42,180 nucleotides of DNA. It comes from a virus. How positions within the stretch are numbered: position 1 is the first letter of the stretch; each line of letters opens with the position of its first letter. The notes under the pieces are model-generated. The model was not told the origin of the DNA. It did no database searches and saw only the letters and a list, made by a program, of their open reading frames with translations. The stretch lies in IMG/VR virus record IMGVR_UViG_3300045988_015372, positions 1-42,180 of that record. One strand, 5' to 3'. Made by a program: the position numbers and the translations under genes. Below, piece by piece: positions 1 to 42,180 of the stretch.

Positions 1-80
1 AGGGCCGCAGGGCGCGCAGGGTGTGAAGGGCGACACCGGCGCGCAAGGTCCGACAGGTGCGCAGGGACCCACCGGGCCGA
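1..80. repeat. Terminal direct repeat, identical to 42101..42180 (circular-closure overlap)
   Basis: All 80 bases are identical to the last 80 bases of the window. The reading frame of the fiber gene is continuous across the junction. Confidence 0.9.
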
Positions 81-1144
81 AAGGCGCGACCGGCGCGAAG
101 GGCGACACCGGCGCGACCGGCCCGCAGGGCAAGGGGTTACAGATCCTCGGCTACTATGCAACGCTCGATGCGCTAACTGCCGCCGTCACAAGCCCTGCTG
201 CCGGGGATGCCTATGGCGTCGGCACGGCGGAACCTTACAATATCTACGTGTGGGATGGCGTTGGCAACACGTGGGTGAACAACGGCACAGCGGTCGGCGT
301 GGAAGGGAATTATCTGGCGAAGGAAAACCCCACCGGTACAGGAGACTTGACATTGCTTCGCTGTAATCGGGTTACAATAAGCACCTATGCTCCGGAAGAG
401 GCCACCGGGGAAAATTCTTTTTTGTTCGGCAATTCCGAGGCTTATGCCGCCTCCGGGAGAGAATGTGTAGCGTTCAATGGAGACGCACGCGCAAACTACT
501 CTTTTACAGCGGGCGGCGTTGTCGGGAAATATGCAGACTATGGCTTTGCTGGCCCGGACTCATCCGTTTACGGTTCGAACTCCACTGCGTTTGGTATATT
601 AAACTCGGTTGAGGTAGCGGGACAAACTGCGATTGGTGCATATTGTATTGTGGAAGCGAAAACAAAAAGGCGACTCCCATCGTACACTAATCGAGAGGGA
701 TCGTGGTGCGGTAAGAATCTATTCGTAATCGGCAATGGTACGGGGTGGAGTGAAAGACATAATGCGTTTGAGGTGGATTGGGACGGAAACGTCTGGGCGC
801 AGGGCAGTCTGGAGGGCACCGCGCTGATCTTAAAGTCCAGCACGGCGGGATCGGAAAAGCGGTTTGTGATCAGGGTCAATGACGAAGGCCAACTGTCGGC
901 ACAGGACATTGACACACTGAATCTTGTGATGACGGTGAACGTGCCAAGCGGGAAAACGCTGTCGGCTGTAAAGGATCTTTACACCGAAGAGGAAATCACA
1001 GCGATTTCCGGGCAGGAGAAGCAATATCCTGTGAAATACGGACGCTCGTATTATGTGGAATATTCGTATCAATACTCTGGCCAGACGTACACTGGGAGAA
1101 AACTGGTATGCAATGTGACAGACAACATTACTGTGAACATTTGA
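1..1144 (+). CDS. Collagen-like fiber protein, C-terminal portion; continues from the ORF open at the window end (40338..42180)
   Basis: Frame is open from base 2, and the same frame is open at the window end. Gly-X-Y triplets are followed by a YYATxxALxAAVTxPxxGDAYGVGTAEPYxIYxxDGVxxxWVNNG motif and a ~300-aa non-repetitive C-terminal head domain. Stop TGA at 1142-1144. Confidence 0.8.
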   Translation, partial: GPQGAQGVKGDTGAQGPTGAQGPTGPKGATGAKGDTGATGPQGKGLQILGYYATLDALTAAVTSPAAGDAYGVGTAEPYNIYVWDGVGNTWVNNGTAVGVEGNYLAKENPTGTGDLTLLRCNRVTISTYAPEEATGENSFLFGNSEAYAASGRECVAFNGDARANYSFTAGGVVGKYADYGFAGPDSSVYGSNSTAFGILNSVEVAGQTAIGAYCIVEAKTKRRLPSYTNREGSWCGKNLFVIGNGTGWSERHNAFEVDWDGNVWAQGSLEGTALILKSSTAGSEKRFVIRVNDEGQLSAQDIDTLNLVMTVNVPSGKTLSAVKDLYTEEEITAISGQEKQYPVKYGRSYYVEYSYQYSGQTYTGRKLVCNVTDNITVNI

Positions 1145-1229
1145 CGGCCTGATCGGGACAGGCATAAAAAACCGCCATTCGGCGGAAATTGACAAGGCGG
1201 CATTTTCACGCCGGGAAAGGAAGTAAGAA

Positions 1230-1535
1230 ATGGACGATGGAATTGATGGAATTCAGGCAAAGATCGTGGAGATCGAGCAGCGATCCAAGAGCAACACGCA
1301 CCGCATCAACGACTTAGAGGAGGACAACCGGGCACTGCATCAGTTGGCGACCTCGGTAGAGGTGCTGGCGACGAAGCAGGAGACGATTGAGGCCAATATC
1401 AGCGAGATCAAAGACGATGTCAAGAGCCTCAAGGCCATTCCTGGCGGAAAATGGGAGGCGCTGGTCAAGACCATTCTGACGGCTCTGGCGGGCGGACTTG
1501 TGGCCTATGCGTTATTCAGATTGGGGTTGAGCTGA
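1230..1535 (+). CDS. XhlA-like protein: N-terminal coiled coil plus C-terminal transmembrane helix
   Basis: RBS AAAGGAAG precedes the ATG. The 101-aa product has a heptad-rich N-terminal half and a hydrophobic C-terminus (ILTALAGGLVAYALFRLGL). This architecture matches the haemolysin XhlA family (established knowledge). Confidence 0.55.
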   Translation: MDDGIDGIQAKIVEIEQRSKSNTHRINDLEEDNRALHQLATSVEVLATKQETIEANISEIKDDVKSLKAIPGGKWEALVKTILTALAGGLVAYALFRLGLS

Positions 1536-1536
1536 C

Positions 1537-2433
1537 ATGCCGGGGAATATTCTGAGCGCGGACACGCAGTTTCCGAACTTTGCGGGGCAGGAAAGCCCCG
1601 CAGAGCAGATCAGGACGATCCGAAATTACCTCTACATGCTGCTGGAACAGCTGCGGTATACGCTGAACAACCTCGACGCCGGGAACTTCAACACCGAAGG
1701 ACTGAAAGAGATTCAGGATGCGATCTCGCAGCCGATTTTGAAGCAGCTCTCTGACACGGACGGGAATCTCGCAGAGCTTCAGTTTACGGCGGCGGGCCTC
1801 GCCTCCCGCGTGAGCAGCAACGAGGGCGATATTTCGCAGCTGGAGCAGACGGCGCAGGGACTGAGCAGCCGCGTCGGGGATGCGGAGGGCAATATCTCGT
1901 CCTTGCAGCAGACCGCGAACGGGCTTTCTTCCAGAGTGTCCAGCGCCGAAGGGAATATCTCTTCCCTTCAGCAGACCGCGAACGGGCTTTCTTCCCGCGT
2001 GAGCAATGCAGAGGGGAGCATTTCAAGTCTGAGCCAGACGGCCAGCGGACTGGAGACGCGCGTTGCAAACGCCGAAGGGGCCGTCTCCACGGTGAGCCAG
2101 AAGGTGAACGGCGTGACCGTCACGACCGGGTACGGACAAACCTTCTTGGCGGGCGACCGGATCGTCATGTCATCGAACGTCAACAACTACATGGCGATTG
2201 GGGCGAATGGCCTCGAAGTGTGGATCAACGGTATGATGAAGGCCCTGATTGGGCAGACATACGGAGCGGACAACTATTCTGTGATCCTCGGCAACACAAA
2301 TCCGGCAGTCGTTCAGAAGATTTATGACGGCAGCAATCTGATGTGGGTCGGAAACGAGGCAAAAACGTGCGGAATTATGTTTAATTTCAGCGCTGGAACA
2401 TATCAATTCTATGGAACGAAGGTGGGAACATGA
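1537..2433 (+). CDS. Virion/fiber-associated protein with about six 20-aa tandem repeats (SSRVxxAEGNISSLQQTANGL)
   Basis: Start overlaps the upstream stop (TGAcATG). The repeats are 60 bp at nucleotide level, between about 1790 and 2110. Confidence 0.6.
   Translation: MPGNILSADTQFPNFAGQESPAEQIRTIRNYLYMLLEQLRYTLNNLDAGNFNTEGLKEIQDAISQPILKQLSDTDGNLAELQFTAAGLASRVSSNEGDISQLEQTAQGLSSRVGDAEGNISSLQQTANGLSSRVSSAEGNISSLQQTANGLSSRVSNAEGSISSLSQTASGLETRVANAEGAVSTVSQKVNGVTVTTGYGQTFLAGDRIVMSSNVNNYMAIGANGLEVWINGMMKALIGQTYGADNYSVILGNTNPAVVQKIYDGSNLMWVGNEAKTCGIMFNFSAGTYQFYGTKVGT
1790..2110 (+). repeat. About 5-6 tandem copies of a 60-bp repeat inside CDS 1537..2433
   Basis: The unit ...gcagcagaccgcgaacgggctttcttcc... 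recurs directly, and the encoded 20-aa unit repeats with it. Confidence 0.7.
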
Positions 2434-4025
2434 GTTTTACACTACCGGCAATGAGCTATGCGGACGGCATCAAGAAGTTTTCGACGGTGCAGTTTGGCGG
2501 ATATAACCACAATTTAGGCTATGGCGACGGGACGATCTGGGACGAGAAGAACATGACGAGCGATCTCTTCCCGATCCTCTCCCCCAGAAAGGCCCGGTAT
2601 CTGCGGAGGACTTTGACAGCGTTTCATGGGATGTACGCCCACGACGGACTTTACTATGTGGATGGGACGACGCTCTATCTTGACGGGGCAGCAAAGCTGA
2701 CCGGTCTTTCAGACACGGAGAAGGTCATGGCGAACCTCGGGGCCTATCTGGTGATTTTGCCGGACAAGGTGTGGTACAACCGCCTCGACGGAAGCCACGG
2801 GAACATTGAGCAGAGCGTGTTGAACAAGGCATGCACCATCAAAAACGGAACGTATGGCGGCGAGGCCGCCGACGCAAACACCATTGTGTGTGACAGCGTA
2901 AACTTCGAGAATTACTTCAAGGCCGGGGATGCGATCTCCATCACAGGTGCGACAAAGCATCCTGAGAACAACACCGGCGAGGGCGTCTATCTGGTCGTCC
3001 GGGAGGTGGACGGGCATGAGCTGCGGTTCTATGAGAACACGTTCACCATTGCTGAAAACGGCGACACGGAGACGTTGAGCTTCAAGCGCGAAATGCCGGA
3101 TCTGGAGTTCCTCTGCGAGAACGAAAACCGGCTGTGGGGCTGCAAGGGAAACACGATCTACGCCTCGAAGCTGGGCGACGTGAGAAACTGGAACGTGTTT
3201 GACGGACTGGCCTCGGATTCCTACGCGGCGAGCGTGGGCAGCGAGGGTGATTTCACAGGATGTGTGAGCTATCTCGGCTATCCCTGCTTCTTCAAGGAGG
3301 AATCCATCTACAAGGTCTACGGCTCGAAGCCGAGCAACTTTCAGGTGATGGGAAGCGCAAATCTCGGCGTGGCGAAGGGCAGCGGACAGAGTCTCGCGGT
3401 CGCTGGGGAGACGTTGTTCTATCTGTCCCGCGCGGGGATCGTGGCCTATTCGGGCGGAATACCGCAGAACATTTCCGCCGCGTTCGGCACAGACCGGTAT
3501 CAGAACGCCGTGGGCGGCTCTGACGGGCGGAAATACTACGTCAGCATGAAAGGCTCTGACGGCTGGCGCATCTTCGTGTATGACACGGAAAAGAGCATGT
3601 GGAACGCCGAGGACGGCACAGAGGCGCAAGGCTTTGAATGGAGCGGCGGCGAGCTTTACATGGCGGCGGGCGGGAAACTCTGGGTATGCGGAAATCCGAT
3701 CTCCGCGACGGGGGTGAAAGAGGATTCCGTTTCTGCTATGGTGGAGTTTGGGGATTTCATTGAGAGCAGTCCGAATAAAAAGGGACACGGGAAGGTGCAG
3801 ATCCGCGTAGAGCTGGAGGCCGGGGCGGAACTGAGCCTTTCCCAGCAGTTTGACAGCAATGGGACGTGGGTCTTGGTGAAGAAGCTGACGGCGACTGCGA
3901 AGCGGAGCTATTACCTCTCTACCCTGCCCCGCAGATGCGACCATTTCAAAATCAAGCTTGAAGGAACCGGCGTATGGCGGCTTTATTCGCTGGTGCGCGA
4001 GAGCTACATCGGCAGCGAATTATAA
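2430..4025 (+). CDS. Hypothetical virion structural protein (531 aa)
   Basis: ATGA overlap with the upstream gene. Long ORF with genome-typical GC3-rich codon usage. No recognisable motif. Confidence 0.6.
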   Translation: MSFTLPAMSYADGIKKFSTVQFGGYNHNLGYGDGTIWDEKNMTSDLFPILSPRKARYLRRTLTAFHGMYAHDGLYYVDGTTLYLDGAAKLTGLSDTEKVMANLGAYLVILPDKVWYNRLDGSHGNIEQSVLNKACTIKNGTYGGEAADANTIVCDSVNFENYFKAGDAISITGATKHPENNTGEGVYLVVREVDGHELRFYENTFTIAENGDTETLSFKREMPDLEFLCENENRLWGCKGNTIYASKLGDVRNWNVFDGLASDSYAASVGSEGDFTGCVSYLGYPCFFKEESIYKVYGSKPSNFQVMGSANLGVAKGSGQSLAVAGETLFYLSRAGIVAYSGGIPQNISAAFGTDRYQNAVGGSDGRKYYVSMKGSDGWRIFVYDTEKSMWNAEDGTEAQGFEWSGGELYMAAGGKLWVCGNPISATGVKEDSVSAMVEFGDFIESSPNKKGHGKVQIRVELEAGAELSLSQQFDSNGTWVLVKKLTATAKRSYYLSTLPRRCDHFKIKLEGTGVWRLYSLVRESYIGSEL

Positions 4026-4036
4026 GGAGGCGAACT

Positions 4037-5338
4037 ATGGCAAGACTGAAACAATATGACGAACAGGCGCTGATCGACCGCAGTCAATACGGCGGGAGCA
4101 CCTTTGACCAGCAGCATTTTACAGACGATGAGCTGCGCGCGGCGGCACAGGCCAGAGAAGCCTATCGCACCGGCCAGACCGACATGAAAAGCGCACATGA
4201 TTTCGTGGAAGGTATCCGCAGCAAGTACGGCTATTCCGGCGGCGGGAACGGCAGCCAGTATAACAAGATCAGCTACACCCAGCAGACCAACCAGTGGAAC
4301 GACACAATCAATGCGCTGTGGGATCAGGTCAACGGTTACGGCCCGTTTCAGGATACGCGGGAAAAGCCGACGTATTCCAACCGGTATGACCAGCAGATCA
4401 ATGACCTCTTGCAGCAGTATGTGAACCGGGGAAAATTCAGCTACGATTACAAAAACGATCCGCTGTATGCAAATTACCGGAAGCAATACCAGCGAGAGGG
4501 CCAGAGGGCCACACAGGACGCGCTTGCGGAAGCTGCGGCGGCGTCCGGCGGGATTCCGTCGAGCTATGCGGCGAGTGCGGCGGCACAGGCACAGAATTAC
4601 TACGCTTCTCAGATTGCCGACAAGATCCCGGAGCTGGAACGGCTGGCCTATCAGAAGTATCTGGACGACGCGAACTTGCAGCAGAGCAAGATCAGCGCGC
4701 TTCAGGGGCAGGAACAGCTGGACTATGCGAAGTACATTGACGCGCTCGGCCAGTACAACACAGACCGGAACTTTGATTACGGCGTGTATTCTGACCGCTA
4801 CAACCAGATTGCGAACAACCTCGGCCTCGCGGCCAACCAGCAGAGCACGCAGTATTCGATGGAGACGGCGGCGCAGGGCGACGCGCTGGATCGTGTGCAG
4901 AACTTCTTAAAGGCCGGCGGAAAGCTGGCCGATCTCGATGCGACCCTGATCGCACGTTCCGGCTTGACACCCGCAGAGCTGAAAACCTACGAGGCGTACT
5001 ACGCGAATCAGCCTTCTGGCGGCACCGGCGGTTCTGGCGGAAGAGGCGGAAGAGGCGGAAGCGACGGCAGCGAAGAAGAAACAACGCGGCAAACCGGCAA
5101 GGGCTATATTGACAACACCTACAACAGAGGCGGCGCGGGCGGCATCCAGTCGAAGACCTATGACCAGCTGAAGCGCGGCATGTATGAGTGGATCGCATTG
5201 GGACGGAAAGACAAGGCGTATGAACTGTTTCAGGGCATTGTCCATCAGCTCAATCTTGGCAATTCGAAGGGCAAAAAGCAGTATAACGAATTGGCGAGCA
5301 TCCTGAACGATGCAGGATTTGGAATTCCGTTGGAATAA
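4037..5338 (+). CDS. Hypothetical virion protein, Q/N/Y-rich with a GGSGGRGGRGG low-complexity segment
   Basis: RBS TAAGGAGG sits 7 nt before ATG 4037. The ORF track start at 3974 lies inside the upstream gene and was rejected. Confidence 0.6.
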   Translation: MARLKQYDEQALIDRSQYGGSTFDQQHFTDDELRAAAQAREAYRTGQTDMKSAHDFVEGIRSKYGYSGGGNGSQYNKISYTQQTNQWNDTINALWDQVNGYGPFQDTREKPTYSNRYDQQINDLLQQYVNRGKFSYDYKNDPLYANYRKQYQREGQRATQDALAEAAAASGGIPSSYAASAAAQAQNYYASQIADKIPELERLAYQKYLDDANLQQSKISALQGQEQLDYAKYIDALGQYNTDRNFDYGVYSDRYNQIANNLGLAANQQSTQYSMETAAQGDALDRVQNFLKAGGKLADLDATLIARSGLTPAELKTYEAYYANQPSGGTGGSGGRGGRGGSDGSEEETTRQTGKGYIDNTYNRGGAGGIQSKTYDQLKRGMYEWIALGRKDKAYELFQGIVHQLNLGNSKGKKQYNELASILNDAGFGIPLE

Positions 5339-5347
5339 GGAGGCACT

Positions 5348-8300
5348 ATGGCAAAGTGGAAACGGAGCGGCGCGGATGCTCTGCGGGAATATGAACAGTC
5401 CAGCAACTATGTCGGAAGCATCGGCGTAACACCACTGAATGAAAGAAGCACGTCTGAGGCCGGAGGAAAGTGGAAGCGGAGCGGGGCTGACGCGCTGCGC
5501 GAATATGAGCAGTCCAGCAGCTTCCCGCAGACCCTTCAGGTGCGGAAATATAACGCGGAAGATCGGAACTATGACCAGTTCGCGGCTGAAAGGTACTCCG
5601 CGCAGGTGAACGCGCAGCGCCGTGACACGAACCGGCACTATCAGGAACAGGTCAACGCAGCGGCACAGGCTTTTGACAATTACCGCCGTTACAGTTCGTC
5701 CGGAGCGGCCAAGAACGCGGCACATCAGAACTATGAAGATGCAAAGTACCGGCAGGAACTCGCCCGGCAGCAGATGAGCGGGAGGCGGCTGACAGAAAGC
5801 GAGAAACATTTTCTGGAGAACCCGCGAAACATTGACCCGGACAGAGCGGCACGGGAAGAAGCGGCGAAGGAGCGTGCCTCCCTGCCGAAGCTGGAGAACG
5901 AAACAGAGGAAATGCGGCGGCAGCAGATCCTGGGCAGGCAGTCCGAAGACCTCCAGAAGCAGATCGACGCGCTGACGCAGCAGGAAGAGGAACGGCGCAA
6001 GAACACCAGCCTGTGGGAGAAGATCGGGCGCGCACTCTCCCCGATCCGCTCGTTCCGGCAGGAAGAGAACGACGCAGAGGATGCTATTTCCAAACTACAG
6101 GAGCGGAAAGCCGAAGTCGACCGGCAGTATCAGATGGACGCGAACCAGTACAAGGTCTATCAGACATATCAGAAATCGGAGCGTCCGGAAGCGTACACAG
6201 CGGAGAATGTCGGAAATTACAAGCAGCGTCTGGCGGCACTGGCGAGCGTCTACGGGACGTGGACAAAGGAGCAGGAGCAGGAGGCGAAGGAAGCCATTGG
6301 AACGCAGAGCGGCGGGACGGGACTTCTGAGTGCAGAGAAAAACGTCTGGGCGTTTGCGCCGTATCAGGAAGCCGTGCGCAAAAACGACACGGAATCTGCC
6401 CGGCAGTGGGAGCAGATCTACAACGCACTCTATACGCGGCTTTACTCCGGACAGGAAGCTGTCACAAGTGGCCTGATGCAGGGCCTTGGATTTGAGGCGC
6501 TTGGAGACGTGCTGCTTCATACCTCCACGGAAATGGCGGACGAGGCGTATGAGAGATGGGCGGAGCAGAAGCAGAACTACGCCTATGCGCAGTCGGAACA
6601 CCCGTATCTTGCGAGCGGCGCGCGCGTTGCCGGTTCTCTGGCGCTGATGAGCGGCGTCGGCAAAGCGGCGGGCGCGGGGTTGGCTGCGACGGGATTGAAG
6701 ACCGGCAGCTTCTGGTTCAACGTGGCGCGCGGATCGCTGACGTTTGCGGGTGTAAACGCGATCCAGAATTCCGGTGCGCTGGCGACCGGGAACATCAGCG
6801 GCGGCGATTATTTGAAGAGCATCGCTGTGAGCGGCGCACAGGGCGCAGCGGGCAACATCGCGGGTGAGCTTGTCGGATCTGGACTTGCTACCGTGCTTCG
6901 CAAGAACGGCCTCATGACGCCGTTCTTCGAGTTCGTGCGTCAGACGGCCAGCAGCATGAGCAATGCGACGGTCAACCAGGCAATCGGATACGCGGCGGCG
7001 GACAAAAAGCCGACCGGGCAGGAGATCGCCGAAGGGCTTGTGACGTCCTTCCTGTTCAGCGCACTCAGCAGCGCGATTTCGACCTATGAGACGACGAACG
7101 CGCAGAAAGCGCGGATGCAGCAAGCCTATAACCAGATCGAGGCCAGCTATCAGGCGATGGCGGCGGGGACGGAGAACATGACGCCGGAGGCAAAGGCCCA
7201 GCGCGTGCAGCTCATTCTACAGCAGACGCAGAACCTCCGCGCGGCGACGGGCGAATATTACATCGCGGGCCAGCAGAAGGCCGTCAACAACCTCAACTCT
7301 GCGCTGGATGCGATTGAGGATTGGGCAAACAACTATCTGAATGGCTATCAGGCGGCAGCCGACGCCATGCAGCCCAAGACCGCGCTTCCGGGCGGCACGA
7401 CCGGACAGATCCCGAGTGCGCCGGCACAGCCTCCGGTCGACCCGAATCTGACGCAGGATGTCGCAAACGGCCTTCAGACCGCGATCACGCAGGGCGTGAT
7501 TCAGGCGGACACGCCGCAGCCCATGACGGGCGGAGACGCAGCGGCGGGCGCGGCACAGTCTGTAAGTCAGAATCTTCAGGCGCGGGGGCTGGACGCAAAA
7601 ACTGCGGATGCACTTGTGAAAGCGGCGACGGAAATGCAACAGGAGGCCGCGTCTGCGCCGTCAGGCTGGCAGAACGCCGCTCCCACGGAAACGGTCGCCC
7701 CGAAGCAGAACGCCGCGCAGACGCCCGCACAGGACGCGCAGGAAAGCACCGCCGTGAACACGAACCCGGCAGAGCACACAAAGGCGGAACAGGCCGTGAT
7801 CGAAGCATACAAGGCCAGTGCAGATGGGCAAATGCGCGGGTTCATCGAGAAGGTGCGCTCCCTGCAAAACAACGACTACAAAAATAAAATCAGCGCGGAC
7901 GTTCACACAGAAACGACACGCGCTGCGGACACCGCCGGAGAGCTGACCGGAACAGATACAAGCGGATTCAAAAATATCATCAAGGGGAACGCGGTACAGC
8001 ACATCGACAGGCGGCACGGTGCAAACGGAAGCGCAGATCATTCAATGGCAAACATTGATGATTTTTCTCGCATTGGGTTTGTACTGGACAACTTTACCGA
8101 TGCGGAGCTTTTACCGTTGAATCGCGTGGATGCGGAGACTGCAAAGCTGAGCCGGGAATGGATGAACAGCGACAACACGCAAGCGCCGCTTGTACGTTTC
8201 TCCATGCCGGTGAACGGTGTGTTCTATGTGGTCGAAGCGGTACCGTCCAGTAAGGCAAAGCGTCTGGCCGTCGTATCGGCGTACATCAGCAGGGAAAACA

Positions 8301-11300
8301 AAGAGAGCACCCTCAAGCAAGTGCTGAACCTGTCTGACACGACCGGCAGCGGTACGCCCGAAACGCCCCTTGCAATATTGGATGCTCCTGAAAAAAGCTT
8401 AGCACAAAACGGCGGAACTGTCAAGCAGACGGACGCGAGCACATTGTCTTCGATGGCGCAGACGCTTGGGAAGAGCGGGCAGAAAGCGATCTTCAAGGCA
8501 TACGACAGCAAGGCGGACACGGCGGAATACGCCGGGGAGTTTGTGAAGGTCTACAATGCGGCACGTGCCGGGAATGACCTTCCCGAGACGAAGACGTTAG
8601 AACCGTGGCAGAAGTACGCGGCGGAAACCGCCGGAAAGAATGACGCTGAAAAGGTTGAATCTATTGCGAAGAGCGAAAAACCGGCGTATACTGAGGACAA
8701 AAACAGCGTGCAATATGTCTCTTCCCTGCTTGAAAGCGTGAACACGGCCAACACGGACAATTACCGCTTCCGGATTCAGGATCGCGGTGACGGACAGTGG
8801 ATCGGGACGATCACGGGAAGGACGGAGACGGCCGGCACTGTTCCCGTGGAAAACGCACGGAAGCTGACATACACAAGTCCTACATATGCTTCGCGGCAGG
8901 AAGCTGTTGAAGACATTCTTGCGGTAGCTGGAAATAACAAACTTTTGACAGGAGGAACGAGCAATGAAATACAGAGCGTTTCTGACAGACAGGGAGTACC
9001 AGAGTCTTCCGTATCCGGGACAGGTGACGGCGGACTACTGGGCGGAGTTTCTGCCGAAGATGTGCAAAAGCCTGAAGGAGGAAGGCGAGCTGCTCCCGCT
9101 GTTGCAGCAGAAGGGGGAACGGCTGGCCGAGATGCAGGAAGACCTGATGAAACAGGGGCTGGCACAGGATCAGGCGTGGGAGTTCGTGAAGGAGGACATT
9201 TACAGCCTGCAACCGGAAGTGGACGAGGACACCGAGGCGTACAAGGAACGTCTCGAAGAGGAACTCCGGTATCAGTGGTTCATGTCACAGAGCGGGGCGG
9301 AGCGGGAGATTCCGTTCGAACAGTATCGGAAGAACCCGGAGAACATCGCACGGGCGAAGGAAATGATGGCGTACTGACGCCGGAAACGGCAAAGAAGCCA
9401 AGCGCAGACCTTTCGGCGACGGTTCAGCGGGAGATCAGGGAGAAGACGGCGGATTCCGTATCTCCGAAGGGCACGAACTACGTCATTCCGGAAGAGGGCC
9501 TGAAGCTGCCGAACGGCGAAAAGGCCCGCTATAAATCCAATGTTGCAGCCATTCAGACGCTTCGTGCGGTGATGAGCGAAAACCGTATGGCGACGCCGGA
9601 GGAACAGGCGGTGCTTGCGCGGTATGTTGGATGGGGCGGAATTCCGAACGCCTTTGACAGCCACAAGGAAGATTGGGCAAAGGAGTACCGGCAACTGAAG
9701 GGATTGCTCAGCGAATCGGAATGGAAAGCCGCGATGCAGTCCACGACGAACGCGCATTTCACGTCTGTGGAAGTGATCCGCGCGATGTATCACGGGCTTG
9801 AATCGCTTGGCTTTACGGGTGGCCGTGTGCTGGAACCGTCGTGCGGCGTCGGCAATTTTGCCGGGGCCATGCCCGCTTCCCTTTTGCCGAATGTGAAAAG
9901 CCTGACGATGGTGGAACTGGATGAAGTGACCGGCAACATTGCAAAGGCGCTTTATCCGAACGCGAAGGTCATGGTTCAGGGATTTGAAACGGCGGTGATC
10001 CCGGACAACTACATGGATCTCGCCATTGGCAATGTGCCGTTCGGGAACTATGCGATCTTCGACAAAGCCTATCCAAAGGCCGTGACAAACTCCATTCACA
10101 ACTATTTCTTCGCAAAGTCCATTGATAAGGTGCGTCCGGGCGGCGTACTGTGCTTTATCACGTCGCGCTATACGATGGATGCAAGAGACAGCTCCGTGCG
10201 CGAGTACATGATGCAGCGGGCCGACCTGCTCGGCGCGATCCGTCTGCCGGACACTGCGTTCAAGGCCAATGCCGGAACGGACGTTGTGACGGATATTCTG
10301 GTGTTTAAGAAGCGCCCGGCCGGAACAGCATACGCCGGAGAGACATTCCGTGACGTGGACTATTATCATCAGGATAAGGGCATTTGGGAGCAGACGAACG
10401 GATATTTCCGGAACCATCCGGAAATGGTGCTCGGCACGGTAGAGAAGTCTGGGACGATGTATCGCGCGAACGGACTGACCGTGAAAGCGAAGCCGGGAAA
10501 CCTCGGGAAGCAGATCGAAAAAGCGTTCTCGCAGATCACCGGACGCATGGACTACACGGCGAATCCGACGCAGGCCGAAATTCAGGCGGAAGTCCGCAAA
10601 GAAATCCGCTCGGCCAAGAGCAAGGCGAAGAACGGAAGTTTTGTTTCTGAGGGCGGAAAGCTGTATCAGAATCAGGACGGCGAGCTGGTGCGGCTGGATC
10701 TGAGCGCAAAACAGGCGGAAGTGCTTCAGAGCGCGATCTCTCTTCGGGATACCGGACGGGAACTGCTGGCCCTTCAATTTGACAACGCCCCGGCGGAGCA
10801 GATCGAGGCAGCGCGGGCAAAACTGAATGAAGTGTACGATAATTTCGTACAGAAAAACGGCCCAATGAACAATCCGGCAAACAAAAAAATCATCCAGCAG
10901 GATGCGGATGCGCCGTTCATCCTTGCGCTGGAAAACTATGACGCGAAAGCCAAGACAGCGGAAAAGGCCGCGATCTTTACGAAGAACACCATTACGCCAC
11001 ATGAGATCGTGAGCCACGTTGACACGGCTGCGGACGGCATTGCGGCGTCGATCAACGAGACGGGCGGCGTGGATATTCCGATGATTGCACGGCTTATGGG
11101 AACGGACGAGAAGGCCGTGGAGCGGCAGCTTGCGGCGCAGGGTCTGGCCTATAAGCAGGCGGACGAGAGCTGGCAGCCGGCGCAGATGTATCTTTCCGGC
11201 AACGTTCGGGCAAAGCTGAAAGAGGCGCGCGGTCTGGCGAACATCGACCCGGCGTATGAGACAAACGTAAAGGCGCTGGAGAAGGTCGTCCCGGCGGATA

Positions 11301-14300
11301 TTCCTGCACAGGATATTTCCGTCCGGCCGGGCGCGACGTGGATTCCACCGCGTGTATATGCTGATTTTGCCGCTGAAATCCTCGGCAGCAGGAATAGCGG
11401 CAGGAGAAGCGCAATCGATGTGACGTACAGCCCGATCACGGGGACATACAAGGTGGACTATGGAGCAAGCGGGAGATATCTTCGCGGAAACTCGGCGGAC
11501 TCCACAGAATATGGCGCAGAGGGAAAGACCTTTGTGCAGATTTTTGAAGCGGCGCTCAACAGCAAGGATCTCAAGGTCTACTATCCGCACGGCAAGGACG
11601 AGAAAGCCGTATTGAATCCAAAGGCGACGATTGCCGTCAAGGAAAAGAAGAACAAGATCCTTTCAAAATTCCAGGAATGGATGTGGAGCGACGAGAACCG
11701 GATCAAAGAATATGGGCCGCTTTACAATGATCTCTTCAACTGTATGGCGATTCCGAATTATGACGGCTCGGAGCTGAAGATCGACGGCCTGTCCGCAGGC
11801 TTTACGCTGCGGGAGCATCAGGCAAATGCGGTGCAGCGGATCATCATGTCCGGCGGCAATACGCTCCTTGCGCATGGAACCGGCGCGGGCAAGACGCTTG
11901 AAATGGCCTCGGCGGCAATGAAGCTGCGGCAGATCGGCGCTGTAAAAAAGCCGATGATCATTGTCCCAAAGAATTTGCTTGGACAGTGGGAGAGGGAGTT
12001 TAGAAGCTACTACCCGGCGGCGAAGCTGCTGGTTCCGGCAGAAAATGACTTCACCCCGGCCAACCGGAAAACCTTCGCGAATAAGGTCGCGACCGGGGAT
12101 TATGATGCGGTCATCATCACATATGAGCATTTTGAACGGATTCCGCTCTCCAAACAAGCGCAGGCGAGGTATTATCAGGAACAGGTCGACCAGATCATTG
12201 CAGCGCAGGAGGAGGCCAAGAAACAGCAGACCGGAAAAAACTTCACGGTGAAGCAGCTGGCGAAAAAGCGTGCAGAGCTGGAAGCGAAGATCAAAGGTCT
12301 CAGTGATGTGGCACGGGACGAGGACAACATTGATTTCGAAAGTCTCGGCGTGGACAGCCTGTTCGTAGACGAGGCGCACAACTTCAAAAACCTGTTCTAT
12401 ACGACGCAGATGTCTGACGTGGCGGATCTTGGAAATAAGAACGGCAGCAAGCGCGCGAGCGACCTTTATATGAAGGTGCGCTATCTGCAAGGGTTGAACG
12501 GCGGACGTGGTGTCGTGTTTGGGACGGCAACGCCTGTTATGAACTCTGTGGTTGAAATGTATGCCATGCAGAGCTATTTGCAGGGCGATCTTCTGAAGCA
12601 GAAGGGCATCAACAGCTTTGACGCATGGGCCAGCGAGTTTGGCGAAGTGGTCGACATTAACAAGATGAAGGCCGGCGGAGACGGTTATGAGACGAAGCAG
12701 TCCATGAGCCGGTATCGGAACCTCGGCGAATTGCAGCAGCTTTTCCGCAGCTTTGCCGATGTTGTGACGCAGGCGCCGGGGTTGAAGCTGCCGAAAGTCA
12801 GAACCGGTGGCCCCATTGTGGTGGAGTGCGACCCTTCCAAGGCACAGACGGAATATCTCAGCGAGATCGGCAAGCGAGCTGACAATATCCGCACAGGCCG
12901 TGTGGACGTGAAGGACGACAACATCCTGAAGGTCTACGGCGACGGGAAAAAAATGAGCTACACGCAGCGCATGATCGACCCGAAGCTCGGCTACGAAGAG
13001 GGCGGCAAGATTCTGAAATGCGTGGACAATGTGCTCAAAGAATACCGGGCCAGCGAAGGGAACCGAGGAACGCAGCTTATTTTCTGTGATCGTGGCGTCC
13101 CTGGCGGGCAGGACGAAAAGAACGGCATTTTCCTTTATCGTGACATCAAAGATCTGCTGGTCAAGGGCGGAATTCCGGAGAATGAGATCGCGTATGCACA
13201 GAGCTACAAGACGGACAACGCGAAATCAAAAATGCAGGAGATGGTCAACGACGGAACGATCCGCGTCCTCATCGGTTCGACGCAGGCGATGGGAACCGGC
13301 CTGAACATTCAGAAACGAGCCGTGGCCATGCATGAGCTGAACGCGCCAGACCGCCCCGGCGACATTGAACAGAACCGGGGGAGAATTGTCCGTCAGGGAA
13401 ACACGAACCCGGAAGTGTCGATCTACACCTACATCACGAAGAAAACCTTTGACAGCCGTCAATGGGACAACCTGAAGCGCAAGGGCGCGTTCATCCATCA
13501 GATCATTGCGGGCGATTACAACGGAAGAACCGCAGACGGCGACGGCGACTTCTCCGCCAGCGCAGCGGAAATCGCGGCGATTGCGTCGGACAACCCACTG
13601 ATTCTGGAACAGAACGAAATCTCGCAGAAAATAAACCGGCTGGAAGCTCTTGCATCTTCGCACATCAAGGAAGTGCAGGAGGCTAAGCGGAAGGTGATGG
13701 AGCTGCCGCAGACCATCGGGCGGTTTGAAACGATCCGCGGCAATTTGAAAGCCGACATTTCTGCACGGCAGGATTCCGGCGGCGATAAGTTCCGCGCAAC
13801 CATTCTTGGACGGAATTACAAGAAGCGTGCAGATGCGGGCGAGGCGATCAATCAGGCGGTTTCCTCGAGAATCGATATGACGGCGGAGGCAAGCAGCGCG
13901 AAAATCGGCGAATTTGCCGGATTCGACGTGTATGCGGACAACCACGGCGGCGCGTATCTGCAAGGCTCCGGCACGTATTCGTTCGCTGTCAACCGGGACA
14001 GCGTTGAAGGCACGGTACGTTCGATGGAAAATGTGCTGAAAACGTTTGAAGGGCGATTGGAGCAGACGGAGCGCAGCTTGTCCGACCGAAAGAACGATCT
14101 TACAAAGTATGAGCAGATTGCAAAGTCTCCTTTTGAACAGCAGAAGGAGCTTGACAATCTCCGCGCCAGAGAAGACGAGATCATGTCGATCCTGAATCCG
14201 AAGGATGAACAGGGCACATTCGTTGCGGACGATGGGGTGGAAAAGCTGGTGGAACGTTCGGCCGGAGACGCCGCAGCGGATCACAGCGCGGAATGGACGG

Positions 14301-17300
14301 CGACGCGCGTCGGAGACGAGAAGCAGACCCCGAAACCCCTGAGTGAGATCATCGCCGGGATCGAGCATAATTTCGGGATCAACATTACGACCGGGCACGC
14401 GCGGGGCAGAGTGCGCGGGCAGTATTCCAAGCTGGACAACGGCATCCGCACGAAGATCACAAACGATCTGCCGACCATCTCTCATGAGCTGGGACACGCG
14501 CTGAACCGCGAATACGGATTTACCGGGAAACTGACCGACGCAATGCGCAGCGAACTGAAAAACGGTCTCGGGGATCTGAAGGACGAATATAAGCAGAGCA
14601 AATGGATTAGCGAAGGACTTGCGGAATTCCTCCGGAAGTATCTGCAAAACTCCGAAACGGCGGCGATTGATTATCCGGAATTCACAAAGCATTTTCTGAA
14701 CAGCCTTTCTCAGCGAGACAGGGCGCTTGTGGAAAACCTCGCAGATGAAGTCAATGCCTATTATTCGCTCGACGCGGACACGGCGCAGAGCGCGATCCGG
14801 TTGAGAGAAGATCGTGTGCCGACGGGCGACACGACCGGCGACAAGCTCAGAGCGGAAGCGAGTGTGCTTTATCAGGCGTGGGTAGACAGCCTGCACGGGA
14901 TCAAGCTGCTCGACGAAGCGACCGGAACGAATACTTATCGGCTGGCGACAAACGCTGCCTATTCTGACGCAATGGCCGGGCAGATCATCACGGGAAATCT
15001 GACAGATGCGAATGGACAATATGTGGGGCCGGGACTGAAAGCGGCACTGCAAGGGATCAACCTGAAGAACAAGGCCGAATACCGGGCGTTTGGCGAGTAT
15101 CTTGTGGTACGGCATGGGCCGGAGCGGCTGGCGGAAGGAATGCGCGTATTTGCAGATGACCGCAAGAACTCCACGGCATTCATGAACCGGCGCGCGGCAG
15201 AGCTGGAGCAGCAATATCCGGCGTTCCACGATGCGGCAGAGCGGCTTTATGTGTTCCAAGACCAGCTCAAGGAAACGTGGCTCGTTGGAACTGGACTGAT
15301 CTCGGAAGAAACCGGCGAGGAATGGAGCAAGCGGTGGAAGCATTACGTTCCGTTCAATCGCGCCATGCCGCAGGGGCAGGGCGGCGCGAAGCGCGGATTT
15401 GCCAACCAGCAGAACCCGATCAAACGCGCCAGAGGCAGCGGCAGAGATCTTGTTCATCCTGTGGACAACATCATTTCCAACATCGTCAAGGTCGTCAATG
15501 CGGGCGTCCGCAACAACGTAATGCGCAGGATCACAGACGAGGCGCAGCGCGTGGGCGCGGATGCAGTATTCCTTGAAAAAATCCCCACGCCGATGCGCGG
15601 GACGCGCGTAAATCTCACGGGCGTGAAGAGTGACCTGATGGATCGGATTACGGAGAAGGGATGGGCGAATGCCAACGATTTTGGGGAAATTGTAGCCGAC
15701 ATTGATGATTACATGATGCAATTCCGGCGCGGGAAAGCGTTCGGAGACGTTGTTACCGTCCTGAAAAACGGCAAGCCGGAGTTCTGGAAGGTCAACGACC
15801 CCCTGCTGCTCCAATCGATCACGGAAATGTCCCCGTCAAAGGTGAATGGGCTTGTCGATGCGATTGGAAAAATGTCGCACTTCATGACCTCCAACATCAC
15901 AGGAGACAATATCATCTGGTCGATCTTCTCCAACCTTCCGCGAGATCTCGGGACGCTGATGGTCTATGCGAAAGAACCGAACCGTTTCAAACTGCTCAAA
16001 GAGATCGGCGCTTCGTATGTCAACAAGCTCAAAGGCGACAGCGCGAACCCGCTTTATCTGGAATACCTCGCAATGGGCGGCGGCAAGGCGAGCTATTACA
16101 GCACCGACCGCGACGTTGCGAAGAAAGCGCGCAAGGAGCTGGCCGGAAAGTTCACGCTCAACCCGCTGGATTGGATCTCGTATCTGGGCGATATGATCGA
16201 ACAGGGGCCGCGCTTCGCTACCTATAAGTGTCTCCGGGAACGCGGCGTTGATCCGCAGACGGCATTTTATGAAGCAATGGATGTGACAACGAATTTCCGG
16301 CGCGGCGGCGCAACGTCCAGACAGGTCAACAAGTTCGTCCCGTTCTTCAATGCCGGCGTGCAGGGCATCGACAAGCACGTCCGGTTCCTGACCGGGCAGG
16401 ATGCACCACCGGAGCAGAGAAAGCGCGTCGTTCGCAACCGCATGATCGCCTATTTTGCCGCTTCAGCTGGGATCGCGGCGCTGTTCTACCTCATCAACAA
16501 CCGTGACGAGGAAAGCAAGAAGGACTATCAGCAACTTTCCACGTACACGAAGAACAGCTATTTTTGCATCCCGATGGGCGATGGGAAATATTTTGTTATC
16601 CCGAAGCCGCGCGACCTTGCGGTTCTCACCTCTGCGATGGAATCCGGATTGGAGCTTGGCGTCGGCGGAAACAAGCACGCCTTTGATGGATTCTGGAGCT
16701 ATGCAGCGGCCAACTATCTGCCGAATGTGGCAGCCGATCTCGCGCAGGGAGATTGGAAAGGGGCACTCGGCGGACTTGGGATCGTCGGCATCGGAACGTC
16801 GATGGTTGCGAACCGCGATTTCCTCGGAAGGCCGATTGAATCCGCCGGCATGCAGTATCTTGAACCGAAAGACCGGTATAATGACCGGACGTCAAAACTG
16901 GCTTACTGGGCCGGGCAGGCGTTCAATGTCTCCCCACAGATGACGGATTATTTCTTCAATAACGTGCTCGGCGGATGGTGGAAGTATCAGAAAGCCCTGT
17001 TCCCGGTTGGAGAAGAAAATCGGGATTTGACGCTTGGCGTGAAGAACACCTACGTCAAGGACAACCAGTATTCGCAGGATCTTGTAAACTGGCTTTACGA
17101 CAAGGCGGAGAAAACGTCGCAGACTTCGAAATCCGACCCGGACAACATTTCCAAGAAGATCACGGCCAAGACGGACAGCAACATGACCACCTTCTATGGG
17201 AACTACAACAAACTCTCGAAGAGCGATACGAAGTCCACGGCGGCGCGCGGGACGCGGCAGCTGGTGCTTGATATGATCCGCGAGTATCAGAAAGCGACGG

Positions 17301-17818
17301 ACAACAAGAGCCAGACCGATGCGGAGAAGGAAGTCTATGCGATCTGCGAGGCGCACGGCGATGTGGACATTCTTCCGGGCGTGATGAATACCAGCATCAA
17401 AGATTCGGATGGCAAGGAATACACGCTGAGCGCGGTGGATTATGTGGAGTTCCAGACGGACTATCTCGGGATCTATTGGGAAAGCGTGTCTCAGACGCTG
17501 GACGGCGTGAAGGGCGACGCGCAGCGATATTCCGTATTGAAATCCGTCAAGGACGCTGCGAAGGAACAGGCGAAGGTGCGGGCGCTCAAACGGATGGGCG
17601 CAAAGACTACCACAGCTTGGGGAGATAAGTATTCCGGCGCAAGCACATACGATGTGGCATACTTCAAGGCCAACGCAGACGCAGACGGGAATGGATCGAT
17701 TTCTCAGGCGGAGGCTGAAGCGCTTCTGCGGAAGATGGATCTGACAAACGCGGAACGCGCGGATCTATGGGCCGCGACAAACAAGGCATGGGCAGAGAAG
17801 AACAATCCATTCCGATAA
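5348..17818 (+). CDS. Giant polyvalent virion protein (4156 codons as a single ORF). Coiled coils, Gly-rich hydrophobic TMP-like segment, PBECR-like nuclease region, N6-adenine MTase, SNF2 helicase, HExxH zincin-like peptidase, C-terminal EF-hand loop
   Basis: RBS AAGGAGG precedes ATG 5348. MTase motifs: LEPSCGVGNFAG (9826-9865) and DLAIGNVPFG (about 10016-10045). Helicase motifs: LAHGTGAGKT (about 11880), LFVDEAHNFKN (12360-12392) and QNRGRIVRQGN (about 13370-13400). HELGH at 14485-14499. EF-hand DADGNGSISQAE at 17678-17713. The frame is not convincingly coding between about 8950 and 9378 (see nested ORF). Confidence 0.6.
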   Translation: MAKWKRSGADALREYEQSSNYVGSIGVTPLNERSTSEAGGKWKRSGADALREYEQSSSFPQTLQVRKYNAEDRNYDQFAAERYSAQVNAQRRDTNRHYQEQVNAAAQAFDNYRRYSSSGAAKNAAHQNYEDAKYRQELARQQMSGRRLTESEKHFLENPRNIDPDRAAREEAAKERASLPKLENETEEMRRQQILGRQSEDLQKQIDALTQQEEERRKNTSLWEKIGRALSPIRSFRQEENDAEDAISKLQERKAEVDRQYQMDANQYKVYQTYQKSERPEAYTAENVGNYKQRLAALASVYGTWTKEQEQEAKEAIGTQSGGTGLLSAEKNVWAFAPYQEAVRKNDTESARQWEQIYNALYTRLYSGQEAVTSGLMQGLGFEALGDVLLHTSTEMADEAYERWAEQKQNYAYAQSEHPYLASGARVAGSLALMSGVGKAAGAGLAATGLKTGSFWFNVARGSLTFAGVNAIQNSGALATGNISGGDYLKSIAVSGAQGAAGNIAGELVGSGLATVLRKNGLMTPFFEFVRQTASSMSNATVNQAIGYAAADKKPTGQEIAEGLVTSFLFSALSSAISTYETTNAQKARMQQAYNQIEASYQAMAAGTENMTPEAKAQRVQLILQQTQNLRAATGEYYIAGQQKAVNNLNSALDAIEDWANNYLNGYQAAADAMQPKTALPGGTTGQIPSAPAQPPVDPNLTQDVANGLQTAITQGVIQADTPQPMTGGDAAAGAAQSVSQNLQARGLDAKTADALVKAATEMQQEAASAPSGWQNAAPTETVAPKQNAAQTPAQDAQESTAVNTNPAEHTKAEQAVIEAYKASADGQMRGFIEKVRSLQNNDYKNKISADVHTETTRAADTAGELTGTDTSGFKNIIKGNAVQHIDRRHGANGSADHSMANIDDFSRIGFVLDNFTDAELLPLNRVDAETAKLSREWMNSDNTQAPLVRFSMPVNGVFYVVEAVPSSKAKRLAVVSAYISRENKESTLKQVLNLSDTTGSGTPETPLAILDAPEKSLAQNGGTVKQTDASTLSSMAQTLGKSGQKAIFKAYDSKADTAEYAGEFVKVYNAARAGNDLPETKTLEPWQKYAAETAGKNDAEKVESIAKSEKPAYTEDKNSVQYVSSLLESVNTANTDNYRFRIQDRGDGQWIGTITGRTETAGTVPVENARKLTYTSPTYASRQEAVEDILAVAGNNKLLTGGTSNEIQSVSDRQGVPESSVSGTGDGGLLGGVSAEDVQKPEGGRRAAPAVAAEGGTAGRDAGRPDETGAGTGSGVGVREGGHLQPATGSGRGHRGVQGTSRRGTPVSVVHVTERGGAGDSVRTVSEEPGEHRTGEGNDGVLTPETAKKPSADLSATVQREIREKTADSVSPKGTNYVIPEEGLKLPNGEKARYKSNVAAIQTLRAVMSENRMATPEEQAVLARYVGWGGIPNAFDSHKEDWAKEYRQLKGLLSESEWKAAMQSTTNAHFTSVEVIRAMYHGLESLGFTGGRVLEPSCGVGNFAGAMPASLLPNVKSLTMVELDEVTGNIAKALYPNAKVMVQGFETAVIPDNYMDLAIGNVPFGNYAIFDKAYPKAVTNSIHNYFFAKSIDKVRPGGVLCFITSRYTMDARDSSVREYMMQRADLLGAIRLPDTAFKANAGTDVVTDILVFKKRPAGTAYAGETFRDVDYYHQDKGIWEQTNGYFRNHPEMVLGTVEKSGTMYRANGLTVKAKPGNLGKQIEKAFSQITGRMDYTANPTQAEIQAEVRKEIRSAKSKAKNGSFVSEGGKLYQNQDGELVRLDLSAKQAEVLQSAISLRDTGRELLALQFDNAPAEQIEAARAKLNEVYDNFVQKNGPMNNPANKKIIQQDADAPFILALENYDAKAKTAEKAAIFTKNTITPHEIVSHVDTAADGIAASINETGGVDIPMIARLMGTDEKAVERQLAAQGLAYKQADESWQPAQMYLSGNVRAKLKEARGLANIDPAYETNVKALEKVVPADIPAQDISVRPGATWIPPRVYADFAAEILGSRNSGRRSAIDVTYSPITGTYKVDYGASGRYLRGNSADSTEYGAEGKTFVQIFEAALNSKDLKVYYPHGKDEKAVLNPKATIAVKEKKNKILSKFQEWMWSDENRIKEYGPLYNDLFNCMAIPNYDGSELKIDGLSAGFTLREHQANAVQRIIMSGGNTLLAHGTGAGKTLEMASAAMKLRQIGAVKKPMIIVPKNLLGQWEREFRSYYPAAKLLVPAENDFTPANRKTFANKVATGDYDAVIITYEHFERIPLSKQAQARYYQEQVDQIIAAQEEAKKQQTGKNFTVKQLAKKRAELEAKIKGLSDVARDEDNIDFESLGVDSLFVDEAHNFKNLFYTTQMSDVADLGNKNGSKRASDLYMKVRYLQGLNGGRGVVFGTATPVMNSVVEMYAMQSYLQGDLLKQKGINSFDAWASEFGEVVDINKMKAGGDGYETKQSMSRYRNLGELQQLFRSFADVVTQAPGLKLPKVRTGGPIVVECDPSKAQTEYLSEIGKRADNIRTGRVDVKDDNILKVYGDGKKMSYTQRMIDPKLGYEEGGKILKCVDNVLKEYRASEGNRGTQLIFCDRGVPGGQDEKNGIFLYRDIKDLLVKGGIPENEIAYAQSYKTDNAKSKMQEMVNDGTIRVLIGSTQAMGTGLNIQKRAVAMHELNAPDRPGDIEQNRGRIVRQGNTNPEVSIYTYITKKTFDSRQWDNLKRKGAFIHQIIAGDYNGRTADGDGDFSASAAEIAAIASDNPLILEQNEISQKINRLEALASSHIKEVQEAKRKVMELPQTIGRFETIRGNLKADISARQDSGGDKFRATILGRNYKKRADAGEAINQAVSSRIDMTAEASSAKIGEFAGFDVYADNHGGAYLQGSGTYSFAVNRDSVEGTVRSMENVLKTFEGRLEQTERSLSDRKNDLTKYEQIAKSPFEQQKELDNLRAREDEIMSILNPKDEQGTFVADDGVEKLVERSAGDAAADHSAEWTATRVGDEKQTPKPLSEIIAGIEHNFGINITTGHARGRVRGQYSKLDNGIRTKITNDLPTISHELGHALNREYGFTGKLTDAMRSELKNGLGDLKDEYKQSKWISEGLAEFLRKYLQNSETAAIDYPEFTKHFLNSLSQRDRALVENLADEVNAYYSLDADTAQSAIRLREDRVPTGDTTGDKLRAEASVLYQAWVDSLHGIKLLDEATGTNTYRLATNAAYSDAMAGQIITGNLTDANGQYVGPGLKAALQGINLKNKAEYRAFGEYLVVRHGPERLAEGMRVFADDRKNSTAFMNRRAAELEQQYPAFHDAAERLYVFQDQLKETWLVGTGLISEETGEEWSKRWKHYVPFNRAMPQGQGGAKRGFANQQNPIKRARGSGRDLVHPVDNIISNIVKVVNAGVRNNVMRRITDEAQRVGADAVFLEKIPTPMRGTRVNLTGVKSDLMDRITEKGWANANDFGEIVADIDDYMMQFRRGKAFGDVVTVLKNGKPEFWKVNDPLLLQSITEMSPSKVNGLVDAIGKMSHFMTSNITGDNIIWSIFSNLPRDLGTLMVYAKEPNRFKLLKEIGASYVNKLKGDSANPLYLEYLAMGGGKASYYSTDRDVAKKARKELAGKFTLNPLDWISYLGDMIEQGPRFATYKCLRERGVDPQTAFYEAMDVTTNFRRGGATSRQVNKFVPFFNAGVQGIDKHVRFLTGQDAPPEQRKRVVRNRMIAYFAASAGIAALFYLINNRDEESKKDYQQLSTYTKNSYFCIPMGDGKYFVIPKPRDLAVLTSAMESGLELGVGGNKHAFDGFWSYAAANYLPNVAADLAQGDWKGALGGLGIVGIGTSMVANRDFLGRPIESAGMQYLEPKDRYNDRTSKLAYWAGQAFNVSPQMTDYFFNNVLGGWWKYQKALFPVGEENRDLTLGVKNTYVKDNQYSQDLVNWLYDKAEKTSQTSKSDPDNISKKITAKTDSNMTTFYGNYNKLSKSDTKSTAARGTRQLVLDMIREYQKATDNKSQTDAEKEVYAICEAHGDVDILPGVMNTSIKDSDGKEYTLSAVDYVEFQTDYLGIYWESVSQTLDGVKGDAQRYSVLKSVKDAAKEQAKVRALKRMGAKTTTAWGDKYSGASTYDVAYFKANADADGNGSISQAEAEALLRKMDLTNAERADLWAATNKAWAEKNNPFR
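8964..9377 (+). CDS. Alternative-frame ORF (137 aa) nested in the linker of the giant gene; acidic helical hypothetical protein
   Basis: In-frame stop TGA at 8946, then GGAGGA RBS and ATG 8964. Third codon positions are GC-rich like real genes here. Across the same span the giant-ORF frame translates to a G/R-rich string with AT-rich third positions. Confidence 0.5.
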   Translation: MKYRAFLTDREYQSLPYPGQVTADYWAEFLPKMCKSLKEEGELLPLLQQKGERLAEMQEDLMKQGLAQDQAWEFVKEDIYSLQPEVDEDTEAYKERLEEELRYQWFMSQSGAEREIPFEQYRKNPENIARAKEMMAY

Positions 17819-17825
17819 GAAAGAA

Positions 17826-17851
17826 TCCGGCGGGAAACCGCCGGATTTTCT
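17826..17851 (+). terminator. Rho-independent terminator after the giant gene
   Basis: Hairpin ccggcgg-gaaa-ccgccgg followed by attttctct. Confidence 0.65.
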
Positions 17852-17854
17852 CTG

Positions 17855-17891
17855 TTTACGGGGTGAAGCGCGTGTAATTTGCTGGTATGCT
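17855..17891 (+). promoter_or_regulatory. Late-operon promoter-like element A: TTTACGGGGTGAA-N18-TATGCT, upstream of the lysis cassette
   Basis: Exact 13-mer at 17855-17867, 18-nt spacer, TATGCT at 17886-17891. The same architecture occurs at 33353 and 37569. Confidence 0.55.
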
Positions 17892-17916
17892 GGAGGTATC
17901 GAATGGAGGTGTTGTG

Positions 17917-18174
17917 ATGGAGACGTCGAAGAAGCTTCTGATTGGCAGCGCGTCGGCAAGCGCCGTTTGCATTATCCTGAATGTGCTCGGCGTGCTGAGT
18001 GTGGAGGTCACGTTGGCAGTCATCGGATTTGCGACGGCGATTGGGATGTTTTACCTCTGGAAGGCAAAGAATGAGAACAGAAGTAAATACGCAATCAAGT
18101 ACATCGAGAGTTTGCCGGAAACGTATACGGCAGAGGAAAAGGCACGTTTTTTGGAGATCGTGCTGAAAGACTGA
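17917..18174 (+). CDS. Small membrane protein with 2 TM helices (holin/antiholin candidate)
   Basis: RBS GGAGGTG precedes ATG 17917. Two hydrophobic helices in the N-terminal half. The ORF track start at 17887 sits inside the -10-like hexamer and was rejected. Confidence 0.55.
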   Translation: METSKKLLIGSASASAVCIILNVLGVLSVEVTLAVIGFATAIGMFYLWKAKNENRSKYAIKYIESLPETYTAEEKARFLEIVLKD

Positions 18175-18189
18175 AAGGAGTTACATACC

Positions 18190-18408
18190 ATGAAAATTGA
18201 TTGGAAACGCAAGCTGACTTCGAGAAAGCTGTGGGTGGCCGTGGCCGGTTTTGTGTCCGGCCTGATTTTGGCATTCGGCGGCGCAGAGAACACGGCACAG
18301 ATGGTCACGGGCGTCATCATGCAAGGCGCTTCTGTGCTTGGCTATCTGCTGGCCGAAGGTCTGACCGATGCAGCACACGTGGGTGACAACAATGGCACTG
18401 AAAATTAA
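18190..18408 (+). CDS. Holin (72 aa, two TM helices)
   Basis: RBS AAAGGAG. TM segments LWVAVAGFVSGLILAFGGA and VTGVIMQGASVLGYLLAEGL. Lies immediately upstream of the amidase. Confidence 0.7.
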   Translation: MKIDWKRKLTSRKLWVAVAGFVSGLILAFGGAENTAQMVTGVIMQGASVLGYLLAEGLTDAAHVGDNNGTEN

Positions 18409-19075
18409 CGACACGATACGGGCAACGAGAGTGGGCGGCCGGCGTACGCTCTCGGCTATCCGGGCCATTGTGTTCCACTACACTGCAAACACTGGCCAGC
18501 ATGCAACGGCGCTCGGGAACGCGCGGTATTTCGCGAACGGCAGCGAGGGACGCGCCGCTTCGGCCCATTACGTGGTTGATGAGGGGGACACCGTTTACCA
18601 GTGTGTGCCGCTGGATGTGGTTGCGTGGGCCGTGGGCGACGGCAGGAGCGGCAAATTCGGCAAGGTGTACAACAACTACAACACCGTCAGTATCGAGATG
18701 GTGAGCCACACAGACGCTACCGGCAAGTATTACATCCCGGAGGCGACGATGCGCAACGCCGCGCGGCTCTATCAGATGCTGCTGAAGCAGCTTCCGAACG
18801 TGCAAACCGCGATCCGGCACTATGACATTTCGATGAAGCTGTGTCCGCTGCCGCTGATTGACGAAACGAAGTGGGAAGCATTCAAGAAGCTCTTGGAGGA
18901 GGTGGACGAAGTGGTCACGAAAGCAAAGATGATCATAGACGGTAAGGAGATCGAGGTCGAACGCATTTTGAAGGACGGCACGAATTACATTAAAATTCGC
19001 GACATCGCAAAGGCGCTGGATCTTGAAGTGTCGAACAAGGGCAATGTCCCGATTTTGAATCACAAAGGAGGCTAA
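18392..19075 (+). CDS. Endolysin: N-acetylmuramoyl-L-alanine amidase (Amidase_2/PGRP type) with a C-terminal copper-amine-oxidase-N-like wall-binding domain
   Basis: Motifs HYTANTG, HYVVD, CVPLDVVAWAVGD and VSIEMVSH. C-terminal segment DGKEIEVERILKDGTNYIKIRDIAKALDLEV. Start chosen at MALKIND (ATG 18392); the ORF opens at 18368. Confidence 0.8.
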   Translation: MALKINDTIRATRVGGRRTLSAIRAIVFHYTANTGQHATALGNARYFANGSEGRAASAHYVVDEGDTVYQCVPLDVVAWAVGDGRSGKFGKVYNNYNTVSIEMVSHTDATGKYYIPEATMRNAARLYQMLLKQLPNVQTAIRHYDISMKLCPLPLIDETKWEAFKKLLEEVDEVVTKAKMIIDGKEIEVERILKDGTNYIKIRDIAKALDLEVSNKGNVPILNHKGG

Positions 19076-19078
19076 ACG

Positions 19079-19288
19079 ATGCGGCGCGGCTGGCCAGACT
19101 TGCCGCGCAGCGAGTGGGAGCGTTTGATCTCTGAATGGATTCTAAATGATTCGTACCGCGACATTATGCGGCGCTACCTCTGCGACGGATGGACGCAGGA
19201 ACGGATCGCGGAGCACGAGGGGCTGTCCCTCAACGGTACAAAAAACATCATCAAGCGGTGCACGAACGCGCTTTCCGCGCACATGTAA
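19079..19288 (+). CDS. Sigma-70 region-4-like HTH mini-protein (69 aa)
   Basis: RBS AAAGGAGG overlaps the amidase 3' end. Segment YRDIMRRYLCDGWTQERIAEHEGLSLNGTKNIIKRCTNAL resembles sigma-70 region 4 / LuxR-type HTH. Confidence 0.5.
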   Translation: MRRGWPDLPRSEWERLISEWILNDSYRDIMRRYLCDGWTQERIAEHEGLSLNGTKNIIKRCTNALSAHM

Positions 19289-19290
19289 AC

Positions 19291-19327
19291 AGGCAGACAC
19301 GGCATGCGCTGTGTCTGCCTCTTTTTT
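19291..19327 (+). terminator. Rho-independent terminator
   Basis: Stem aggcagacac / gtgtctgcct with a 10-nt loop, followed by cttttttg. Confidence 0.7.
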
Positions 19328-19440
19328 GTGCCTTTTTTGGCCTTTTTCTGGCCCGGACGTTGGCTGTTTCGTGACGGACTTTTCCATCATACTGAGCATA
19401 GGAGCTGGCCAGTTCACTACATTTTTTGGAGGGAAACTCT

Positions 19441-19935
19441 ATGGAATACGCAAGCAACGGCAAGGCCAATGCGGCCCTGACCACTGGTATCATCGGCACG
19501 GCGGGCTTCGGCGCGCAGCTGCTCGGCAATCTGCTCGGCGGCTGGGGCATGGCCCCGGCGGCGATGTGCAGCGAGAACACGCCGGTCACGCGCTACACCC
19601 TCGATCAGCAGAATACGATCTCGGAGAAGAATATGGAGATCGCCTACTGGCGCGGGCAGGACGAGACCAACCGGAAGATCTCTGAATCCTACAGCAAACT
19701 CGAAAACCGTTTGATCGGTCTTGCGGCGGAAGTACGCGCGAACAAGGATGAGCAGGTGGCCATCAACATGCAGCAGGCCGTGTACAACGGCACCAACACT
19801 GCGACGATCAGCTGCATCCAGAACCAGGTGAATCAGCTGCTCGGGCTGACAAAGCTCGTCGTGCCGAACGCCTCCGTGTGCCCCGGCTGGGGTGCTGCGA
19901 AGGTGACGGTTGAGCCTGCGACGGCGACGACCTAA
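19441..19935 (+). CDS. Hypothetical protein with a Gly-zipper hydrophobic N-terminus (moron candidate)
   Basis: RBS GGAGGG precedes ATG 19441. Terminators on both sides. N-terminal hydrophobic segment ALTTGIIGTAGFGAQLLGNLLGGWG. Confidence 0.55.
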   Translation: MEYASNGKANAALTTGIIGTAGFGAQLLGNLLGGWGMAPAAMCSENTPVTRYTLDQQNTISEKNMEIAYWRGQDETNRKISESYSKLENRLIGLAAEVRANKDEQVAINMQQAVYNGTNTATISCIQNQVNQLLGLTKLVVPNASVCPGWGAAKVTVEPATATT

Positions 19936-19942
19936 ACAAAAA

Positions 19943-19962
19943 GGGGCGGCAATAGCCGCCCC
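19943..19962. terminator. GC hairpin ggggcggc-aata-gccgcccc; the T-run lies on the minus-strand side (terminator for leftward transcription, possibly bidirectional)
   Basis: Perfect 8-bp stem. A-run before it on the + strand equals a T-run after it on the minus strand. Confidence 0.5.
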
Positions 19963-19986
19963 ACATTAAAATGGAGGTAAACCAAT

Positions 19987-20325
19987 ATGGTGACGATAGA
20001 TCAGGCCATGCGAGGCGCGGCAAAATTCGCAGACAATGAGATCATTCCCCATCTGCCAATGGGCAAGGGCATTGGAGCCGGAATCGCGCTGGCGCTTATC
20101 ATGGATGGCGGCAAGGCGCAGCTGCTCAAGCTGCGTGAAAATCCGGCGGTGCAGATGATGGGCGTGATGGACGAGGCCGGGAACATCGACCTTGAACGGC
20201 TCTATAATGCGGCAAGGCCGCGCTTTGACGGCCAGAAGCTGCCGATCACGGTGCCGATCATTGGCGAGCTGCGCTTTGACGTGGGCGATCTCGACAAGCT
20301 TTACAGATACATTCAGGAGGCGTGA
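19987..20325 (+). CDS. Hypothetical protein (112 aa)
   Basis: RBS GGAGGT precedes ATG 19987. Translationally coupled to the next gene. Confidence 0.55.
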   Translation: MVTIDQAMRGAAKFADNEIIPHLPMGKGIGAGIALALIMDGGKAQLLKLRENPAVQMMGVMDEAGNIDLERLYNAARPRFDGQKLPITVPIIGELRFDVGDLDKLYRYIQEA

Positions 20326-20326
20326 C

Positions 20327-20788
20327 ATGGGAAAAGAGCATTATATCGAAGAACTGAAACGGCAGCTGCATGATCTCATGCAGCGCCAGGTGACACTTGG
20401 CCGCGCGGAAGAAATCACGGTGTACGCGGATGCCATTTGTGCGCTGCGCCGCATGGACGGGCACGACGAGGCCGAGGGCTTTACCGAGGACGATGCCAAA
20501 GCATGGACGGCCAAGATGGAGAACGAGGACGGCACGACCGGCCCGCACTGGACGATGGGTCAGACGGACGCCGTAGCCAACGTCACGGGCGTCCATGAGA
20601 AGTCCTGCGTCTGGTGGGCGGCAATGAACATGATGTACTCGGATTATTATTCCGTGGCGGCAAAATACGGCCTTGACCGGCCAGAATTCTATGCCGACCT
20701 TGCAAAAGCCTTCCTCATGGATAAGGATTCCGGAGGCCCAGAGGCGAAGATGGCCGGGTATTATCATGGGATTGTGAAGCGGGACTGA
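20327..20788 (+). CDS. Hypothetical protein (153 aa)
   Basis: RBS GGAGGCG precedes ATG 20327, 1 nt after the upstream stop. The ORF track start at 20192 was rejected. Confidence 0.55.
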   Translation: MGKEHYIEELKRQLHDLMQRQVTLGRAEEITVYADAICALRRMDGHDEAEGFTEDDAKAWTAKMENEDGTTGPHWTMGQTDAVANVTGVHEKSCVWWAAMNMMYSDYYSVAAKYGLDRPEFYADLAKAFLMDKDSGGPEAKMAGYYHGIVKRD

Positions 20789-21060
20789 TTCGTTAGCATT
20801 TTCCATTAGCATTTTGTTGTCAAAATCGCTAATGAACTTGCTCTAATCTATTACTGGTTGTCAAAGAAATTGACAGCATAAAACGGAGATATCCATTGAG
20901 AATAAAAGAAAAACCAGCAATCTCAATCGATTGCTGGTTTCCTTTTAGGTGGCAGGGGATGAGGGATTCGAACACTGATATAAAGCAATAAAACCGTTGA
21001 AAAATCAAGCGGTATTTTCTGCGTTAGCATTTTCGTTAGCATTTTTATAAAAATTCGTCA
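20789..21060. other. attP region: core resembling a tRNA 3' end (20947..20975, minus strand GTGTTCGAATCCCTCATCCCCTGCCACC), flanked by direct repeats GTTAGCATTTT (20792, 20805, 21024, 21036) as candidate integrase arm sites
   Basis: AT-rich non-coding stretch adjacent to int. The TTCGAATCC(stem)(acceptor)G-CCA pattern reads like a T-loop through the CCA end of a tRNA. TTAGCATTTT-type repeats occur on both sides of the core. Confidence 0.5.
20912..20948. terminator. Bidirectional rho-independent terminator (aaccagcaatc ... gattgctggtt)
   Basis: 11-bp stem with A-run upstream and T-run downstream. Lies between the convergent + strand gene 20327..20788 and the minus-strand integrase operon. Confidence 0.65.
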
Positions 21061-22057
21061 TCGCATTTGCCGCCTTGATTCGGTCGATTTTTGCAATGTG
21101 TGTATAAATCCCGCGCACAGTCTGGATGTCAGACCACCCGCCGAACTCCATTGTCTGCAAATCGGAGAATCCAAGATGATAAGCGAGAGACGCAAAGCTA
21201 TGGCGAAGTCCATGCGCGCCGACGTTCGGAATCCCGAGAATATTGCAGACGTCTTCCATTGTTCGATATAAGCCGCAAGGGGGACCTTCCCACACTGGGC
21301 CGGATTTCTTTCCGGCCCTTTTTACGGCTGCTTCAAGCTGCGGAATCATGATCGGAATGACACGCTCACTCTCGACAGTCTTGTTTACATCGCGGGAGAC
21401 AATTTTATTATCCTTGTCCTGTACGGCGGCTCCGTGGACTGTGATAGTCTTATTCTTCAAGTCAATATCTGAATAGTCAAGCCCCATGATCTCCGAACGG
21501 CGGAGCGAATGGAGAGCAAGAAGGGCAGGAATTTCGTATTTGCGTCCTTCCAGCAGCGGAATGACTTTCAGAATTTCTTCCGGCTGCAAGAACGGGCGCT
21601 CTTTGGATTTCTTTTTCTGCTTGGGAAGTGTGACGTCCGGTTCTGCTGCACCGGAAGCGCGTAGGCAGGAGCACAGGAAACTCCAAGAGTTCTTTGCAGT
21701 CTTATAAGAATATTTCTGGTATGTAGCATCTACAACGGACTGCCAGTTTATATCAGACGGCTTTTTCTCGAGAATGTCGTTGAATCTGTGTCGCTGGATG
21801 ATGTCATAGCCGCGAATCGTCGAAGGGGACGTATCGCCCGGCAAGGAATCAACATAATCTTTCATGATCTGCTTGATGGTATTCTTTGATTTCGGCGCTA
21901 TGACGCGCGTCTCCGCCCGGTGTTCGGCTTTTATGAGCTGGGCTTGACGGATACACTCTTTCTTTGTTGAGGCGGACACGGGGACGCTGACGCCGTTCAG
22001 ACGCATTTGGATGAACCATGTGCCGCTGGGAAGCTTGCGCGGTTCCGGGACTTTCAT
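21005..22057 (-). CDS. int: Tyrosine integrase (phage integrase family)
   Basis: C-terminal catalytic region GAHGLRHSFASLAYHLGFSDLQTMEFGGWSDIQTVRGIYTHI carries the R...HxxR...Y signature. Lies next to the attP-like region. Confidence 0.85.
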   Translation of the reverse strand: MKVPEPRKLPSGTWFIQMRLNGVSVPVSASTKKECIRQAQLIKAEHRAETRVIAPKSKNTIKQIMKDYVDSLPGDTSPSTIRGYDIIQRHRFNDILEKKPSDINWQSVVDATYQKYSYKTAKNSWSFLCSCLRASGAAEPDVTLPKQKKKSKERPFLQPEEILKVIPLLEGRKYEIPALLALHSLRRSEIMGLDYSDIDLKNKTITVHGAAVQDKDNKIVSRDVNKTVESERVIPIMIPQLEAAVKRAGKKSGPVWEGPPCGLYRTMEDVCNILGIPNVGAHGLRHSFASLAYHLGFSDLQTMEFGGWSDIQTVRGIYTHIAKIDRIKAANAMTNFYKNANENANAENTA

Positions 22058-22065
22058 TTTCTCAC

Positions 22066-22467
22066 CTAGATTCTGATTGGTATTTTCACAATGCTTTGCA
22101 GATGGTCGCGCACCCAGCCGATATTAGGACTGAGCAGATCGACGAGCAGGAGTATCCCGGCCAGAAAGATAATGCCGAGCAGCGCGGCGATGATCTTTCG
22201 CTTTAACTTCATGGATTGCTGGCAGAACGCGACCGTTTGACGTAGGTGCTTAATTTCCTGCTGTGCGTCGTGAAGCTCCTGCGGGATATCAGATTCCTGT
22301 GGAACATCATCCGGATGGATGTCAAAAAAGCGGTCGAGCGAGATATGCAGGAGGCGACAGACAGGGCCTACAGTGTCGATTCCGGGATTTAATATTTCCC
22401 CACGCATGAATTGACCAATGTTTTTCAGAGACTTTCCGGAGGCGTTAGCCAAATCTTGATAGGTCAT
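22066..22467 (-). CDS. Membrane-anchored XRE-family HTH regulator (134 aa; N-terminal HTH, C-terminal TM helix)
   Basis: Start taken at MTYQDLANASGKSL (ATG 22467, RBS AAGGAAAG), not at the upstream Met of the ORF track. HTH segment LANASGKSLKNIGQFMRGE; TM segment IIAALLGIIFLAGILLLVDLL. Confidence 0.6.
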   Translation of the reverse strand: MTYQDLANASGKSLKNIGQFMRGEILNPGIDTVGPVCRLLHISLDRFFDIHPDDVPQESDIPQELHDAQQEIKHLRQTVAFCQQSMKLKRKIIAALLGIIFLAGILLLVDLLSPNIGWVRDHLQSIVKIPIRI

Positions 22468-22818
22468 GTTCGGATAGCGGCTTTCCTTCTTGTTTCGACA
22501 AATTTCAGACAAATCTTGCTTCAAAAAACGACTTCCTTTCAAAAAAAGCACTTCTATGGGAACAAAAAAGGACCTTACGGTTATCGACAAATCACCTTTC
22601 CGAGGTGTAATCTGTACTTGCAAGCAAGCTCCCACTCGCTTGCGGCAAGCCGAAGCCCCGCCGCCGGGGAGATTCGACGGCGGGGTGATTCACAGTTAAG
22701 AAATCCGACCGTAGAAAAAATAGCCGCGATTTTGTATAGGCTGATGATTGATATATTGAAACGAATGTTTTAGAATGACGGTATGCACAACAGAAGCGGA
22801 GAGAGGAAGGAACGGAAG

Positions 22819-22938
22819 ATGGATAGAGAAGAATTGATCGATCACATTAAATCTGGACTGGAAGAACTGAGCGCGGCGGAACTCATCGAGGTTTATTCCT
22901 GCTGCGTATTACATCATTACCTCGTCTCCCACCAATAG
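22819..22938 (+). CDS. 39-aa ORF with a strong RBS (possible small gene or 5' remnant of a decayed gene)
   Basis: RBS GAGAGGAAGGAACGGAAG precedes ATG 22819. The product MDREELIDHIKSGLEELSAAELIEVYS reads like a genuine N-terminus. Overlaps the 3' end of the minus-strand gene by 22 nt. Confidence 0.25.
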   Translation: MDREELIDHIKSGLEELSAAELIEVYSCCVLHHYLVSHQ

Positions 22939-23936
22939 TGCTCACTTGTGCGTATATCCGCGCGAATGATTTCATCTAAGCTACTGTATTTACTCGTGAA
23001 ATCCATATACGCATAATACCATGTTATATCAAAATGCGGGTTGCAAACCCTGCACGGGCGCATGTGATACTTTTCAACAGTTGCAGCATTTACCGGATGT
23101 GCGACGTTTGCATATCGGCATCCGGAAGAATGATAGATATTTTGGTTGGATGAATAAAACGTGTATATGTCATAAATGGTAGAGTGCGGCAAACCATCCT
23201 CTCCAACATAACACCCGTTGGGAATTCCGGTAGCACGGCCAATGGCTGTGAAATATTCCACACGGTGCTCTCGCTGAAATTTGCGTGTACGAACGGTTAA
23301 ATCTGTAATGTAGGTTTTAAGATAATTCGTGCAAATCTGAACAAGCCCGTCGTAGAGGCGTTTCCTGCCACATATCGCATCGTACTGTGCACGAAGTTCT
23401 TCACACATTGCAGACCGCGCAAGGCGTAAAGAATCATATTCTTCCTTATTTTGATCGGTCGGAAGAATAATATTTAGATCTCTCATGCACTGATTAAGTG
23501 TTGCGAGCCGCTCTTTCTTCCGGCGGAATGGATTTGGAATTTTGGAAATGACAAAGTCTATTCCATCTTGGACAAAAGGAATCTTGGTAAACGGGATAAG
23601 AATGATAGCGAGTGACATCATAATCACCCAAACCGGAATCTTCGGTTCGTTTTTTTCTGACGCTGGTGTAGAAGATGCGGCGGACGCATTCGCGCTCTTA
23701 GATGAAGAAGTCCCAGATCTGGCTCCTGTTTGATCGTCGAAATTATATGGGCAGTCGGCTTTGCCGTCGCCGTCTAAATCAGTGTGCTGATGTGCTCTAT
23801 ATCCGTGATGATAATGATATTCTCCGGTTGCGCTATCATAATGTCCGCCGCGACCGTCTGTGCGACCCGGATGTGCGGAGGCAACGGACAGTAATAAAAG
23901 TGCCATGATCATGCAAAGAGAAAATTTCTTTATCAT
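22917..23936 (-). CDS. Transmembrane protein: signal peptide, extracellular His-rich YHYHHGY plus Excalibur-like Ca-binding motif (DLDGDGKADC), one TM helix, Cys-rich cytoplasmic domain
   Basis: Hydrophobic N-terminus MIMALLLLSVASA. DxDGDG..C motif. Second hydrophobic helix IPVWVIMMSLAIILIPF. C-terminal CxxC pair. AT-rich codon usage relative to the rest of the genome. Confidence 0.6.
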   Translation of the reverse strand: MIKKFSLCMIMALLLLSVASAHPGRTDGRGGHYDSATGEYHYHHGYRAHQHTDLDGDGKADCPYNFDDQTGARSGTSSSKSANASAASSTPASEKNEPKIPVWVIMMSLAIILIPFTKIPFVQDGIDFVISKIPNPFRRKKERLATLNQCMRDLNIILPTDQNKEEYDSLRLARSAMCEELRAQYDAICGRKRLYDGLVQICTNYLKTYITDLTVRTRKFQREHRVEYFTAIGRATGIPNGCYVGEDGLPHSTIYDIYTFYSSNQNIYHSSGCRYANVAHPVNAATVEKYHMRPCRVCNPHFDITWYYAYMDFTSKYSSLDEIIRADIRTSEHYWWETR

Positions 23937-23987
23937 ATATCATCCACCCGAAACAACTGTAACATGAGACGTAGAAAGGAACCAGAA

Positions 23988-24128
23988 ATGAAAGAGCAAG
24001 AAGCGAGAAAAATAATTGCAAAACTTACATACGAAGAAAAAGTGCGGCTCAACGAGATGCTAAAATCCCTTGAACAAATGCGTCAACCTTTGCAGCCTCT
24101 TCCGGCGTCAAGAGCGCGAGACGTCTGA
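23988..24128 (+). CDS. 46-aa ORF antisense to the 3' end of the repressor gene, followed by an intrinsic terminator (candidate antisense transcription unit)
   Basis: RBS GAAAGGAACCAGAA precedes ATG 23988. Stop at 24126-24128. A strong + strand terminator lies 21 nt downstream, inside the cI coding region. Confidence 0.3.
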   Translation: MKEQEARKIIAKLTYEEKVRLNEMLKSLEQMRQPLQPLPASRARDV

Positions 24129-24387
24129 TCAATTCTTCATCTAAAGCGGCCTCGGCACTGTGATCAGTGCTGGGGCTTTTTTTTATGCCCTTTTCGTCCG
24201 CCTCTCCGGTCAGCTCAGCGACGGTCACGCCGAGCGCGGACGCGACGGCAGAAAGATTTGCGTAATTGGGTACTCGTCCATTTTTACCCCATTTCCCAAT
24301 TGTGCCGTTCCCAAGGTTCAGCTCCTTTTCGAGCTTATACATTGATGTGCCTTTTTCCTTGCACAGAGCCTTAATTTTTTCAACCAT
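24049..24387 (-). CDS. cI-like repressor (XRE-family HTH, 112 aa)
   Basis: HTH segment LCKEKGTSMYKLEKELNLGNGTIGKWGKNGRVPNYANLSAVASALGVTVAEL. Divergent from a Cro-like gene across a 290-bp AT-rich switch region. Confidence 0.75.
   Translation of the reverse strand: MVEKIKALCKEKGTSMYKLEKELNLGNGTIGKWGKNGRVPNYANLSAVASALGVTVAELTGEADEKGIKKSPSTDHSAEAALDEELIRRLALLTPEEAAKVDAFVQGILASR
24149..24184 (+). terminator. Rho-independent terminator on the + strand, embedded antisense within the cI-like gene
   Basis: 12-bp stem gcctcggcactg / cagtgctggggc with 2 G-U pairs and loop tgat, immediately followed by TTTTTTTT. Confidence 0.6.
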
Positions 24388-24674
24388 AATACACCTTGAA
24401 AAATAATAGACATAAATCCGAAAATAATGCTTGACATTCTGACATAAGTCTAATATACTTAGACTTACAGGGACAACAAAACACCACCCCGTCCTTGACA
24501 GGCTTTGAAAAACGCTATTTTGTTACCCAATTCAATATTAGCCCGAAATCTAAAGAATGTCAAGAGCGTGGACGGGTCCCCCGGCAAAAAACAAAAAAAT
24601 TTCTCATCTATGATGAGAAAAAGAGATTTGTCTATTGACAAATCTACGACACATTGAAAGGAGGCGGCCAAAGG
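24388..24674. promoter_or_regulatory. Lysis-lysogeny switch region: divergent promoters plus palindromic operator candidates
   Basis: TTGACA-17nt-TATACT at 24431-24459. The -10 overlaps inverted repeat AGTCTA-N7-TAGACT. Perfect palindrome TTTCTCATC-TAT-GATGAGAAA at 24600-24620. TGTCTATTGACA at about 24629-24640. Confidence 0.55.
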
Positions 24675-24863
24675 TTGGTATATGACAATGTCAAGCGCAT
24701 GTGCGAAAAGCGAAAAATCAGCATTGCTGTACTGGAAAAAGAGTGCGGCATCGCAAACGGCACGATTGGAAAGTGGAATCTGCGAAAGAGTTCACCTTCT
24801 GTGGCGACGGTTCAGAAAATTGCAGATTATTTCGGTGTCACGGTTGGGTATCTGCTGAAATGA
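24675..24863 (+). CDS. Cro-like XRE-family HTH protein
   Basis: HTH segment ISIAVLEKECGIANGTIGKWNLRKSSPSVATVQKIADYFGVTVGYLL. RBS AAAGGAGG at 24657-24664. TTG 24675 or ATG 24699 as start. Confidence 0.6.
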   Translation: MVYDNVKRMCEKRKISIAVLEKECGIANGTIGKWNLRKSSPSVATVQKIADYFGVTVGYLLK

Positions 24864-24877
24864 AGGAGGAATGAGAA

Positions 24878-25117
24878 ATGCCGAAGCTGGCAGTCAAGCG
24901 GGACACGGATTACCGTCTGTCCGTGATGATTCACGGAGAGATGGGGGCGCAGAACGTGAAGCCGGAAAAGGCGGCGGAGTACGCCGGGGTTTCACGGCCT
25001 ACGCTTTACAATCTGCTCAAGCGGCCGACGGCGTACTTTCCGCAAACACTGCGCCTGATGCGGGCGCTGAGCATCCCAGTCGAGGAAATGCGGGCGGCAA
25101 TCAGCTACCCGTGGTAA
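24878..25117 (+). CDS. Small HTH DNA-binding protein (79 aa)
   Basis: RBS AAGGAGG precedes ATG 24878. HTH segment AAEYAGVSRPTLYNLLKRP. Confidence 0.6.
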   Translation: MPKLAVKRDTDYRLSVMIHGEMGAQNVKPEKAAEYAGVSRPTLYNLLKRPTAYFPQTLRLMRALSIPVEEMRAAISYPW

Positions 25118-25130
25118 AGGAGGAAGGAAT

Positions 25131-25310
25131 ATGATCTCAAAGAGAGAATGGTACGCCGCATTGCGGCGGACGATGAAGCGCGTGGCCCTGATTCTGGGGG
25201 GCGTGTTCATGATGGCGGCGTTCTTTTACTGGCTTGTGTGGGGCTTTCGCCTCGACGCGGCTGTGATGGCGACAATGTCTGTCGCGCTGGTGGGGTACGG
25301 GATGGCATGA
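25131..25310 (+). CDS. 59-aa two-TM membrane protein (below the ORF-track length cutoff)
   Basis: RBS AAGGAGGAAGG precedes ATG 25131. Product MISKREWYAALRRTMKRVALILGGVFMMAAFFYWLVWGFRLDAAVMATMSVALVGYGMA. Confidence 0.5.
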   Translation: MISKREWYAALRRTMKRVALILGGVFMMAAFFYWLVWGFRLDAAVMATMSVALVGYGMA

Positions 25311-25414
25311 TTGGCTGGATCTGTTATCTCGTCTCCCGGCTCAAGGCGGCGTGGAAAGCGCTGGAGGAAGCCGCAGAGAGGCAGAGGAACTATTGGGACG
25401 GTGACGACCAATGA
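25307..25414 (+). CDS. 35-aa ORF, ATGA-coupled to its neighbours
   Basis: ATG 25307 overlaps the stop of the upstream gene. Its own stop overlaps the next ATG (25411). Confidence 0.3.
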   Translation: MIGWICYLVSRLKAAWKALEEAAERQRNYWDGDDQ

Positions 25415-25653
25415 GATACCCGTGTTCAACGTGCCCGAAAAATGCGGATTGCCGCATGGGGCTAAGATGCGTGGACTGGCGGCGGTGGTTCGGCGTGACG
25501 TGGGACTATGATCTTCGCAAGGCCGCGCATGAGATAGAAAAAGCCGCCCATGTCGCTACACATGGACGGCCGGTGACAGACAATTTCGTTCCGTATCGAA
25601 AATATGTCTATGGCCATATTTTAACGGCTTGTTGGCGAAATGTCAACCATTAG
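25411..25653 (+). CDS. Small Cys-containing hypothetical protein (80 aa)
   Basis: ATGA coupling to the upstream ORF. Product contains CSTCPKNADC. Confidence 0.45.
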   Translation: MRYPCSTCPKNADCRMGLRCVDWRRWFGVTWDYDLRKAAHEIEKAAHVATHGRPVTDNFVPYRKYVYGHILTACWRNVNH

Positions 25654-25661
25654 GAGGAATT

Positions 25662-26216
25662 ATGAAGATCACAAAGGAACTTTTGAAGGAGAAAGGCGCG
25701 TGTGCCGCTGGCTATCGTGATTTTTTGAAGGAATATCCGGTGGACAAGTATCCGGACGGCGTGGAGTATCAGGAACTTTTGGACTGCTGTGCGGAAAAGA
25801 ATTTTAGCTACGGCTCGTGGCTGCTGGGCGCGTTCGGGAAAACGGATGAAGTCCGCAAGATCGACGGAGATTTGATCGTAGAGAAAGGCATCATCTTTGC
25901 CGGACGGCTTGAAGTCAAAGGCTGCATCAAGGCTGGCTGCGGCATCAAGGCTGGCTGGGGCATCAAGGCTGGCAGGGGCATCGAGGCTGGCGAGGGCATC
26001 GAGGCTGGCTGTGGCATCGAGGCTGGCGAGGGCATCGAGGCTGGCTGTGGCATCGAGGCTGGCATGGGTATCGAGGCTGGTGATGAATTTGGTATTTATG
26101 CTGGTCTGCGCTGCCGTATCACGAATAAAACTCAACGCAAGATCATCGCAAAAAATCGCCCGGAGAACATCATGTGTGGCGAATTTGAGGAAAAGAAAGA
26201 TGACGCAGTGCGATAA
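25662..26216 (+). CDS. Hypothetical protein with about ten tandem hexapeptide units (x-G-I-K/E-A-G)
   Basis: RBS AGGAGG precedes ATG 25662 (MKITKELL). The 18-bp units ggcatc[a/g]aggctggcNNN repeat directly from 25915 to 26094. Confidence 0.6.
   Translation: MKITKELLKEKGACAAGYRDFLKEYPVDKYPDGVEYQELLDCCAEKNFSYGSWLLGAFGKTDEVRKIDGDLIVEKGIIFAGRLEVKGCIKAGCGIKAGWGIKAGRGIEAGEGIEAGCGIEAGEGIEAGCGIEAGMGIEAGDEFGIYAGLRCRITNKTQRKIIAKNRPENIMCGEFEEKKDDAVR
25915..26094 (+). repeat. About 10 perfect or near-perfect 18-bp tandem repeats inside CDS 25662..26216
   Basis: ggcatcaaggctggctgc / ggcatcgaggctggcgag units are contiguous with no spacers. Confidence 0.85.
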
Positions 26217-26430
26217 GATTCTGTTTCATCTTCAGACCATCGGCTCCATTACGCCCGTTGAAGCGCTTGACCAGTACGGATGCTTCCGGCTGGCGGCGCG
26301 GGTAGCGGATCTCAAGGCGGAGGGCTGGCCCATCACGAGCGAGATCGTGCAGAAGAAAAACCGGTTTGGCGAAGTCGTGAGATTTGCCAAGTACAGATTG
26401 GAGGACGGCAATGTTTCCGAGAGAACTTGA
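26200..26430 (+). CDS. Small winged-helix DNA-binding protein typical of prophage early regions (76 aa)
   Basis: Product MTQCDKILFHLQTIGSITPVEALDQYGCFRLAARVADLKAEGWPI. Overlaps the upstream gene end. Confidence 0.5.
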   Translation: MTQCDKILFHLQTIGSITPVEALDQYGCFRLAARVADLKAEGWPITSEIVQKKNRFGEVVRFAKYRLEDGNVSERT

Positions 26431-26647
26431 GTTTGACCGGCAGCAGCAAAGCCCGGTCGGCTATGACATCTTCGGCGATGAGGTCTACAAGGGCGACACC
26501 GTGTACTGCGGCGACGAGGGCATGATGTGCGACCCCGGCGATGATAATTACGATTCGAGAAACGCGGCCATGACGCTGCTGGTGCAGCAGCTGGGGACGC
26601 GGTACATTTTGGAGCAGCTTGGCTATGAAAAAAGGGTTATCGAATGA
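26411..26647 (+). CDS. Hypothetical acidic small protein
   Basis: RBS GGAGGA precedes ATG 26411 (MFPRELEF). Confidence 0.45.
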   Translation: MFPRELEFDRQQQSPVGYDIFGDEVYKGDTVYCGDEGMMCDPGDDNYDSRNAAMTLLVQQLGTRYILEQLGYEKRVIE

Positions 26648-26852
26648 GTACGTCCCGGTTGAAGTGCGGTGCAGCGTCTACTTTGAAAAAGACCATATCT
26701 GCTGTGCATTTTGCCCTTTTTATGAGACCTACTCTCGTAAACAGTGCAGATTGACCGGGGAATATCTGTTGAACGAGTACGGCAGAGGTTACTACTGCCG
26801 TCTGGAATTGGAGGATTTGAATGAAACAGTTTCGGACACTGAGGCCGGATGA
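26619..26852 (+). CDS. Cys-rich small protein (77 aa)
   Basis: Product contains CSVYFEKDHICCAFCPFYETYSRKQC. Overlaps its neighbours. Confidence 0.4.
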   Translation: MAMKKGLSNEYVPVEVRCSVYFEKDHICCAFCPFYETYSRKQCRLTGEYLLNEYGRGYYCRLELEDLNETVSDTEAG

Positions 26853-27516
26853 GATCGAGTGCCGCGTTGCCCAGTGCAATGAGAAAGGCGCGTCCATCCT
26901 GCTTTATAAAACCGCCCGGACGGACGCTGACATTCTGGATGAGACGGTCGGCGCGCAGAACTGGGAGAACGACTTTAAGTTGGTGGATGGCGTTCTGTAC
27001 GGCGGGATCGGCATTGACTACGTTGGAAATGGGAAGCTGATCTGGAAATGGGACGCCGGGACGGAGAGCAACACGGAGGCTGAGAAGGGCCGCGCGTCGG
27101 ATGCGTTCAAGCGCGCTGGATTCAAACATGGCATAGGCCGGGAGCTTTATTCCGCGCCGTTTATCTGGATCGACGCTGCGAAATGCGAACGGCTGAAGAA
27201 GAATGACAAAACCGGTCGCTGGCAGTGCTACGACCAGTTCGACGTCACTGAGATCAGCTATGACGATGCCGAGCGGATCAAGACCTTAACATTGGCGCTC
27301 AAGGGCAAAACGGTCTACACCTTCGGACACGGCGCAGCTCCACAGGAGACGAAGCAGACAGCGAAACCCTTCAAATGCTCTGTATGCGGAAACGATGTTG
27401 TTCCAGTTTCCTTTGACGGGAAGAACTATTCCGCTCGAGCGATTGCGGAGCAGACCACAAAGAAGAAGGGACAGTGCATGTGCTGGGACTGCTACATGAA
27501 GGCGGTACAGGCGTGA
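26821..27516 (+). CDS. Rad52/Sak-like single-strand annealing protein with a C-terminal CxxC...CxxC zinc ribbon
   Basis: RBS GGAGGA precedes ATG 26821. Segment GRASDAFKRAGFKHGIGRELY resembles the conserved Rad52/Rad22 core. C-terminus contains CSVCG...CMCWDC. Confidence 0.55.
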   Translation: MKQFRTLRPDEIECRVAQCNEKGASILLYKTARTDADILDETVGAQNWENDFKLVDGVLYGGIGIDYVGNGKLIWKWDAGTESNTEAEKGRASDAFKRAGFKHGIGRELYSAPFIWIDAAKCERLKKNDKTGRWQCYDQFDVTEISYDDAERIKTLTLALKGKTVYTFGHGAAPQETKQTAKPFKCSVCGNDVVPVSFDGKNYSARAIAEQTTKKKGQCMCWDCYMKAVQA

Positions 27517-28076
27517 TGGAACTGACGTTTTCTGCGGCGGACTGGACGATGGATGCCGCCGGGACGTGGCTGCGGATCAAAGCTGACGTGCCGTATAAAG
27601 CGCAGATGTTTTTGGAACACATGATACCGGGCAAAAAGTACGTTGCCGAGATCAAGGAGTTTCGGAAGAAGCGCAGCTTGGATTCCAACAACTATTTCTG
27701 GCAGCTCTGCGACCAGATCGCGGGAAAGCTCGGACGCACGAAGGAAGACCTCTATGTCGAGTACATCAAGGAGGTCGGCGTGTTCAAGGACTTCCATCTT
27801 TCCCGCGACGAGGCTGCGACATTCCGGACGGCATGGTCAATGCTCGGGACAGGCTGGCCGACTGAGGAAGTGGATTACCAGCAGGACGGAGACAACCTTG
27901 TGATCCGCGCCTATTACGGTTCGTCCCGATACAACGCAAAGCAGATGGGACGGATCATCGACCGGGCCGTCGAGGATGCGAAGGACTTGGGCATTGAAAC
28001 ACTGACGCCGGACGAGCTGGCGCGGATGAATCTGGAATGGGGTGAAAGAGCTGCACAGGCAAACAAAGGCAACTAG
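27516..28076 (+). CDS. Hypothetical recombination/replication-associated protein (186 aa)
   Basis: ATG 27516 overlaps the upstream TGA. The ORF track start at 27474 was rejected. Confidence 0.5.
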   Translation: MELTFSAADWTMDAAGTWLRIKADVPYKAQMFLEHMIPGKKYVAEIKEFRKKRSLDSNNYFWQLCDQIAGKLGRTKEDLYVEYIKEVGVFKDFHLSRDEAATFRTAWSMLGTGWPTEEVDYQQDGDNLVIRAYYGSSRYNAKQMGRIIDRAVEDAKDLGIETLTPDELARMNLEWGERAAQANKGN

Positions 28077-28350
28077 CATCCCGGCGGCGGTCAAACAGGC
28101 CGTGTGGGAGCGCGACGGCGGGCGCTGCATCCTCTGCGGGAAACAAGGCAATCCGTGGTGCCATTACATTTCACGGGCACAGGGCGGGCTTGGAATCGAG
28201 CAGAACATCGTGACGCTTTGTGATAAGTGCCACAGACGATTTGACCAATCAGCCGACCGTGCGGCGCTCAAGGACGCGCTGGCGAATTATCTGAGAAGTA
28301 AATATCTTGGATGGGATGAAAAGAATCTGATATACAGAAAGGAATTTTGA
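28042..28350 (+). CDS. HNH endonuclease
   Basis: Product contains CILCG...HYISRAQGG...N...CDKCH. Start uncertain (GTG 28042). Confidence 0.75.
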   Translation: MKELHRQTKATSIPAAVKQAVWERDGGRCILCGKQGNPWCHYISRAQGGLGIEQNIVTLCDKCHRRFDQSADRAALKDALANYLRSKYLGWDEKNLIYRKEF

Positions 28351-28351
28351 A

Positions 28352-28762
28352 ATGGCATTGAATCAAATTGCGATCTTCGGACGGATGACAAGAGATCCGG
28401 AGAAACGTGTCACGCAGAGCGGAACCACAGTGACGAGCTTCACGCTGGCCTGCGACCGGGACTACAAGCCGCAGGGCGGCGAGAAAGAAACGGACTTTAT
28501 CGACTGCGTCATCTTCGGGAAGTTCGCGGACACCGTGGCTACATACTTCTTCAAGGGCAGCGCGGCCATTGTGACCGGACGGTTGCAGATCCGCAACTGG
28601 GAGGACAAGGAGGGCAATAAACGCCGCTCGGCGGAGATCCTTGCCGATCACGTCTACTTTGGTGAGGCCAAGAGAGACAAGACGACGCAGGGTGAACCGC
28701 AATACGACCCGCAAGGCGGTTTCAGTGAGATCGAGGACATCGATACCACCTTGCCGTGGTGA
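28352..28762 (+). CDS. ssb: Single-stranded DNA-binding protein
   Basis: OB-fold SSB pattern (IAIFGRMTRDPE...TSFTLACDR...DFIDCVIFGKFA) and C-terminal acidic tail IEDIDTTLPW. Confidence 0.8.
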   Translation: MALNQIAIFGRMTRDPEKRVTQSGTTVTSFTLACDRDYKPQGGEKETDFIDCVIFGKFADTVATYFFKGSAAIVTGRLQIRNWEDKEGNKRRSAEILADHVYFGEAKRDKTTQGEPQYDPQGGFSEIEDIDTTLPW

Positions 28763-28768
28763 TGAGGT

Positions 28769-29521
28769 ATGGCAAAGAACAAAGACCCTGCTGTCCTGTT
28801 CTACACGTCGGATTTCCTCTCCGGCTGTGCCCTGATGGATATGCGGGAGCGTGGGCAGTATATCACGCTCCTGTGTCTCCAAAGGGAACGGGGGCACATG
28901 ACGATGCAGGAGATCACACGGGCGGTCAAAAAGCCGTCTGACGAGGTTATGAGCAAGTTCCGGCAGGACGAGGAAGGGAAATACTACAATCACCGTATGG
29001 AGCAGGAGATCGAAAAACGGGATGCACATTGTCAGCGTCAGCGAGAGAACATTGCCAAACGGTGGAATAAAGAAAATGCTCACTCTGGTATACCGAATGG
29101 TAACACTGACGGTAATACCACGGTATTACCTTTAGGAAATGGAAATGGAAATAGAAAAGAAAGTGTTTCTATTTCTGAGAAGGAACGTAAGGACGATAAG
29201 TTTGACGTATTCTGGAAAGCATACCCTCGGAAAATTGGAAAAGGGGACGCGAGAAAGGCGTTTGCGAAGGTCAAGGTGCCTGTGGAAACGCTCCTGTCGG
29301 CCATAGAGCAGCAAACACGCAGCGAGCAATGGACGAGGGAGAATGGGCGCTTTATCCCGAATCCGGCCACCTGGCTAAATCAGGGGCGCTGGGAGGACGA
29401 GCTTGCATCGCCGGAGAGTAAATATCACGCAAAACCGGGCTATGGCGTTCAAAGGCACGGCGATAAGCTCACCGACTTTGAACGCGAGGCCATTGCACGG
29501 ATGATGGAGGACGACCCATGA
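28769..29521 (+). CDS. Replisome organizer / replication initiator (DUF1376-like N-terminal domain, low-complexity linker, conserved C-terminal domain FDVFWKAYPRKIGK...NPATWLNQGRWEDE)
   Basis: N-terminal VLFYTSDFLSGCALMDMRERGQYITLLCLQ. C-terminal motif is common in Firmicutes phage replication proteins (established knowledge). Confidence 0.65.
   Translation: MAKNKDPAVLFYTSDFLSGCALMDMRERGQYITLLCLQRERGHMTMQEITRAVKKPSDEVMSKFRQDEEGKYYNHRMEQEIEKRDAHCQRQRENIAKRWNKENAHSGIPNGNTDGNTTVLPLGNGNGNRKESVSISEKERKDDKFDVFWKAYPRKIGKGDARKAFAKVKVPVETLLSAIEQQTRSEQWTRENGRFIPNPATWLNQGRWEDELASPESKYHAKPGYGVQRHGDKLTDFEREAIARMMEDDP
29085..29160. promoter_or_regulatory. Candidate replication origin embedded in the linker of the replisome-organizer gene
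   Basis: Four GGTAnnACC-type iterons (GGTATACC, GGTAACAC, GGTAATACC, GGTATTACC). The last two form palindrome GGTAATACC-AC-GGTATTACC at 29111-29130. GGAAAT occurs 3 times in tandem. The island is AT-rich inside a GC-rich gene. Confidence 0.5.
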
Positions 29522-29588
29522 GAACGACAAACTGCGGCTATTTAGCCGCGCGAAACGCTGCACAGATGCAGCGGGAAAGGAACGGAAA

Positions 29589-29924
29589 ATGCTTCTCGAA
29601 AAACTGGCGAGGGCAATCGCCTGTAAGCACTGTGAAAATCCCTCGAAGCTCTATGAGCTTCAAATCCATGCCGACGAACAGGTCCGCGAAATCCTCCGGC
29701 TAAACCATGTGCTGGATGAGGTCAAAAAGGAGCGCGAGGCGGCACGTCAAGCGACTGACGAAAAGCAACTGTTGCTGGAGGATGCGGTTGAAACTCTCGC
29801 TGTTATTTCAGAGAAATGCTGCGGCACCTGCGGCAAGAAGTGCCGAGTGAAGCCGAAGCCGGGAGAACTGTCCCGTTACAACTGCCACCTGTGGGTGCAG
29901 AAGGAGCCGGAACATGACGATTGA
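29589..29924 (+). CDS. Hypothetical coiled-coil protein with C-terminal Cys cluster (CCGTCGKKC)
   Basis: RBS GGAAAGGAACGG precedes ATG 29589. The competing ORF 29518..29703 is Arg-rich and out of frame. Confidence 0.5.
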   Translation: MLLEKLARAIACKHCENPSKLYELQIHADEQVREILRLNHVLDEVKKEREAARQATDEKQLLLEDAVETLAVISEKCCGTCGKKCRVKPKPGELSRYNCHLWVQKEPEHDD

Positions 29925-30291
29925 GTTCACTGTGCCCTATCCCGTTCGCAAGAGCGCGTGGACGAAGCGCTATGGATTCAACGCCTATTGGGCCGGAAAG
30001 AAACCTTGCGTCCGGGCGGCGGACGCCAGAGACCTTGAGACGTTTGTGCGGCTGTGCCTGAGACAACAGGGCGTTCCGGTTCGGCTGTTTGAAAAGCCTG
30101 TGTCCATTTCCTTTTGGCACAGTACCCGCATGGACATCGACAACCATGCGGCGATCGAGAAGATGACCGTGGATGCGATTAAAGGCTGGCTGCTCCGGAA
30201 CGATGACCGGCGGCATTACAGAGAGAAACATAGCTTTTTCCACGATGAAAATTACATGAGGGTGGTGATCTCGGATGAAGCCGCCATGTGA
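29914..30291 (+). CDS. rusA: RusA-like Holliday junction resolvase
   Basis: 125-aa product with the acidic catalytic cluster RMDIDNHAAIEKMTVDAIKG (D-x-D-N pattern of the RusA family). Confidence 0.65.
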   Translation: MTIEFTVPYPVRKSAWTKRYGFNAYWAGKKPCVRAADARDLETFVRLCLRQQGVPVRLFEKPVSISFWHSTRMDIDNHAAIEKMTVDAIKGWLLRNDDRRHYREKHSFFHDENYMRVVISDEAAM

Positions 30292-30478
30292 GGGGAATTG
30301 TCCGTCTCGGGCAGTGGGGTGCCACACCAAATGTGCGCCGTATCTGGAATACGAGGAAGCAAAACAGGCGGAATATCAGGAGAATTGGGCTGAAAGAGAC
30401 CGGAACGCTTACACTGCGGACGCGGAAAAGCGGTGTAAGAGCGTGGAGAGACTGAGAAAGGCAGGATTGCTGAAATGA
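30275..30478 (+). CDS. Cys-rich small protein (67 aa)
   Basis: Product contains CEGNCPSRAVGCHTKC. Overlaps both neighbours. Confidence 0.35.
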   Translation: MKPPCEGNCPSRAVGCHTKCAPYLEYEEAKQAEYQENWAERDRNAYTADAEKRCKSVERLRKAGLLK

Positions 30479-30930
30479 AAGTACTGGAATTATTCGCTGG
30501 GACGCGCAGCATCGGAAAAGCATTTGGGGCGCGTGGGCACGAAATTTATTCGGTAGAGTGGGATAAGGATTTCGAGAATATCGATCTATATGCTGATGTC
30601 CTGACTGTGACTGCAAAGGACATCTTGGAGAAATTCGGCCATCCAGATGTGATATGGGCCAGCCCGGACTGCACAACATTCTCAATAGCCGCTATATCTC
30701 ACCATCGGCGGAAAAATGCTGAGACCGGGAATCTGGACGCGGTGAGCGAGTACGCGAAATTCTGCGACAAGGTAGATCAGCACGTTTTAGAGCTTATCCG
30801 TGAGCTGCATCCGAGGTACTGGTTCATCGAGAACCCGCGCGGCGGCATATGGTATCGCAATCTTATGACCACGGTTCGCAGTGGAGGGAAAACAGTGTTC
30901 GGCACATCGTTGAGAACGACTACGAACTGA
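30475..30930 (+). pseudogene. Truncated DNA (cytosine-5)-methyltransferase: N-terminal catalytic half only (motifs I, IV, VI)
   Basis: Motif I LFAGTRSIG, PC motif SPDCTTFSIAA and ENV-like FIENP are present. The ORF stops after 151 aa. No TRD or motifs VIII-X appear in any frame before the next gene at 30975. Confidence 0.5.
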
Positions 30931-30974
30931 ACATCACGGTTTTCTTCCGCGTGCGCGACGCAGGATAAGGAGGA

Positions 30975-31667
30975 ATGATGATGCATCGACTGACAACGGA
31001 TACCCCGAAGGACAATTTTGAAATGGCGCTCAACCTGTTTTACGTCAAGGACAAAGAAGTTTGGGTGCGCGGATACGGGAAGAACGGCGCAGACATCAGC
31101 CTGTTCGACCTGTCGCGGGATCTGACCAGATGGAACTGCCCGTATGTGGACTTGGATATCTCGGATGATTCCTTCTCGATGATGATGGCCGAATGGCTCT
31201 GGGAAGATGTTGAATCGTTCGAGCACGTTTTGGCTCTGCTCTATCAGGCAGCGTGGGTATGCGCAGAACTGCGTGAACACTTGAAACAGTTTGAGGACAC
31301 AAAACGGACACCGGAGCAGATCGAGGCATTGGAAGCGGCAATCATGGGCAAGGCAGTCGCACAGATTACGGAGTTCGAGGGCCTGCCGGTTGCCCGCCTG
31401 CGGGAGCTGGCCGTGGCCGATAAGGAGGGGCGCGCAATCATCCTGCCGTGCAAGGTTGGCCATCGAGTGTTTGCCCTGCTGGACACGGATAAGCATATAA
31501 GCGAGTGCGAGATCAAGCAGATCGGCCTTGGTAATGAGATCGGATTTGTTGGCCTTGAGCCAATAGGCGCCAGAGGGCGGAAGTATGGCGTAGCGCTAAA
31601 TGGATTTGGCAAAACCGTATTCCTGACGCGAGAAGAAGCTGAAAAGGCGTTGCGGGAAATGGAGTAG
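30975..31667 (+). CDS. Hypothetical protein (230 aa)
   Basis: RBS AAGGAGG followed by ATGATGATG. No recognisable motif. Confidence 0.55.
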   Translation: MMMHRLTTDTPKDNFEMALNLFYVKDKEVWVRGYGKNGADISLFDLSRDLTRWNCPYVDLDISDDSFSMMMAEWLWEDVESFEHVLALLYQAAWVCAELREHLKQFEDTKRTPEQIEALEAAIMGKAVAQITEFEGLPVARLRELAVADKEGRAIILPCKVGHRVFALLDTDKHISECEIKQIGLGNEIGFVGLEPIGARGRKYGVALNGFGKTVFLTREEAEKALREME

Positions 31668-31670
31668 CAG

Positions 31671-31976
31671 ATGAAGAACAGATTGACGGTCAGACACGGA
31701 ATGCTGTCCGACCTCAGAGCATACTTGAAGCAAAGCGGCTGGAAAATCGAAGAACCTGTCGGCGAGTACGAGGTTCTGAGGGCACGAAATCCGAATTACC
31801 CGCGACCACTTCTGGTTCACAACCGGGCAGAACGCGGCGTTGGGTACAGCATCGACGAGCGCGATGCGAAGATTTACAGCGGATGGAAACGGAACCGCCG
31901 CAAGCGTGGCCTCGCCCCAGACTGGCCTACGCAGGAAGAACGGACACGGTATTTTGAAGGAGGGGACGAAGCATGA
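31671..31976 (+). CDS. Hypothetical basic protein (101 aa)
   Basis: ORF tightly packed between its neighbours. Confidence 0.45.
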   Translation: MKNRLTVRHGMLSDLRAYLKQSGWKIEEPVGEYEVLRARNPNYPRPLLVHNRAERGVGYSIDERDAKIYSGWKRNRRKRGLAPDWPTQEERTRYFEGGDEA

Positions 31977-32326
31977 GCTTCGGCAAGAAAACGCGAGAAG
32001 CGGTCTATGCGAAGTATGACGGCCACTGTGCCTACTGCGGACGGTCTATCGACATCCGAGACATGCAGGTTGACCACTTCCGGCCGCTGCGAGCGTGGGA
32101 CGATGAGGATGCAGGAAGCGATGATCTCTCGAACCTCATGCCAGCATGCCGGATGTGCAACCACTACAAGCGGGCAAATTCTCTGGAAACATTCCGGCGG
32201 TATATTGCGGAGATTCCGCGCAAGCTCCGCGAGAACTACATCTACAAGGTGGGCGTGGTTTACGGGAATGTCATTGAAAACGAAAAGCCGATCAAGTTCT
32301 ACTTTGAAGAAATGGAGGGAAAATGA
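31973..32326 (+). CDS. HNH endonuclease (second copy, upstream of the packaging module)
   Basis: Product contains CAYCG...DHFRP...NLMPACRMCNHYK. RBS GAAGGAGGGGA. Confidence 0.75.
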   Translation: MSFGKKTREAVYAKYDGHCAYCGRSIDIRDMQVDHFRPLRAWDDEDAGSDDLSNLMPACRMCNHYKRANSLETFRRYIAEIPRKLRENYIYKVGVVYGNVIENEKPIKFYFEEMEGK

Positions 32327-32505
32327 TGGTAAAAAGAATCTGCGACCGATGCGGAGCCGAAATAAACCCTACAAGTTCGGCAACGTATGTAAACGTAAGG
32401 GGCGCATATCGCGATCCAACGGGAGAAATCGAGCTTTGCTGTTCATGTGGGATGCGCATTCGTGAATGGCTAAAACCGATCGAGGAGGGCAAGAAGGATG
32501 GATAA
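32323..32505 (+). CDS. Zinc-ribbon small protein (CxxC...CxxC, 60 aa)
   Basis: RBS GGAGGG. Product contains CDRCG...CCSCG. Confidence 0.45.
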   Translation: MMVKRICDRCGAEINPTSSATYVNVRGAYRDPTGEIELCCSCGMRIREWLKPIEEGKKDG

Positions 32506-32621
32506 ATCGAAAAATTTTGATAAGACGGAACCTGAGCTTCGGCGGCTGCTGAGCTTGGCTACACCGGATCAAAAGTACTTAATCCTCGGATTTGTCCGGG
32601 GCTTGCTGGGAGGGCGCGGCA

Positions 32622-32789
32622 ATGGATGACGAATATATCAAACGCTCTGACGCGCTCCGCGTGGTACAGGAATACCGGAAGGGGCAGGATGACGAAAAAT
32701 TCATGCTCTGCGGCGTGATCTCTGACCTGACGGAACTGATTGAGGATATTCCAGCGTGGGTACGGCCTCCTAGCTCCATCCGGAGGTAG
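32622..32789 (+). CDS. Small hypothetical protein (55 aa)
   Basis: Start at MDDEYIKRSDALRV (ATG 32622), in frame with the track ORF starting at 32592. Confidence 0.35.
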   Translation: MDDEYIKRSDALRVVQEYRKGQDDEKFMLCGVISDLTELIEDIPAWVRPPSSIRR

Positions 32790-32793
32790 ACGG

Positions 32794-33003
32794 ATGGACT
32801 ACTGGCACAAGGACTGGAAATGTCCATTCTACAAGTACAACGAGCAGCGAAAGGTCTGCTGCGAGGGCGGATGCCGGGTACAGTTTGTGGACAAGTCCTC
32901 TGCGGGGCGGTATATGTCCCGTTACTGCGCGTCCTTCCGCTATGCGGACTGTACGATCGCGCAGTCCAGAATCGAAATTTACGAAGGAGTAAACAGAACA
33001 TGA
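32794..33003 (+). CDS. Cys-rich small protein (69 aa)
   Basis: RBS GGAGGTAG precedes ATG 32794. Product MDYWHKDWKCPFYKYNEQRKVCCEGGCRVQF. Confidence 0.45.
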   Translation: MDYWHKDWKCPFYKYNEQRKVCCEGGCRVQFVDKSSAGRYMSRYCASFRYADCTIAQSRIEIYEGVNRT

Positions 33004-33311
33004 CCAAAATGCAGGAGATTCGAGAACTGAAAAGTAAAATTCAGGGACTTCGGAACCAGAATGAAGGGATGCGCGACAAGTGCATTCGCTTAGAGAAAGA
33101 ATGTGCAGAACTCAGGGCCGGTGCAAAACAGGTGACGGGACTGGTGGATGCGATTCTTGCGCTGATGGCGCGTGAGAATGGCGTGGAGTTTGACGGTGAG
33201 TATGAGCTGTTTTTCCGCAGCGGAGATCTGCGGCAGTATATGGAACACTGGAAGGTGGAGACAACGAAAAGCGAAGGTGTGCTCAAAGTGCGCGCAACCA
33301 AGAAAGAATAA
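33000..33311 (+). CDS. Coiled-coil hypothetical protein (103 aa)
   Basis: ATGA overlap with the upstream gene. Start MTKMQEIRELKSKIQGLRNQNEG. Confidence 0.45.
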   Translation: MTKMQEIRELKSKIQGLRNQNEGMRDKCIRLEKECAELRAGAKQVTGLVDAILALMARENGVEFDGEYELFFRSGDLRQYMEHWKVETTKSEGVLKVRATKKE

Positions 33312-33317
33312 GTGTGG

Positions 33318-33345
33318 GGAAAACCTCGGTATTTTGCCGAGGTTT
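33318..33345 (+). terminator. Terminator hairpin separating the early region from the late packaging operon
   Basis: Stem aacctcgg / ccgaggtt with loop tattttg, followed by tcatcc. Confidence 0.5.
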
Positions 33346-33352
33346 CATCCTG

Positions 33353-33389
33353 TTTACGGGGTGAATTGCATGGGATGGTCTGCTATGCT
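33353..33389 (+). promoter_or_regulatory. Late-operon promoter-like element B: TTTACGGGGTGAA-N18-TATGCT, upstream of terS
   Basis: Exact 13-mer at 33353-33365, 18-nt spacer, TATGCT at 33384-33389. Confidence 0.55.
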
Positions 33390-33431
33390 GGATGCAGAAA
33401 TACAAATAATTCCGAGAAAGGAGGAATCGGG

Positions 33432-33869
33432 ATGGCGAAGTCCGGAAGGAAGCCGAGGTTTGAATCGGCAAAGGAAATGGAAGATCGGATCGACGCATAC
33501 TTTGAACAGTGCAAGGGAGAACCCTTATACGATGAATCCGGGATGCCGGTCTTCGATAAGAAGGGAAACCCGGTTCTGATCCATGAGAAGCCGCCGACCA
33601 TTGTCGGACTGGCGCTGGCATTGGGGTTTACATCGAGGCAAACGCTGCTGAATTATGCGGCAAAGCCGGAATTCGTGGACACAATTACGCGCGGGAAGTC
33701 CCGTGTGGAGGCTTATGCGGCGGAACGGCTCTTTGACCGGGACGGCGCGAAGGGCGCGGAGTTTACACTTGCCTGCAACTTCGGCTGGAAGATGCCGAAG
33801 GAGACGGCGGAAGACGGCGAGAAGGCACAGAGCGGCGTGATCCTGATGCCAGAGGTGCAGGATGGGTAA
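33432..33869 (+). CDS. terS: Terminase small subunit
   Basis: RBS AAAGGAGGAATCGGG precedes ATG 33432. N-terminal HTH-like MAKSGRKPRFESAKEMEDRIDAYFEQC and the PPTIVGLALALGFTSRQTLLNY motif typical of TerS. Lies immediately upstream of TerL. Confidence 0.7.
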   Translation: MAKSGRKPRFESAKEMEDRIDAYFEQCKGEPLYDESGMPVFDKKGNPVLIHEKPPTIVGLALALGFTSRQTLLNYAAKPEFVDTITRGKSRVEAYAAERLFDRDGAKGAEFTLACNFGWKMPKETAEDGEKAQSGVILMPEVQDG

Positions 33870-35298
33870 CGTGATCTGGAAGCCGCAGCCGAAACAGGCG
33901 GTATTTATGGCACGGCCTGAATATGAGGCACTATATGGCGGAGCTGCCGGCGGCGGGAAGAGTGACGCGCTTGTGATCGAGGCGCTGCGTCAGGTGGATA
34001 TTCCGCACTACAAGGCTCTGATTCTCCGCAAGACCTACAACCAACTCTCGGAGCTGATTGACAAGACGCTGCGCTATTACCCGGCGGCATTCCGCGGCGC
34101 GAAGTACAACGCAACGTCACACACCTGGACATTCCCTTCCGGGGCGAAGATCATCTTCGGTTCGATGCAGTACACGAAGGACCGGACGAAGTATCAGGGG
34201 CAGGCGTATGACTTCATCGCATTTGACGAGCTGACGCACTTCACATACGACGAATATATGTATCTGTTCTCGCGAAACCGCCCGAATGGGCCGGGGACGC
34301 GGGTTTATATCCGCTCGACGGCGAACCCCGGAAACGTGGGGCATGCGTGGGTGAAGGAACGGTTTATCACGGCGGCACCGCCGATGACGCCGATCACGGA
34401 GGATACGACGTGGGCAGACCCGGACGGGACGCAGCACAGCGCGACGCAGACGCGGATCTTCGTTCCATCCAGCGTATTCGACAACCCGGCTCTGCTGGCG
34501 AACGACCCGAAGTATGTGCAAAGGCTGGCGTCGATGCCGGAAGCAGAGCGGAAGGCCCTGCTCTATGGGGATTGGGATTCGTTCTCCGGTCAGGTATTCG
34601 CGGAGTGGCGCAACGACCCGGCGCATTATCAGGACAGGCGGTTTACACATGTCATCGATCCGTTCCTTGTGCCGCAGGACTGGGCGATCTGGTGCGGCCT
34701 CGACTGGGGGTATTCCCGTCCCTTCTCAGTCGGCTGGTATGCGGTTGACCGGAACCGGCGGATGTACCGCATCCGGGAACTCTACGGCTGCACGGGGACG
34801 CCGAACGAGGGTGTGAAGTGGGAACCGGCACAGGTGGCGCGGGAGATCAAACGCATCGAGGCCGACGACCCGAATCTCCGAGGACGGACGATCCACCGCG
34901 TGGGAGACCCGGCGATCTGGGGCAGCGACGGCACGGAGAGCATTGGGGCCTTGATGGAGCGGGAGCGCGTGTACTTCGAGAAGGGCGACCACGCCCGAAT
35001 TGACGGCAAGATGCAGCTACATCACAGGCTTGCCTTTGATGATTCCGGTGTGCCGATGCTCTATATTTTCTCCACGTGCCGGAACTTTATCCGGACAGTC
35101 CCGGCGCTGGTCTACGACGAGACGGACGTGGAGGACGTCGACACAGCGGGAGAAGACCATATCTATGACGAATGTCGATACGTAGCGATGGAGAACCCGA
35201 TTGCACCGCCGGAACGGAAGCTGGTACAGGCGAAGCCTTACAATCCCCTCGACACGGACGACGCGCCGAGGTATGGACGATATGACTTTTACAGATAG
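33862..35298 (+). CDS. terL: Terminase large subunit
   Basis: Walker A YGGAAGGGKSD near the N-terminus, 478 aa. Overlaps the terS stop. Confidence 0.85.
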   Translation: MGNVIWKPQPKQAVFMARPEYEALYGGAAGGGKSDALVIEALRQVDIPHYKALILRKTYNQLSELIDKTLRYYPAAFRGAKYNATSHTWTFPSGAKIIFGSMQYTKDRTKYQGQAYDFIAFDELTHFTYDEYMYLFSRNRPNGPGTRVYIRSTANPGNVGHAWVKERFITAAPPMTPITEDTTWADPDGTQHSATQTRIFVPSSVFDNPALLANDPKYVQRLASMPEAERKALLYGDWDSFSGQVFAEWRNDPAHYQDRRFTHVIDPFLVPQDWAIWCGLDWGYSRPFSVGWYAVDRNRRMYRIRELYGCTGTPNEGVKWEPAQVAREIKRIEADDPNLRGRTIHRVGDPAIWGSDGTESIGALMERERVYFEKGDHARIDGKMQLHHRLAFDDSGVPMLYIFSTCRNFIRTVPALVYDETDVEDVDTAGEDHIYDECRYVAMENPIAPPERKLVQAKPYNPLDTDDAPRYGRYDFYR

Positions 35299-35307
35299 GA
35301 GGAACAC

Positions 35308-37281
35308 ATGGCAAGATTTGAGCAGTATGGGAGGCCGAACGGCCTGCCTGGCGTACAGGAGCAGGGCGGCATGGAGCCGCACGCGGCGCTGGAAGTCCTG
35401 AACCGGCCGGAGGGCGCACAGGTCATCGGGAAAAAGGAAATTCAGGAGGCGGCGCAGATCCTGACGCGCTATAAGGACGGAAAGGCCAACTTCGAGCGGC
35501 GCATCGTCGAGGACGAATTGTGGTGGGAGCTGCGGCACTGGGAGGTCGTGAGAAAGGCCAGAGACAAGGATCATCCAACACCGGACCCGTCATCTGCGTG
35601 GCTGTTCAACGCGATCTGCAACAAGCATGCAGACGCGATGGACAACTACCCGGAGCCGGTCGTGCTGCCGAGAGAGCAGAGCGACGAGGAAAGCGCGAAG
35701 ACGCTGAGCGAGGTTTTGCCGGTCATTCTCGAGTACAACGACTATGAGCAGACCTATTCTGACAACTGGTGGGAAAAGCTGAAGCACGGCACAGCGGCCT
35801 ACGGTGTGTTCTGGAACCCGGAGAAGGAAAACGGCGTCGGGGATGTGGACATTCGGCCTATTGATCTCCTGAAGATCTTCTGGGAGCCGGGCGTGACGGA
35901 CATTCAGGATTCGAAGAACCTGTTCGTCGTGGAGCTGGTGGACGAAGAGACGCTGGATGCACAGTATCCGGAGTATGCCGGGAAGATGCGCGGAAACGCC
36001 ATCGACGTGAAACAGTACATTTACGACGATACGGTCGACACGTCGGAGAAATCCGTGGTTGTGGACTGGTATTACAAGGTCAAGACGCCGGGCGGCGCGA
36101 CGGCGCTGCACTATGCCAAGTTCGTTGGGGATGTTCTGCTCTACGCAAGCCAGAACGATCCGGAGTACGCGCAGACGGGATTCTATTCTGATGGACAGTA
36201 TCCGGTCGTGCTGGATGTGCTCTACCCCGAGAAGGGCACTCCGGCGGGGTTCGGCTACGTTTCGATCTGCAAAGACCCGCAGATCTATATCGATTCTCTG
36301 AGCGGGAACATCTTGGAGAACGCGATGATGACCACGAAGAAGCGGTTCTTCGTCTCGTCGTCCACGAATGTCAACGAAGACGAGCTGATGGACTGGAAGA
36401 AGCCGGTTGTGCGCGTGGAAGGGACGCTGGACGACAAGCGGATTCAGGAGATCCAGCTGACGCCGATGAGCAGCATTTATTACAACGTCCTGCAAATGAA
36501 GATCGAAGAGATGAAGGAGACGGCCTCGAACCGCGACGTCTCGAACGGATCGACCGGCTCCGGCGTGACGGCGGCTGCGGCCATTGCAGCGCTTCAGGAG
36601 GCGGGCAACAAGGCGTCGAGAGATATGATCTCCGCGTCGTATCGCACGCATGTGAAGATCGCGAAGATGGTGATCGAGCGCATCCGGCAGTTCTACGACG
36701 AGGCGCGGGCCTTCCGCGTGACGGCGCCGAACGAGCAGGGATATGACTTCACGACGCTCTCCAACGCCGGTCTGCGGGATCAGGCAATCGGCATTGACCA
36801 TGCGACGCAGGAGGTGCTTTACCGGAAGCCGGTGTTCGACCTCAAGATCAAGGCGCAGAAGAAGAACCCGTTCTCCCGGATGGAGCAGAACGAGCGGGCG
36901 AAGGAGTTGTATGCGGCGGGATTCTTCAATCCGGAACAGGCCCAGCCCGCATTGATCGCGCTGGAGATGATGGAATTCGAGGGCATCGACAAGATCAAGG
37001 AACAGGTCGCGCAGGGGCAGACGCTTTTGAACATCATAAACCAGATGACGGCGCAGATGGAACAGTTGGCTGCGATGGTGGCGATAACGACCGGCGGCAA
37101 TCCTTCGACGGTGCAGCCGCCCGGCAGCACGTCCGCGCCGAAGCAGAGCGTGGGCGGCAGCGGGATCGCCGACGCGGTGACAAAGGCGCAGACGCCGATG
37201 ACAGACTATGGGACGCGGCTGGCACAGCGGAGCAAGCCTGACATGGATTCCGGCAGCGATGCGGCGGCGGTGACGAGATGA
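35308..37281 (+). CDS. Portal protein
   Basis: 657-aa ORF immediately after TerL, RBS AGGAGG. Call is based on position and size. Confidence 0.65.
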   Translation: MARFEQYGRPNGLPGVQEQGGMEPHAALEVLNRPEGAQVIGKKEIQEAAQILTRYKDGKANFERRIVEDELWWELRHWEVVRKARDKDHPTPDPSSAWLFNAICNKHADAMDNYPEPVVLPREQSDEESAKTLSEVLPVILEYNDYEQTYSDNWWEKLKHGTAAYGVFWNPEKENGVGDVDIRPIDLLKIFWEPGVTDIQDSKNLFVVELVDEETLDAQYPEYAGKMRGNAIDVKQYIYDDTVDTSEKSVVVDWYYKVKTPGGATALHYAKFVGDVLLYASQNDPEYAQTGFYSDGQYPVVLDVLYPEKGTPAGFGYVSICKDPQIYIDSLSGNILENAMMTTKKRFFVSSSTNVNEDELMDWKKPVVRVEGTLDDKRIQEIQLTPMSSIYYNVLQMKIEEMKETASNRDVSNGSTGSGVTAAAAIAALQEAGNKASRDMISASYRTHVKIAKMVIERIRQFYDEARAFRVTAPNEQGYDFTTLSNAGLRDQAIGIDHATQEVLYRKPVFDLKIKAQKKNPFSRMEQNERAKELYAAGFFNPEQAQPALIALEMMEFEGIDKIKEQVAQGQTLLNIINQMTAQMEQLAAMVAITTGGNPSTVQPPGSTSAPKQSVGGSGIADAVTKAQTPMTDYGTRLAQRSKPDMDSGSDAAAVTR

Positions 37282-37568
37282 CGAGGGTCTATCTGGAACG
37301 GGATGGGAACCTCTACACGCTGTCGGCACAGGGGCACGCGACCGGGAGCGTGGAGATCTGTGCGGCGGTATCGGCACTGATCCAGACGCTTCGGTGCTAT
37401 CTTATGGGCAGAGAGGCAATGATCTACGACCGCATGACGGACGGCGCGGCATTTTTGACGTTCCGGATCGACGATCCGGCCCCGTTTGACATGGTGTGCT
37501 GCGGCCTCCAGTGTTTGGAGAAGACCGCACCCGATAAAATTTCCGTAGAAATTCAGGAAATATCCTGA
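37278..37568 (+). CDS. prp: Prp-like cysteine protease (capsid/scaffold N-terminal processing)
   Basis: 96-aa product with GHATGSVEICAAVSAL (His...Cys dyad of the Prp/DUF464 family). Sits between portal and scaffold as in S. aureus phage 80alpha. Confidence 0.65.
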   Translation: MTRVYLERDGNLYTLSAQGHATGSVEICAAVSALIQTLRCYLMGREAMIYDRMTDGAAFLTFRIDDPAPFDMVCCGLQCLEKTAPDKISVEIQEIS

Positions 37569-37605
37569 TTTACGGGGTGAAAACCCCTTGCAAATCCATC
37601 ATACT
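37569..37605 (+). promoter_or_regulatory. Late-operon promoter-like element C: TTTACGGGGTGAA-N18-CATACT, upstream of scaffold/MCP
   Basis: Exact 13-mer at 37569-37581, 18-nt spacer, CATACT at 37600-37605. Confidence 0.5.
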
Positions 37606-37743
37606 GATACTGTCCTCCTGATCGTGCTCCGTGGCGGACTATGTTTCTACGATCTCCACAAATCGAACACGGGCGGTCTTCCACGGAGCATTGCAGGAGG
37701 AACACGGCACACGGGGCCGTATACCCGCGATTGGAGGTACACT

Positions 37744-38682
37744 ATGAATACTTTTTCTTTCTGGCTGCATCAGTTTGAGGGCGGGGACGGCGGAGCCGCA
37801 GCGCCCGCAGCCGGGACGATGGGCGATTCCCAAAGCGCAGCTCCCGTGAACACCCAGCGGGGCAAATCGGGCGAAAACGTGCTCTACGGCAAGCAGGCCG
37901 TGACTGACACGCAGGATGCGCCTTCCGACGCCGGGAAGGCAGAGACGGACGTCAAGGTGACGTCAAACACGCTGGAGGAGAAACGCAAGGCGTATCGATC
38001 TATGGTCTCCGGGGAATACAAGGACGTATACACCGAGGACACCCAGCGCATCATCAACCGAAGATTCTCTGACATGAAAGCCTTGCAGACGCAGCTGGAC
38101 GATGCGAAGCCGGTTTTGGACGCGCTCCGGGAACGCTACGGCGTGGAGGACGCGAAAGACCTTCTCAAAGCCATTGACAGCGACCATGCGTACTGGGCGG
38201 AAGCCGCCGACGAAGCGGGCATGAGCGAACAGCAGTACCGCGAGTTCGTCCGGATGCGCCGCGAGAACGAGGCGTTCCGCCGGGCGGCAGAAGAACAGGA
38301 AGGGCAGAAGCAGGTACAGGCGCAGGTACAGCAGTGGATGCAGGACGCGGAAGTGCTTCAGCAGAAGTTCCCGCAATTTGACCTGTCTGTGGAGATGGAG
38401 AATCCGACGTTCATGTCGATGCTCAAGGCCGGGACGCCGGTGGAGCATGCGTACAAGGTGATGCACTTCGACGAGATCATGTCCGGCGCGATGCAGCAGG
38501 CCAGCATACGGACGGAAAAGAATGTGACGGATAACATTCGCGCCCGTGGAAACCGGCCTGTGGAGAACGGAACGGCGCGGCAGAGCGCATTTACCATCAA
38601 GGACGATGTTTCCAAGCTGACCAAGAAGGATCGCGCGGAGATCGCCCGCAGAGCTGCGAGAGGGGACATTATCACATTCTGA
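37744..38682 (+). CDS. Scaffold protein (acidic, helical)
   Basis: RBS GGAGGT precedes ATG 37744. The ORF track start at 37588 lies upstream of the promoter element and was rejected. Lies immediately upstream of MCP. Confidence 0.55.
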   Translation: MNTFSFWLHQFEGGDGGAAAPAAGTMGDSQSAAPVNTQRGKSGENVLYGKQAVTDTQDAPSDAGKAETDVKVTSNTLEEKRKAYRSMVSGEYKDVYTEDTQRIINRRFSDMKALQTQLDDAKPVLDALRERYGVEDAKDLLKAIDSDHAYWAEAADEAGMSEQQYREFVRMRRENEAFRRAAEEQEGQKQVQAQVQQWMQDAEVLQQKFPQFDLSVEMENPTFMSMLKAGTPVEHAYKVMHFDEIMSGAMQQASIRTEKNVTDNIRARGNRPVENGTARQSAFTIKDDVSKLTKKDRAEIARRAARGDIITF

Positions 38683-38705
38683 CCCTTTCGCGAGAAAGGA
38701 GAATT

Positions 38706-39944
38706 ATGAAAAATCTTTATGAACTCGTTGCCTTTGACCTGAGAATGTTCGACGGCAACACGAACGTCACGACGGACGTCGGTCTGAGTGACGAAATGAA
38801 AACATACTATTCGGACTATCTGATCGACCTGACGGAGCCGAAGCTGGTACACGATCAGTTCGGCCAGAAGCACCCAATCCCGAAGAACGGCGGCAAGACC
38901 ATCGAATTCCGCAAGTATGACCCGCTGCCCAAAGCGCTCACGCCGCTCAAGGAAGGTGTGACCCCGGATGGCCGGAAGCTCACGATGTCTGTTCTGACCG
39001 CGAAGGTGGAGCAGTACGGAGACTATGTCGAGCTGTCTGACATCCTGCTGCTGACCGCGATCGACAACAACCTCGTCCAGGCGACGAAGCTGCTCGCCTC
39101 TCAGGCTGGCCGGACGCTGGACACCATCACCCGCGAAGTGCTCGCCGGTGGCACGAACGTCCTCTACTCCGGCGGCAAGAAAGACCGCTCGGAGCTGACC
39201 GGCGGCAGCGCGACGGAAAGCGAGAACTGCTACCTGACGATTGACGACGTGCGCAAGGCCGTCCGCTATCTGAAGGTGCAGAACGCGGAGCGCATCAACG
39301 GCAACTTCGTCGGCATCATCCATCCGGACGTGTCCTATGACTTCATGAATGACCCGAAATGGGTGAACGTGAAGACCTACTCCGACCCGGAGGGCATCTA
39401 TGAGGGCGAGATCGGCAAGATCGAGGGCGTCCGCTTTGTAGAGAGCACCGAGGCGAAGATCTTTGCCGGTGAAGACCTTGCGTCTGACAGCCGGACGCTG
39501 CTGGTGAATGGTGCGATCTCTTCGGCGACGAAGGAAGTCACCTTCAACGGCGGCACGGTCGCCGCGAACGCGCTTGCTGGCCGCATGATCCTGATCGGCG
39601 ACACGCTGTGCGAGGTCGTATCCAACACGGCCACGAAGATCACGCTGAAGGAGAACATCTCCAGCGCGGCGGACAACGCCGTGATCTCGCCGGGCGAGGG
39701 CGGCAAGGGCGGCAGAAGCGTCTATTCCACGCTGATCCTCGGGGACAACGCCTACGGCGTGACGGAGCTGACCGGCGGCGGTCTCCAGCATATTGTGAAG
39801 CAGCTCGGCTCTTCCGGTACGGCTGACCCGCTGAACCAGCGCGCGACTGCTGGCTGGAAGGCGACGAAGACGGCGGAGCGCCTTGTCGAGCAGTACATGA
39901 TCCGCATTGAATCTGCCTCGACCTTTGAATCCGCAGCAAACTGA
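38706..39944 (+). CDS. Major capsid protein
   Basis: RBS AAAGGAGAA. 412-aa product after the scaffold gene, with a strong GC hairpin just downstream. Confidence 0.65.
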   Translation: MKNLYELVAFDLRMFDGNTNVTTDVGLSDEMKTYYSDYLIDLTEPKLVHDQFGQKHPIPKNGGKTIEFRKYDPLPKALTPLKEGVTPDGRKLTMSVLTAKVEQYGDYVELSDILLLTAIDNNLVQATKLLASQAGRTLDTITREVLAGGTNVLYSGGKKDRSELTGGSATESENCYLTIDDVRKAVRYLKVQNAERINGNFVGIIHPDVSYDFMNDPKWVNVKTYSDPEGIYEGEIGKIEGVRFVESTEAKIFAGEDLASDSRTLLVNGAISSATKEVTFNGGTVAANALAGRMILIGDTLCEVVSNTATKITLKENISSAADNAVISPGEGGKGGRSVYSTLILGDNAYGVTELTGGGLQHIVKQLGSSGTADPLNQRATAGWKATKTAERLVEQYMIRIESASTFESAAN

Positions 39945-39948
39945 GACC

Positions 39949-39972
39949 ATGCCCGCCCCTTCGGGGGCGGGT
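39949..39972 (+). terminator. GC-rich stem-loop gcccgcccc-ttcg-ggggcgggt after MCP (partial terminator or RNA stabiliser)
   Basis: Perfect 9-bp stem with no T-run. Confidence 0.45.
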
Positions 39973-39989
39973 AACAGACAAGGAGGAAC

Positions 39990-40244
39990 ATGATGGCAAA
40001 CAAACCGCAGGACATGAATGAGCTTGTCCCCTTCTTCGCGTTCCGGGACAACGACAAATACAAGGACGACATTTTCGTCGGCTGGAACGGCAAGGGTTAT
40101 CAGATCCAGCGCGGCAAACAGGTGATGATCCCGCGCGGCGTCTACAACATCCTGATTCGCTCGATGCGGCAGGACGAACGGACGGCGGAACTGATGGCAA
40201 GTCAGGCGCGGCAGTATGCCGAGAAATCCGGCGCACTTCATTAA
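39990..40244 (+). CDS. Small hypothetical head-associated protein (84 aa)
   Basis: RBS AAGGAGG precedes ATG 39990. Confidence 0.5.
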   Translation: MMANKPQDMNELVPFFAFRDNDKYKDDIFVGWNGKGYQIQRGKQVMIPRGVYNILIRSMRQDERTAELMASQARQYAEKSGALH

Positions 40245-40280
40245 TATCGTCCGCGAAACCACCACGAATGGCACTACGAC

Positions 40281-40319
40281 ACGGCGTAGGGAGTATTTAG
40301 GCTCTCTGCGCCGTTTTTC
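40281..40319 (+). terminator. Terminator-like hairpin (acggcg...cgccgt) with TTTTT
   Basis: 6-bp stem closing a 22-nt loop, followed by ttttt at 40315-40319. Confidence 0.35.
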
Positions 40320-40337
40320 TGCAAAGGAGGGAAGAAA

Positions 40338-42180
40338 TTGACCGTACAGAGCGCAATTACAATGGCGCGGAACCTGAAACAGGTGGACGAGACACACTAT
40401 CCGGACTCGATGCTGCTGCAATTCCTCAACGAAGTGGAGGGCAAGGTACAGACCGAAGTATTGATGATCGCCCCGGAGGACACGGTGCGCTACGGCGCGG
40501 ATGATCTGACGAGCGAGATGATCGTCACGGCGCCGCACGACAAGCTCTATTACGTCTATCTGATGGCGATGATCGATTTCGTCAACGGAGAATATGACCG
40601 GTATACCAATTCGATGAACCTCGCGAACGCCCATATCACGGAATGGGCGGCATGGTACAACCGGACGCACCGCAGAGGAAAGCCGGAAGAGCTGGGGATC
40701 TACTTCTCGGCGTATGGGATCGCCGTGAAGCATGGCTACATCGGCACGGAGGAAGAATGGCTCGCGTCGCTGAAGGGCGATCCGGGCGAGCCGGTCGTCA
40801 TCCGGTTCGACCAGACTTCCGGGCAGCTCCAGTGGAAGTATCAGAACGAGAGCACATGGCATGACGTTCTCTCGCTGGAAGAGCTGCAAGGGGCGCTAGT
40901 GTCCTCGACGATCGCACAGGCACAGGAGGCCAAAGACGCGGCGGAGGCGGCGCAGGCGGCTGCGGAGGCCGCAAGCAGCGCGTCGCAGGAAGCGTCGGAA
41001 CACATGGCCTATATCGGAGAGAACGGAAACTGGTATCAGTGGAGCGCCGGGGAAGGGAAAATGGTCGATTCCGGTGTCAAGGCGCAAGGCCCCATCGGCC
41101 AGACCGGCCCGCAAGGCGAGACAGGCCCACAGGGCGTTCAGGGTATTCAGGGCAAGCAAGGAGAAAAGGGCGAAACTGGCGCGACCGGTGCGACCGGCCC
41201 GCAGGGCATCACGCCCACCATCGGGGAGAATGAGAACTGGTATCTCGGAAATGTTGACACCGGGAAGCCATCCCGAGGCCGTCAAGGCGAGAAAGGCGAG
41301 AAAGGCGAGAAAGGCGAGACCGGGGCAAAGGGCGAAACTGGCGCAACGGGAGCGACAGGCCCACAGGGCGAACAGGGGCCGAGAGGGCCGCAAGGTTTGC
41401 AGGGCGTTCAGGGCGAACCCGGAAAGGGATTGACCATCTCGGGCTACTACGCGACGGCGCAGGCTCTGGCCGCTGCGGTGACGAATCCAACGTCTGGTGA
41501 CGCTTACGGCGTGGGCACGGCGGAGCCGTATGACATTTACATCTACGACGGCGTGACCCATGCGTGGGTGAACAACGGCCCACTGCAAGGCGCGAAGGGA
41601 GACACCGGCGTCGGCGTGGCGGATGTGACGTTTGACGACGATGTTATGACCGTCAATTTGACGTCCGGCGCGCACTACTCCTCCGGCAGCCTGCGAGGGC
41701 CACAGGGCGTGAAAGGTGACGCTGGTGCGAAAGGTGAAAAGGGAGACCCCGGTGCACAGGGCGAAAAAGGCGCAACCGGCGCAGCCGGTGCACCCGGCGC
41801 GGATGGAATTACCCCGACGATTGGAGCGAACGGCAACTGGTTCTTGGGCAGCACTGATACTGGGAAACCCTCCCGAGGGGTGAAGGGCGAACAGGGCGCA
41901 CAGGGGCCGCAGGGCAAACCCGGCGCACAGGGCGAAAAAGGAGACACCGGGGAAAAGGGCGAGCCGGGTGCGGCTGGCGCGCCCGGTGCGGACGGCATTA
42001 CCCCGACGATTGGTACAAATGGAAATTGGTTCTTGGGCAGCACCGACACCGGAAAACCATCTCGCGGCGAAAAGGGCGAACAGGGCGAGACGGGGCCGAG
42101 AGGGCCGCAGGGCGCGCAGGGTGTGAAGGGCGACACCGGCGCGCAAGGTCCGACAGGTGCGCAGGGACCCACCGGGCCGA
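40338..42180 (+). CDS. Collagen-like fiber protein, N-terminal and collagenous part; ORF still open at the window end and continues in frame at 1..1144
   Basis: Stop TAG at 40287, then RBS AAGGAGGG and TTG 40338 (ATG 40362 as alternative). The N-terminal globular domain is followed by Gly-X-Y triplets interrupted three times by ITPTIGxNGNW[YF]LGxxDTGKPSRG. Confidence 0.75.
   Translation, partial: MTVQSAITMARNLKQVDETHYPDSMLLQFLNEVEGKVQTEVLMIAPEDTVRYGADDLTSEMIVTAPHDKLYYVYLMAMIDFVNGEYDRYTNSMNLANAHITEWAAWYNRTHRRGKPEELGIYFSAYGIAVKHGYIGTEEEWLASLKGDPGEPVVIRFDQTSGQLQWKYQNESTWHDVLSLEELQGALVSSTIAQAQEAKDAAEAAQAAAEAASSASQEASEHMAYIGENGNWYQWSAGEGKMVDSGVKAQGPIGQTGPQGETGPQGVQGIQGKQGEKGETGATGATGPQGITPTIGENENWYLGNVDTGKPSRGRQGEKGEKGEKGETGAKGETGATGATGPQGEQGPRGPQGLQGVQGEPGKGLTISGYYATAQALAAAVTNPTSGDAYGVGTAEPYDIYIYDGVTHAWVNNGPLQGAKGDTGVGVADVTFDDDVMTVNLTSGAHYSSGSLRGPQGVKGDAGAKGEKGDPGAQGEKGATGAAGAPGADGITPTIGANGNWFLGSTDTGKPSRGVKGEQGAQGPQGKPGAQGEKGDTGEKGEPGAAGAPGADGITPTIGTNGNWFLGSTDTGKPSRGEKGEQGETGPRGPQGAQGVKGDTGAQGPTGAQGPTGP
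42101..42180. repeat. Terminal direct repeat, copy of 1..80
   Basis: Exact 80-bp identity with the window start. Confidence 0.9.

Follow-up and report, generated by a model that had tools for sequence, protein, structure and literature searches.

A giant gene of a temperate gut phage, probably encoding an injected polyvalent protein, with exchanged cassettes and a doubled N-terminal peptide

The window analysed here, a stretch of viral DNA of 42,180 nucleotides, carries a giant gene whose product is probably a phage polyvalent protein, made late, carried in the capsid and injected into the host along with the DNA. The protein class and its likely role have been described before; new here are the exchange of whole cassettes at the locus, the family-wide doubling of an N-terminal peptide, and the co-variation of this peptide with the C-terminal domain of the protein encoded upstream. 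Few phage weapons are as poorly understood as giant injected polyvalent proteins, and the data on them come nearly all from Gram-negative hosts. The present locus contributes a complete example from human-gut Oscillospiraceae: judging from relatives found in Oscillospiraceae MAGs and in a Neglectibacter isolate, the host is a member of this group of Clostridia.

The mechanical ORF list and its translation give a stop-free frame of 4,156 aa at 5348-17818 (+), with an ATG start and an AAGGAGG ribosome-binding site at a spacing of 5 nt. The gene makes up 30% of the phage genome, and its product has a mass of 455 kDa. It lies where the original prediction had put it, behind the fibre and structural genes and ahead of the lysis cassette. 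Its upstream neighbours match a collagen-like fibre, an XhlA-like protein, a Gp58-like protein and the phrog_511 'internal virion protein' family, followed by a 433-aa gene; downstream are an amidase endolysin and an integrase, the phage being temperate. The gene has the same orientation as its neighbours in the late operon, with a 9-nt gap, and is distant from the lysogeny module.

5348..17818, + strand: giant gene (4,156 aa), predicted to encode a polyvalent protein; final gene of the late structural operon
17822-17849, + strand: intrinsic terminator hairpin (stem of 12 bp, then a run of T), 4 nt past the stop codon of the giant gene

The frame is not an assembly chimera, because the identical protein is found on two contigs, one of them in ENA assembly ERZ27261383 (contig k119_86414, 42,462 bp), and relatives at 96-99% identity exist, including a protein of 4,002 aa that is 96% identical. 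Phage and plasmid collections gave no match to the gene by megablast, a tRNA search found none, and a promoter scan within the gene gave no excess of sites over chance. Homologues of the protein were searched per segment, in three segments. The parts of the protein to which the following paragraphs refer are:

6365..7351, + strand: conserved N-terminal module (N-module), aa 340-668, including Gly/Ala/Ser-rich hydrophobic segments at aa 370-582
7737..8460, + strand: PBECR3 cassette, predicted metal-independent RNase; Pfam match at aa 863-986
9518..10330, + strand: predicted DarB-type N6-adenine DNA methyltransferase, aa 1391-1661
11639..13516, + strand: predicted SNF2-family helicase/translocase, aa 2098-2723
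13625..14254, + strand: charged helical, coiled-coil-like spacer, aa 2760-2969, proposed from weak Tropomyosin matches
14291..17815, + strand: conserved C-terminal module (C-module), aa 2982-4156, comprising a zincin, an all-alpha region, LPD38 and a tail

The centre of the protein carries a methyltransferase-helicase pair of the P1 DarB type, as had been proposed from the motifs. The family phrog_10089 ('DarB-like antirestriction') in PHROGs matches aa 1179-3007 with 1500 bits (E=0), and weakly also the LPD38 region. BLASTP against P1 DarB (2,255 aa) gives three colinear segments, namely the methyltransferase (3e-22), the SNF2 N-lobe (4e-27) and helicase-C (5e-9). The methyltransferase has motif I (LEPSCGVGNF) at aa 1495 and motif IV (NVPF, within GNVPFG) at aa 1562, and the motifs LEPSxGxGxF and GNVPFG are common to both proteins. 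The SNF2 part scores 57 bits with SNF2-rel_dom, against a Pfam cut-off of 24.9, and has GAGKT at 2179, DEAH at 2341, TATP at 2393 and QNRGRIVRQG (QxxGRxxRxG) at 2675; a PDB sequence search with the whole protein gave matches to SNF2 remodellers only. Domain searches thus upheld the methyltransferase and SNF2 assignments of the original prediction, as they did its zincin, and all of its motifs were found at the positions given there or at most 2 nt away.

P1 DarB has the homologous methyltransferase and helicase in the same order, but is without the N-module, PBECR3, the zincin and LPD38. It is packed via an N-terminal 30-aa signal, is thought to enter the cell, and guards DNA against type I restriction (PMC9024508). 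P1 is a myovirus, and the loading of DarB requires DarA, Hdf, DdrA, DdrB and Ulx, none of which was recognised among the neighbouring proteins of the present phage that were scanned with PHROG. A lack of these accessory Dar proteins is reported for Bcep22-like phages (PMC9144972).

The original prediction also described a His-containing PBECR-like region, which we place as PBECR3 (PF18812) at aa 863-986. The match, 29.4 bits (E=8e-7), is just below the 30-bit cut-off; most homologues of this segment carry PF18812, and HIxxRHG and YYVVEAVP...VVSAY are conserved in it. Foldseek searches with a model of the region returned weak, sub-threshold matches to the RelE and HigB folds.

The C-module is found in relatives either alone or behind other N-terminal enzymes. 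Its first part is a predicted peptidase, a conserved zincin of the gluzincin type (HExxH...E). The following features belong to this module:

14483..14497, + strand: HELGH zinc-binding motif, aa 3046-3050
14612..14629, + strand: EGLAEF, aa 3089-3094, nearly invariant, with the candidate third zinc ligand
16436..16504, + strand: hydrophobic helix, aa 3697-3719, the sole transmembrane-grade one, just N-terminal of LPD38
16520..17002, + strand: LPD38 domain, aa 3725-3885

In 44 homologues, H3046, E3047, H3050, E3089 and E3093 are nearly invariant (HExxH...EGxAEF), and HExxH is expected by chance only 0.034 times in a protein of such composition. The proposed HExxH zincin is thereby supported, with its motif 2 nt from the coordinates first given. 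The AF2 model of the region has a pLDDT of ~72-92, and Foldseek finds weak matches (E 1-8) to PPEP-1 and to zincins of the ImmA/IrrE type; Peptidase_M9 scores E=0.043 on the protein. Neither the C-module nor the PBECR model had a significant match in structure searches, and the C-module profile found nothing meaningful among PDB sequences. With hhalign, the C-module profile and P1 DdrB aligned in the 15-residue HELGHHL motif only (15% probability). LPD38 scores 91.8-96.2 bits against a Pfam cut-off of 27, and was defined in polyvalent proteins, phage ones only (PMC5512222).

This domain set is that of a polyvalent protein. One chain combines at least two unrelated activities (methyltransferase, SNF2 ATPase, zincin and PBECR3) with an LPD domain, LPD38, and its gene lies among late and virion genes, bounded by the genes for the fibre and the internal virion protein on one side and the lysis cassette on the other. 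The polyvalent proteins of Iyer et al. 2017 (PMC5512222), such as Acetonema longum WP_004096050, likewise combine SNF2, adenine methyltransferase, zincin MPTase, PBECR and LPDs, are encoded beside virion genes, and have the zincin as a hub domain; in contrast, the domain order here is a new combination and the N-module has no match in Pfam or PHROGs. The polyvalent-protein concept of the original prediction is therefore supported by the domains themselves, whereas packaging of the giant protein we infer from its virion-associated homologues, JC1 gp69 and phi24B gp47.

The closest comparison is VvAW1 gp01 (3,640 aa), from a 38.7-kb Vibrio podophage. A single alignment of ~2,660 residues at 30% identity joins aa 1231-3890 of the giant protein with 742-3489 of gp01, in the colinear order methyltransferase, SNF2, coiled coil, zincin and LPD38, and the gp01 gene directly follows podovirus DNA-ejection genes. 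No BLAST similarity was found between VvAW1 and the other structural proteins of the phage, and the idea that the two virion modules are related as a whole was rejected, the similarity being confined to the giant gene. VvAW1 gp01 belongs with Bcep22 gp75, JC1 gp69 and the proteins of PEp14, Parlo and Atu_ph08 to the phrog_10089 giants of podoviruses. Their genes, like the one described here, close the morphogenesis module ahead of lysis and make up 22-30% of the genome. They differ in host, which is Gram-negative for all of them and a member of the Clostridia here, in their N-terminal module and in the PBECR3 cassette, which is present only in the giant protein. JC1 gp69 is virion-associated by mass spectrometry, with 51 unique peptides (PMC9144972). 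The giant protein is thus not an oddity, because its core is colinear with VvAW1 gp01 and relatives are proven virion proteins. The combination and size had been called unusual for a 42-kb phage; this was overstated, given the VvAW1 homologue and the Vibrio and Shewanella phages of ~36-38 kb that carry the C-module.

Two further proteins resemble the giant protein in part. Stx phage phi24B gp47 (2,811 aa), from an E. coli podovirus, shares LPD38 and a metallopeptidase, next to LPD5 and LPD1, but no methyltransferase-helicase dyad is reported for it; it is abundant in virions by proteomics, invisible in cryo-EM, and a proposed ejection protein (bioRxiv 10.64898/2026.04.10.717836). Coliphage N4 vRNAP gp50 has an N-terminal injection region, a central enzyme and a ~1,400-aa C-terminal zincin region for encapsidation (PMC5512222). 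The two share this tripartite logic as a layout, with an RNA polymerase at the centre in N4 and a methylase-helicase here.

Whole cassettes are exchanged at the giant-gene locus between near-identical phages. Phage L005, 96-99% identical, is without the entire PBECR3 cassette. The close relative L006 has neither methylase, helicase nor LPD38, nor any of the other enzymes recognised in the giant protein, and since its locus lacks all three, methylase, helicase and LPD38 are not essential for virion assembly. These natural near-isogenic variants, with and without the RNase cassette or the methylase-helicase-LPD38 block, mark module boundaries and dispensable parts. More widely, the N-module is found near the N-terminus in at least 88 clusters of proteins, mostly of 2,000-4,500 aa and with differing cargo. 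Relatives combine this module, or the C-module, with ART, Zeta toxin, RelA/SpoT, PBECR5, LPD23, LPD3 or MuF_C. A prophage of Neglectibacter caecimuris M00184, for example, bears a member of the family. In a tblastn search with the C-module as query, Stx-converting phages score.

Such observations could also be read to mean that the protein is chiefly a structural ejection conduit or 'pilot', like T7 gp15/gp16 or P22 gp7/16/20, with dispensable enzymes as passengers and little role in counter-defence. In fact, the N-module is the sole part conserved family-wide and is retained in L006 without the recognised enzymes, the giant protein has Gly-rich hydrophobic segments, and conduit formation has been proposed for phi24B gp47 (bioRxiv 10.64898/2026.04.10.717836). 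However, the methyltransferase, helicase, zincin and PBECR3 all retain intact, conserved catalytic motifs, which argues for selection on enzymatic activity. We consider a mainly structural role unlikely, and it overlaps with the polyvalent-protein explanation rather than excluding it.

A second alternative makes the phage a long-tailed one and the giant protein its tape measure, which would have gained enzymes and would set the tail length through its Gly-rich and coiled-coil regions. The gene does lie late in the structural module, directly before lysis, the protein has long charged helical regions and a Gly-rich hydrophobic stretch, and the phage has no cultured relative on record that would fix its morphology. 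The stretch that the original prediction called tape-measure-like is real (46% G+A+S over aa 401-500, and five segments of moderate hydrophobicity between aa 370 and 582), but the likeness to tape measures found no support from homology: neither the whole protein, nor its segments, nor three members of the family match a tape-measure family in Pfam or PHROGs. The N-module has no relatives in Pfam, PHROGs or PDB, and its profile found nothing meaningful among PDB sequences; a tblastn search with the N-terminal ~1,180 aa (query aa 1-1178) against deposited phages gave no match. Genes for a tail tube, a sheath or a chaperone were not recognised, the neighbours give matches to the families 'internal virion protein' and 'tail needle', and the characterised homologues belong to short-tailed phages. 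Moreover, phages with 96-99% identity in the flanking structural genes differ by a 240-aa cassette in the giant protein, and in near-identical phages more than 3,000 aa of it are exchanged for 2,049 + 575 aa. Cassette-scale changes of length among such close relatives are hard to reconcile with the role of a length ruler, and together with the missing family matches they led us to reject the tape-measure reading as very improbable.

That the protein is a prophage-borne methylase-helicase for host defence or superinfection exclusion, as in BREX, DISARM or type I/III R-M, which the lysogen would express and the virion would lack, is scarcely credible. The integrase of this temperate phage would favour such a reading, as would NCBIfam matches to DISARM DrmD, a Dnd restriction enzyme and a MADS methyltransferase, but these matches are weak, at 26-27 bits against cut-offs of 600-720. 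Moreover, the gene is co-oriented in the late operon and remote from the lysogeny module, it has no promoter signal above chance, and its best homologues are virion proteins.

If the giant protein is a packaged polyvalent protein, its extreme N-terminus may hold the label for loading. The predicted 17-aa duplication was confirmed, with KWKRSGADALREYEQSS present twice:

5354..5404, + strand: peptide copy 1, KWKRSGADALREYEQSS, aa 3-19, candidate capsid-targeting/docking label
5468..5518, + strand: peptide copy 2, KWKRSGADALREYEQSS, aa 41-57
5078..5335, + strand: C-terminal domain (~86 aa) of the upstream 433-aa gene (4037-5338), candidate docking partner

The DNA of the two copies is 86% identical, and 8/8 differences are synonymous. 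Doubling of an N-terminal peptide is seen across the family, in 30 of the 61 proteins with intact N-termini; the peptides are lineage-specific, 10-17 aa long, with their copies 20-45 residues apart. The protein encoded upstream has a C-terminal domain that co-varies with the peptide: four forms of the domain track four peptide types, three of them recurrent and one found a single time, both between lineages and inside one lineage. The two may therefore form a candidate capsid-docking pair. Our tentative suggestion is that they could be a cognate, exchangeable pair that loads any polyvalent cargo into the capsid. If so, the locus would deliver proteins in plug-and-play fashion, and its N-terminal translocation module would be of an undescribed kind. 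The doubled label and the co-varying neighbour domain offer a handle on how a 455-kDa protein reaches the capsid, and together with the conserved, unannotated N-module on how it passes through the tail; they also raise the question of using such N-terminal labels for delivering engineered proteins.

Under the polyvalent-protein explanation, the doubled peptide would steer the giant protein into the procapsid, possibly by docking to the upstream protein at its C-terminal domain. At infection the protein would exit via the portal and tail, and the Gly-rich hydrophobic N-module and the hydrophobic helix near LPD38 may aid the crossing of the envelope by protein and DNA. In the cytoplasm, the methylase-translocase dyad would move along the incoming phage DNA and shield it in cis from type I restriction, like P1 DarB. 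The predicted PBECR3 RNase may target host or defence RNAs, and the zincin might cleave the polyprotein into working pieces.

The protein was also said to end in a canonical EF-hand, a claim that holds for one loop.

17678..17713, + strand: single EF-hand-like loop DADGNGSISQAE, aa 4111-4122

The loop DADGNGSISQAE is canonical, matching D-x-[DNS]-x-[DNS]-G-x-[ILV]-x3-[DE], a pattern expected 0.014 times by chance and seen in 1.4% of shuffles. However, it is a single, unpaired loop whose EF-hand matches in Pfam are not significant (E=0.15-0.19, below the 25-bit cut-offs), and its conservation is patchy: most homologues have a degenerate version, and only a few a canonical or near-canonical one. 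It lies inside a conserved C-terminal tail of ~60 aa that ends in KNNPF/W.

A single frame, the gene for the giant polyvalent protein, takes up 29.6% of the genome and lies between a ribosome-binding site and a terminator.

Features of the genome (nt positions in the window)
Upstream of the giant ORF, ribosome-binding site AAGGAGG
5348-17818, plus strand, giant ORF (12,471 nt, ATG start, product of 4,156 aa)
17822-17849, downstream of the giant ORF, strong hairpin terminator
21005-22057, minus strand, integrase of the lysogeny module
22066-22635, minus strand, repressor-like gene of the lysogeny module

An assembly artefact was ruled out for this frame, because two contigs on record carry the identical protein (one of them k119_86414 of ENA assembly ERZ27261383, 42,462 bp) and because a cluster representative of 4,002 aa is 96% identical across the N-module query (aa 181-800) and is matched in all other modules by local BLAST. 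The ends of the window overlap within a collagen-like fibre gene; the genome is therefore circularly closed and essentially complete at ~42 kb. Its gene order runs from terS, terL, portal and major capsid protein through the collagen-like fibre, XhlA-like and Gp58-like genes to a phrog_511 'internal virion protein' and a 433-aa gene; next come the giant gene, the holin and the amidase, and then the integrase and repressor on the opposite strand. The first and last ~80 nt of the window encode one and the same collagen-like Gly-X-Y stretch, and joining 40362-42180 to 1-1144 gives a single tail-fibre gene of ~975 aa across the ends. The XhlA-like 'hemolysin' gene (phrog_937, 1230-1535) sits in the structural module between the fibre and Gp58-like genes, outside the lysis cassette. 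The GC content of the lysogeny module (21000-25000) is 0.45-0.48, compared with 0.55-0.61 in the remaining genome. Two long antisense ORFs over the giant gene, 9272-11590 (minus strand, 772 aa) and 13226-15814 (minus strand, 862 aa), are probably shadow ORFs of the GC-rich coding strand.

Every motif named in the original prediction was found within 2 nt of its assigned place, and the proposed DarB-like methyltransferase and SNF2 helicase were borne out. Residues 1179-3007 match phrog_10089 'DarB-like antirestriction' in PHROGs (E=0, 1500 bits), and direct BLASTP against P1 DarB gave three colinear segments.

Features of the giant protein (aa positions)
1391-1661, methyltransferase (BLASTP to P1 DarB, 3e-22)
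2098-2474, SNF2 N-lobe (BLASTP to P1 DarB, 4e-27)
2635-2723, helicase-C (BLASTP to P1 DarB, 5e-9)
3046-3050, HELGH, nearly invariant in 44 homologues
3089-3094, EGLAEF, nearly invariant in 44 homologues
3725-3885, LPD38, score well over threshold

The methyltransferase has motif I (LEPSxGxGxF) and motif IV (GNVPFG) in common with P1 DarB, the Pfam matches to SNF2-rel_dom and ResIII exceed their cut-offs, and helicase motifs I, II, III and VI are all intact. The predicted zincin also holds: the near-invariance of HELGH and EGLAEF suggests a working gluzincin, with weak support from the fold. The PBECR3 match of residues 863-986 (E=8e-7) scores 29.4 bits, the cut-off being 30; PF18812 is present in most homologues of this segment, among which HIxxRHG and YYVVEAVP...VVSAY are conserved. 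The AF2 model of this segment (pLDDT 83.8) has a three-stranded antiparallel sheet after a set of helices, and the fold search gave sub-threshold matches to RelE and HigB and none better. As for the EF-hand proposed at the C terminus, the loop is indeed canonical in the giant protein (chance expectation 1.4%); however, its Pfam match is not significant, it is single, and only a few homologues have it in canonical or near-canonical form. The 60-aa tail around it, ending in KNNPW, is better conserved than the loop.

Residues 340-668, the N-module, had no match in Pfam, PHROG or PDB searches. When aa 181-800 were run exhaustively with HMMER against 1.84 billion representatives, relatives turned up in 88 clusters (63 below 1e-10), mostly proteins of 2,000-4,500 aa in which the module invariably lies at about residues 130-750. 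Since their alignment has invariant positions within motifs such as GLMTPFxEFVRQ and YIAGQQ, the N-module is a true domain, not a low-complexity stretch. When the 88 clusters were scored for co-occurring modules by local BLAST with the giant protein as query, LPD38 was detected in 15, a PBECR cassette in 8 and the methylase in 4; the N-module alone is all that most clusters share with the giant protein. Three other family members have PBECR5, LPD23 or LPD3 domains, and none of the three has a TMP-family match. The description that suits the N-module best is that of an N-terminal handle common to a combinatorial polyvalent-protein family in Oscillospiraceae phages.

Two related loci, L005 and L006, have flanking structural and lysis genes 96-99% identical to those of the window, whereas the giant locus differs sharply. 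L005 carries the same giant gene minus exactly the 240-aa PBECR3 cassette (window 7737-8460). A 1-nt frameshift near aa 734 (L005:12154-12214, counterpart of window about 7530-7560) splits it into ORFs of 737 and at least 1,259 aa; the split may be real, or it may reflect a pseudogene or an indel in the assembly. L006 retains aa 181-800 and 1026-1101, and the other cargo is replaced (L006:10001-17965) by unrelated proteins of 2,049 and 575 aa, which have no Pfam matches and resemble the giant protein only in the retained parts. It follows that the cargo at this site is hypervariable, with sharp breakpoints, and that virion assembly requires none of the recognised enzymes. The N-terminal region had been called TMP-like; it has no TMP-family match, and the length variation between L005, L006 and the window argues against a tape-measure role.

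The giant protein is headed by a doubled peptide, whose two copies, compared as DNA, show 8 differences over 56 positions, all of them synonymous. The same doubled peptide heads P0109, a different polyvalent protein with MuF_C. Of the 61 family members whose N-termini are intact (P0141-P0228 set), 30 have a doubled 10-mer within the first 100 residues that is significant against shuffles (p<=0.01 each), where ~0.6 would be expected; the first copy usually begins at residues 1-8, and the second follows 20-45 residues later. The peptides are lineage-specific (for example, TARERIENYR, GQDLLDQYLQ, MTRDEFLARR, DWWTEWKKKN and KKITVEEYRK). Across nine loci, the peptide type (window 5354-5518) co-varies with the ~86-aa C-terminal domain of the upstream 433-aa gene (5078-5335), in three recurrent pairings and one singleton. 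Type A domains accompany G-x-D-x-L-x-x-Y-x-Q peptides in the window, L005, L020 and L023; the domain of L020 is 87% identical, though its portal is just 46% identical. Type B domains accompany V(T/K)IT(K/Q) peptides in L006 and the distant L003, so that L006, otherwise 99% identical to the window, has both domain and peptide swapped. Type C goes with TARERIENYR, and in the singleton L024 a shorter upstream protein of undetectable similarity to the others is followed by MTRDEFLARR. Because domain and peptide are just 9-12 nt apart, joint transfer in one recombination event could explain the co-variation without interaction. P1 DarB has an N-terminal capsid-targeting signal (PMC9024508), with which the doubled-peptide pattern does agree.

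Taken as a whole, the original prediction is essentially right, and the protein falls in a class that was described in 2017 and in a family for which there is proteomic support. Virion association has been shown for the homologues JC1 gp69 (PMC9144972) and phi24B gp47 (bioRxiv 10.64898/2026.04.10.717836), and capsid targeting and type I antirestriction for P1 DarB (PMC9024508). The direct basis for a mechanism is late-operon position, enzymatic-domain homology, intact catalytic motifs and modular exchange. The giant protein may be packaged and then ejected; the methylase-translocase dyad would protect entering DNA in cis, PBECR3 could cleave RNA, the zincin might process the giant protein itself, and the N-module and a hydrophobic helix (aa 3697-3719) may have membrane or conduit roles. 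Functionally, the tripartite N4 virion RNA polymerase comes closest as a template, with an injection region, an enzyme and an encapsidation region with a zincin. The size of the giant protein, called unusual for a 42-kb phage in the original prediction, has precedents in equally small phages such as VvAW1, where one giant gene of the same kind fills 28% of the genome. Moderate interest is added by the Gram-positive gut host, the unannotated N-module family, and the doubled address peptide together with the neighbouring domain that co-varies with it.

Residues 2982-4156, the C-module, recur as a unit in Clostridia proteins (50-60% identity) whose N-terminal parts contain ADP-ribosyltransferase, Zeta toxin, RelA/SpoT, PBECR3 or MuF_C domains. 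In a split locus of an Oscillibacter prophage, a 756-aa protein with N-region pieces precedes a 1,390-aa LPD38 protein, without methylase or helicase and with holin and endolysin directly downstream. By tblastn the C-module was matched in 351 deposited phages, including 36-38-kb Vibrio, Shewanella and Thalassomonas podophages, Stx-converting phages, Bacillus megaterium phages and Bcep22-like phages. Its AF2 model (pLDDT 78.6) is nearly all helical, and the structure search gave no informative neighbour. A 1,628-aa LPD38-module protein, P0048 (31% identical; L008:10001-14887, on a 330-kb contig), lies amid genes for SLH-domain cell-wall proteins with no phage genes within 10 kb, and could be a domesticated copy or remnant.

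Follow-up and report, generated by a model that had tools for sequence, protein, structure and literature searches.

A small gene nested out of frame in a giant polyvalent ORF of a gut phage: likely dual coding across an inter-domain linker

Nested, out-of-frame gene pairs are familiar from phages, with lambda Rz/Rz1 and, in phiX174, E within D and B within A. In these classical pairs it is the inner gene that arose de novo by overprinting, and each of the two products has a function that depends on its sequence. A second point of reference is the polyvalent proteins, giant, multi-domain and borne by phages and conjugative elements, which include the P1 DarB-like methyltransferase-helicase proteins (Iyer et al. 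2017, PMC5512222); the text of that paper mentions neither linkers, overlapping genes nor frameshifts, nor TnpV. TnpV itself (PF14198) is a transposon-encoded protein of Tn4451-type elements, small (110-140 aa), all-helical and found in Bacillota mobile elements. Here we analyze a gut phage locus that bears on all three. The DNA studied is IMG/VR record IMGVR_UViG_3300045988_015372, positions 1 to 42,180, and "the window" refers to this whole 42,180-nt stretch. As in the classical pairs, the inner gene is entirely contained in the outer one, on the same strand but in another frame, and has its own ribosome-binding site.

The giant ORF and the gene inside it

Polyvalent proteins join several unrelated effector or enzymatic domains in one polypeptide encoded by a phage or conjugative element, and the giant ORF of the window fits this description. 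Its surroundings (terminase, P22-like portal, integrase and amidase) are those of a phage, and the window represents a temperate phage. Nucleotide and protein similarity searches against deposited phages returned only weak matches, in the methyltransferase region, and the small ORF had no protein match among them. That the giant protein is packaged in the virion and delivered with the DNA is inferred only from the description of the polyvalent family (PMC5512222). The ORF and its Pfam domains are as follows.

5348..17818, + strand: giant polyvalent ORF, the outer gene, 4156 aa, stop-free across the nested gene
7934-8305: PBECR3-like domain, below the Pfam cut-off
10010-10228: Eco57I-type methylase, below the Pfam cut-off
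11675-12391: SNF2/ResIII, with SNF2-rel_dom and ResIII above their Pfam cut-offs
13184-13399: Helicase_C, below the Pfam cut-off
16520-17002: LPD38, 91.8 bits, above the Pfam cut-off

The features in and around the nested gene are these.

8684..8963, + strand: C-terminal end of the upstream module (...SRQEAVEDILAVAGNN)
8946..8948, + strand: TGA closing the small frame 5′ of its start
8950..8955, + strand: Shine-Dalgarno GGAGGA of the nested gene, 8 nt before the ATG, read as Gly-Gly in the giant frame
8964..9377, + strand: nested TnpV-like gene, 137 aa, all-helical, with its own ATG and a TGA stop, dN/dS 0.23
8966..9376, + strand: overprinted linker, the giant frame over the nested gene, rich in Gly, Val, Arg, Ser and Glu, unconstrained and stop-free
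9377..9460, + strand: N-terminal lead-in of the methyltransferase module, where purifying selection is back in the giant frame, dN/dS 0.18

Dual coding calls for two ORFs in different frames on the same bases, and this is met, with each giant-frame codon beginning 1 nt ahead of the small-frame codon (the giant frame is -1). The original prediction had placed a 137-aa ORF at 8964-9377 inside the giant ORF, preceded by the TGA at 8946, a GGAGGA and an ATG. It had also described third positions as GC-rich in the small frame and AT-rich in the giant frame, and the giant frame as stop-free over the whole span. All of these claims held. Third positions in the small frame are G79, C28, A19 and T11 (78% GC3, with a window gene average of 73%), against A62, T31, G22 and C22 (32% GC3) in the giant frame over the same bases. 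One position required correction: an in-frame GTG of the giant frame, given as 9266 with a GAGGAA, is at 9275-9277, and the GAGGAA is at 9258-9263. Of the linker residues, 24% are Gly, 12% Val and 9.5% Arg, and F, Y, W, M and C are absent; AAPAVAAEGGTAGR and DAGRPDETGAGTGSGVGVR are among the tryptic peptides expected from it.

The arrangement was compared in 14 distinct haplotypes drawn from IMG/VR, ENA, Logan and a GTDB MAG, which share the 414-nt length, both stops and the start without a single indel. The GGAGGA is kept in 13 of the 14 (L018 has GGGGGA), and the start is ATG, with GTG in L004. Among relatives, every nested small ORF has a GGAGG-type or related purine-rich, AGG- or GGA-containing motif directly before its ATG, the weakest being AAGGAA and GGGAG. 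A Shine-Dalgarno-like motif and a start before every nested ORF are a signal of independent initiation at the level of sequence; there are no expression data.

Selection and stop avoidance in the two frames

Purifying selection acts on the small frame (dN/dS 0.23). Inside the overlap, dN/dS in the giant frame is 1.45, similar to the non-coding third frame (1.1-1.2), and outside it the giant frame has 0.105 on the upstream side and 0.063 on the downstream side (9377-10456), the switch being sharp at both borders. In a sliding analysis over 5348-15374, only the overlap rose above 0.8 on more than a few substitutions; two sliding windows at 11168-11407 barely exceed 0.8 in the giant frame, on 5-8 substitutions. 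This analysis showed no further nested genes in 5348-15374, and relatives do not cover 15375-17818.

The giant frame is nonetheless open, and this is not due to chance. A giant-frame stop needs a T at the third position of an inner codon that precedes a codon beginning with AA, AG or GA, and therefore synonymous choice can avoid every stop. When the synonymous codons of the small ORF were resampled with the codon usage of the window, the giant frame was stop-free in 1.2% of 20,000 trials (probability 0.012; mean 3.8 stops), and the third (+1) frame was stop-free in none. The corresponding probabilities in relatives are 0.0075 and 0.047 for L024, 0.011 for L025, 4e-4 for L026, 4e-3 for L028 and 1e-4 for L029. 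For the low-GC plasmids L030-32, where 10-13 stops are expected, each is below 5e-5.

The avoidance is specific to codons that would create a stop. Pooled over the window ORF and ten relatives' ORFs, some closely related and three Cys-rich rather than TnpV-like, T-ending codons occupy 0/224 stop-creating positions and 87/460 positions elsewhere. The window ORF alone gives 0/26 versus 11/57, and the three plasmids L030-32 give 0/74 versus 47/143. Within the window's lineage, stop-creating positions also vary less than others (2/24 vs 17/49, p = 0.022). As a negative control, four truly free-standing TnpV genes carry 4, 4, 14 and 4 stops in the corresponding frame. Together, the inner dN/dS of 0.23 and the outer stop avoidance, the latter supported by synonymous resampling, by positions that cannot create a stop and by the free-standing controls, satisfy what dual-coding selection demands: the inner frame is selected for its amino-acid sequence and the outer frame only for exclusion of stops.

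A second nested gene type, a Cys-rich ORF (L039-41), was tried as a further negative control and failed as one. Its free-standing copy is also without stops in the -1 frame, and openness alone is therefore no proof of nesting.

The small protein and its recurrence in mobile elements

The inner protein is real as judged by a confident fold and 95 homologous clusters, in the absence of expression data. An AF2 model built on a 28-sequence alignment is all-helical with a pLDDT of 95.3, and supersedes an earlier model from a shallow 7-sequence alignment (pLDDT 66). Nearly all of the 95 clusters are stand-alone proteins, mostly of 75-250 aa; 94 are short (54-250 aa), and the remaining one, at 1107 aa, matches only weakly and in part.

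A distant relationship to TnpV is possible, and the link is weak. Pfam TnpV matches 9 of 28 family members (best E 9.6e-6), but the window protein itself has no match to PF14198 at E<=1 and does not reach the gathering threshold of 27 bits. Comparison of the window family profile with bona fide TnpV by hhalign gave a probability of 52% and an E-value of 1.5e-4 over only 39 aligned columns, which cover the G..W/L..P...G.L core. At its C-terminus the window protein extends about 50 aa beyond TnpV. Sequence searches of Pfam, NCBIfam and the PDB with the small protein found nothing specific. The PDB sequence matches were designed helical repeats, reflecting composition only, and were set aside. 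Foldseek against the PDB and a viral library gave no significant match save the BFVD fragment Q8W6J4_2 (probability 0.99, E 0.09). PG0816 of Porphyromonas gingivalis (PDB 2apl), an uncharacterized helical protein, is 16% identical to the window protein, and a relationship is not established.

In placement the gene is TnpV-like, being a small helical protein of a Bacillota mobile element that is nested N-terminal to a methyltransferase module in the same register. Bona fide TnpV genes are nested in the same register and place inside giant genes annotated "SNF2-related protein". The nested ORFs of L029-L032, from plasmids of B. cereus, C. botulinum and Virgibacillus and from an ICE-type contig, score 62-130 bits against PF14198. 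Plasmids of Monoglobus and Cohnella show the same nesting, identified by tblastn and the RefSeq annotation 'TnpV protein' rather than by PF14198 scoring. The recurrent position is the linker ahead of a methyltransferase or ADP-ribosyltransferase module. In most phage-type relatives the predecessor of the nested gene is the module at 8684-8963, whose motif (…REEA[VL]xDL[LV]xVAxxN…) also stands ahead of the nested ORF in L005-9, L022, L024 and L025. More broadly, the same-register small ORF occurs between differing upstream and differing downstream modules (methyltransferase, ADP-ribosyltransferase, HExxH domain); it behaves as a cassette. The nested arrangement is old, widely conserved and common to conjugative plasmids and ICE-type elements.

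The recurrence with TnpV genes in conjugative plasmids and ICE-type elements goes beyond the original prediction, and the arrangement is no local accident.

Annotation captures one gene or the other. For the B. cereus, C. botulinum and Virgibacillus plasmids, RefSeq lists the giant gene but omits TnpV; elsewhere, where its gene table is incomplete, it annotates TnpV and the giant ORF begins downstream (Monoglobus) or is unlisted (Cohnella). Gene callers in public assemblies predict the small ORF and a separate downstream gene. Our literature search found no earlier report of TnpV as a nested gene, or of polyvalent proteins with genes nested in them. In Bacillota phages, integrative elements and plasmids the nested layout is neither annotated nor, as far as we found, described.

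Alternative explanations, a model and comparison with known systems

The alternative that survives best, though we consider it unlikely, is facultative fusion. Here split alleles carrying a TAG and fused alleles would both be functional, with read-through advantageous but dispensable, or TAG would encode Gln in some relatives. In its favor, the long frame is interrupted within the nested gene by a single TAG in three contigs of a 91-aa sister lineage (L007, L008 and L010), so that either a split version is tolerated there, for a time at least, or TAG is decoded as Gln; at both TAG positions sister contigs have CAG, and the contigs with a TAG come from different samples. Against it, such stops are confined to 3 of more than 30 loci examined. 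As for recoding, the window has no suppressor tRNA, and the L007-type contigs are too short for a recoding test.

A second alternative is that there are three separate genes, for the upstream protein, the small protein and the methyltransferase-helicase, and that the open giant frame is an accident without function. Several points favor it: gene callers split the small ORF from the downstream gene, the TAG in L007/L008 would terminate the upstream protein within the overlap and that in L010 lies just past the small ATG, and the giant-frame amino-acid sequence is unconstrained in the overlap. We nevertheless regard it as very improbable. The open frame is improbable in the window (0.012) and independently so, with tiny probabilities, in lineages at 38-60% identity and in the AT-rich plasmids; stop-creating codons are specifically avoided (0/224); and free-standing TnpV genes do have stops in that frame. 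The downstream part also lacks a start near the small-gene stop, with no ATG, GTG or TTG between that stop and 9500, and the nearest in-frame GTGs (9062, 9176 and 9275) all lie inside the small gene. Even under this alternative no stop is present, and ribosomes from 5348 would therefore read through regardless.

Harder still to sustain is entry by a -1 frameshift, in which ribosomes starting at 8964 would slip into the giant frame so that a TnpV-like N-terminus tags the downstream enzyme and the small ORF is not translated alone. The giant frame is indeed exactly -1 to the small frame in every instance, but -1 is the only register in which synonymous changes can avoid stops, and +1 was never open in simulations. 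There are no X XXY YYZ slippery heptamers in 8964-9377. Already at the first codons of the small ORF the long frame is open, and it runs on without a break from conserved upstream modules, which indicates read-through from upstream. Lastly, an assembly artefact, with compensating sequencing indels misplacing the small-ORF segment between frames in either direction, has only its a priori possibility in metagenomic-type data to recommend it and can be practically dismissed, given identical frame structure in the 14 haplotypes, the same layout in finished RefSeq plasmids and the shortness of all but one of the 95 homologues.

Of the three readings offered in the original prediction, an overprinted gene in a disordered linker is therefore the one supported, as it fits all tests: frame-specific dN/dS, stop-codon avoidance, a conserved Shine-Dalgarno and ATG, a confident fold and a free-standing family. 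Separate genes with chance openness are rejected statistically, with the proviso that rare single-TAG alleles exist in the sister lineage, and an artefact is rejected because haplotypes from independent assemblies share one frame structure without indels. The proposed frame-specific dN/dS check was run, and the outcome that would have refuted the prediction, a conserved G/R-rich frame with stops in the alternative one, is the opposite of what we observe.

We conclude that 8964-9377 likely codes for two proteins, an overprinted linker and, beneath it, an intact gene with its own initiation; that both are translated is inferred from how the sequences evolve, without expression data. In our model, the inner gene would be the older one, encoding a folded TnpV-like protein of 137 aa translated from its own Shine-Dalgarno and ATG within the giant mRNA. 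Ribosomes from 5348 would cross the same bases one nucleotide out of register, producing a glycine/arginine-rich, presumably disordered spacer of about 137 aa. This spacer would link the N-terminal modules to the DarB-like methyltransferase-SNF2 helicase part in one 4156-aa polypeptide, with selection keeping the inner amino-acid sequence and keeping the outer reading only stop-free. We infer that the modules fused by read-through over a resident small gene, and that the small gene and its overprinted linker may later have moved as one cassette among polyvalent genes. As to purpose, which is not shown, we speculate that fusion keeps the two halves together as a single chain, to be co-packaged and injected or to be transferred by conjugation, and that the HExxH peptidase motif of the protein itself perhaps cleaves the linker later. 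The small protein would be made separately in the producing cell, untethered to the delivered chain; its role is conjectural.

A bolder reading, which in our judgment could as easily prove wrong as right, is that the giant polyvalent genes of Bacillota phages, ICEs and conjugative plasmids are built as a rule by read-through fusion over intact small genes that still function in the linkers, with the TnpV family, the Cys-rich family and others as those found so far. On that view, the R/G/D/E-rich 'linkers' that many such proteins show ahead of the methyltransferase would be small genes read out of frame. The delivered effectors would then have hidden, systematically unannotated partners in the nested products, which might work in the donor cell as chaperones, inhibitors or packaging adaptors, for instance, without being transferred themselves.

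Like the described polyvalent proteins, the window ORF combines methyltransferase, SNF2 helicase, LPD38, nuclease-like and peptidase-motif modules, which are shuffled among relatives. Genes resident in inter-domain linkers are absent from the published polyvalent description (PMC5512222), and they account for the compositionally odd linkers of a large class of phage, ICE and plasmid proteins with anti-defence and effector roles. The annotation gap is systematic, with either the giant gene or TnpV missed. For TnpV, long uncharacterized, its constant physical linkage to methyltransferase-helicase effectors gives a concrete lead to function. Unlike the inner genes of the classical pairs, that of the window is old, folded and from a broad free-standing family, and it is the outer reading that is derived, constrained only to stay open as the inter-domain spacer of a multi-domain effector. 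The result is a deeply conserved overlap with an old gene inside, its outer frame a sequence-agnostic spacer held open by inner codon choice, and thus a clean natural system for the origin of overlaps by gene fusion rather than by de novo birth.

The giant frame and the small gene inside it

The context genes include a large terminase, a P22-like portal, a tyrosine integrase and an amidase endolysin, indicating a temperate tailed phage; a search of the window for tRNA genes found none. The giant ORF matches SNF2/ResIII and LPD38 above Pfam cut-offs, with weaker matches to methylase, PBECR3 and Helicase_C, and its product is a polyvalent, DarB-like protein. The protein also has a HELGH motif and, at its N-terminus, a direct 17-aa repeat, KWKRSGADALREYEQSS (window 5354-5404 and 5468-5518). 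In place of segment 7738-8460, the site of the PBECR3-like nuclease module, close relatives (L004, L017-19) have a far shorter, unrelated stretch between flanks that are 95-99% identical, indicating a module swap within the polyvalent gene. A small ORF lies inside the giant ORF, with each giant codon beginning 1 nt ahead of the small codon. The stops and the GGAGGA are read from the sequence:

5348-17818, + strand: giant ORF, 12,471 nt, 4156 aa
8946, + strand: TGA closing the small frame upstream
8 nt before the ATG, + strand: GGAGGA of the small ORF
8964-9377, + strand: small ORF inside the giant ORF, one base out of register, 414 nt, 137 aa
9375-9377, + strand: TGA ending the small ORF

The original prediction of a nested 137-aa ORF with an upstream TGA, a GGAGGA and an ATG held, as did its claim of GC-rich third positions in the small frame and AT-rich ones in the giant frame: over the shared bases GC3 is 78% and 32%, respectively, and the mean of window genes is 73%. 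The giant-frame translation of these bases, the linker, contains 24% Gly, 12% Val and 9.5% Arg and lacks aromatic residues, Met and Cys.

We calculated dN/dS for the window against L005, L020 and L017-19, relatives that are 87-93% identical to it. The small frame gave 0.23-0.37, and the giant frame over the small ORF gave 1.0-1.5, resembling the non-coding third frame. Outside the overlap, the giant frame is at 0.105 upstream (5906-8963) and 0.063 downstream (9377-10456), and is already at 0.18 over 9377-9460. In a sliding scan of 5348-15374, the overlap was the sole stretch where a giant-frame dN/dS above 0.8 rested on more than a few substitutions; two sliding windows at 11168-11407 barely exceeded 0.8, on 5-8 substitutions. 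The inner gene, with its initiation signals, is under purifying selection. A conserved G/R-rich frame together with an alternative frame interrupted by stops would have refuted the prediction, and the reverse was observed.

The prediction had also allowed for an assembly or indel artefact, and this reading failed: all 14 distinct haplotypes, drawn from IMG/VR UViGs, ENA assemblies, Logan assemblies and one Clostridiales MAG, have the 414-nt ORF, both stops, a start codon (in L004 it is GTG) and an unbroken giant frame, without a single indel among them.

Among 1.84 billion representatives, an HMM search for the small protein returned 95 clusters at E<1e-3, nearly all stand-alone and 75-250 aa long. 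Its AlphaFold model, from a 28-sequence alignment, is all-helical with a mean pLDDT of 95.3. Pfam TnpV (PF14198) matches 9 of the 28 family members (best E 9.6e-6). Because the window protein itself has no match to PF14198 and hhalign of its family against bona fide TnpV gave 52% probability, the assignment is indirect, and we use the label "TnpV-like" rather than claim proven membership. Ten of the 28 proteins also match the C-terminal end (positions 2094-2162 of 2185) of phrog_938, a PHROG annotated 'endolysin' (best E 6e-16); the domain may be in frame in some phages, or the PHROG may include mis-called read-throughs.

Absence of stops from the outer frame

An open giant frame could be due to chance. 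When the amino acids of the small protein were fixed and synonymous codons resampled with window codon usage, 3.8 giant-frame stops were expected and 1.2% of trials were stop-free; the third frame was stop-free in none. Since stops in the -1 register are removable synonymously and no simulation gave an open frame in the other register, we infer that the -1 register alone fits overprinting by read-through.

A giant-frame stop requires T at the third position of a small-gene codon preceding one that begins AA, AG or GA. Where a T-ending synonym was available, the window has T at 0 of 26 such stop-creating positions vs 11 of 57 elsewhere (Fisher p = 0.015). Among the 14 haplotypes, 2 of 24 stop-creating positions vary vs 17 of 49 others (p = 0.022). 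In a pool of 11 ORFs, close relatives included, T-ending codons occupy 0/224 stop-creating positions (~41 expected by codon usage) vs 87/460 others. Four free-standing TnpV genes used as controls (L033, L035, L036 and L038), which adjoin serine recombinase, resistance or HTH genes, have 4, 4, 14 and 4 stops in the corresponding frame. The outer frame is selected against stops only.

Nested genes in phages, plasmids and ICE-type elements

In a sister lineage (~60% identity, 91/89 aa), the ORF and its Shine-Dalgarno sequence (SD) keep their register, with differing modules on either side: upstream a '...AVNDLLSVARNN' module or other sequences, downstream a methyltransferase module (L007-9) or an ADP-ribosyltransferase (ART) module (L010, L022, L023). 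The long frame is unbroken in L009, L022 and L023 and has a single TAG in each of L007 (443-445), L008 (384-386) and L010 (345-347). These TAGs, synonymous in the small gene and CAG in relatives, are the only long-frame stops seen inside nested ORFs; they could be tolerated split alleles or TAG-to-Gln recoding, two options that contigs of this length do not separate.

The pattern recurs in homologues at 38-53% identity. L026 shows it, and L028 has no long-frame stop in 4081 nt. In L025 the TnpV-like ORF precedes the ART module. L024 has a second nested ORF, with an HExxH domain downstream; this 60-aa ORF (540-722, SD and ATG), a third type of nested small ORF, directly follows the TnpV-like ORF, and the long frame is open through both. 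The probability of a stop-free long frame was 0.09-0.12 for each 91-aa form, 0.0075 and 0.047 for L024, 0.011 and 0.09 for L025, 0.004 for L011, 4e-4 for L026 and 4e-3 for L028.

A Cys-rich gene (motif CxxC...KCKAFPxGIP), unrelated to the TnpV-like one, occupies this register too, nested between ART and methyltransferase modules apart from a free-standing copy in L039:

L011, 261-512: the only nested ORF, at the pre-methyltransferase position
L012, 672-827: likewise
L025, 1325-1540: nested, distinct from the TnpV-like ORF
L039, 3310-3555: free-standing

The free-standing copy (L039-41) is 78% identical, adjoins GP3_package, HicAB and ToxN genes and also lacks stops in the -1 frame; it may be recently derived from a nested copy. 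A 3' remnant of the Cys-rich gene (ILYEPVDPNLTTAPPYAKNKIK*) follows the TnpV-like ORF in L007-9. All nested ORFs have a GGAGG-type or related purine-rich SD-like motif preceding the ATG. The nested unit is ancient and is shuffled as a cassette.

R/G/D/E-rich stretches often precede the methyltransferase module in its homologues. Many ICE-type ones (e.g. P0013, P0014, P0050, P0103) have an R/G/D/E/S-rich stretch there, ending in a '...LQLDLF'-like motif. The one checked at the DNA level, P0050 (locus L029), is an out-of-frame reading of a TnpV gene: the protein has the order ArdC-like-linker-methyltransferase, and a canonical TnpV ORF (130 bits vs PF14198), again in the same register and with SD and ATG, overlaps its linker. 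A tblastn search of PLSDB with this TnpV matched either annotated 'TnpV protein' genes or the inside of annotated 'SNF2-related protein' genes, the latter in Virgibacillus (NZ_CP033047), C. botulinum (NZ_KJ776581) and B. cereus pBFI_3 (NZ_CP009640). There the nested ORFs are intact, in the same register, have SD and ATG, and score 62-86 bits as bona fide TnpV. In these AT-rich plasmids 10-13 long-frame stops were expected and none was seen (P<5e-5 each); T-ending codons occupy 0/74 stop-creating positions vs 47/143 elsewhere. In Monoglobus NZ_OY725736 and Cohnella NZ_CP051681, RefSeq annotates TnpV, and an ArdC-like-linker-...-methyltransferase long frame is open through it. RefSeq plasmid annotation is inconsistent (L030-L032, L034, L037), some records giving a giant SNF2-related gene without the nested TnpV and others giving TnpV with the giant ORF started downstream or not listed; the PLSDB gene table is incomplete. 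Streptococcus suis ICEs are reported to receive TnpV-carrying IMEs that integrate into the snf2 gene (PMC9815147), and these insertions might fall within or next to a nested tnpV like those found here.

Proposed origin and comparison with known systems

We infer, without expression data, that ribosomes starting at 5348 would make a single 4156-aa chain whose 137-aa linker is an out-of-frame shadow of the TnpV-like gene, and that the small protein would be produced separately. The inner gene, folded and widely distributed, would be ancestral and the linker an overprint, presumably created when modules fused by read-through across the inner gene. We speculate that fusion could serve co-packaging or co-delivery, perhaps with a later cut in the linker (autoproteolytic release is discussed by Iyer et al., PMC5512222), and that the small protein might have the neighbouring module as its target or partner in the producing cell.

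The nested layout is statistically robust, general, relevant for annotation and directly testable by two point mutations. Neither the polyvalent-protein paper (PMC5512222) nor the other literature searched yielded an earlier description; the search was incomplete, so a prior description is not excluded. Phages offer classical examples of genes nested out of frame, such as Rz/Rz1 and those of phiX174. Unlike in those systems, an old inner gene is paired here with a sequence-agnostic outer linker, a polarity that is not classical, and neither is its conservation over phages, ICE-type elements and plasmids.

Follow-up and report, generated by a model that had tools for sequence, protein, structure and literature searches.

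The window analysed here comprises 42,180 nucleotides (positions 1 to 42,180 of IMG/VR record IMGVR_UViG_3300045988_015372) and is a circularly permuted genome, ~42 kb in length, of a temperate Oscillospirales phage. The packaging and head genes are arranged in the order terS (33434), terL, portal, Prp-like protease, scaffold (37744) and MCP, and the virion genes run from the end of the window through position 1 to 17818, with a 4156-aa polyvalent protein among them. Next come the lysis genes (17917-19075), a 69-aa HTH ORF (19079-19288) and a strong terminator. The lysogeny module, with an integrase and a cI-like repressor, is on the − strand; the early divergent promoters are canonical (TTGACA-17-TATACT and TTGACA-17-TAATAT at ~24.4-24.6 kb, located by a consensus scan at 24431 and 24563), and a long rightward early operon ends at position 33311.

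The polyvalent protein is a single ORF (5348-17818, + strand) that closes the block of virion genes and accounts for ~30% of the genome; this ‘large polyvalent protein’ has Pfam matches to LPD38 (7.7e-26), SNF2-related (2e-15) and ResIII domains and, below the Pfam cutoffs, matches to an Eco57I-like methylase and the PBECR3 nuclease. An ORF with collagen-like (G-x-y) repeats (40339-42180, + strand) runs past the end of the window and resumes at 1-1144, consistent with circular permutation of the contig and with a long collagen-like fibre protein; repeats are shared between positions 2-120 and 41.9-42.18 kb of the window.

Three short sites on the + strand, here called A, B and C, lie in front of the late units. 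The features at and around them are as follows.

3706..3742, + strand, possible weak fourth site CGACGGGGGTGAA-N15-TGCTATGGT, PWM score 19.4 bits, within ORF 2430-4025
17822..17849, + strand, intrinsic-terminator-like hairpin closing the virion-gene unit, 5 nt ahead of element A
17855..17867, + strand, predicted late promoter A, putative −35-region specificity element TTTACGGGGTGAA with core ACGGGGTGAA, exact copy
17883..17891, + strand, predicted late promoter A, extended −10 TGGTATGCT, 15 nt past the element, PWM score 25.1 bits
19291..19320, + strand, strong terminator closing the lysis unit
33321..33345, + strand, terminator-like hairpin closing the early operon, 7 nt ahead of element B
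33353..33365, + strand, predicted late promoter B, putative specificity element upstream of terS, exact copy
33381..33389, + strand, predicted late promoter B, extended −10 TGCTATGCT, PWM score 26.9 bits
37569..37581, + strand, predicted late promoter C, putative specificity element upstream of scaffold/MCP, exact copy, position kept in relatives
37597..37605, + strand, predicted late promoter C, −10 region CATCATACT (CATACT, without TG), PWM score 16.7 bits
37606..37743, + strand, structured leader of the scaffold mRNA, MFE −54.4 kcal/mol, z −3.1
40281..40314, + strand, strong 14-bp hairpin and T-run after scaffold-MCP-gp84

An exact search of the window found the 13-mer TTTACGGGGTGAA at 17855, 33353 and 37569, as the initial annotation of this sequence had reported, and nothing beyond these positions on either strand at up to 2 mismatches. 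It is the sole 13-mer in the window with at least three copies outside coding tandem or collagen-like repeats. The constant 18-nt gap to a −10-like hexamer, also described earlier, proved specific: the pattern TTTACGGGGTGAA-N18-YATRCT matches three times in the window vs. 0 matches in 100 dinucleotide-preserving shuffles. The 15-nt spacers of the three sites are mutually unrelated, and hence the sites do not represent a longer segment present in three copies, in agreement with the earlier view that this is not a simple repeat.

The late units in front of which the sites had been placed are the holin/endolysin cassette (A), terS (B) and scaffold (C), and these assignments stand. From the end of the −10 to the start codon, site A leads from 17891 to the ATG at 17917, site B from 33389 to the terS ATG at 33434, and site C from 37605 to the scaffold ATG at 37744. 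An ATG at 17887, within the −10 hexamer, was rejected as the start of the gene behind site A, the real start being at 17917. Terminator hairpins precede two of the copies, as had been noted, namely A and B; upstream of C, there is merely a weak AT-rich inverted repeat (37550-37571), and the element itself begins directly after the stop codon of the Prp-like gene. The segment GCT(G)GTATGCTGGA that the initial annotation found to be common to A and B is indeed present at both, and corresponds to the extended −10 (TGgTATGCT and TGcTATGCT) plus GGA. At site C, a second TGaTACTGT lies 8 nt downstream of the −10. The putative fourth site is ~230 nt ahead of the gene at 3974 and its sequence is identical in close relatives; it could be an internal booster promoter or a chance match. 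Directly 3′ of the hairpin at 40281-40314 lie the RBS and TTG start of the next gene, and because of this adjacency, the hairpin is likely an attenuator within unit C that would set the ratio of capsid to other virion transcripts; transcription of the remaining virion genes most likely comes from site C, by attenuated read-through.

We compared the sites with known promoter features. The sigma-A −10 (TAnnnT, often with TG upstream) is present at A and B, and site C has CATACT without the TG. At 17±1 nt, there is no TTGACA-like −35; the 17-nt register reads GTGAAN, a 3/6 match in which only ‘TGA’ is −35-like. The consensus promoter scan that called the TTGACA early promoters at 24431 and 24563 left A, B and C uncalled. 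Within the −10, A-11 and T-7 are the flipped-out bases, and the TG contacts region 3; a −10 with TG, T-12, A-11 and T-7 therefore bears the signature of the housekeeping sigma. The core ACGGGGTGAA lies at about −43 to −33, at a fixed 15-16 nt from the TG. Because the element is asymmetric, single-copy and rigidly spaced, it appears to be a module coupled to RNA polymerase and not the site of a freely placed dimeric regulator. The initial annotation had proposed recognition by an alternative sigma factor or a late activator. The second part of this proposal, extended to sigma-remodelling factors, is retained here, whereas a complete alternative sigma is less likely, given that the extended −10 is of the sigma-A type. 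The scan of 18 window proteins, which covered a minority of the early and of the structural ORFs, gave no full sigma factor (regions 2 and 4), the sole match of this kind being a 69-aa region-4-like fragment. We infer that A, B and C are late promoters that depend on an activator or on sigma remodelling.

To assess conservation, we retrieved 80 related loci via terL (63-100% identity). All three copies of TTTACGGGGTGAA are present in five IMG/VR contigs that are 95-98% identical to the window. At ~80% terL identity, where terS is ~34%, Prp ~46% and scaffold ~55% identical, the core ACGGGGTGAA is exact upstream of terS and between Prp and scaffold, and is followed by 15-16 unrelated bases and then by TGnTATGCT, TGcTACACT or TGaTAGGCT. 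Across ~18 related Oscillospirales phage lineages, the same positions hold (A/T)CGGGG(T/C)GAA, an unrelated spacer of 15-16 nt and an extended −10, TGnTAYGCT. More distant lineages have, at the terS and scaffold positions, their own variant of the element ahead of N15-16 and TGnTAnnnT. In lineage L105, a third copy of the element before the lysis genes corresponds to site A. The element type is uniform among all sites of one genome and differs between lineages. Compared by their last 8 nt, the types are the following.

GGGGTGAA: window family, L016, L019, L022, L103-L105
GGGGCGAA (GGGGCGTA in L108): L024-26, L035-48, L106-L108
GGGGAGAA: L068-L086 group
GTGGTGAG: L054-58
TGAGCGAA: L023
TTGGCAAG / TGGGCAAG: L027, L029
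TTRACGAY: L062/L117

Of the 35 sites compiled, 30 have a 15-nt spacer and 5 a 16-nt one; 30 include the TG dinucleotide, and A-11 and T-7 are invariant (35/35), with a −10 consensus of TAYGCT. The initial annotation had suggested a motif scan of related phage genomes as a check. In 858 kb of related loci, the PWM gave 69 matches on the + strand, none of them outside the two expected positions, vs. 2 on the − strand; as the PWM was trained on the same sites that it then scanned, these counts demonstrate specificity and not independent discovery. An A/T-rich, UP-like tract lies directly upstream of site C in many lineages. These data support the generalisation of the predicted late-promoter architecture to a clade of Oscillospirales phages. 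Two apparent features of the comparison were rejected. Five IMG/VR contigs (L092, L095-L097 and L100) that match ACGGGGTGAA-N15-TGNTATGCT form one unrelated family of chance matches: each has a single match in identical coding-like surroundings and lacks homologues of the window proteins, and with 18 specified bases, about one chance family is expected. A hairpin between the G-run of the element and the C-run of the spacer was dropped as a common feature, as it is not general across lineages.

With position, spacing and orientation conserved and the sites changing together in each genome, the earlier suggestion of a phage-specific late promoter class with a dedicated factor is strongly supported. 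We consider it very probable that the sites constitute a class of phage late promoters; their activity, late timing and dependence on sigma-A are predictions from sequence. The element is uniform in each genome and differs between close relatives, which points to a phage-encoded trans-acting factor that co-evolves with the sites and not to a common host factor; that the specificity factor is encoded by the phage thus appears likely. Recognition by a host-encoded alternative sigma or other host regulator, with no dedicated phage factor, would account for the lack of a recognisable sigma or DNA-binding fold in the motif-linked phage proteins and for the −10 interior TAYGCT, which is unusual for sigma-A. 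We regard it as unlikely, however, because a shared host factor would keep the element constant, whereas close relatives show at least 8 variants, each uniform per genome, and one metagenome (3300045988) is the source of several; furthermore, the element type tracks a phage gene, and the −10 retains the sigma-A hallmarks TG, T-12, A-11 and T-7.

The phage genes considered as sources of the factor are these.

19079..19288, + strand, 69-aa sigma-70 region-4-like HTH ORF, last gene of the lysis unit
32794..33003, + strand, 69-aa protein with four cysteines (Cys4), candidate specificity factor, second-to-last gene of the early operon
33000..33311, + strand, 103-aa coiled-coil partner gene, its start overlapping the Cys4 stop codon (ATGA)

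The initial annotation had pointed to ORF 19079 as the only sigma-like protein. This ORF could encode an LtrA-like late regulator that reads the −35-region element through its HTH: it matches Pfam Sigma70_r4 (E=4e-4) and the NCBIfam sigma70-ECF and YlxM-like families, a sigma-70-like promoter match at 18968-18996 could give it separate expression, and a homologue occupies the same slot in the sister phage c008792. In Gram-positive phages, late activation by the Sigma70_r4-like family LtrA is proven (PMC3753634). All of the family matches are below curated cutoffs, however, and the ORF is the most distal gene of a late unit. Its homologue in c008792 is only 28% identical, although the three promoter elements of the two phages are identical and their structural genes 96-99% identical, and because of this divergence, ORF 19079 is unlikely to read the element. 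No homologue is present between the lysis genes and terS in L101 and L105, both of which have the same ACGGGGTGAA element. Taken together, the sequence comparisons indicate that ORF 19079 is probably not the factor, and we give this explanation a low probability. In the post-lysis slot, L101 (1876-2904) and L105 (2497-3537) have a 342-346-aa protein with an N-terminal HTH, transposase-like by eye, and a separate 80-98-aa HTH paralogue of its N-terminus (L101, 3126-3422; L105, 3814-4056); these proteins are unrelated to ORF 19079 of the window.

It had also been stated that no ArpU/RinA-sized activator was evident, a statement that must be revised in view of the Cys4 gene, which is a better candidate. 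This gene was masked by a mis-framed 163-aa ORF (32820-33311), a longest-ORF call that is a frame artefact over two overlapping genes and that was exposed by comparing ORFs across lineages. The Cys4 protein begins MDYWHKDWKCPFYKY…, and its gene has a good RBS. The cysteines C10, C23, C45 and C53 (CPFY..CEGG..YCA..C) are spaced C-x12-C-x21-C-x7-C; across the family, which follows CP[FY][FY]-x9-CEGG…F…YCA…C, C10, C45 and C53 are invariant and C23 nearly so, and the protein probably binds metal. Neither Cys4 nor the coiled-coil partner has a match in Pfam, PHROG or NCBIfam, and Cys4 has none in PDB. In the window, the two are the last early genes, followed by the terminator and promoter B; a small partner gene follows the Cys4 gene in most relatives, and in other lineages, the Cys4 gene is 0.1-6.8 kb upstream.

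Between the lysis genes and terS, the Cys4 family is the only ORF family common to the window, L101 and L105 (blastp E<1e-3). Every motif-bearing lineage for which the sequence was long enough has Cys4, and the element is present upstream of terS in all Cys4-bearing full-phage lineages. The lineages L054-58 (L056 included) were ruled out as an instance of the motif without Cys4, the gene lying ~6.8 kb upstream of terL. Two motif-less lineages are devoid of Cys4 even when 8.5-14 kb farther upstream than the 6-kb flank are included. A genome scan with a 6-sequence Cys4 alignment as the query yielded seven MAG prophages (Clostridiales UBA11529, Acutalibacteraceae, Oscillospiraceae, Oscillibacter and others), in all of which (7/7) the element was found at the terS and scaffold positions.

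The element types are monophyletic on the Cys4 tree and not on the terL tree, on which the terL of the window groups with phages of the TTGGCAAG type. In a partial Mantel test of element distance vs. Cys4 identity, the correlation given terL was significant (r(element, Cys4 | terL) = −0.34, permutation p = 0.016), whereas the reverse test was not (r(element, terL | Cys4) = −0.13, p = 0.22). The N-terminus of Cys4 is DYWHK in all GGGGTGAA lineages and of the GYSH- or GFSS-type in GGGGCGAA/GGGGCGTA lineages. The co-occurrence is phylogenetically confounded because the motif-bearing phages all have a related packaging/head module, and a packaging accessory protein would give the same co-occurrence pattern as Cys4. 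On this evidence, the chance that the specificity factor is the Cys4 protein is, in our estimate, a little short of even.

We favour, as the rather probable overall explanation, sigma-A late promoters served by a phage-encoded factor from the early operon, with Cys4 as the best candidate. Host RNA polymerase with sigma-A would bind the −10 of the late promoters, and productive initiation would need the phage-encoded product of the early operon, which would read the element and contact or replace sigma region 4 in the manner of a class-II activator or a sigma appropriator. This factor may be the 69-aa Cys4 protein, possibly together with the coiled-coil protein. The GC-rich interior of the −10 and the poor −35 would keep the late promoters silent in the lysogen. 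Once active, promoter B would drive terS-terL-portal-Prp, promoter C would drive scaffold-MCP and, by read-through of the attenuator, serve the remaining virion genes, and promoter A would drive holin-endolysin.

Another explanation would reverse the role of the element, such that the promoters are intrinsically active and the element is a repressor operator that holds the late genes off until late. Extended −10 promoters can function without a −35, and the overlap of the element with the −35 region would be classic for an operator. Its asymmetry, single copy and rigid spacing from the −10, however, indicate a module linked to RNA polymerase and not a site for a dimeric repressor; nothing similar occurs at the cI/cro control region, and the linked Cys4 gene belongs to the early lytic operon and not to the lysogeny module, all of which makes this explanation still less likely than recognition by a host factor or by ORF 19079. 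Finally, that the sites are some other repeated cis element (a terminator-associated RNA, a packaging site or a recombination site) and not promoters is highly improbable, since, although two copies adjoin terminator hairpins and a GGGG/CCCC hairpin with the spacer is possible in some site-C variants, the fixed-distance TGnTAnnnT, strict orientation, operon-front positions and UP-like A/T tracts are in keeping with a promoter, the potential for the hairpin is restricted to some variants, the window has no Rfam match, and a pac or cos site would not be expected in three copies.

With sigma-A promoters under a phage-encoded factor as the preferred reading, the functionally closest known system is the Ltr paradigm, and the closest in architecture is that of the T4 middle promoters. 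The Ltr proteins (RinA, ArpU, LtrA/Sigma70_r4, LtrB/DUF1492 and LtrC) are late-gene activators of Gram-positive temperate phages (Quiles-Puchalt 2013, PMC3753634). The genes of known late activators close the early operon, immediately before terS, and the target of the Ltr proteins is a set of three 7-nt direct repeats ahead of a single terS promoter that serves one late operon (PMC3753634). The Cys4 gene fits the arrangement of a small phage-specific regulator gene at the end of the early operon, adjoining terS. Also shared are the exchange of regulator-plus-promoter cassettes between phages with similar packaging modules and, presumably, the silence of the late genes without the regulator. 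Unlike the Ltr targets, the window sites lack 7-nt direct repeats, there being none of at least 7 nt within ~100 nt upstream of A, B and C, and have one asymmetric element over the −35 position; there are three separate promoters, with terminators between the units, vs. one promoter in the Ltr systems. Moreover, Cys4 and its partner match no Ltr family, and ORF 19079 matches Sigma70_r4 only below the cutoff.

At T4 middle promoters, a MotA box is combined with a sigma-70 −10, and sigma is appropriated by AsiA. The sites described here likewise keep a host-type −10, with a phage-specific box at a fixed distance in place of the −35, and we propose that small phage proteins likewise re-target the host holoenzyme. 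The sequence and position of the box differ, the phage is temperate with a Firmicute host, and the candidates scanned (a subset of the window ORFs) match no regulator family in Pfam, PHROGs or NCBIfam. Cys4, in its proposed role, would resemble Ogr/Delta as a ~70-aa four-cysteine phage protein that activates several late promoters. The sites of P2 Ogr and P4 Delta are dyad-symmetric (TGT-N12-ACA) and centred near −55, whereas the element of the window is asymmetric and overlaps the −35 position; Cys4 has no match to the Ogr_Delta Pfam family, and its cysteine spacing is different. WhiB-like (Wbl) proteins such as WhiB7 bind region 4 of sigma-A in Actinobacteria and offer an analogy, but only an analogy, for a small four-cysteine protein on sigma region 4 that adds −35-adjacent specificity: the cysteine spacing of Cys4 differs from that of Wbl proteins (C-x(n)-C-x2-C-x5-C), sequence and fold searches gave no match, and the phylum is another. 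Compared to Firmicute extended −10 (TGn) sigma-A promoters, the sites share TGnTAnnnT with T-12, A-11 and T-7, and differ in the GC-rich interior TAYGCT and in the conserved, lineage-specific upstream element, which is not TTGACA.

Late-gene regulation is essentially unmapped in the abundant uncultured Oscillospirales phages of the human and animal gut, and our literature search yielded no description of the late-promoter motif or of the Cys4 protein. The promoter grammar (A/T)CGGGG(Y)GAA-N15-TGnTAYGCT, with its lineage variants, allows late operons to be annotated straight from metagenomic contigs. The Cys4 family comprises 1339 clusters at 50% identity, all unannotated and without a known fold, and is a testable candidate for which natural pairs of element and protein variants exist (T-type, GGGGTGAA, and C-type, GGGGCGAA). 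Somewhat more tentatively than for the single protein of the window, we suggest that this family represents previously unrecognised late-transcription specificity factors of gut Clostridia phages: small, metal-binding proteins that would re-target the sigma-A polymerase to a lineage-specific −35-region element, co-evolve with that element and be kept also in LexA/CI-controlled ‘head-only’ capsid elements. If so, a mechanistically distinct family would join the known late activators of Gram-positive phages, and orthogonal promoter/activator pairs would be at hand for engineering gut Clostridia.

The ‘head-only’ elements are ~10-kb chromosomal elements of Clostridia (L109-L113, L115-L116) that encode the distant Cys4 homologues P0048, P0122 and P0022. 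In these elements, Cys4 occupies the first or second gene position behind a divergent LexA/CI-like repressor (HTH_3 + Peptidase_S24). The gene content consists of Cys4, a small partner, terminase, P22-type portal, Prp (absent from L115/L116), scaffold, capsid and a few more genes, after which host genes follow; we saw no genes for tails, lysis, an integrase or replication. A canonical promoter lies between repeated AGTTAAGGAAACTTAAC-like operators, and the element appears to be one sigma-A-driven operon. Late-type elements were not found within these elements, and the data are compatible with Cys4 being their sole early regulator, without a visible target.

Two further regions near the promoters show variation or conservation of their own. 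In the near-identical relatives L102 (2916-3826), L006 and L008, an insertion of ~1 kb between the partner gene and the terminator and promoter B holds two paralogue-like ORFs of 147 and 156 aa without assigned function, and this gap is a moron-like variable slot. In the scaffold leader, an anti-SD-like GTCCTCCTG (37612-37620), near the predicted 5′ end, pairs with CAGGAGGAAC (37694-37703). The segment CTGATAYYGTCCTCCTG downstream of the site C −10, which includes the second TGnTAnnnT, is conserved as well, and a leader hairpin just before the RBS (37712-37727, CACGGGGnCG…CCCGCGA) is kept in 9 lineages, with two compensatory pairs.

What the first reader, a model, noticed from the sequence alone, without database searches (positions are those of the whole stretch)
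23988..24184. An antisense unit (RBS plus 46-aa ORF plus strong intrinsic terminator) converges into the 3' end of the repressor gene
On the + strand, opposite the minus-strand lysogeny operon, an ORF with a good RBS (23988..24128) overlaps the last 80 nt of cI in antisense. It is followed 21 nt later by a near-ideal terminator. The terminator is a 12-bp stem gcctcggcactg/cagtgctggggc with a tetraloop and TTTTTTTT, and it lies entirely within the cI coding sequence. Such a structure is unlikely to occur by chance inside a gene. No + strand operon could feed into it, because the bidirectional terminator at 20912-20948 stops transcripts from the 20327..20788 gene. A dedicated convergent transcript therefore seems likely. 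That would be an antisense RNA or small protein modulating repressor expression, analogous to lambda OOP or P22 sar but positioned over the repressor itself.
Basis: seen in the sequence. Interest (0 to 1): 0.55.

Follow-up and report, generated by a model that had tools for sequence, protein, structure and literature searches.

The report
Convergent small gene terminating inside repressor
A small conserved gene runs head-on into this phage's repressor gene and stops at a terminator written into the repressor's flexible linker; many gut Clostridia phages share this layout, usually with DNA-damage (LexA) sites on the small gene's promoter, so it is probably the prophage induction switch.

Summary
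On the + strand there is an RBS and a 46-aa ORF (23988..24128). A strong hairpin plus T8 (24148..24184; dG -24.3 kcal/mol, z about -4.3) follows, inside the cI-like gene (24049..24387, minus strand).

This is not chance.
- 49 of 62 unique related repressor genes carry an antisense hairpin plus T-run in the same linker. None carries a sense-strand one. Control genes have 0.11 per kb.
- There are at least 15 unrelated hairpin sequences.
- G·U pairs number 57 on the antisense RNA against 4 on the sense RNA.
- Lys codons in the run are AAA 88 times and AAG 4 times.

The small ORF is a real gene. Its part outside cI has pN/pS 0.24 in frame and 1.3 in the other frames.

In relatives the ORF has a sigma-A promoter with a perfect clostridial LexA box in the spacer. 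Some relatives carry a LexA-boxed ImmA-like protease gene in the same position.

In this window the ORF's own promoter is eroded. A promoter of the same design lies at 22748..22776, with no strong terminator before 24148.

Best reading: an SOS-controlled antirepressor unit whose terminator sits in the repressor's disordered linker. It is a new variant of a known kind.

The parts
24148..24184 (+). Intrinsic terminator of the convergent unit. Arms 24148-24160 and 24165-24177, loop TGAT, T8 at 24177-24184. On the other strand it encodes cI residues I-K-K-S-P-S-T-D-H-S-A-E-A.
   Evidence: dG -24.3 on the + RNA against -14.7 on the - RNA.: same feature in relatives, with strand-specific G.U pairs and AAA codon bias.
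23988..24128 (+). Small ORF 'ORF-B', 46 aa: MKEQEARKIIAKLTYEEKVRLNEMLKSLEQMRQPLQPLPASRARDV. Codons 1-20 lie in the cI/339-aa intergenic gap. Codons 21-46 overlap the cI tail in antisense.
   Evidence: pN/pS 0.24 in frame against 1.3 off frame for the non-overlapping codons.: AF2 predicts one helix over residues 2-32 (pLDDT 93-98) and a disordered C-terminus.
23974..23980 (+). Ribosome-binding site GAAAGGA, 7 nt before the ATG of ORF-B.
   Evidence: Stronger RBS (AGGAGG, GGAGG, AAAGGAG) at the same place in relatives.
23949..23965 (+). Eroded remnant of the ORF-B promoter: degenerate LexA-box CGAAACAACTG plus -10-like TAACAT. The -35 has been replaced by the start region of the 339-aa gene.
   Evidence: Compared by eye with the L129-L140 promoters TTGAAA-17-TAAAAT carrying CGAACATACGTTTT; inference. 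No local promoter passes the scan.
24049..24387 (-). cI-like XRE repressor, 112 aa. HTH is residues 1-60, disordered linker 61-77 (24157-24207), two-helix tail 77-111 (24052-24156).
   Evidence: AF2 gives pLDDT below 50 for residues 64-77, which is the stretch that encodes the terminator.
22748..22776 (+). Distal SOS-type promoter TTGATA-17-TAGAAT. A LexA-like box GAAACGAATGTTT (22758-22770) sits in the spacer, one mismatch or insertion from GAACN4GTTT.
   Evidence: L141 has the same architecture with a perfect box. The promoter is conserved up to the -10 in relatives that carry a different neighbouring gene.
22819..22938 (+). Second small ORF 'ORF-A', 39 aa: MDREELIDHIKSGLEELSAAELIEVYSCCVLHHYLVSHQ. 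Its 3' end overlaps the 339-aa gene. It is a homologue of the ORF that lies directly convergent with cI in L141.
22917..23936 (-). 339-aa gene with a hydrophobic, signal-peptide-like N-terminus (my reading), lying between the distal promoter/ORF-A and ORF-B. A transcript from 22777 would cross it in antisense.
   Evidence: The only + strand hairpin inside it (23631-23647) is weak: dG -6.8, z -0.6.

Best explanation
The unit is the 3' part of a DNA-damage-inducible transcription unit that runs convergently into the prophage repressor gene.

Shown:
- ORF-B (23988..24128) is a real gene for a roughly 30-residue helical peptide.
- The hairpin plus U-run at 24148..24184 is its intrinsic terminator, and the structure is selected in the + strand RNA.
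- The terminator is encoded in the disordered linker between the HTH domain and the two-helix tail of the XRE repressor. The repressor has no self-cleavage domain.

Shown in relatives, inferred here:
- The unit is driven by a sigma-A promoter with a LexA box in its spacer. LexA cleavage after DNA damage would then switch the small gene on.
- In this window ORF-B's own promoter has lost its -35. Expression probably comes from the promoter of the same design at 22748..22776. That promoter would give a roughly 1.4-kb RNA that carries ORF-A, crosses the 339-aa gene in antisense, carries ORF-B, and ends in cI.

Inferred:
- The peptide is an antirepressor. It would bind the repressor's C-terminal two-helix tail, which it physically overlaps and is always inherited with, and so break repressor oligomerisation or DNA binding.
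- The 137-nt antisense overlap and head-on transcription may also lower synthesis of full-length cI.
- The terminator confines this transcription to the tail-coding third of cI and keeps it out of the HTH-coding part and the PRM/PR switch.
For: Terminator:
- dG -24.3, z -4.2 to -4.45, best hit in 8 kb.
- 49 of 62 unique related repressor genes have an antisense hairpin+T-run at 0.55-0.65 of gene length. None has a sense-strand one. Controls have 0.11 per kb against 2.6 per kb.
- There are at least 15 unrelated hairpin sequences encoding different peptides.
- G.U pairs number 57 on the antisense RNA against 4 on the sense RNA. The antisense RNA is more stable in 31 of 33 variants, by a mean of 5.8 kcal/mol.
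- Lys codons in the run are AAA 88 and AAG 4. Elsewhere in the same genes they are 320 and 210.

Gene:
- RBS+ATG small ORFs start 34-79 nt beyond the cI stop and end 7-33 nt before the hairpin in at least 9 sequence families.
- pN/pS is 0.24 in frame against 1.3 in the other frames for the codons outside cI.
- AF2 predicts a helix over residues 2-32 with pLDDT 93-98.

SOS control:
- Perfect GAACN4GTTY boxes (clostridial consensus, PMC4234289) lie in the promoter spacer or just downstream in L129-L140, L003/L099, L102, L141 and L145.
- Similar boxes lie upstream of convergent ORFs in 19 of 27 tail types.
- In L106/L115 the same position holds a LexA-boxed Peptidase_M78 (ImmA/IrrE) gene.

Repressor:
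- Only HTH_3 is found in 112 aa, with no protease domain. The linker is disordered and followed by a two-helix tail.

Linkage:
- The same tail plus ORF-B type is combined with at least 6 unrelated N-terminal domains.

Window-specific route:
- The 22748-22776 promoter scores 10 of 12 and carries a LexA-like box.
- It is conserved up to its -10 next to a different gene in L026-L033.
- No strong terminator lies in between.
Against: - There are no transcript data.
- In this window the LexA box at 22758-22770 has a mismatch, and the local ORF-B promoter is degenerate. Expression of ORF-B here is therefore inferred.
- The antirepressor role is not shown. No Pfam or PHROG family matches the small ORFs.
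- The profile match of small ORFs to repressor tails (hhalign 90.6%, E 1.3e-6) may be generic. The tail profile also hits designed helical proteins.
- Cognate ORF/tail pairs score no better than non-cognate pairs.
- Some relatives (L004, L005, L107) show no LexA box beside the small ORF.
- Some relatives (L021, L143) have the terminator but no adjacent small ORF.
Confidence: 0.6

Rival explanations
1. Relic plus insulator. In this phage ORF-B is no longer expressed as a regulator because its promoter is eroded. The terminator only stops read-through from the distal SOS promoter and ORF-A (or from any other + strand transcription) before it reaches the HTH-coding part of cI and the PRM/PR switch.
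For: The -35 is lost and the LexA box is degenerate upstream of ORF-B. Terminators are also kept in relatives that lack an adjacent small ORF (L021, L143).
Against: - ORF-B is intact, with its RBS, in all close relatives that share the eroded promoter.
- Window against L026 differs by 2 synonymous changes and one I-to-L change in the part outside cI.
- ORF-B lies on the same strand downstream of the distal promoter with no strong terminator between.
- ORF-B matches the tail type that this cI carries, whereas ORF-A's partner tail (seen in L141) is absent here.
Confidence: 0.15
2. Pure antisense-RNA or transcriptional-interference regulator, like lambda OOP. The + strand RNA acts by pairing with the last 137 nt of the cI mRNA (RNase III cleavage) or by polymerase collision. 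The ORF is incidental.
For: There are 137 nt of perfect complementarity to the cI 3' region (24049-24185). A convergent layout with a defined 3' end is conserved.
Against: - Purifying selection acts on the ORF frame outside the overlap.
- RBS and ATG are conserved in at least 9 families.
- In some relatives the convergent gene is a 205-aa protease that overlaps cI by only about 43 nt.
- In others the SOS unit starts 0.6-1.9 kb away.
Confidence: 0.1
3. Programmed -1 frameshift or transcriptional slippage on the cI mRNA. A AAA AAA (in phase) followed by the hairpin would give a truncated HTH-only repressor (…GIKK-KPQH*).
For: A slippery heptamer is in the correct phase here and in most relatives (A AAA AAA/G/C/T). 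The -1 frame stops after 4 codons in the window.
Against: - The hairpin is much weaker on the sense RNA: -14.7 against -24.3 here, and 57 against 4 G.U pairs overall.
- The spacer is 1-3 nt instead of the 5-9 nt I recall as typical for -1 frameshift sites.
- No in-phase heptamer exists in L115/L116, L102 and L059.
- The -1 products are not conserved.
- The hairpin directly abuts the T-run, which is terminator geometry.
Confidence: 0.04
4. By-product of mosaic recombination or of linker composition. The conserved GGCATAAAAAAAG junction would be a recombination joint, and Pro/Gly-rich linker codons would happen to pair.
For: Module boundaries coincide with the site. The same N-terminal domain occurs with different tails, and the same tail with different N-terminal domains.
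Against: - This does not explain the strand-specific G.U pairs, the AAA codon bias, or the absence of sense-strand terminators.
- It does not explain the 23-fold excess over control genes.
- It does not explain the constant position 7-33 nt after a co-oriented stop codon.
Confidence: 0.03

Closest known systems
LexA-controlled antirepressors of non-cleavable phage repressors (coliphage 186 Tum; Salmonella Gifsy GfoA/GfhA/GftA, PMC3121763)
   Same: - The repressor is small and has no autocleavage domain.
- Induction is delegated to a separate small gene whose promoter carries a LexA box (shown in relatives).
   Different: - There is no sequence similarity.
- In Gifsy phages the antirepressor unit is spatially separate from the immunity region (PMC3121763). 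Here it is convergent with cI, overlaps its 3' end, and terminates inside it.
- The box is the Gram-positive GAACN4GTTY type.
- Binding to the repressor was not tested.
Lambda OOP RNA (antisense to the 3' end of cII) and P22 sar (own knowledge)
   Same: A short convergent transcript with a defined intrinsic terminator overlaps the 3' end of a lysogeny regulator gene. The terminator lies inside the target's coding sequence.
   Different: - OOP and sar are non-coding. This unit encodes a peptide under purifying selection.
- The target here is the maintenance repressor itself.
SinI/SinR of Bacillus subtilis (own knowledge)
   Same: An XRE-type HTH repressor with a C-terminal helical oligomerisation element is paired with a small helical antagonist encoded next to it. 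The small-ORF profile aligns with the repressor-tail profile.
   Different: - No Pfam SinI/SinR hit.
- The similarity may be generic helix-cap-helix.
- To my knowledge sinI is co-oriented and upstream of sinR, not convergent and overlapping.
ImmR/ImmA (ICEBs1 and many Gram-positive phages; own knowledge)
   Same: The XRE repressor is inactivated by a neighbouring dedicated factor. In L106/L110/L115/L116 the convergent, LexA-boxed gene is a Peptidase_M78 ImmA/IrrE homologue.
   Different: - In this window the factor is a 46-aa helix, not a protease.
- Classical immA is co-transcribed with immR, as in the Streptococcus and Latilactobacillus phages checked. Those phages lack the embedded terminator.
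Excludons and noncontiguous operons (PMC7154746, PMC11034616)
   Same: One mRNA encodes proteins and also runs antisense through an oppositely oriented gene. Here that would be promoter 22748, then ORF-A, then antisense of the 339-aa gene, then ORF-B, then antisense of the cI tail.
   Different: The arrangement is inferred from sequence only. Here it sits inside a phage lysogeny switch and is delimited by a terminator inside a coding region.
Phage small-protein antirepressors (Qtip; TF-smORF modules, PMC10432266)
   Same: Peptides of about 40-60 aa without known domains that inactivate their own phage's cI without proteolysis and are specific to the cognate repressor.
   Different: - Those are SOS-independent and activated by a divergently encoded transcription factor.
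- They are not overlapping the repressor gene.

Membership tests
Intrinsic (Rho-independent) terminator | G+C-rich stem-loop followed directly by a U-tract on the transcribed strand | tested here: met
   13-bp stem, tetraloop and T8 at 24148-24184. dG -24.3, z about -4.3.
Intrinsic (Rho-independent) terminator | Lies shortly downstream of the stop codon of a co-oriented gene | tested here: met
   19 nt after the ORF-B stop. The distance is 7-33 nt in relatives.
Intrinsic (Rho-independent) terminator | Structure, not sequence, is conserved, and on the transcribed strand | tested here: met
   At least 15 unrelated hairpins at the homologous site. 57 G.U pairs on the antisense RNA against 4 on the sense RNA.
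Intrinsic (Rho-independent) terminator | RNA 3' ends map to the U-tract | not testable with these tools
   No transcriptome data were available.
LexA-controlled antirepressor module (186 Tum / Gifsy type) | LexA box overlapping the promoter of the small gene | tested here: inconclusive
   Perfect boxes occur in relatives (L129-L140, L003/L099, L102, L141, L145). In the window only a degenerate remnant lies at 23949-23959, plus a one-mismatch box in the distal promoter at 22758-22770.
LexA-controlled antirepressor module (186 Tum / Gifsy type) | Repressor lacks a RecA-stimulated self-cleavage (S24) domain | tested here: met
   112 aa with only HTH_3/HTH_26 hits. AF2 shows HTH, disordered linker and two helices.
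LexA-controlled antirepressor module (186 Tum / Gifsy type) | Small protein binds and inactivates the repressor | not testable with these tools
   Only linkage evidence exists, plus a weak profile similarity to the tail.
LexA-controlled antirepressor module (186 Tum / Gifsy type) | Sequence homology to a described antirepressor family | tested here: not met
   No Pfam or PHROG family matches any of 7 small ORFs.
cis-antisense RNA regulator (lambda OOP / P22 sar type) | Transcript complementary to the target mRNA, with its own terminator | tested here: met
   137 nt (24049-24185) complementary to the cI 3' region, plus the terminator.
cis-antisense RNA regulator (lambda OOP / P22 sar type) | Non-coding RNA | tested here: not met
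   The ORF is under purifying selection and has an RBS.
cis-antisense RNA regulator (lambda OOP / P22 sar type) | Dedicated promoter immediately upstream | tested here: not met
   No promoter passes the scan between 23843 and 23987. The -35 has been deleted relative to L134.
SinI/SinR-type antagonist pair | Antagonist is homologous to the repressor's C-terminal oligomerisation domain | tested here: inconclusive
   hhalign gives 90.6%, E 1.3e-6 over 29 columns. The tail profile also matches designed helical proteins. Cognate pairs are no more similar than non-cognate pairs.
SinI/SinR-type antagonist pair | Match to the Pfam SinI domain | tested here: not met
-1 programmed ribosomal frameshift site | Slippery heptamer X XXY YYZ in the zero-frame phase | tested here: met
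   ATA AAA AAA AGC gives A AAA AAA in phase.
-1 programmed ribosomal frameshift site | Stimulatory structure 5-9 nt downstream (spacing from my own knowledge), stable in the sense mRNA, with a conserved -1 product | tested here: not met
   The spacer is 1 nt. The sense RNA folds at -14.7 against -24.3 for the antisense RNA. G.U pairs are strand-asymmetric. The -1 products vary.

The most novel reading that the evidence does not exclude
The repressor's two-helix tail, the small SOS-induced peptide encoded on the opposite strand of that same tail, and the terminator written into the disordered linker may form one indivisible specificity cassette. The parts would be a handle on the repressor, its ligand, and the transcriptional boundary. 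The cassette would move as a unit between unrelated DNA-binding domains. Overlapping coding would enforce co-inheritance of antirepressor and target, and would let phages swap induction specificity independently of immunity specificity.
Probability: 0.35. Interest if true: 0.75.

Novelty: new variant of a known kind. Interest (0 to 1): 0.6.

Why it matters
Most gut Clostridia prophages have short XRE repressors with no self-cleavage domain, and how they sense DNA damage is largely unknown. This locus gives a testable answer for a large group of uncultured gut phages: a LexA-gated small gene placed head-on against the repressor.

It also shows a design that annotation pipelines miss. The gene callers skipped the small ORF in most of the fetched loci that came with gene calls. 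An intrinsic terminator is encoded antisense inside a protein's disordered linker, and it shapes that linker's amino-acid sequence (the K-K-x-P…G/D-x-E pattern).

If the peptide binds the tail, the overlap would link antirepressor and target genetically. That would explain the mosaic exchange of repressor halves seen here.

Tried and rejected
- DNA search of 22900-24900 against 50,697 GenBank phages found no match.
- Pfam and PHROG scans of 7 small ORFs found nothing usable. Rfam on 22600-24700 gave only sub-threshold chance hits.
- A PDB sequence search with cI gave one uninformative HTH hit. A search with the tail profile returned designed helical proteins. I therefore downgraded the 'tail mimic' homology claim.
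- Pairwise small-ORF against cognate-tail scores were significant only for L004 and marginal elsewhere. Cognate pairs were no better than non-cognate pairs.
- No local sigma-A promoter or cI operator copy was found upstream of ORF-B in the window.
- A GAACN4GTTC scan of the whole window with one mismatch found the number of hits expected by chance, and none near ORF-B.
- The weak + strand hairpin at 23631-23647 was rejected as a terminator (dG -6.8, z -0.6).
- The -1 frameshift reading was considered seriously and rejected on strand asymmetry and spacing.
- cI-like repressors of Streptococcus phage Javan330 and Latilactobacillus phage TMW 1.46 P2 were checked. They lack the embedded terminator, so the feature is not general to Firmicutes phages.
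- A GTDB genome scan gave only distant relatives (Oscillospiraceae, Faecousia, Christensenellaceae, other Clostridia MAGs). Of these only L059 (Provencibacterium) showed the linker terminator.
Full report
**Context.** The window carries a phage lysogeny module on the minus strand.
- Integrase: 21005..22057.
- A 189-aa protein: 22066..22635.
- A 339-aa protein with a hydrophobic, signal-peptide-like N-terminus (my reading): 22917..23936.
- A 112-aa XRE/HTH_3 repressor, called cI here: 24049..24387.

cI is divergent from a cro-like HTH gene at 24654..24863. Strong PR-like and PRM-like promoters lie between them.

**The observation.**
- GAAAGGA lies at 23974-23980, and the ATG at 23988.
- The 46-aa ORF ends at 24128 and overlaps the last 80 nt of cI in antisense.
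- 19 nt further on is a 13-pair stem (24148-24160 and 24165-24177), with loop TGAT and T8 (24177-24184).
- The + strand RNA folds at -24.3 kcal/mol. Shuffles average about -13, and 0 of 200 are as stable.
- It is the best terminator-like site in 8 kb.
- On the other strand it encodes I-K-K-S-P-S-T-D-H-S-A-E-A of cI.
- AlphaFold places this in a disordered linker (pLDDT below 50 for residues 64-77). The linker lies between the HTH (residues 1-60) and two C-terminal helices (77-91 and 95-111).

**Is the terminator more than chance?** I fetched about 140 related loci from IMG/VR, ENA, Logan and GTDB.
- Of 91 unique cI-like genes, 52 have an antisense hairpin+T-run inside the ORF. Nearly all are at 0.55-0.65 of the gene length. 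None has a sense-strand terminator.
- Genes without one are mostly short HTH-only proteins or distant homologues.
- With the GTDB set excluded, 49 of 62 repressor genes carry one. That is 2.6 per kb, against 0.11 per kb in 310 other genes of the same loci in either orientation.
- The hairpins fall into at least 15 unrelated sequence clusters. They encode different peptides, for example SPSTDHSAEA, DPIPKDGA, ERPADGEA, ALGDNVEG, ETITGSDGF, NPAPTNGDG, KPASTSGDEL and TPALEISENGR.
- Two tests point to selection at the nucleic-acid level, and on the + strand of the window.
  - In 33 variants there are 57 G.U pairs when the antisense RNA is folded and 4 when the cI mRNA is folded. The antisense RNA is more stable in 31 of 33, by a mean of 5.8 kcal/mol. 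In the window the values are -24.3 and -14.7.
  - Lys codons in the run are AAA 88 and AAG 4. Elsewhere in the same genes they are 320 and 210 (Fisher p 2e-13).
- The hairpin always abuts the T-run, at 0-2 nt. That is terminator geometry.

**Is the small ORF a gene?**
- In at least 9 sequence families, an ORF with RBS and ATG starts 34-79 nt beyond the cI stop. It runs convergently into the cI tail and stops 7-33 nt before the hairpin.
- Gene callers mostly missed these ORFs. Only 3 database proteins matched the window ORF.
- Relatives of the window ORF at 59-68% identity (L125, L129-L140) allow a test on the 19 codons that lie outside cI. pN/pS is 0.24 in the ORF frame and about 1.3 in the two other frames.
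- In L125 against the window, codons 12-21 show 6 synonymous changes and 1 replacement.
- AlphaFold predicts one confident helix over residues 2-32. The 14 residues that overlap most of the cI tail are disordered.
- The functional part is therefore the N-terminal roughly 30 residues. The rest is read-through into the antisense of cI.

**What drives it?** In the relatives the answer is clear.
- L129-L140 have TTGAAA-17-TAAAAT, with CGAACATACGTTTT, CGAACATATGTTCT or (on the other strand) GAACGAATGTTT in the spacer.
- L003/L099, L102 and L001 have boxes 22-43 nt before the ATG.
- L141 has TTGATA-17-TAATAT with AGAACAAACGTTTT.
- L145 has TTGACT-17-TAAAAT with AGAACGAAAGTTCT.
- These match the clostridial LexA operator GAACN4GTTT/C (PMC4234289).
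- Perfect boxes upstream of convergently oriented ORFs lie downstream of cI in 19 of 27 tail types.
- In L106/L110/L115/L116 the boxed convergent gene that overlaps the cI 3' end is a Peptidase_M78 ImmA/IrrE homologue (E 2e-12). To my knowledge this family includes proteases that inactivate XRE-type repressors.
- The position is thus an SOS-controlled 'antirepressor slot'. These repressors have no self-cleavage domain.

**The window itself is a composite.**
- Upstream of ORF-B only a remnant survives. Aligned by eye with L134, CGAAACAACTG and TAACAT (23949-23965) correspond to the LexA box and the -10. The -35 has been replaced by the start region of the 339-aa gene, 52 nt away.
- A promoter of exactly the same design lies at 22748-22776: TTGATA-17-TAGAAT, 10 of 12 matches. 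GAAACGAATGTTT sits in the spacer, one mismatch or insertion from the consensus.
- This promoter drives a second small ORF, ORF-A (22819..22938).
- In L141 the homologue of ORF-A sits directly convergent with a cI that has the window's N-terminal domain. That cI also has the identical hairpin but a different tail. The L141 ORF carries a perfect LexA box.
- In the window ORF-A keeps its first 31 residues and then diverges where the 339-aa gene begins.
- The promoter is also conserved, exactly up to its -10, in L026-L033. There a 416-aa gene replaces both ORF-A and the 339-aa gene.
- No strong terminator lies on that strand before the cI-internal one in either context.
- I infer a roughly 1.4-kb damage-inducible RNA running from 22777 to 24185. 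It would carry ORF-A, cross the 339-aa gene in antisense, carry ORF-B and end in the cI linker.
- ORF-B, not ORF-A, is the type that always accompanies the tail this cI carries.

**Mechanism.**
- Shown: the terminator acts in the + strand RNA. ORF-B is a conserved coding gene. Relatives put LexA boxes on its promoter. The repressor has no protease domain and has a disordered linker plus a helical tail.
- Inferred: the peptide is an antirepressor that acts on the tail. The support is linkage. The same tail and ORF-B type occur with at least 6 unrelated N-terminal domains, and the window's N-terminal domain occurs with other tails and other small ORFs.
- A profile-profile match of small ORFs to tails adds a little (90.6%, E 1.3e-6). 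I treat it as weak. The tail profile also hits designed helical proteins, and cognate pairs are no more similar than non-cognate ones.
- Head-on transcription and the 137-nt RNA duplex may also reduce full-length cI.
- The terminator limits this transcription to the tail-coding third of the gene.

**Rivals.**
- A -1 frameshift signal: A AAA AAA is in phase, and the -1 product would end …KPQH*. This fails on strand asymmetry, on the 1-nt spacer, on four hairpin types without an in-phase heptamer, and on variable -1 products.
- A pure antisense RNA fails on coding selection.
- A recombination joint explains the mosaicism but not the RNA-level signatures.
- A relic or insulator reading for this particular phage cannot be excluded (probability 0.15).

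**Comparison and novelty.**
- The unit works like the LexA-controlled antirepressors of phage 186 and the Gifsy prophages (PMC3121763) and like small-peptide antirepressors (PMC10432266). It shares no sequence with them.
- It differs in layout. It is convergent with the repressor gene, overlaps it, and is terminated inside the repressor's linker.
- The long antisense-crossing mRNA resembles an excludon or noncontiguous operon (PMC7154746, PMC11034616).
- I found no description of this arrangement in four literature searches.
- cI-like genes of Streptococcus and Latilactobacillus phages lack it.
- I rate it a new variant of a known kind, common in uncultured gut Clostridia phages.

Noticed in passing
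window 22748-22938 (+): A second small ORF (39 aa, MDREELIDHIKSGLEELSAAELIEVY…) lies behind a TTGATA-17-TAGAAT promoter with a LexA-like box in the spacer. It is convergent with the 339-aa gene. Its homologue in L141 sits directly against cI with a perfect LexA box.
   Followed up: yes
window 24388-24700: The cI/cro intergenic region holds facing promoters: + strand 24431-24459 TTGACA-17-TATACT and - strand 24563-24535 TTGACA-17-TAATAT. It also holds several TTGACA/TGTCAA-containing inverted repeats (24429-24446 with 24679-24696; 24487-24506 with 24552-24571) that look like operators. No copy lies near ORF-B.
   Followed up: partly
window 22917-23936 (-); L026 3446-4696; L134 1679-2353: The gene between cI and the integrase module is variable: 339 aa here, 416 aa or 224 aa in relatives. 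The 339- and 416-aa versions share the same 5' start region, which encodes a hydrophobic, signal-peptide-like N-terminus (my reading). The 339-aa protein has a His/Tyr-rich N-terminal stretch (GGHYDSATGEYHYHHGY), and the 339- and 224-aa proteins have a Cys-rich C-terminus. It looks like a moron inserted between the SOS promoter and the small ORF. No Pfam hit.
   Followed up: partly
window 23631-23657 (+): A weak hairpin plus T7 lies antisense inside a linker of the 339-aa gene (protein …SEKNEPKIPV…). It has the same 'A-run plus hairpin in a linker' look as the cI terminator, but it is not stable (dG -6.8, z -0.6).
   Followed up: yes
proteins P0001-P0006 (alignment A1): Some relatives are 181-186-aa proteins made of two tandem copies of the HTH domain (an MVDK… copy followed by an MVEK… copy) ahead of the linker and tail. 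These are duplicated or fused repressors.
   Followed up: no
window 22066-22635 (-); L134 891-1532; L141 3521-4117: A conserved 189-213-aa protein lies next to the integrase. It has a weak HTH_3 match, and its C-terminus looks like a hydrophobic, probably membrane-spanning stretch (my reading). It could be a membrane-anchored XRE-like regulator. Function unknown.
   Followed up: no
L005/L021/L071/L073/L086/L088/L090, 1.0-1.9 kb downstream of cI: A 65-66-aa ORF (MEVHKMQSINIRFENGKVNIIVDG… or MTGGKNMECINIRVNNGKVDVTVDG…) has a perfect LexA box 7-9 nt before its ATG. It is oriented towards cI. This is another conserved SOS-controlled small phage gene of unknown role.
   Followed up: no
window 25629-26216 (+): A 195-aa ORF contains about ten tandem six-residue repeats (GIKAGW/GIEAGE/GIEAGC…), which suggests a repeat-built fold. 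It lies in the early region.
   Followed up: no
L125 2964-2983: In this relative a hairpin (GGCTCTC-ACGA-GGAGAGCC) with a T/A-rich tail on the cI strand lies between the small ORF's RBS and the next gene. It is probably the terminator of the cI transcript. The window has no counterpart, so cI and the 339-aa gene are probably co-transcribed here.
   Followed up: no
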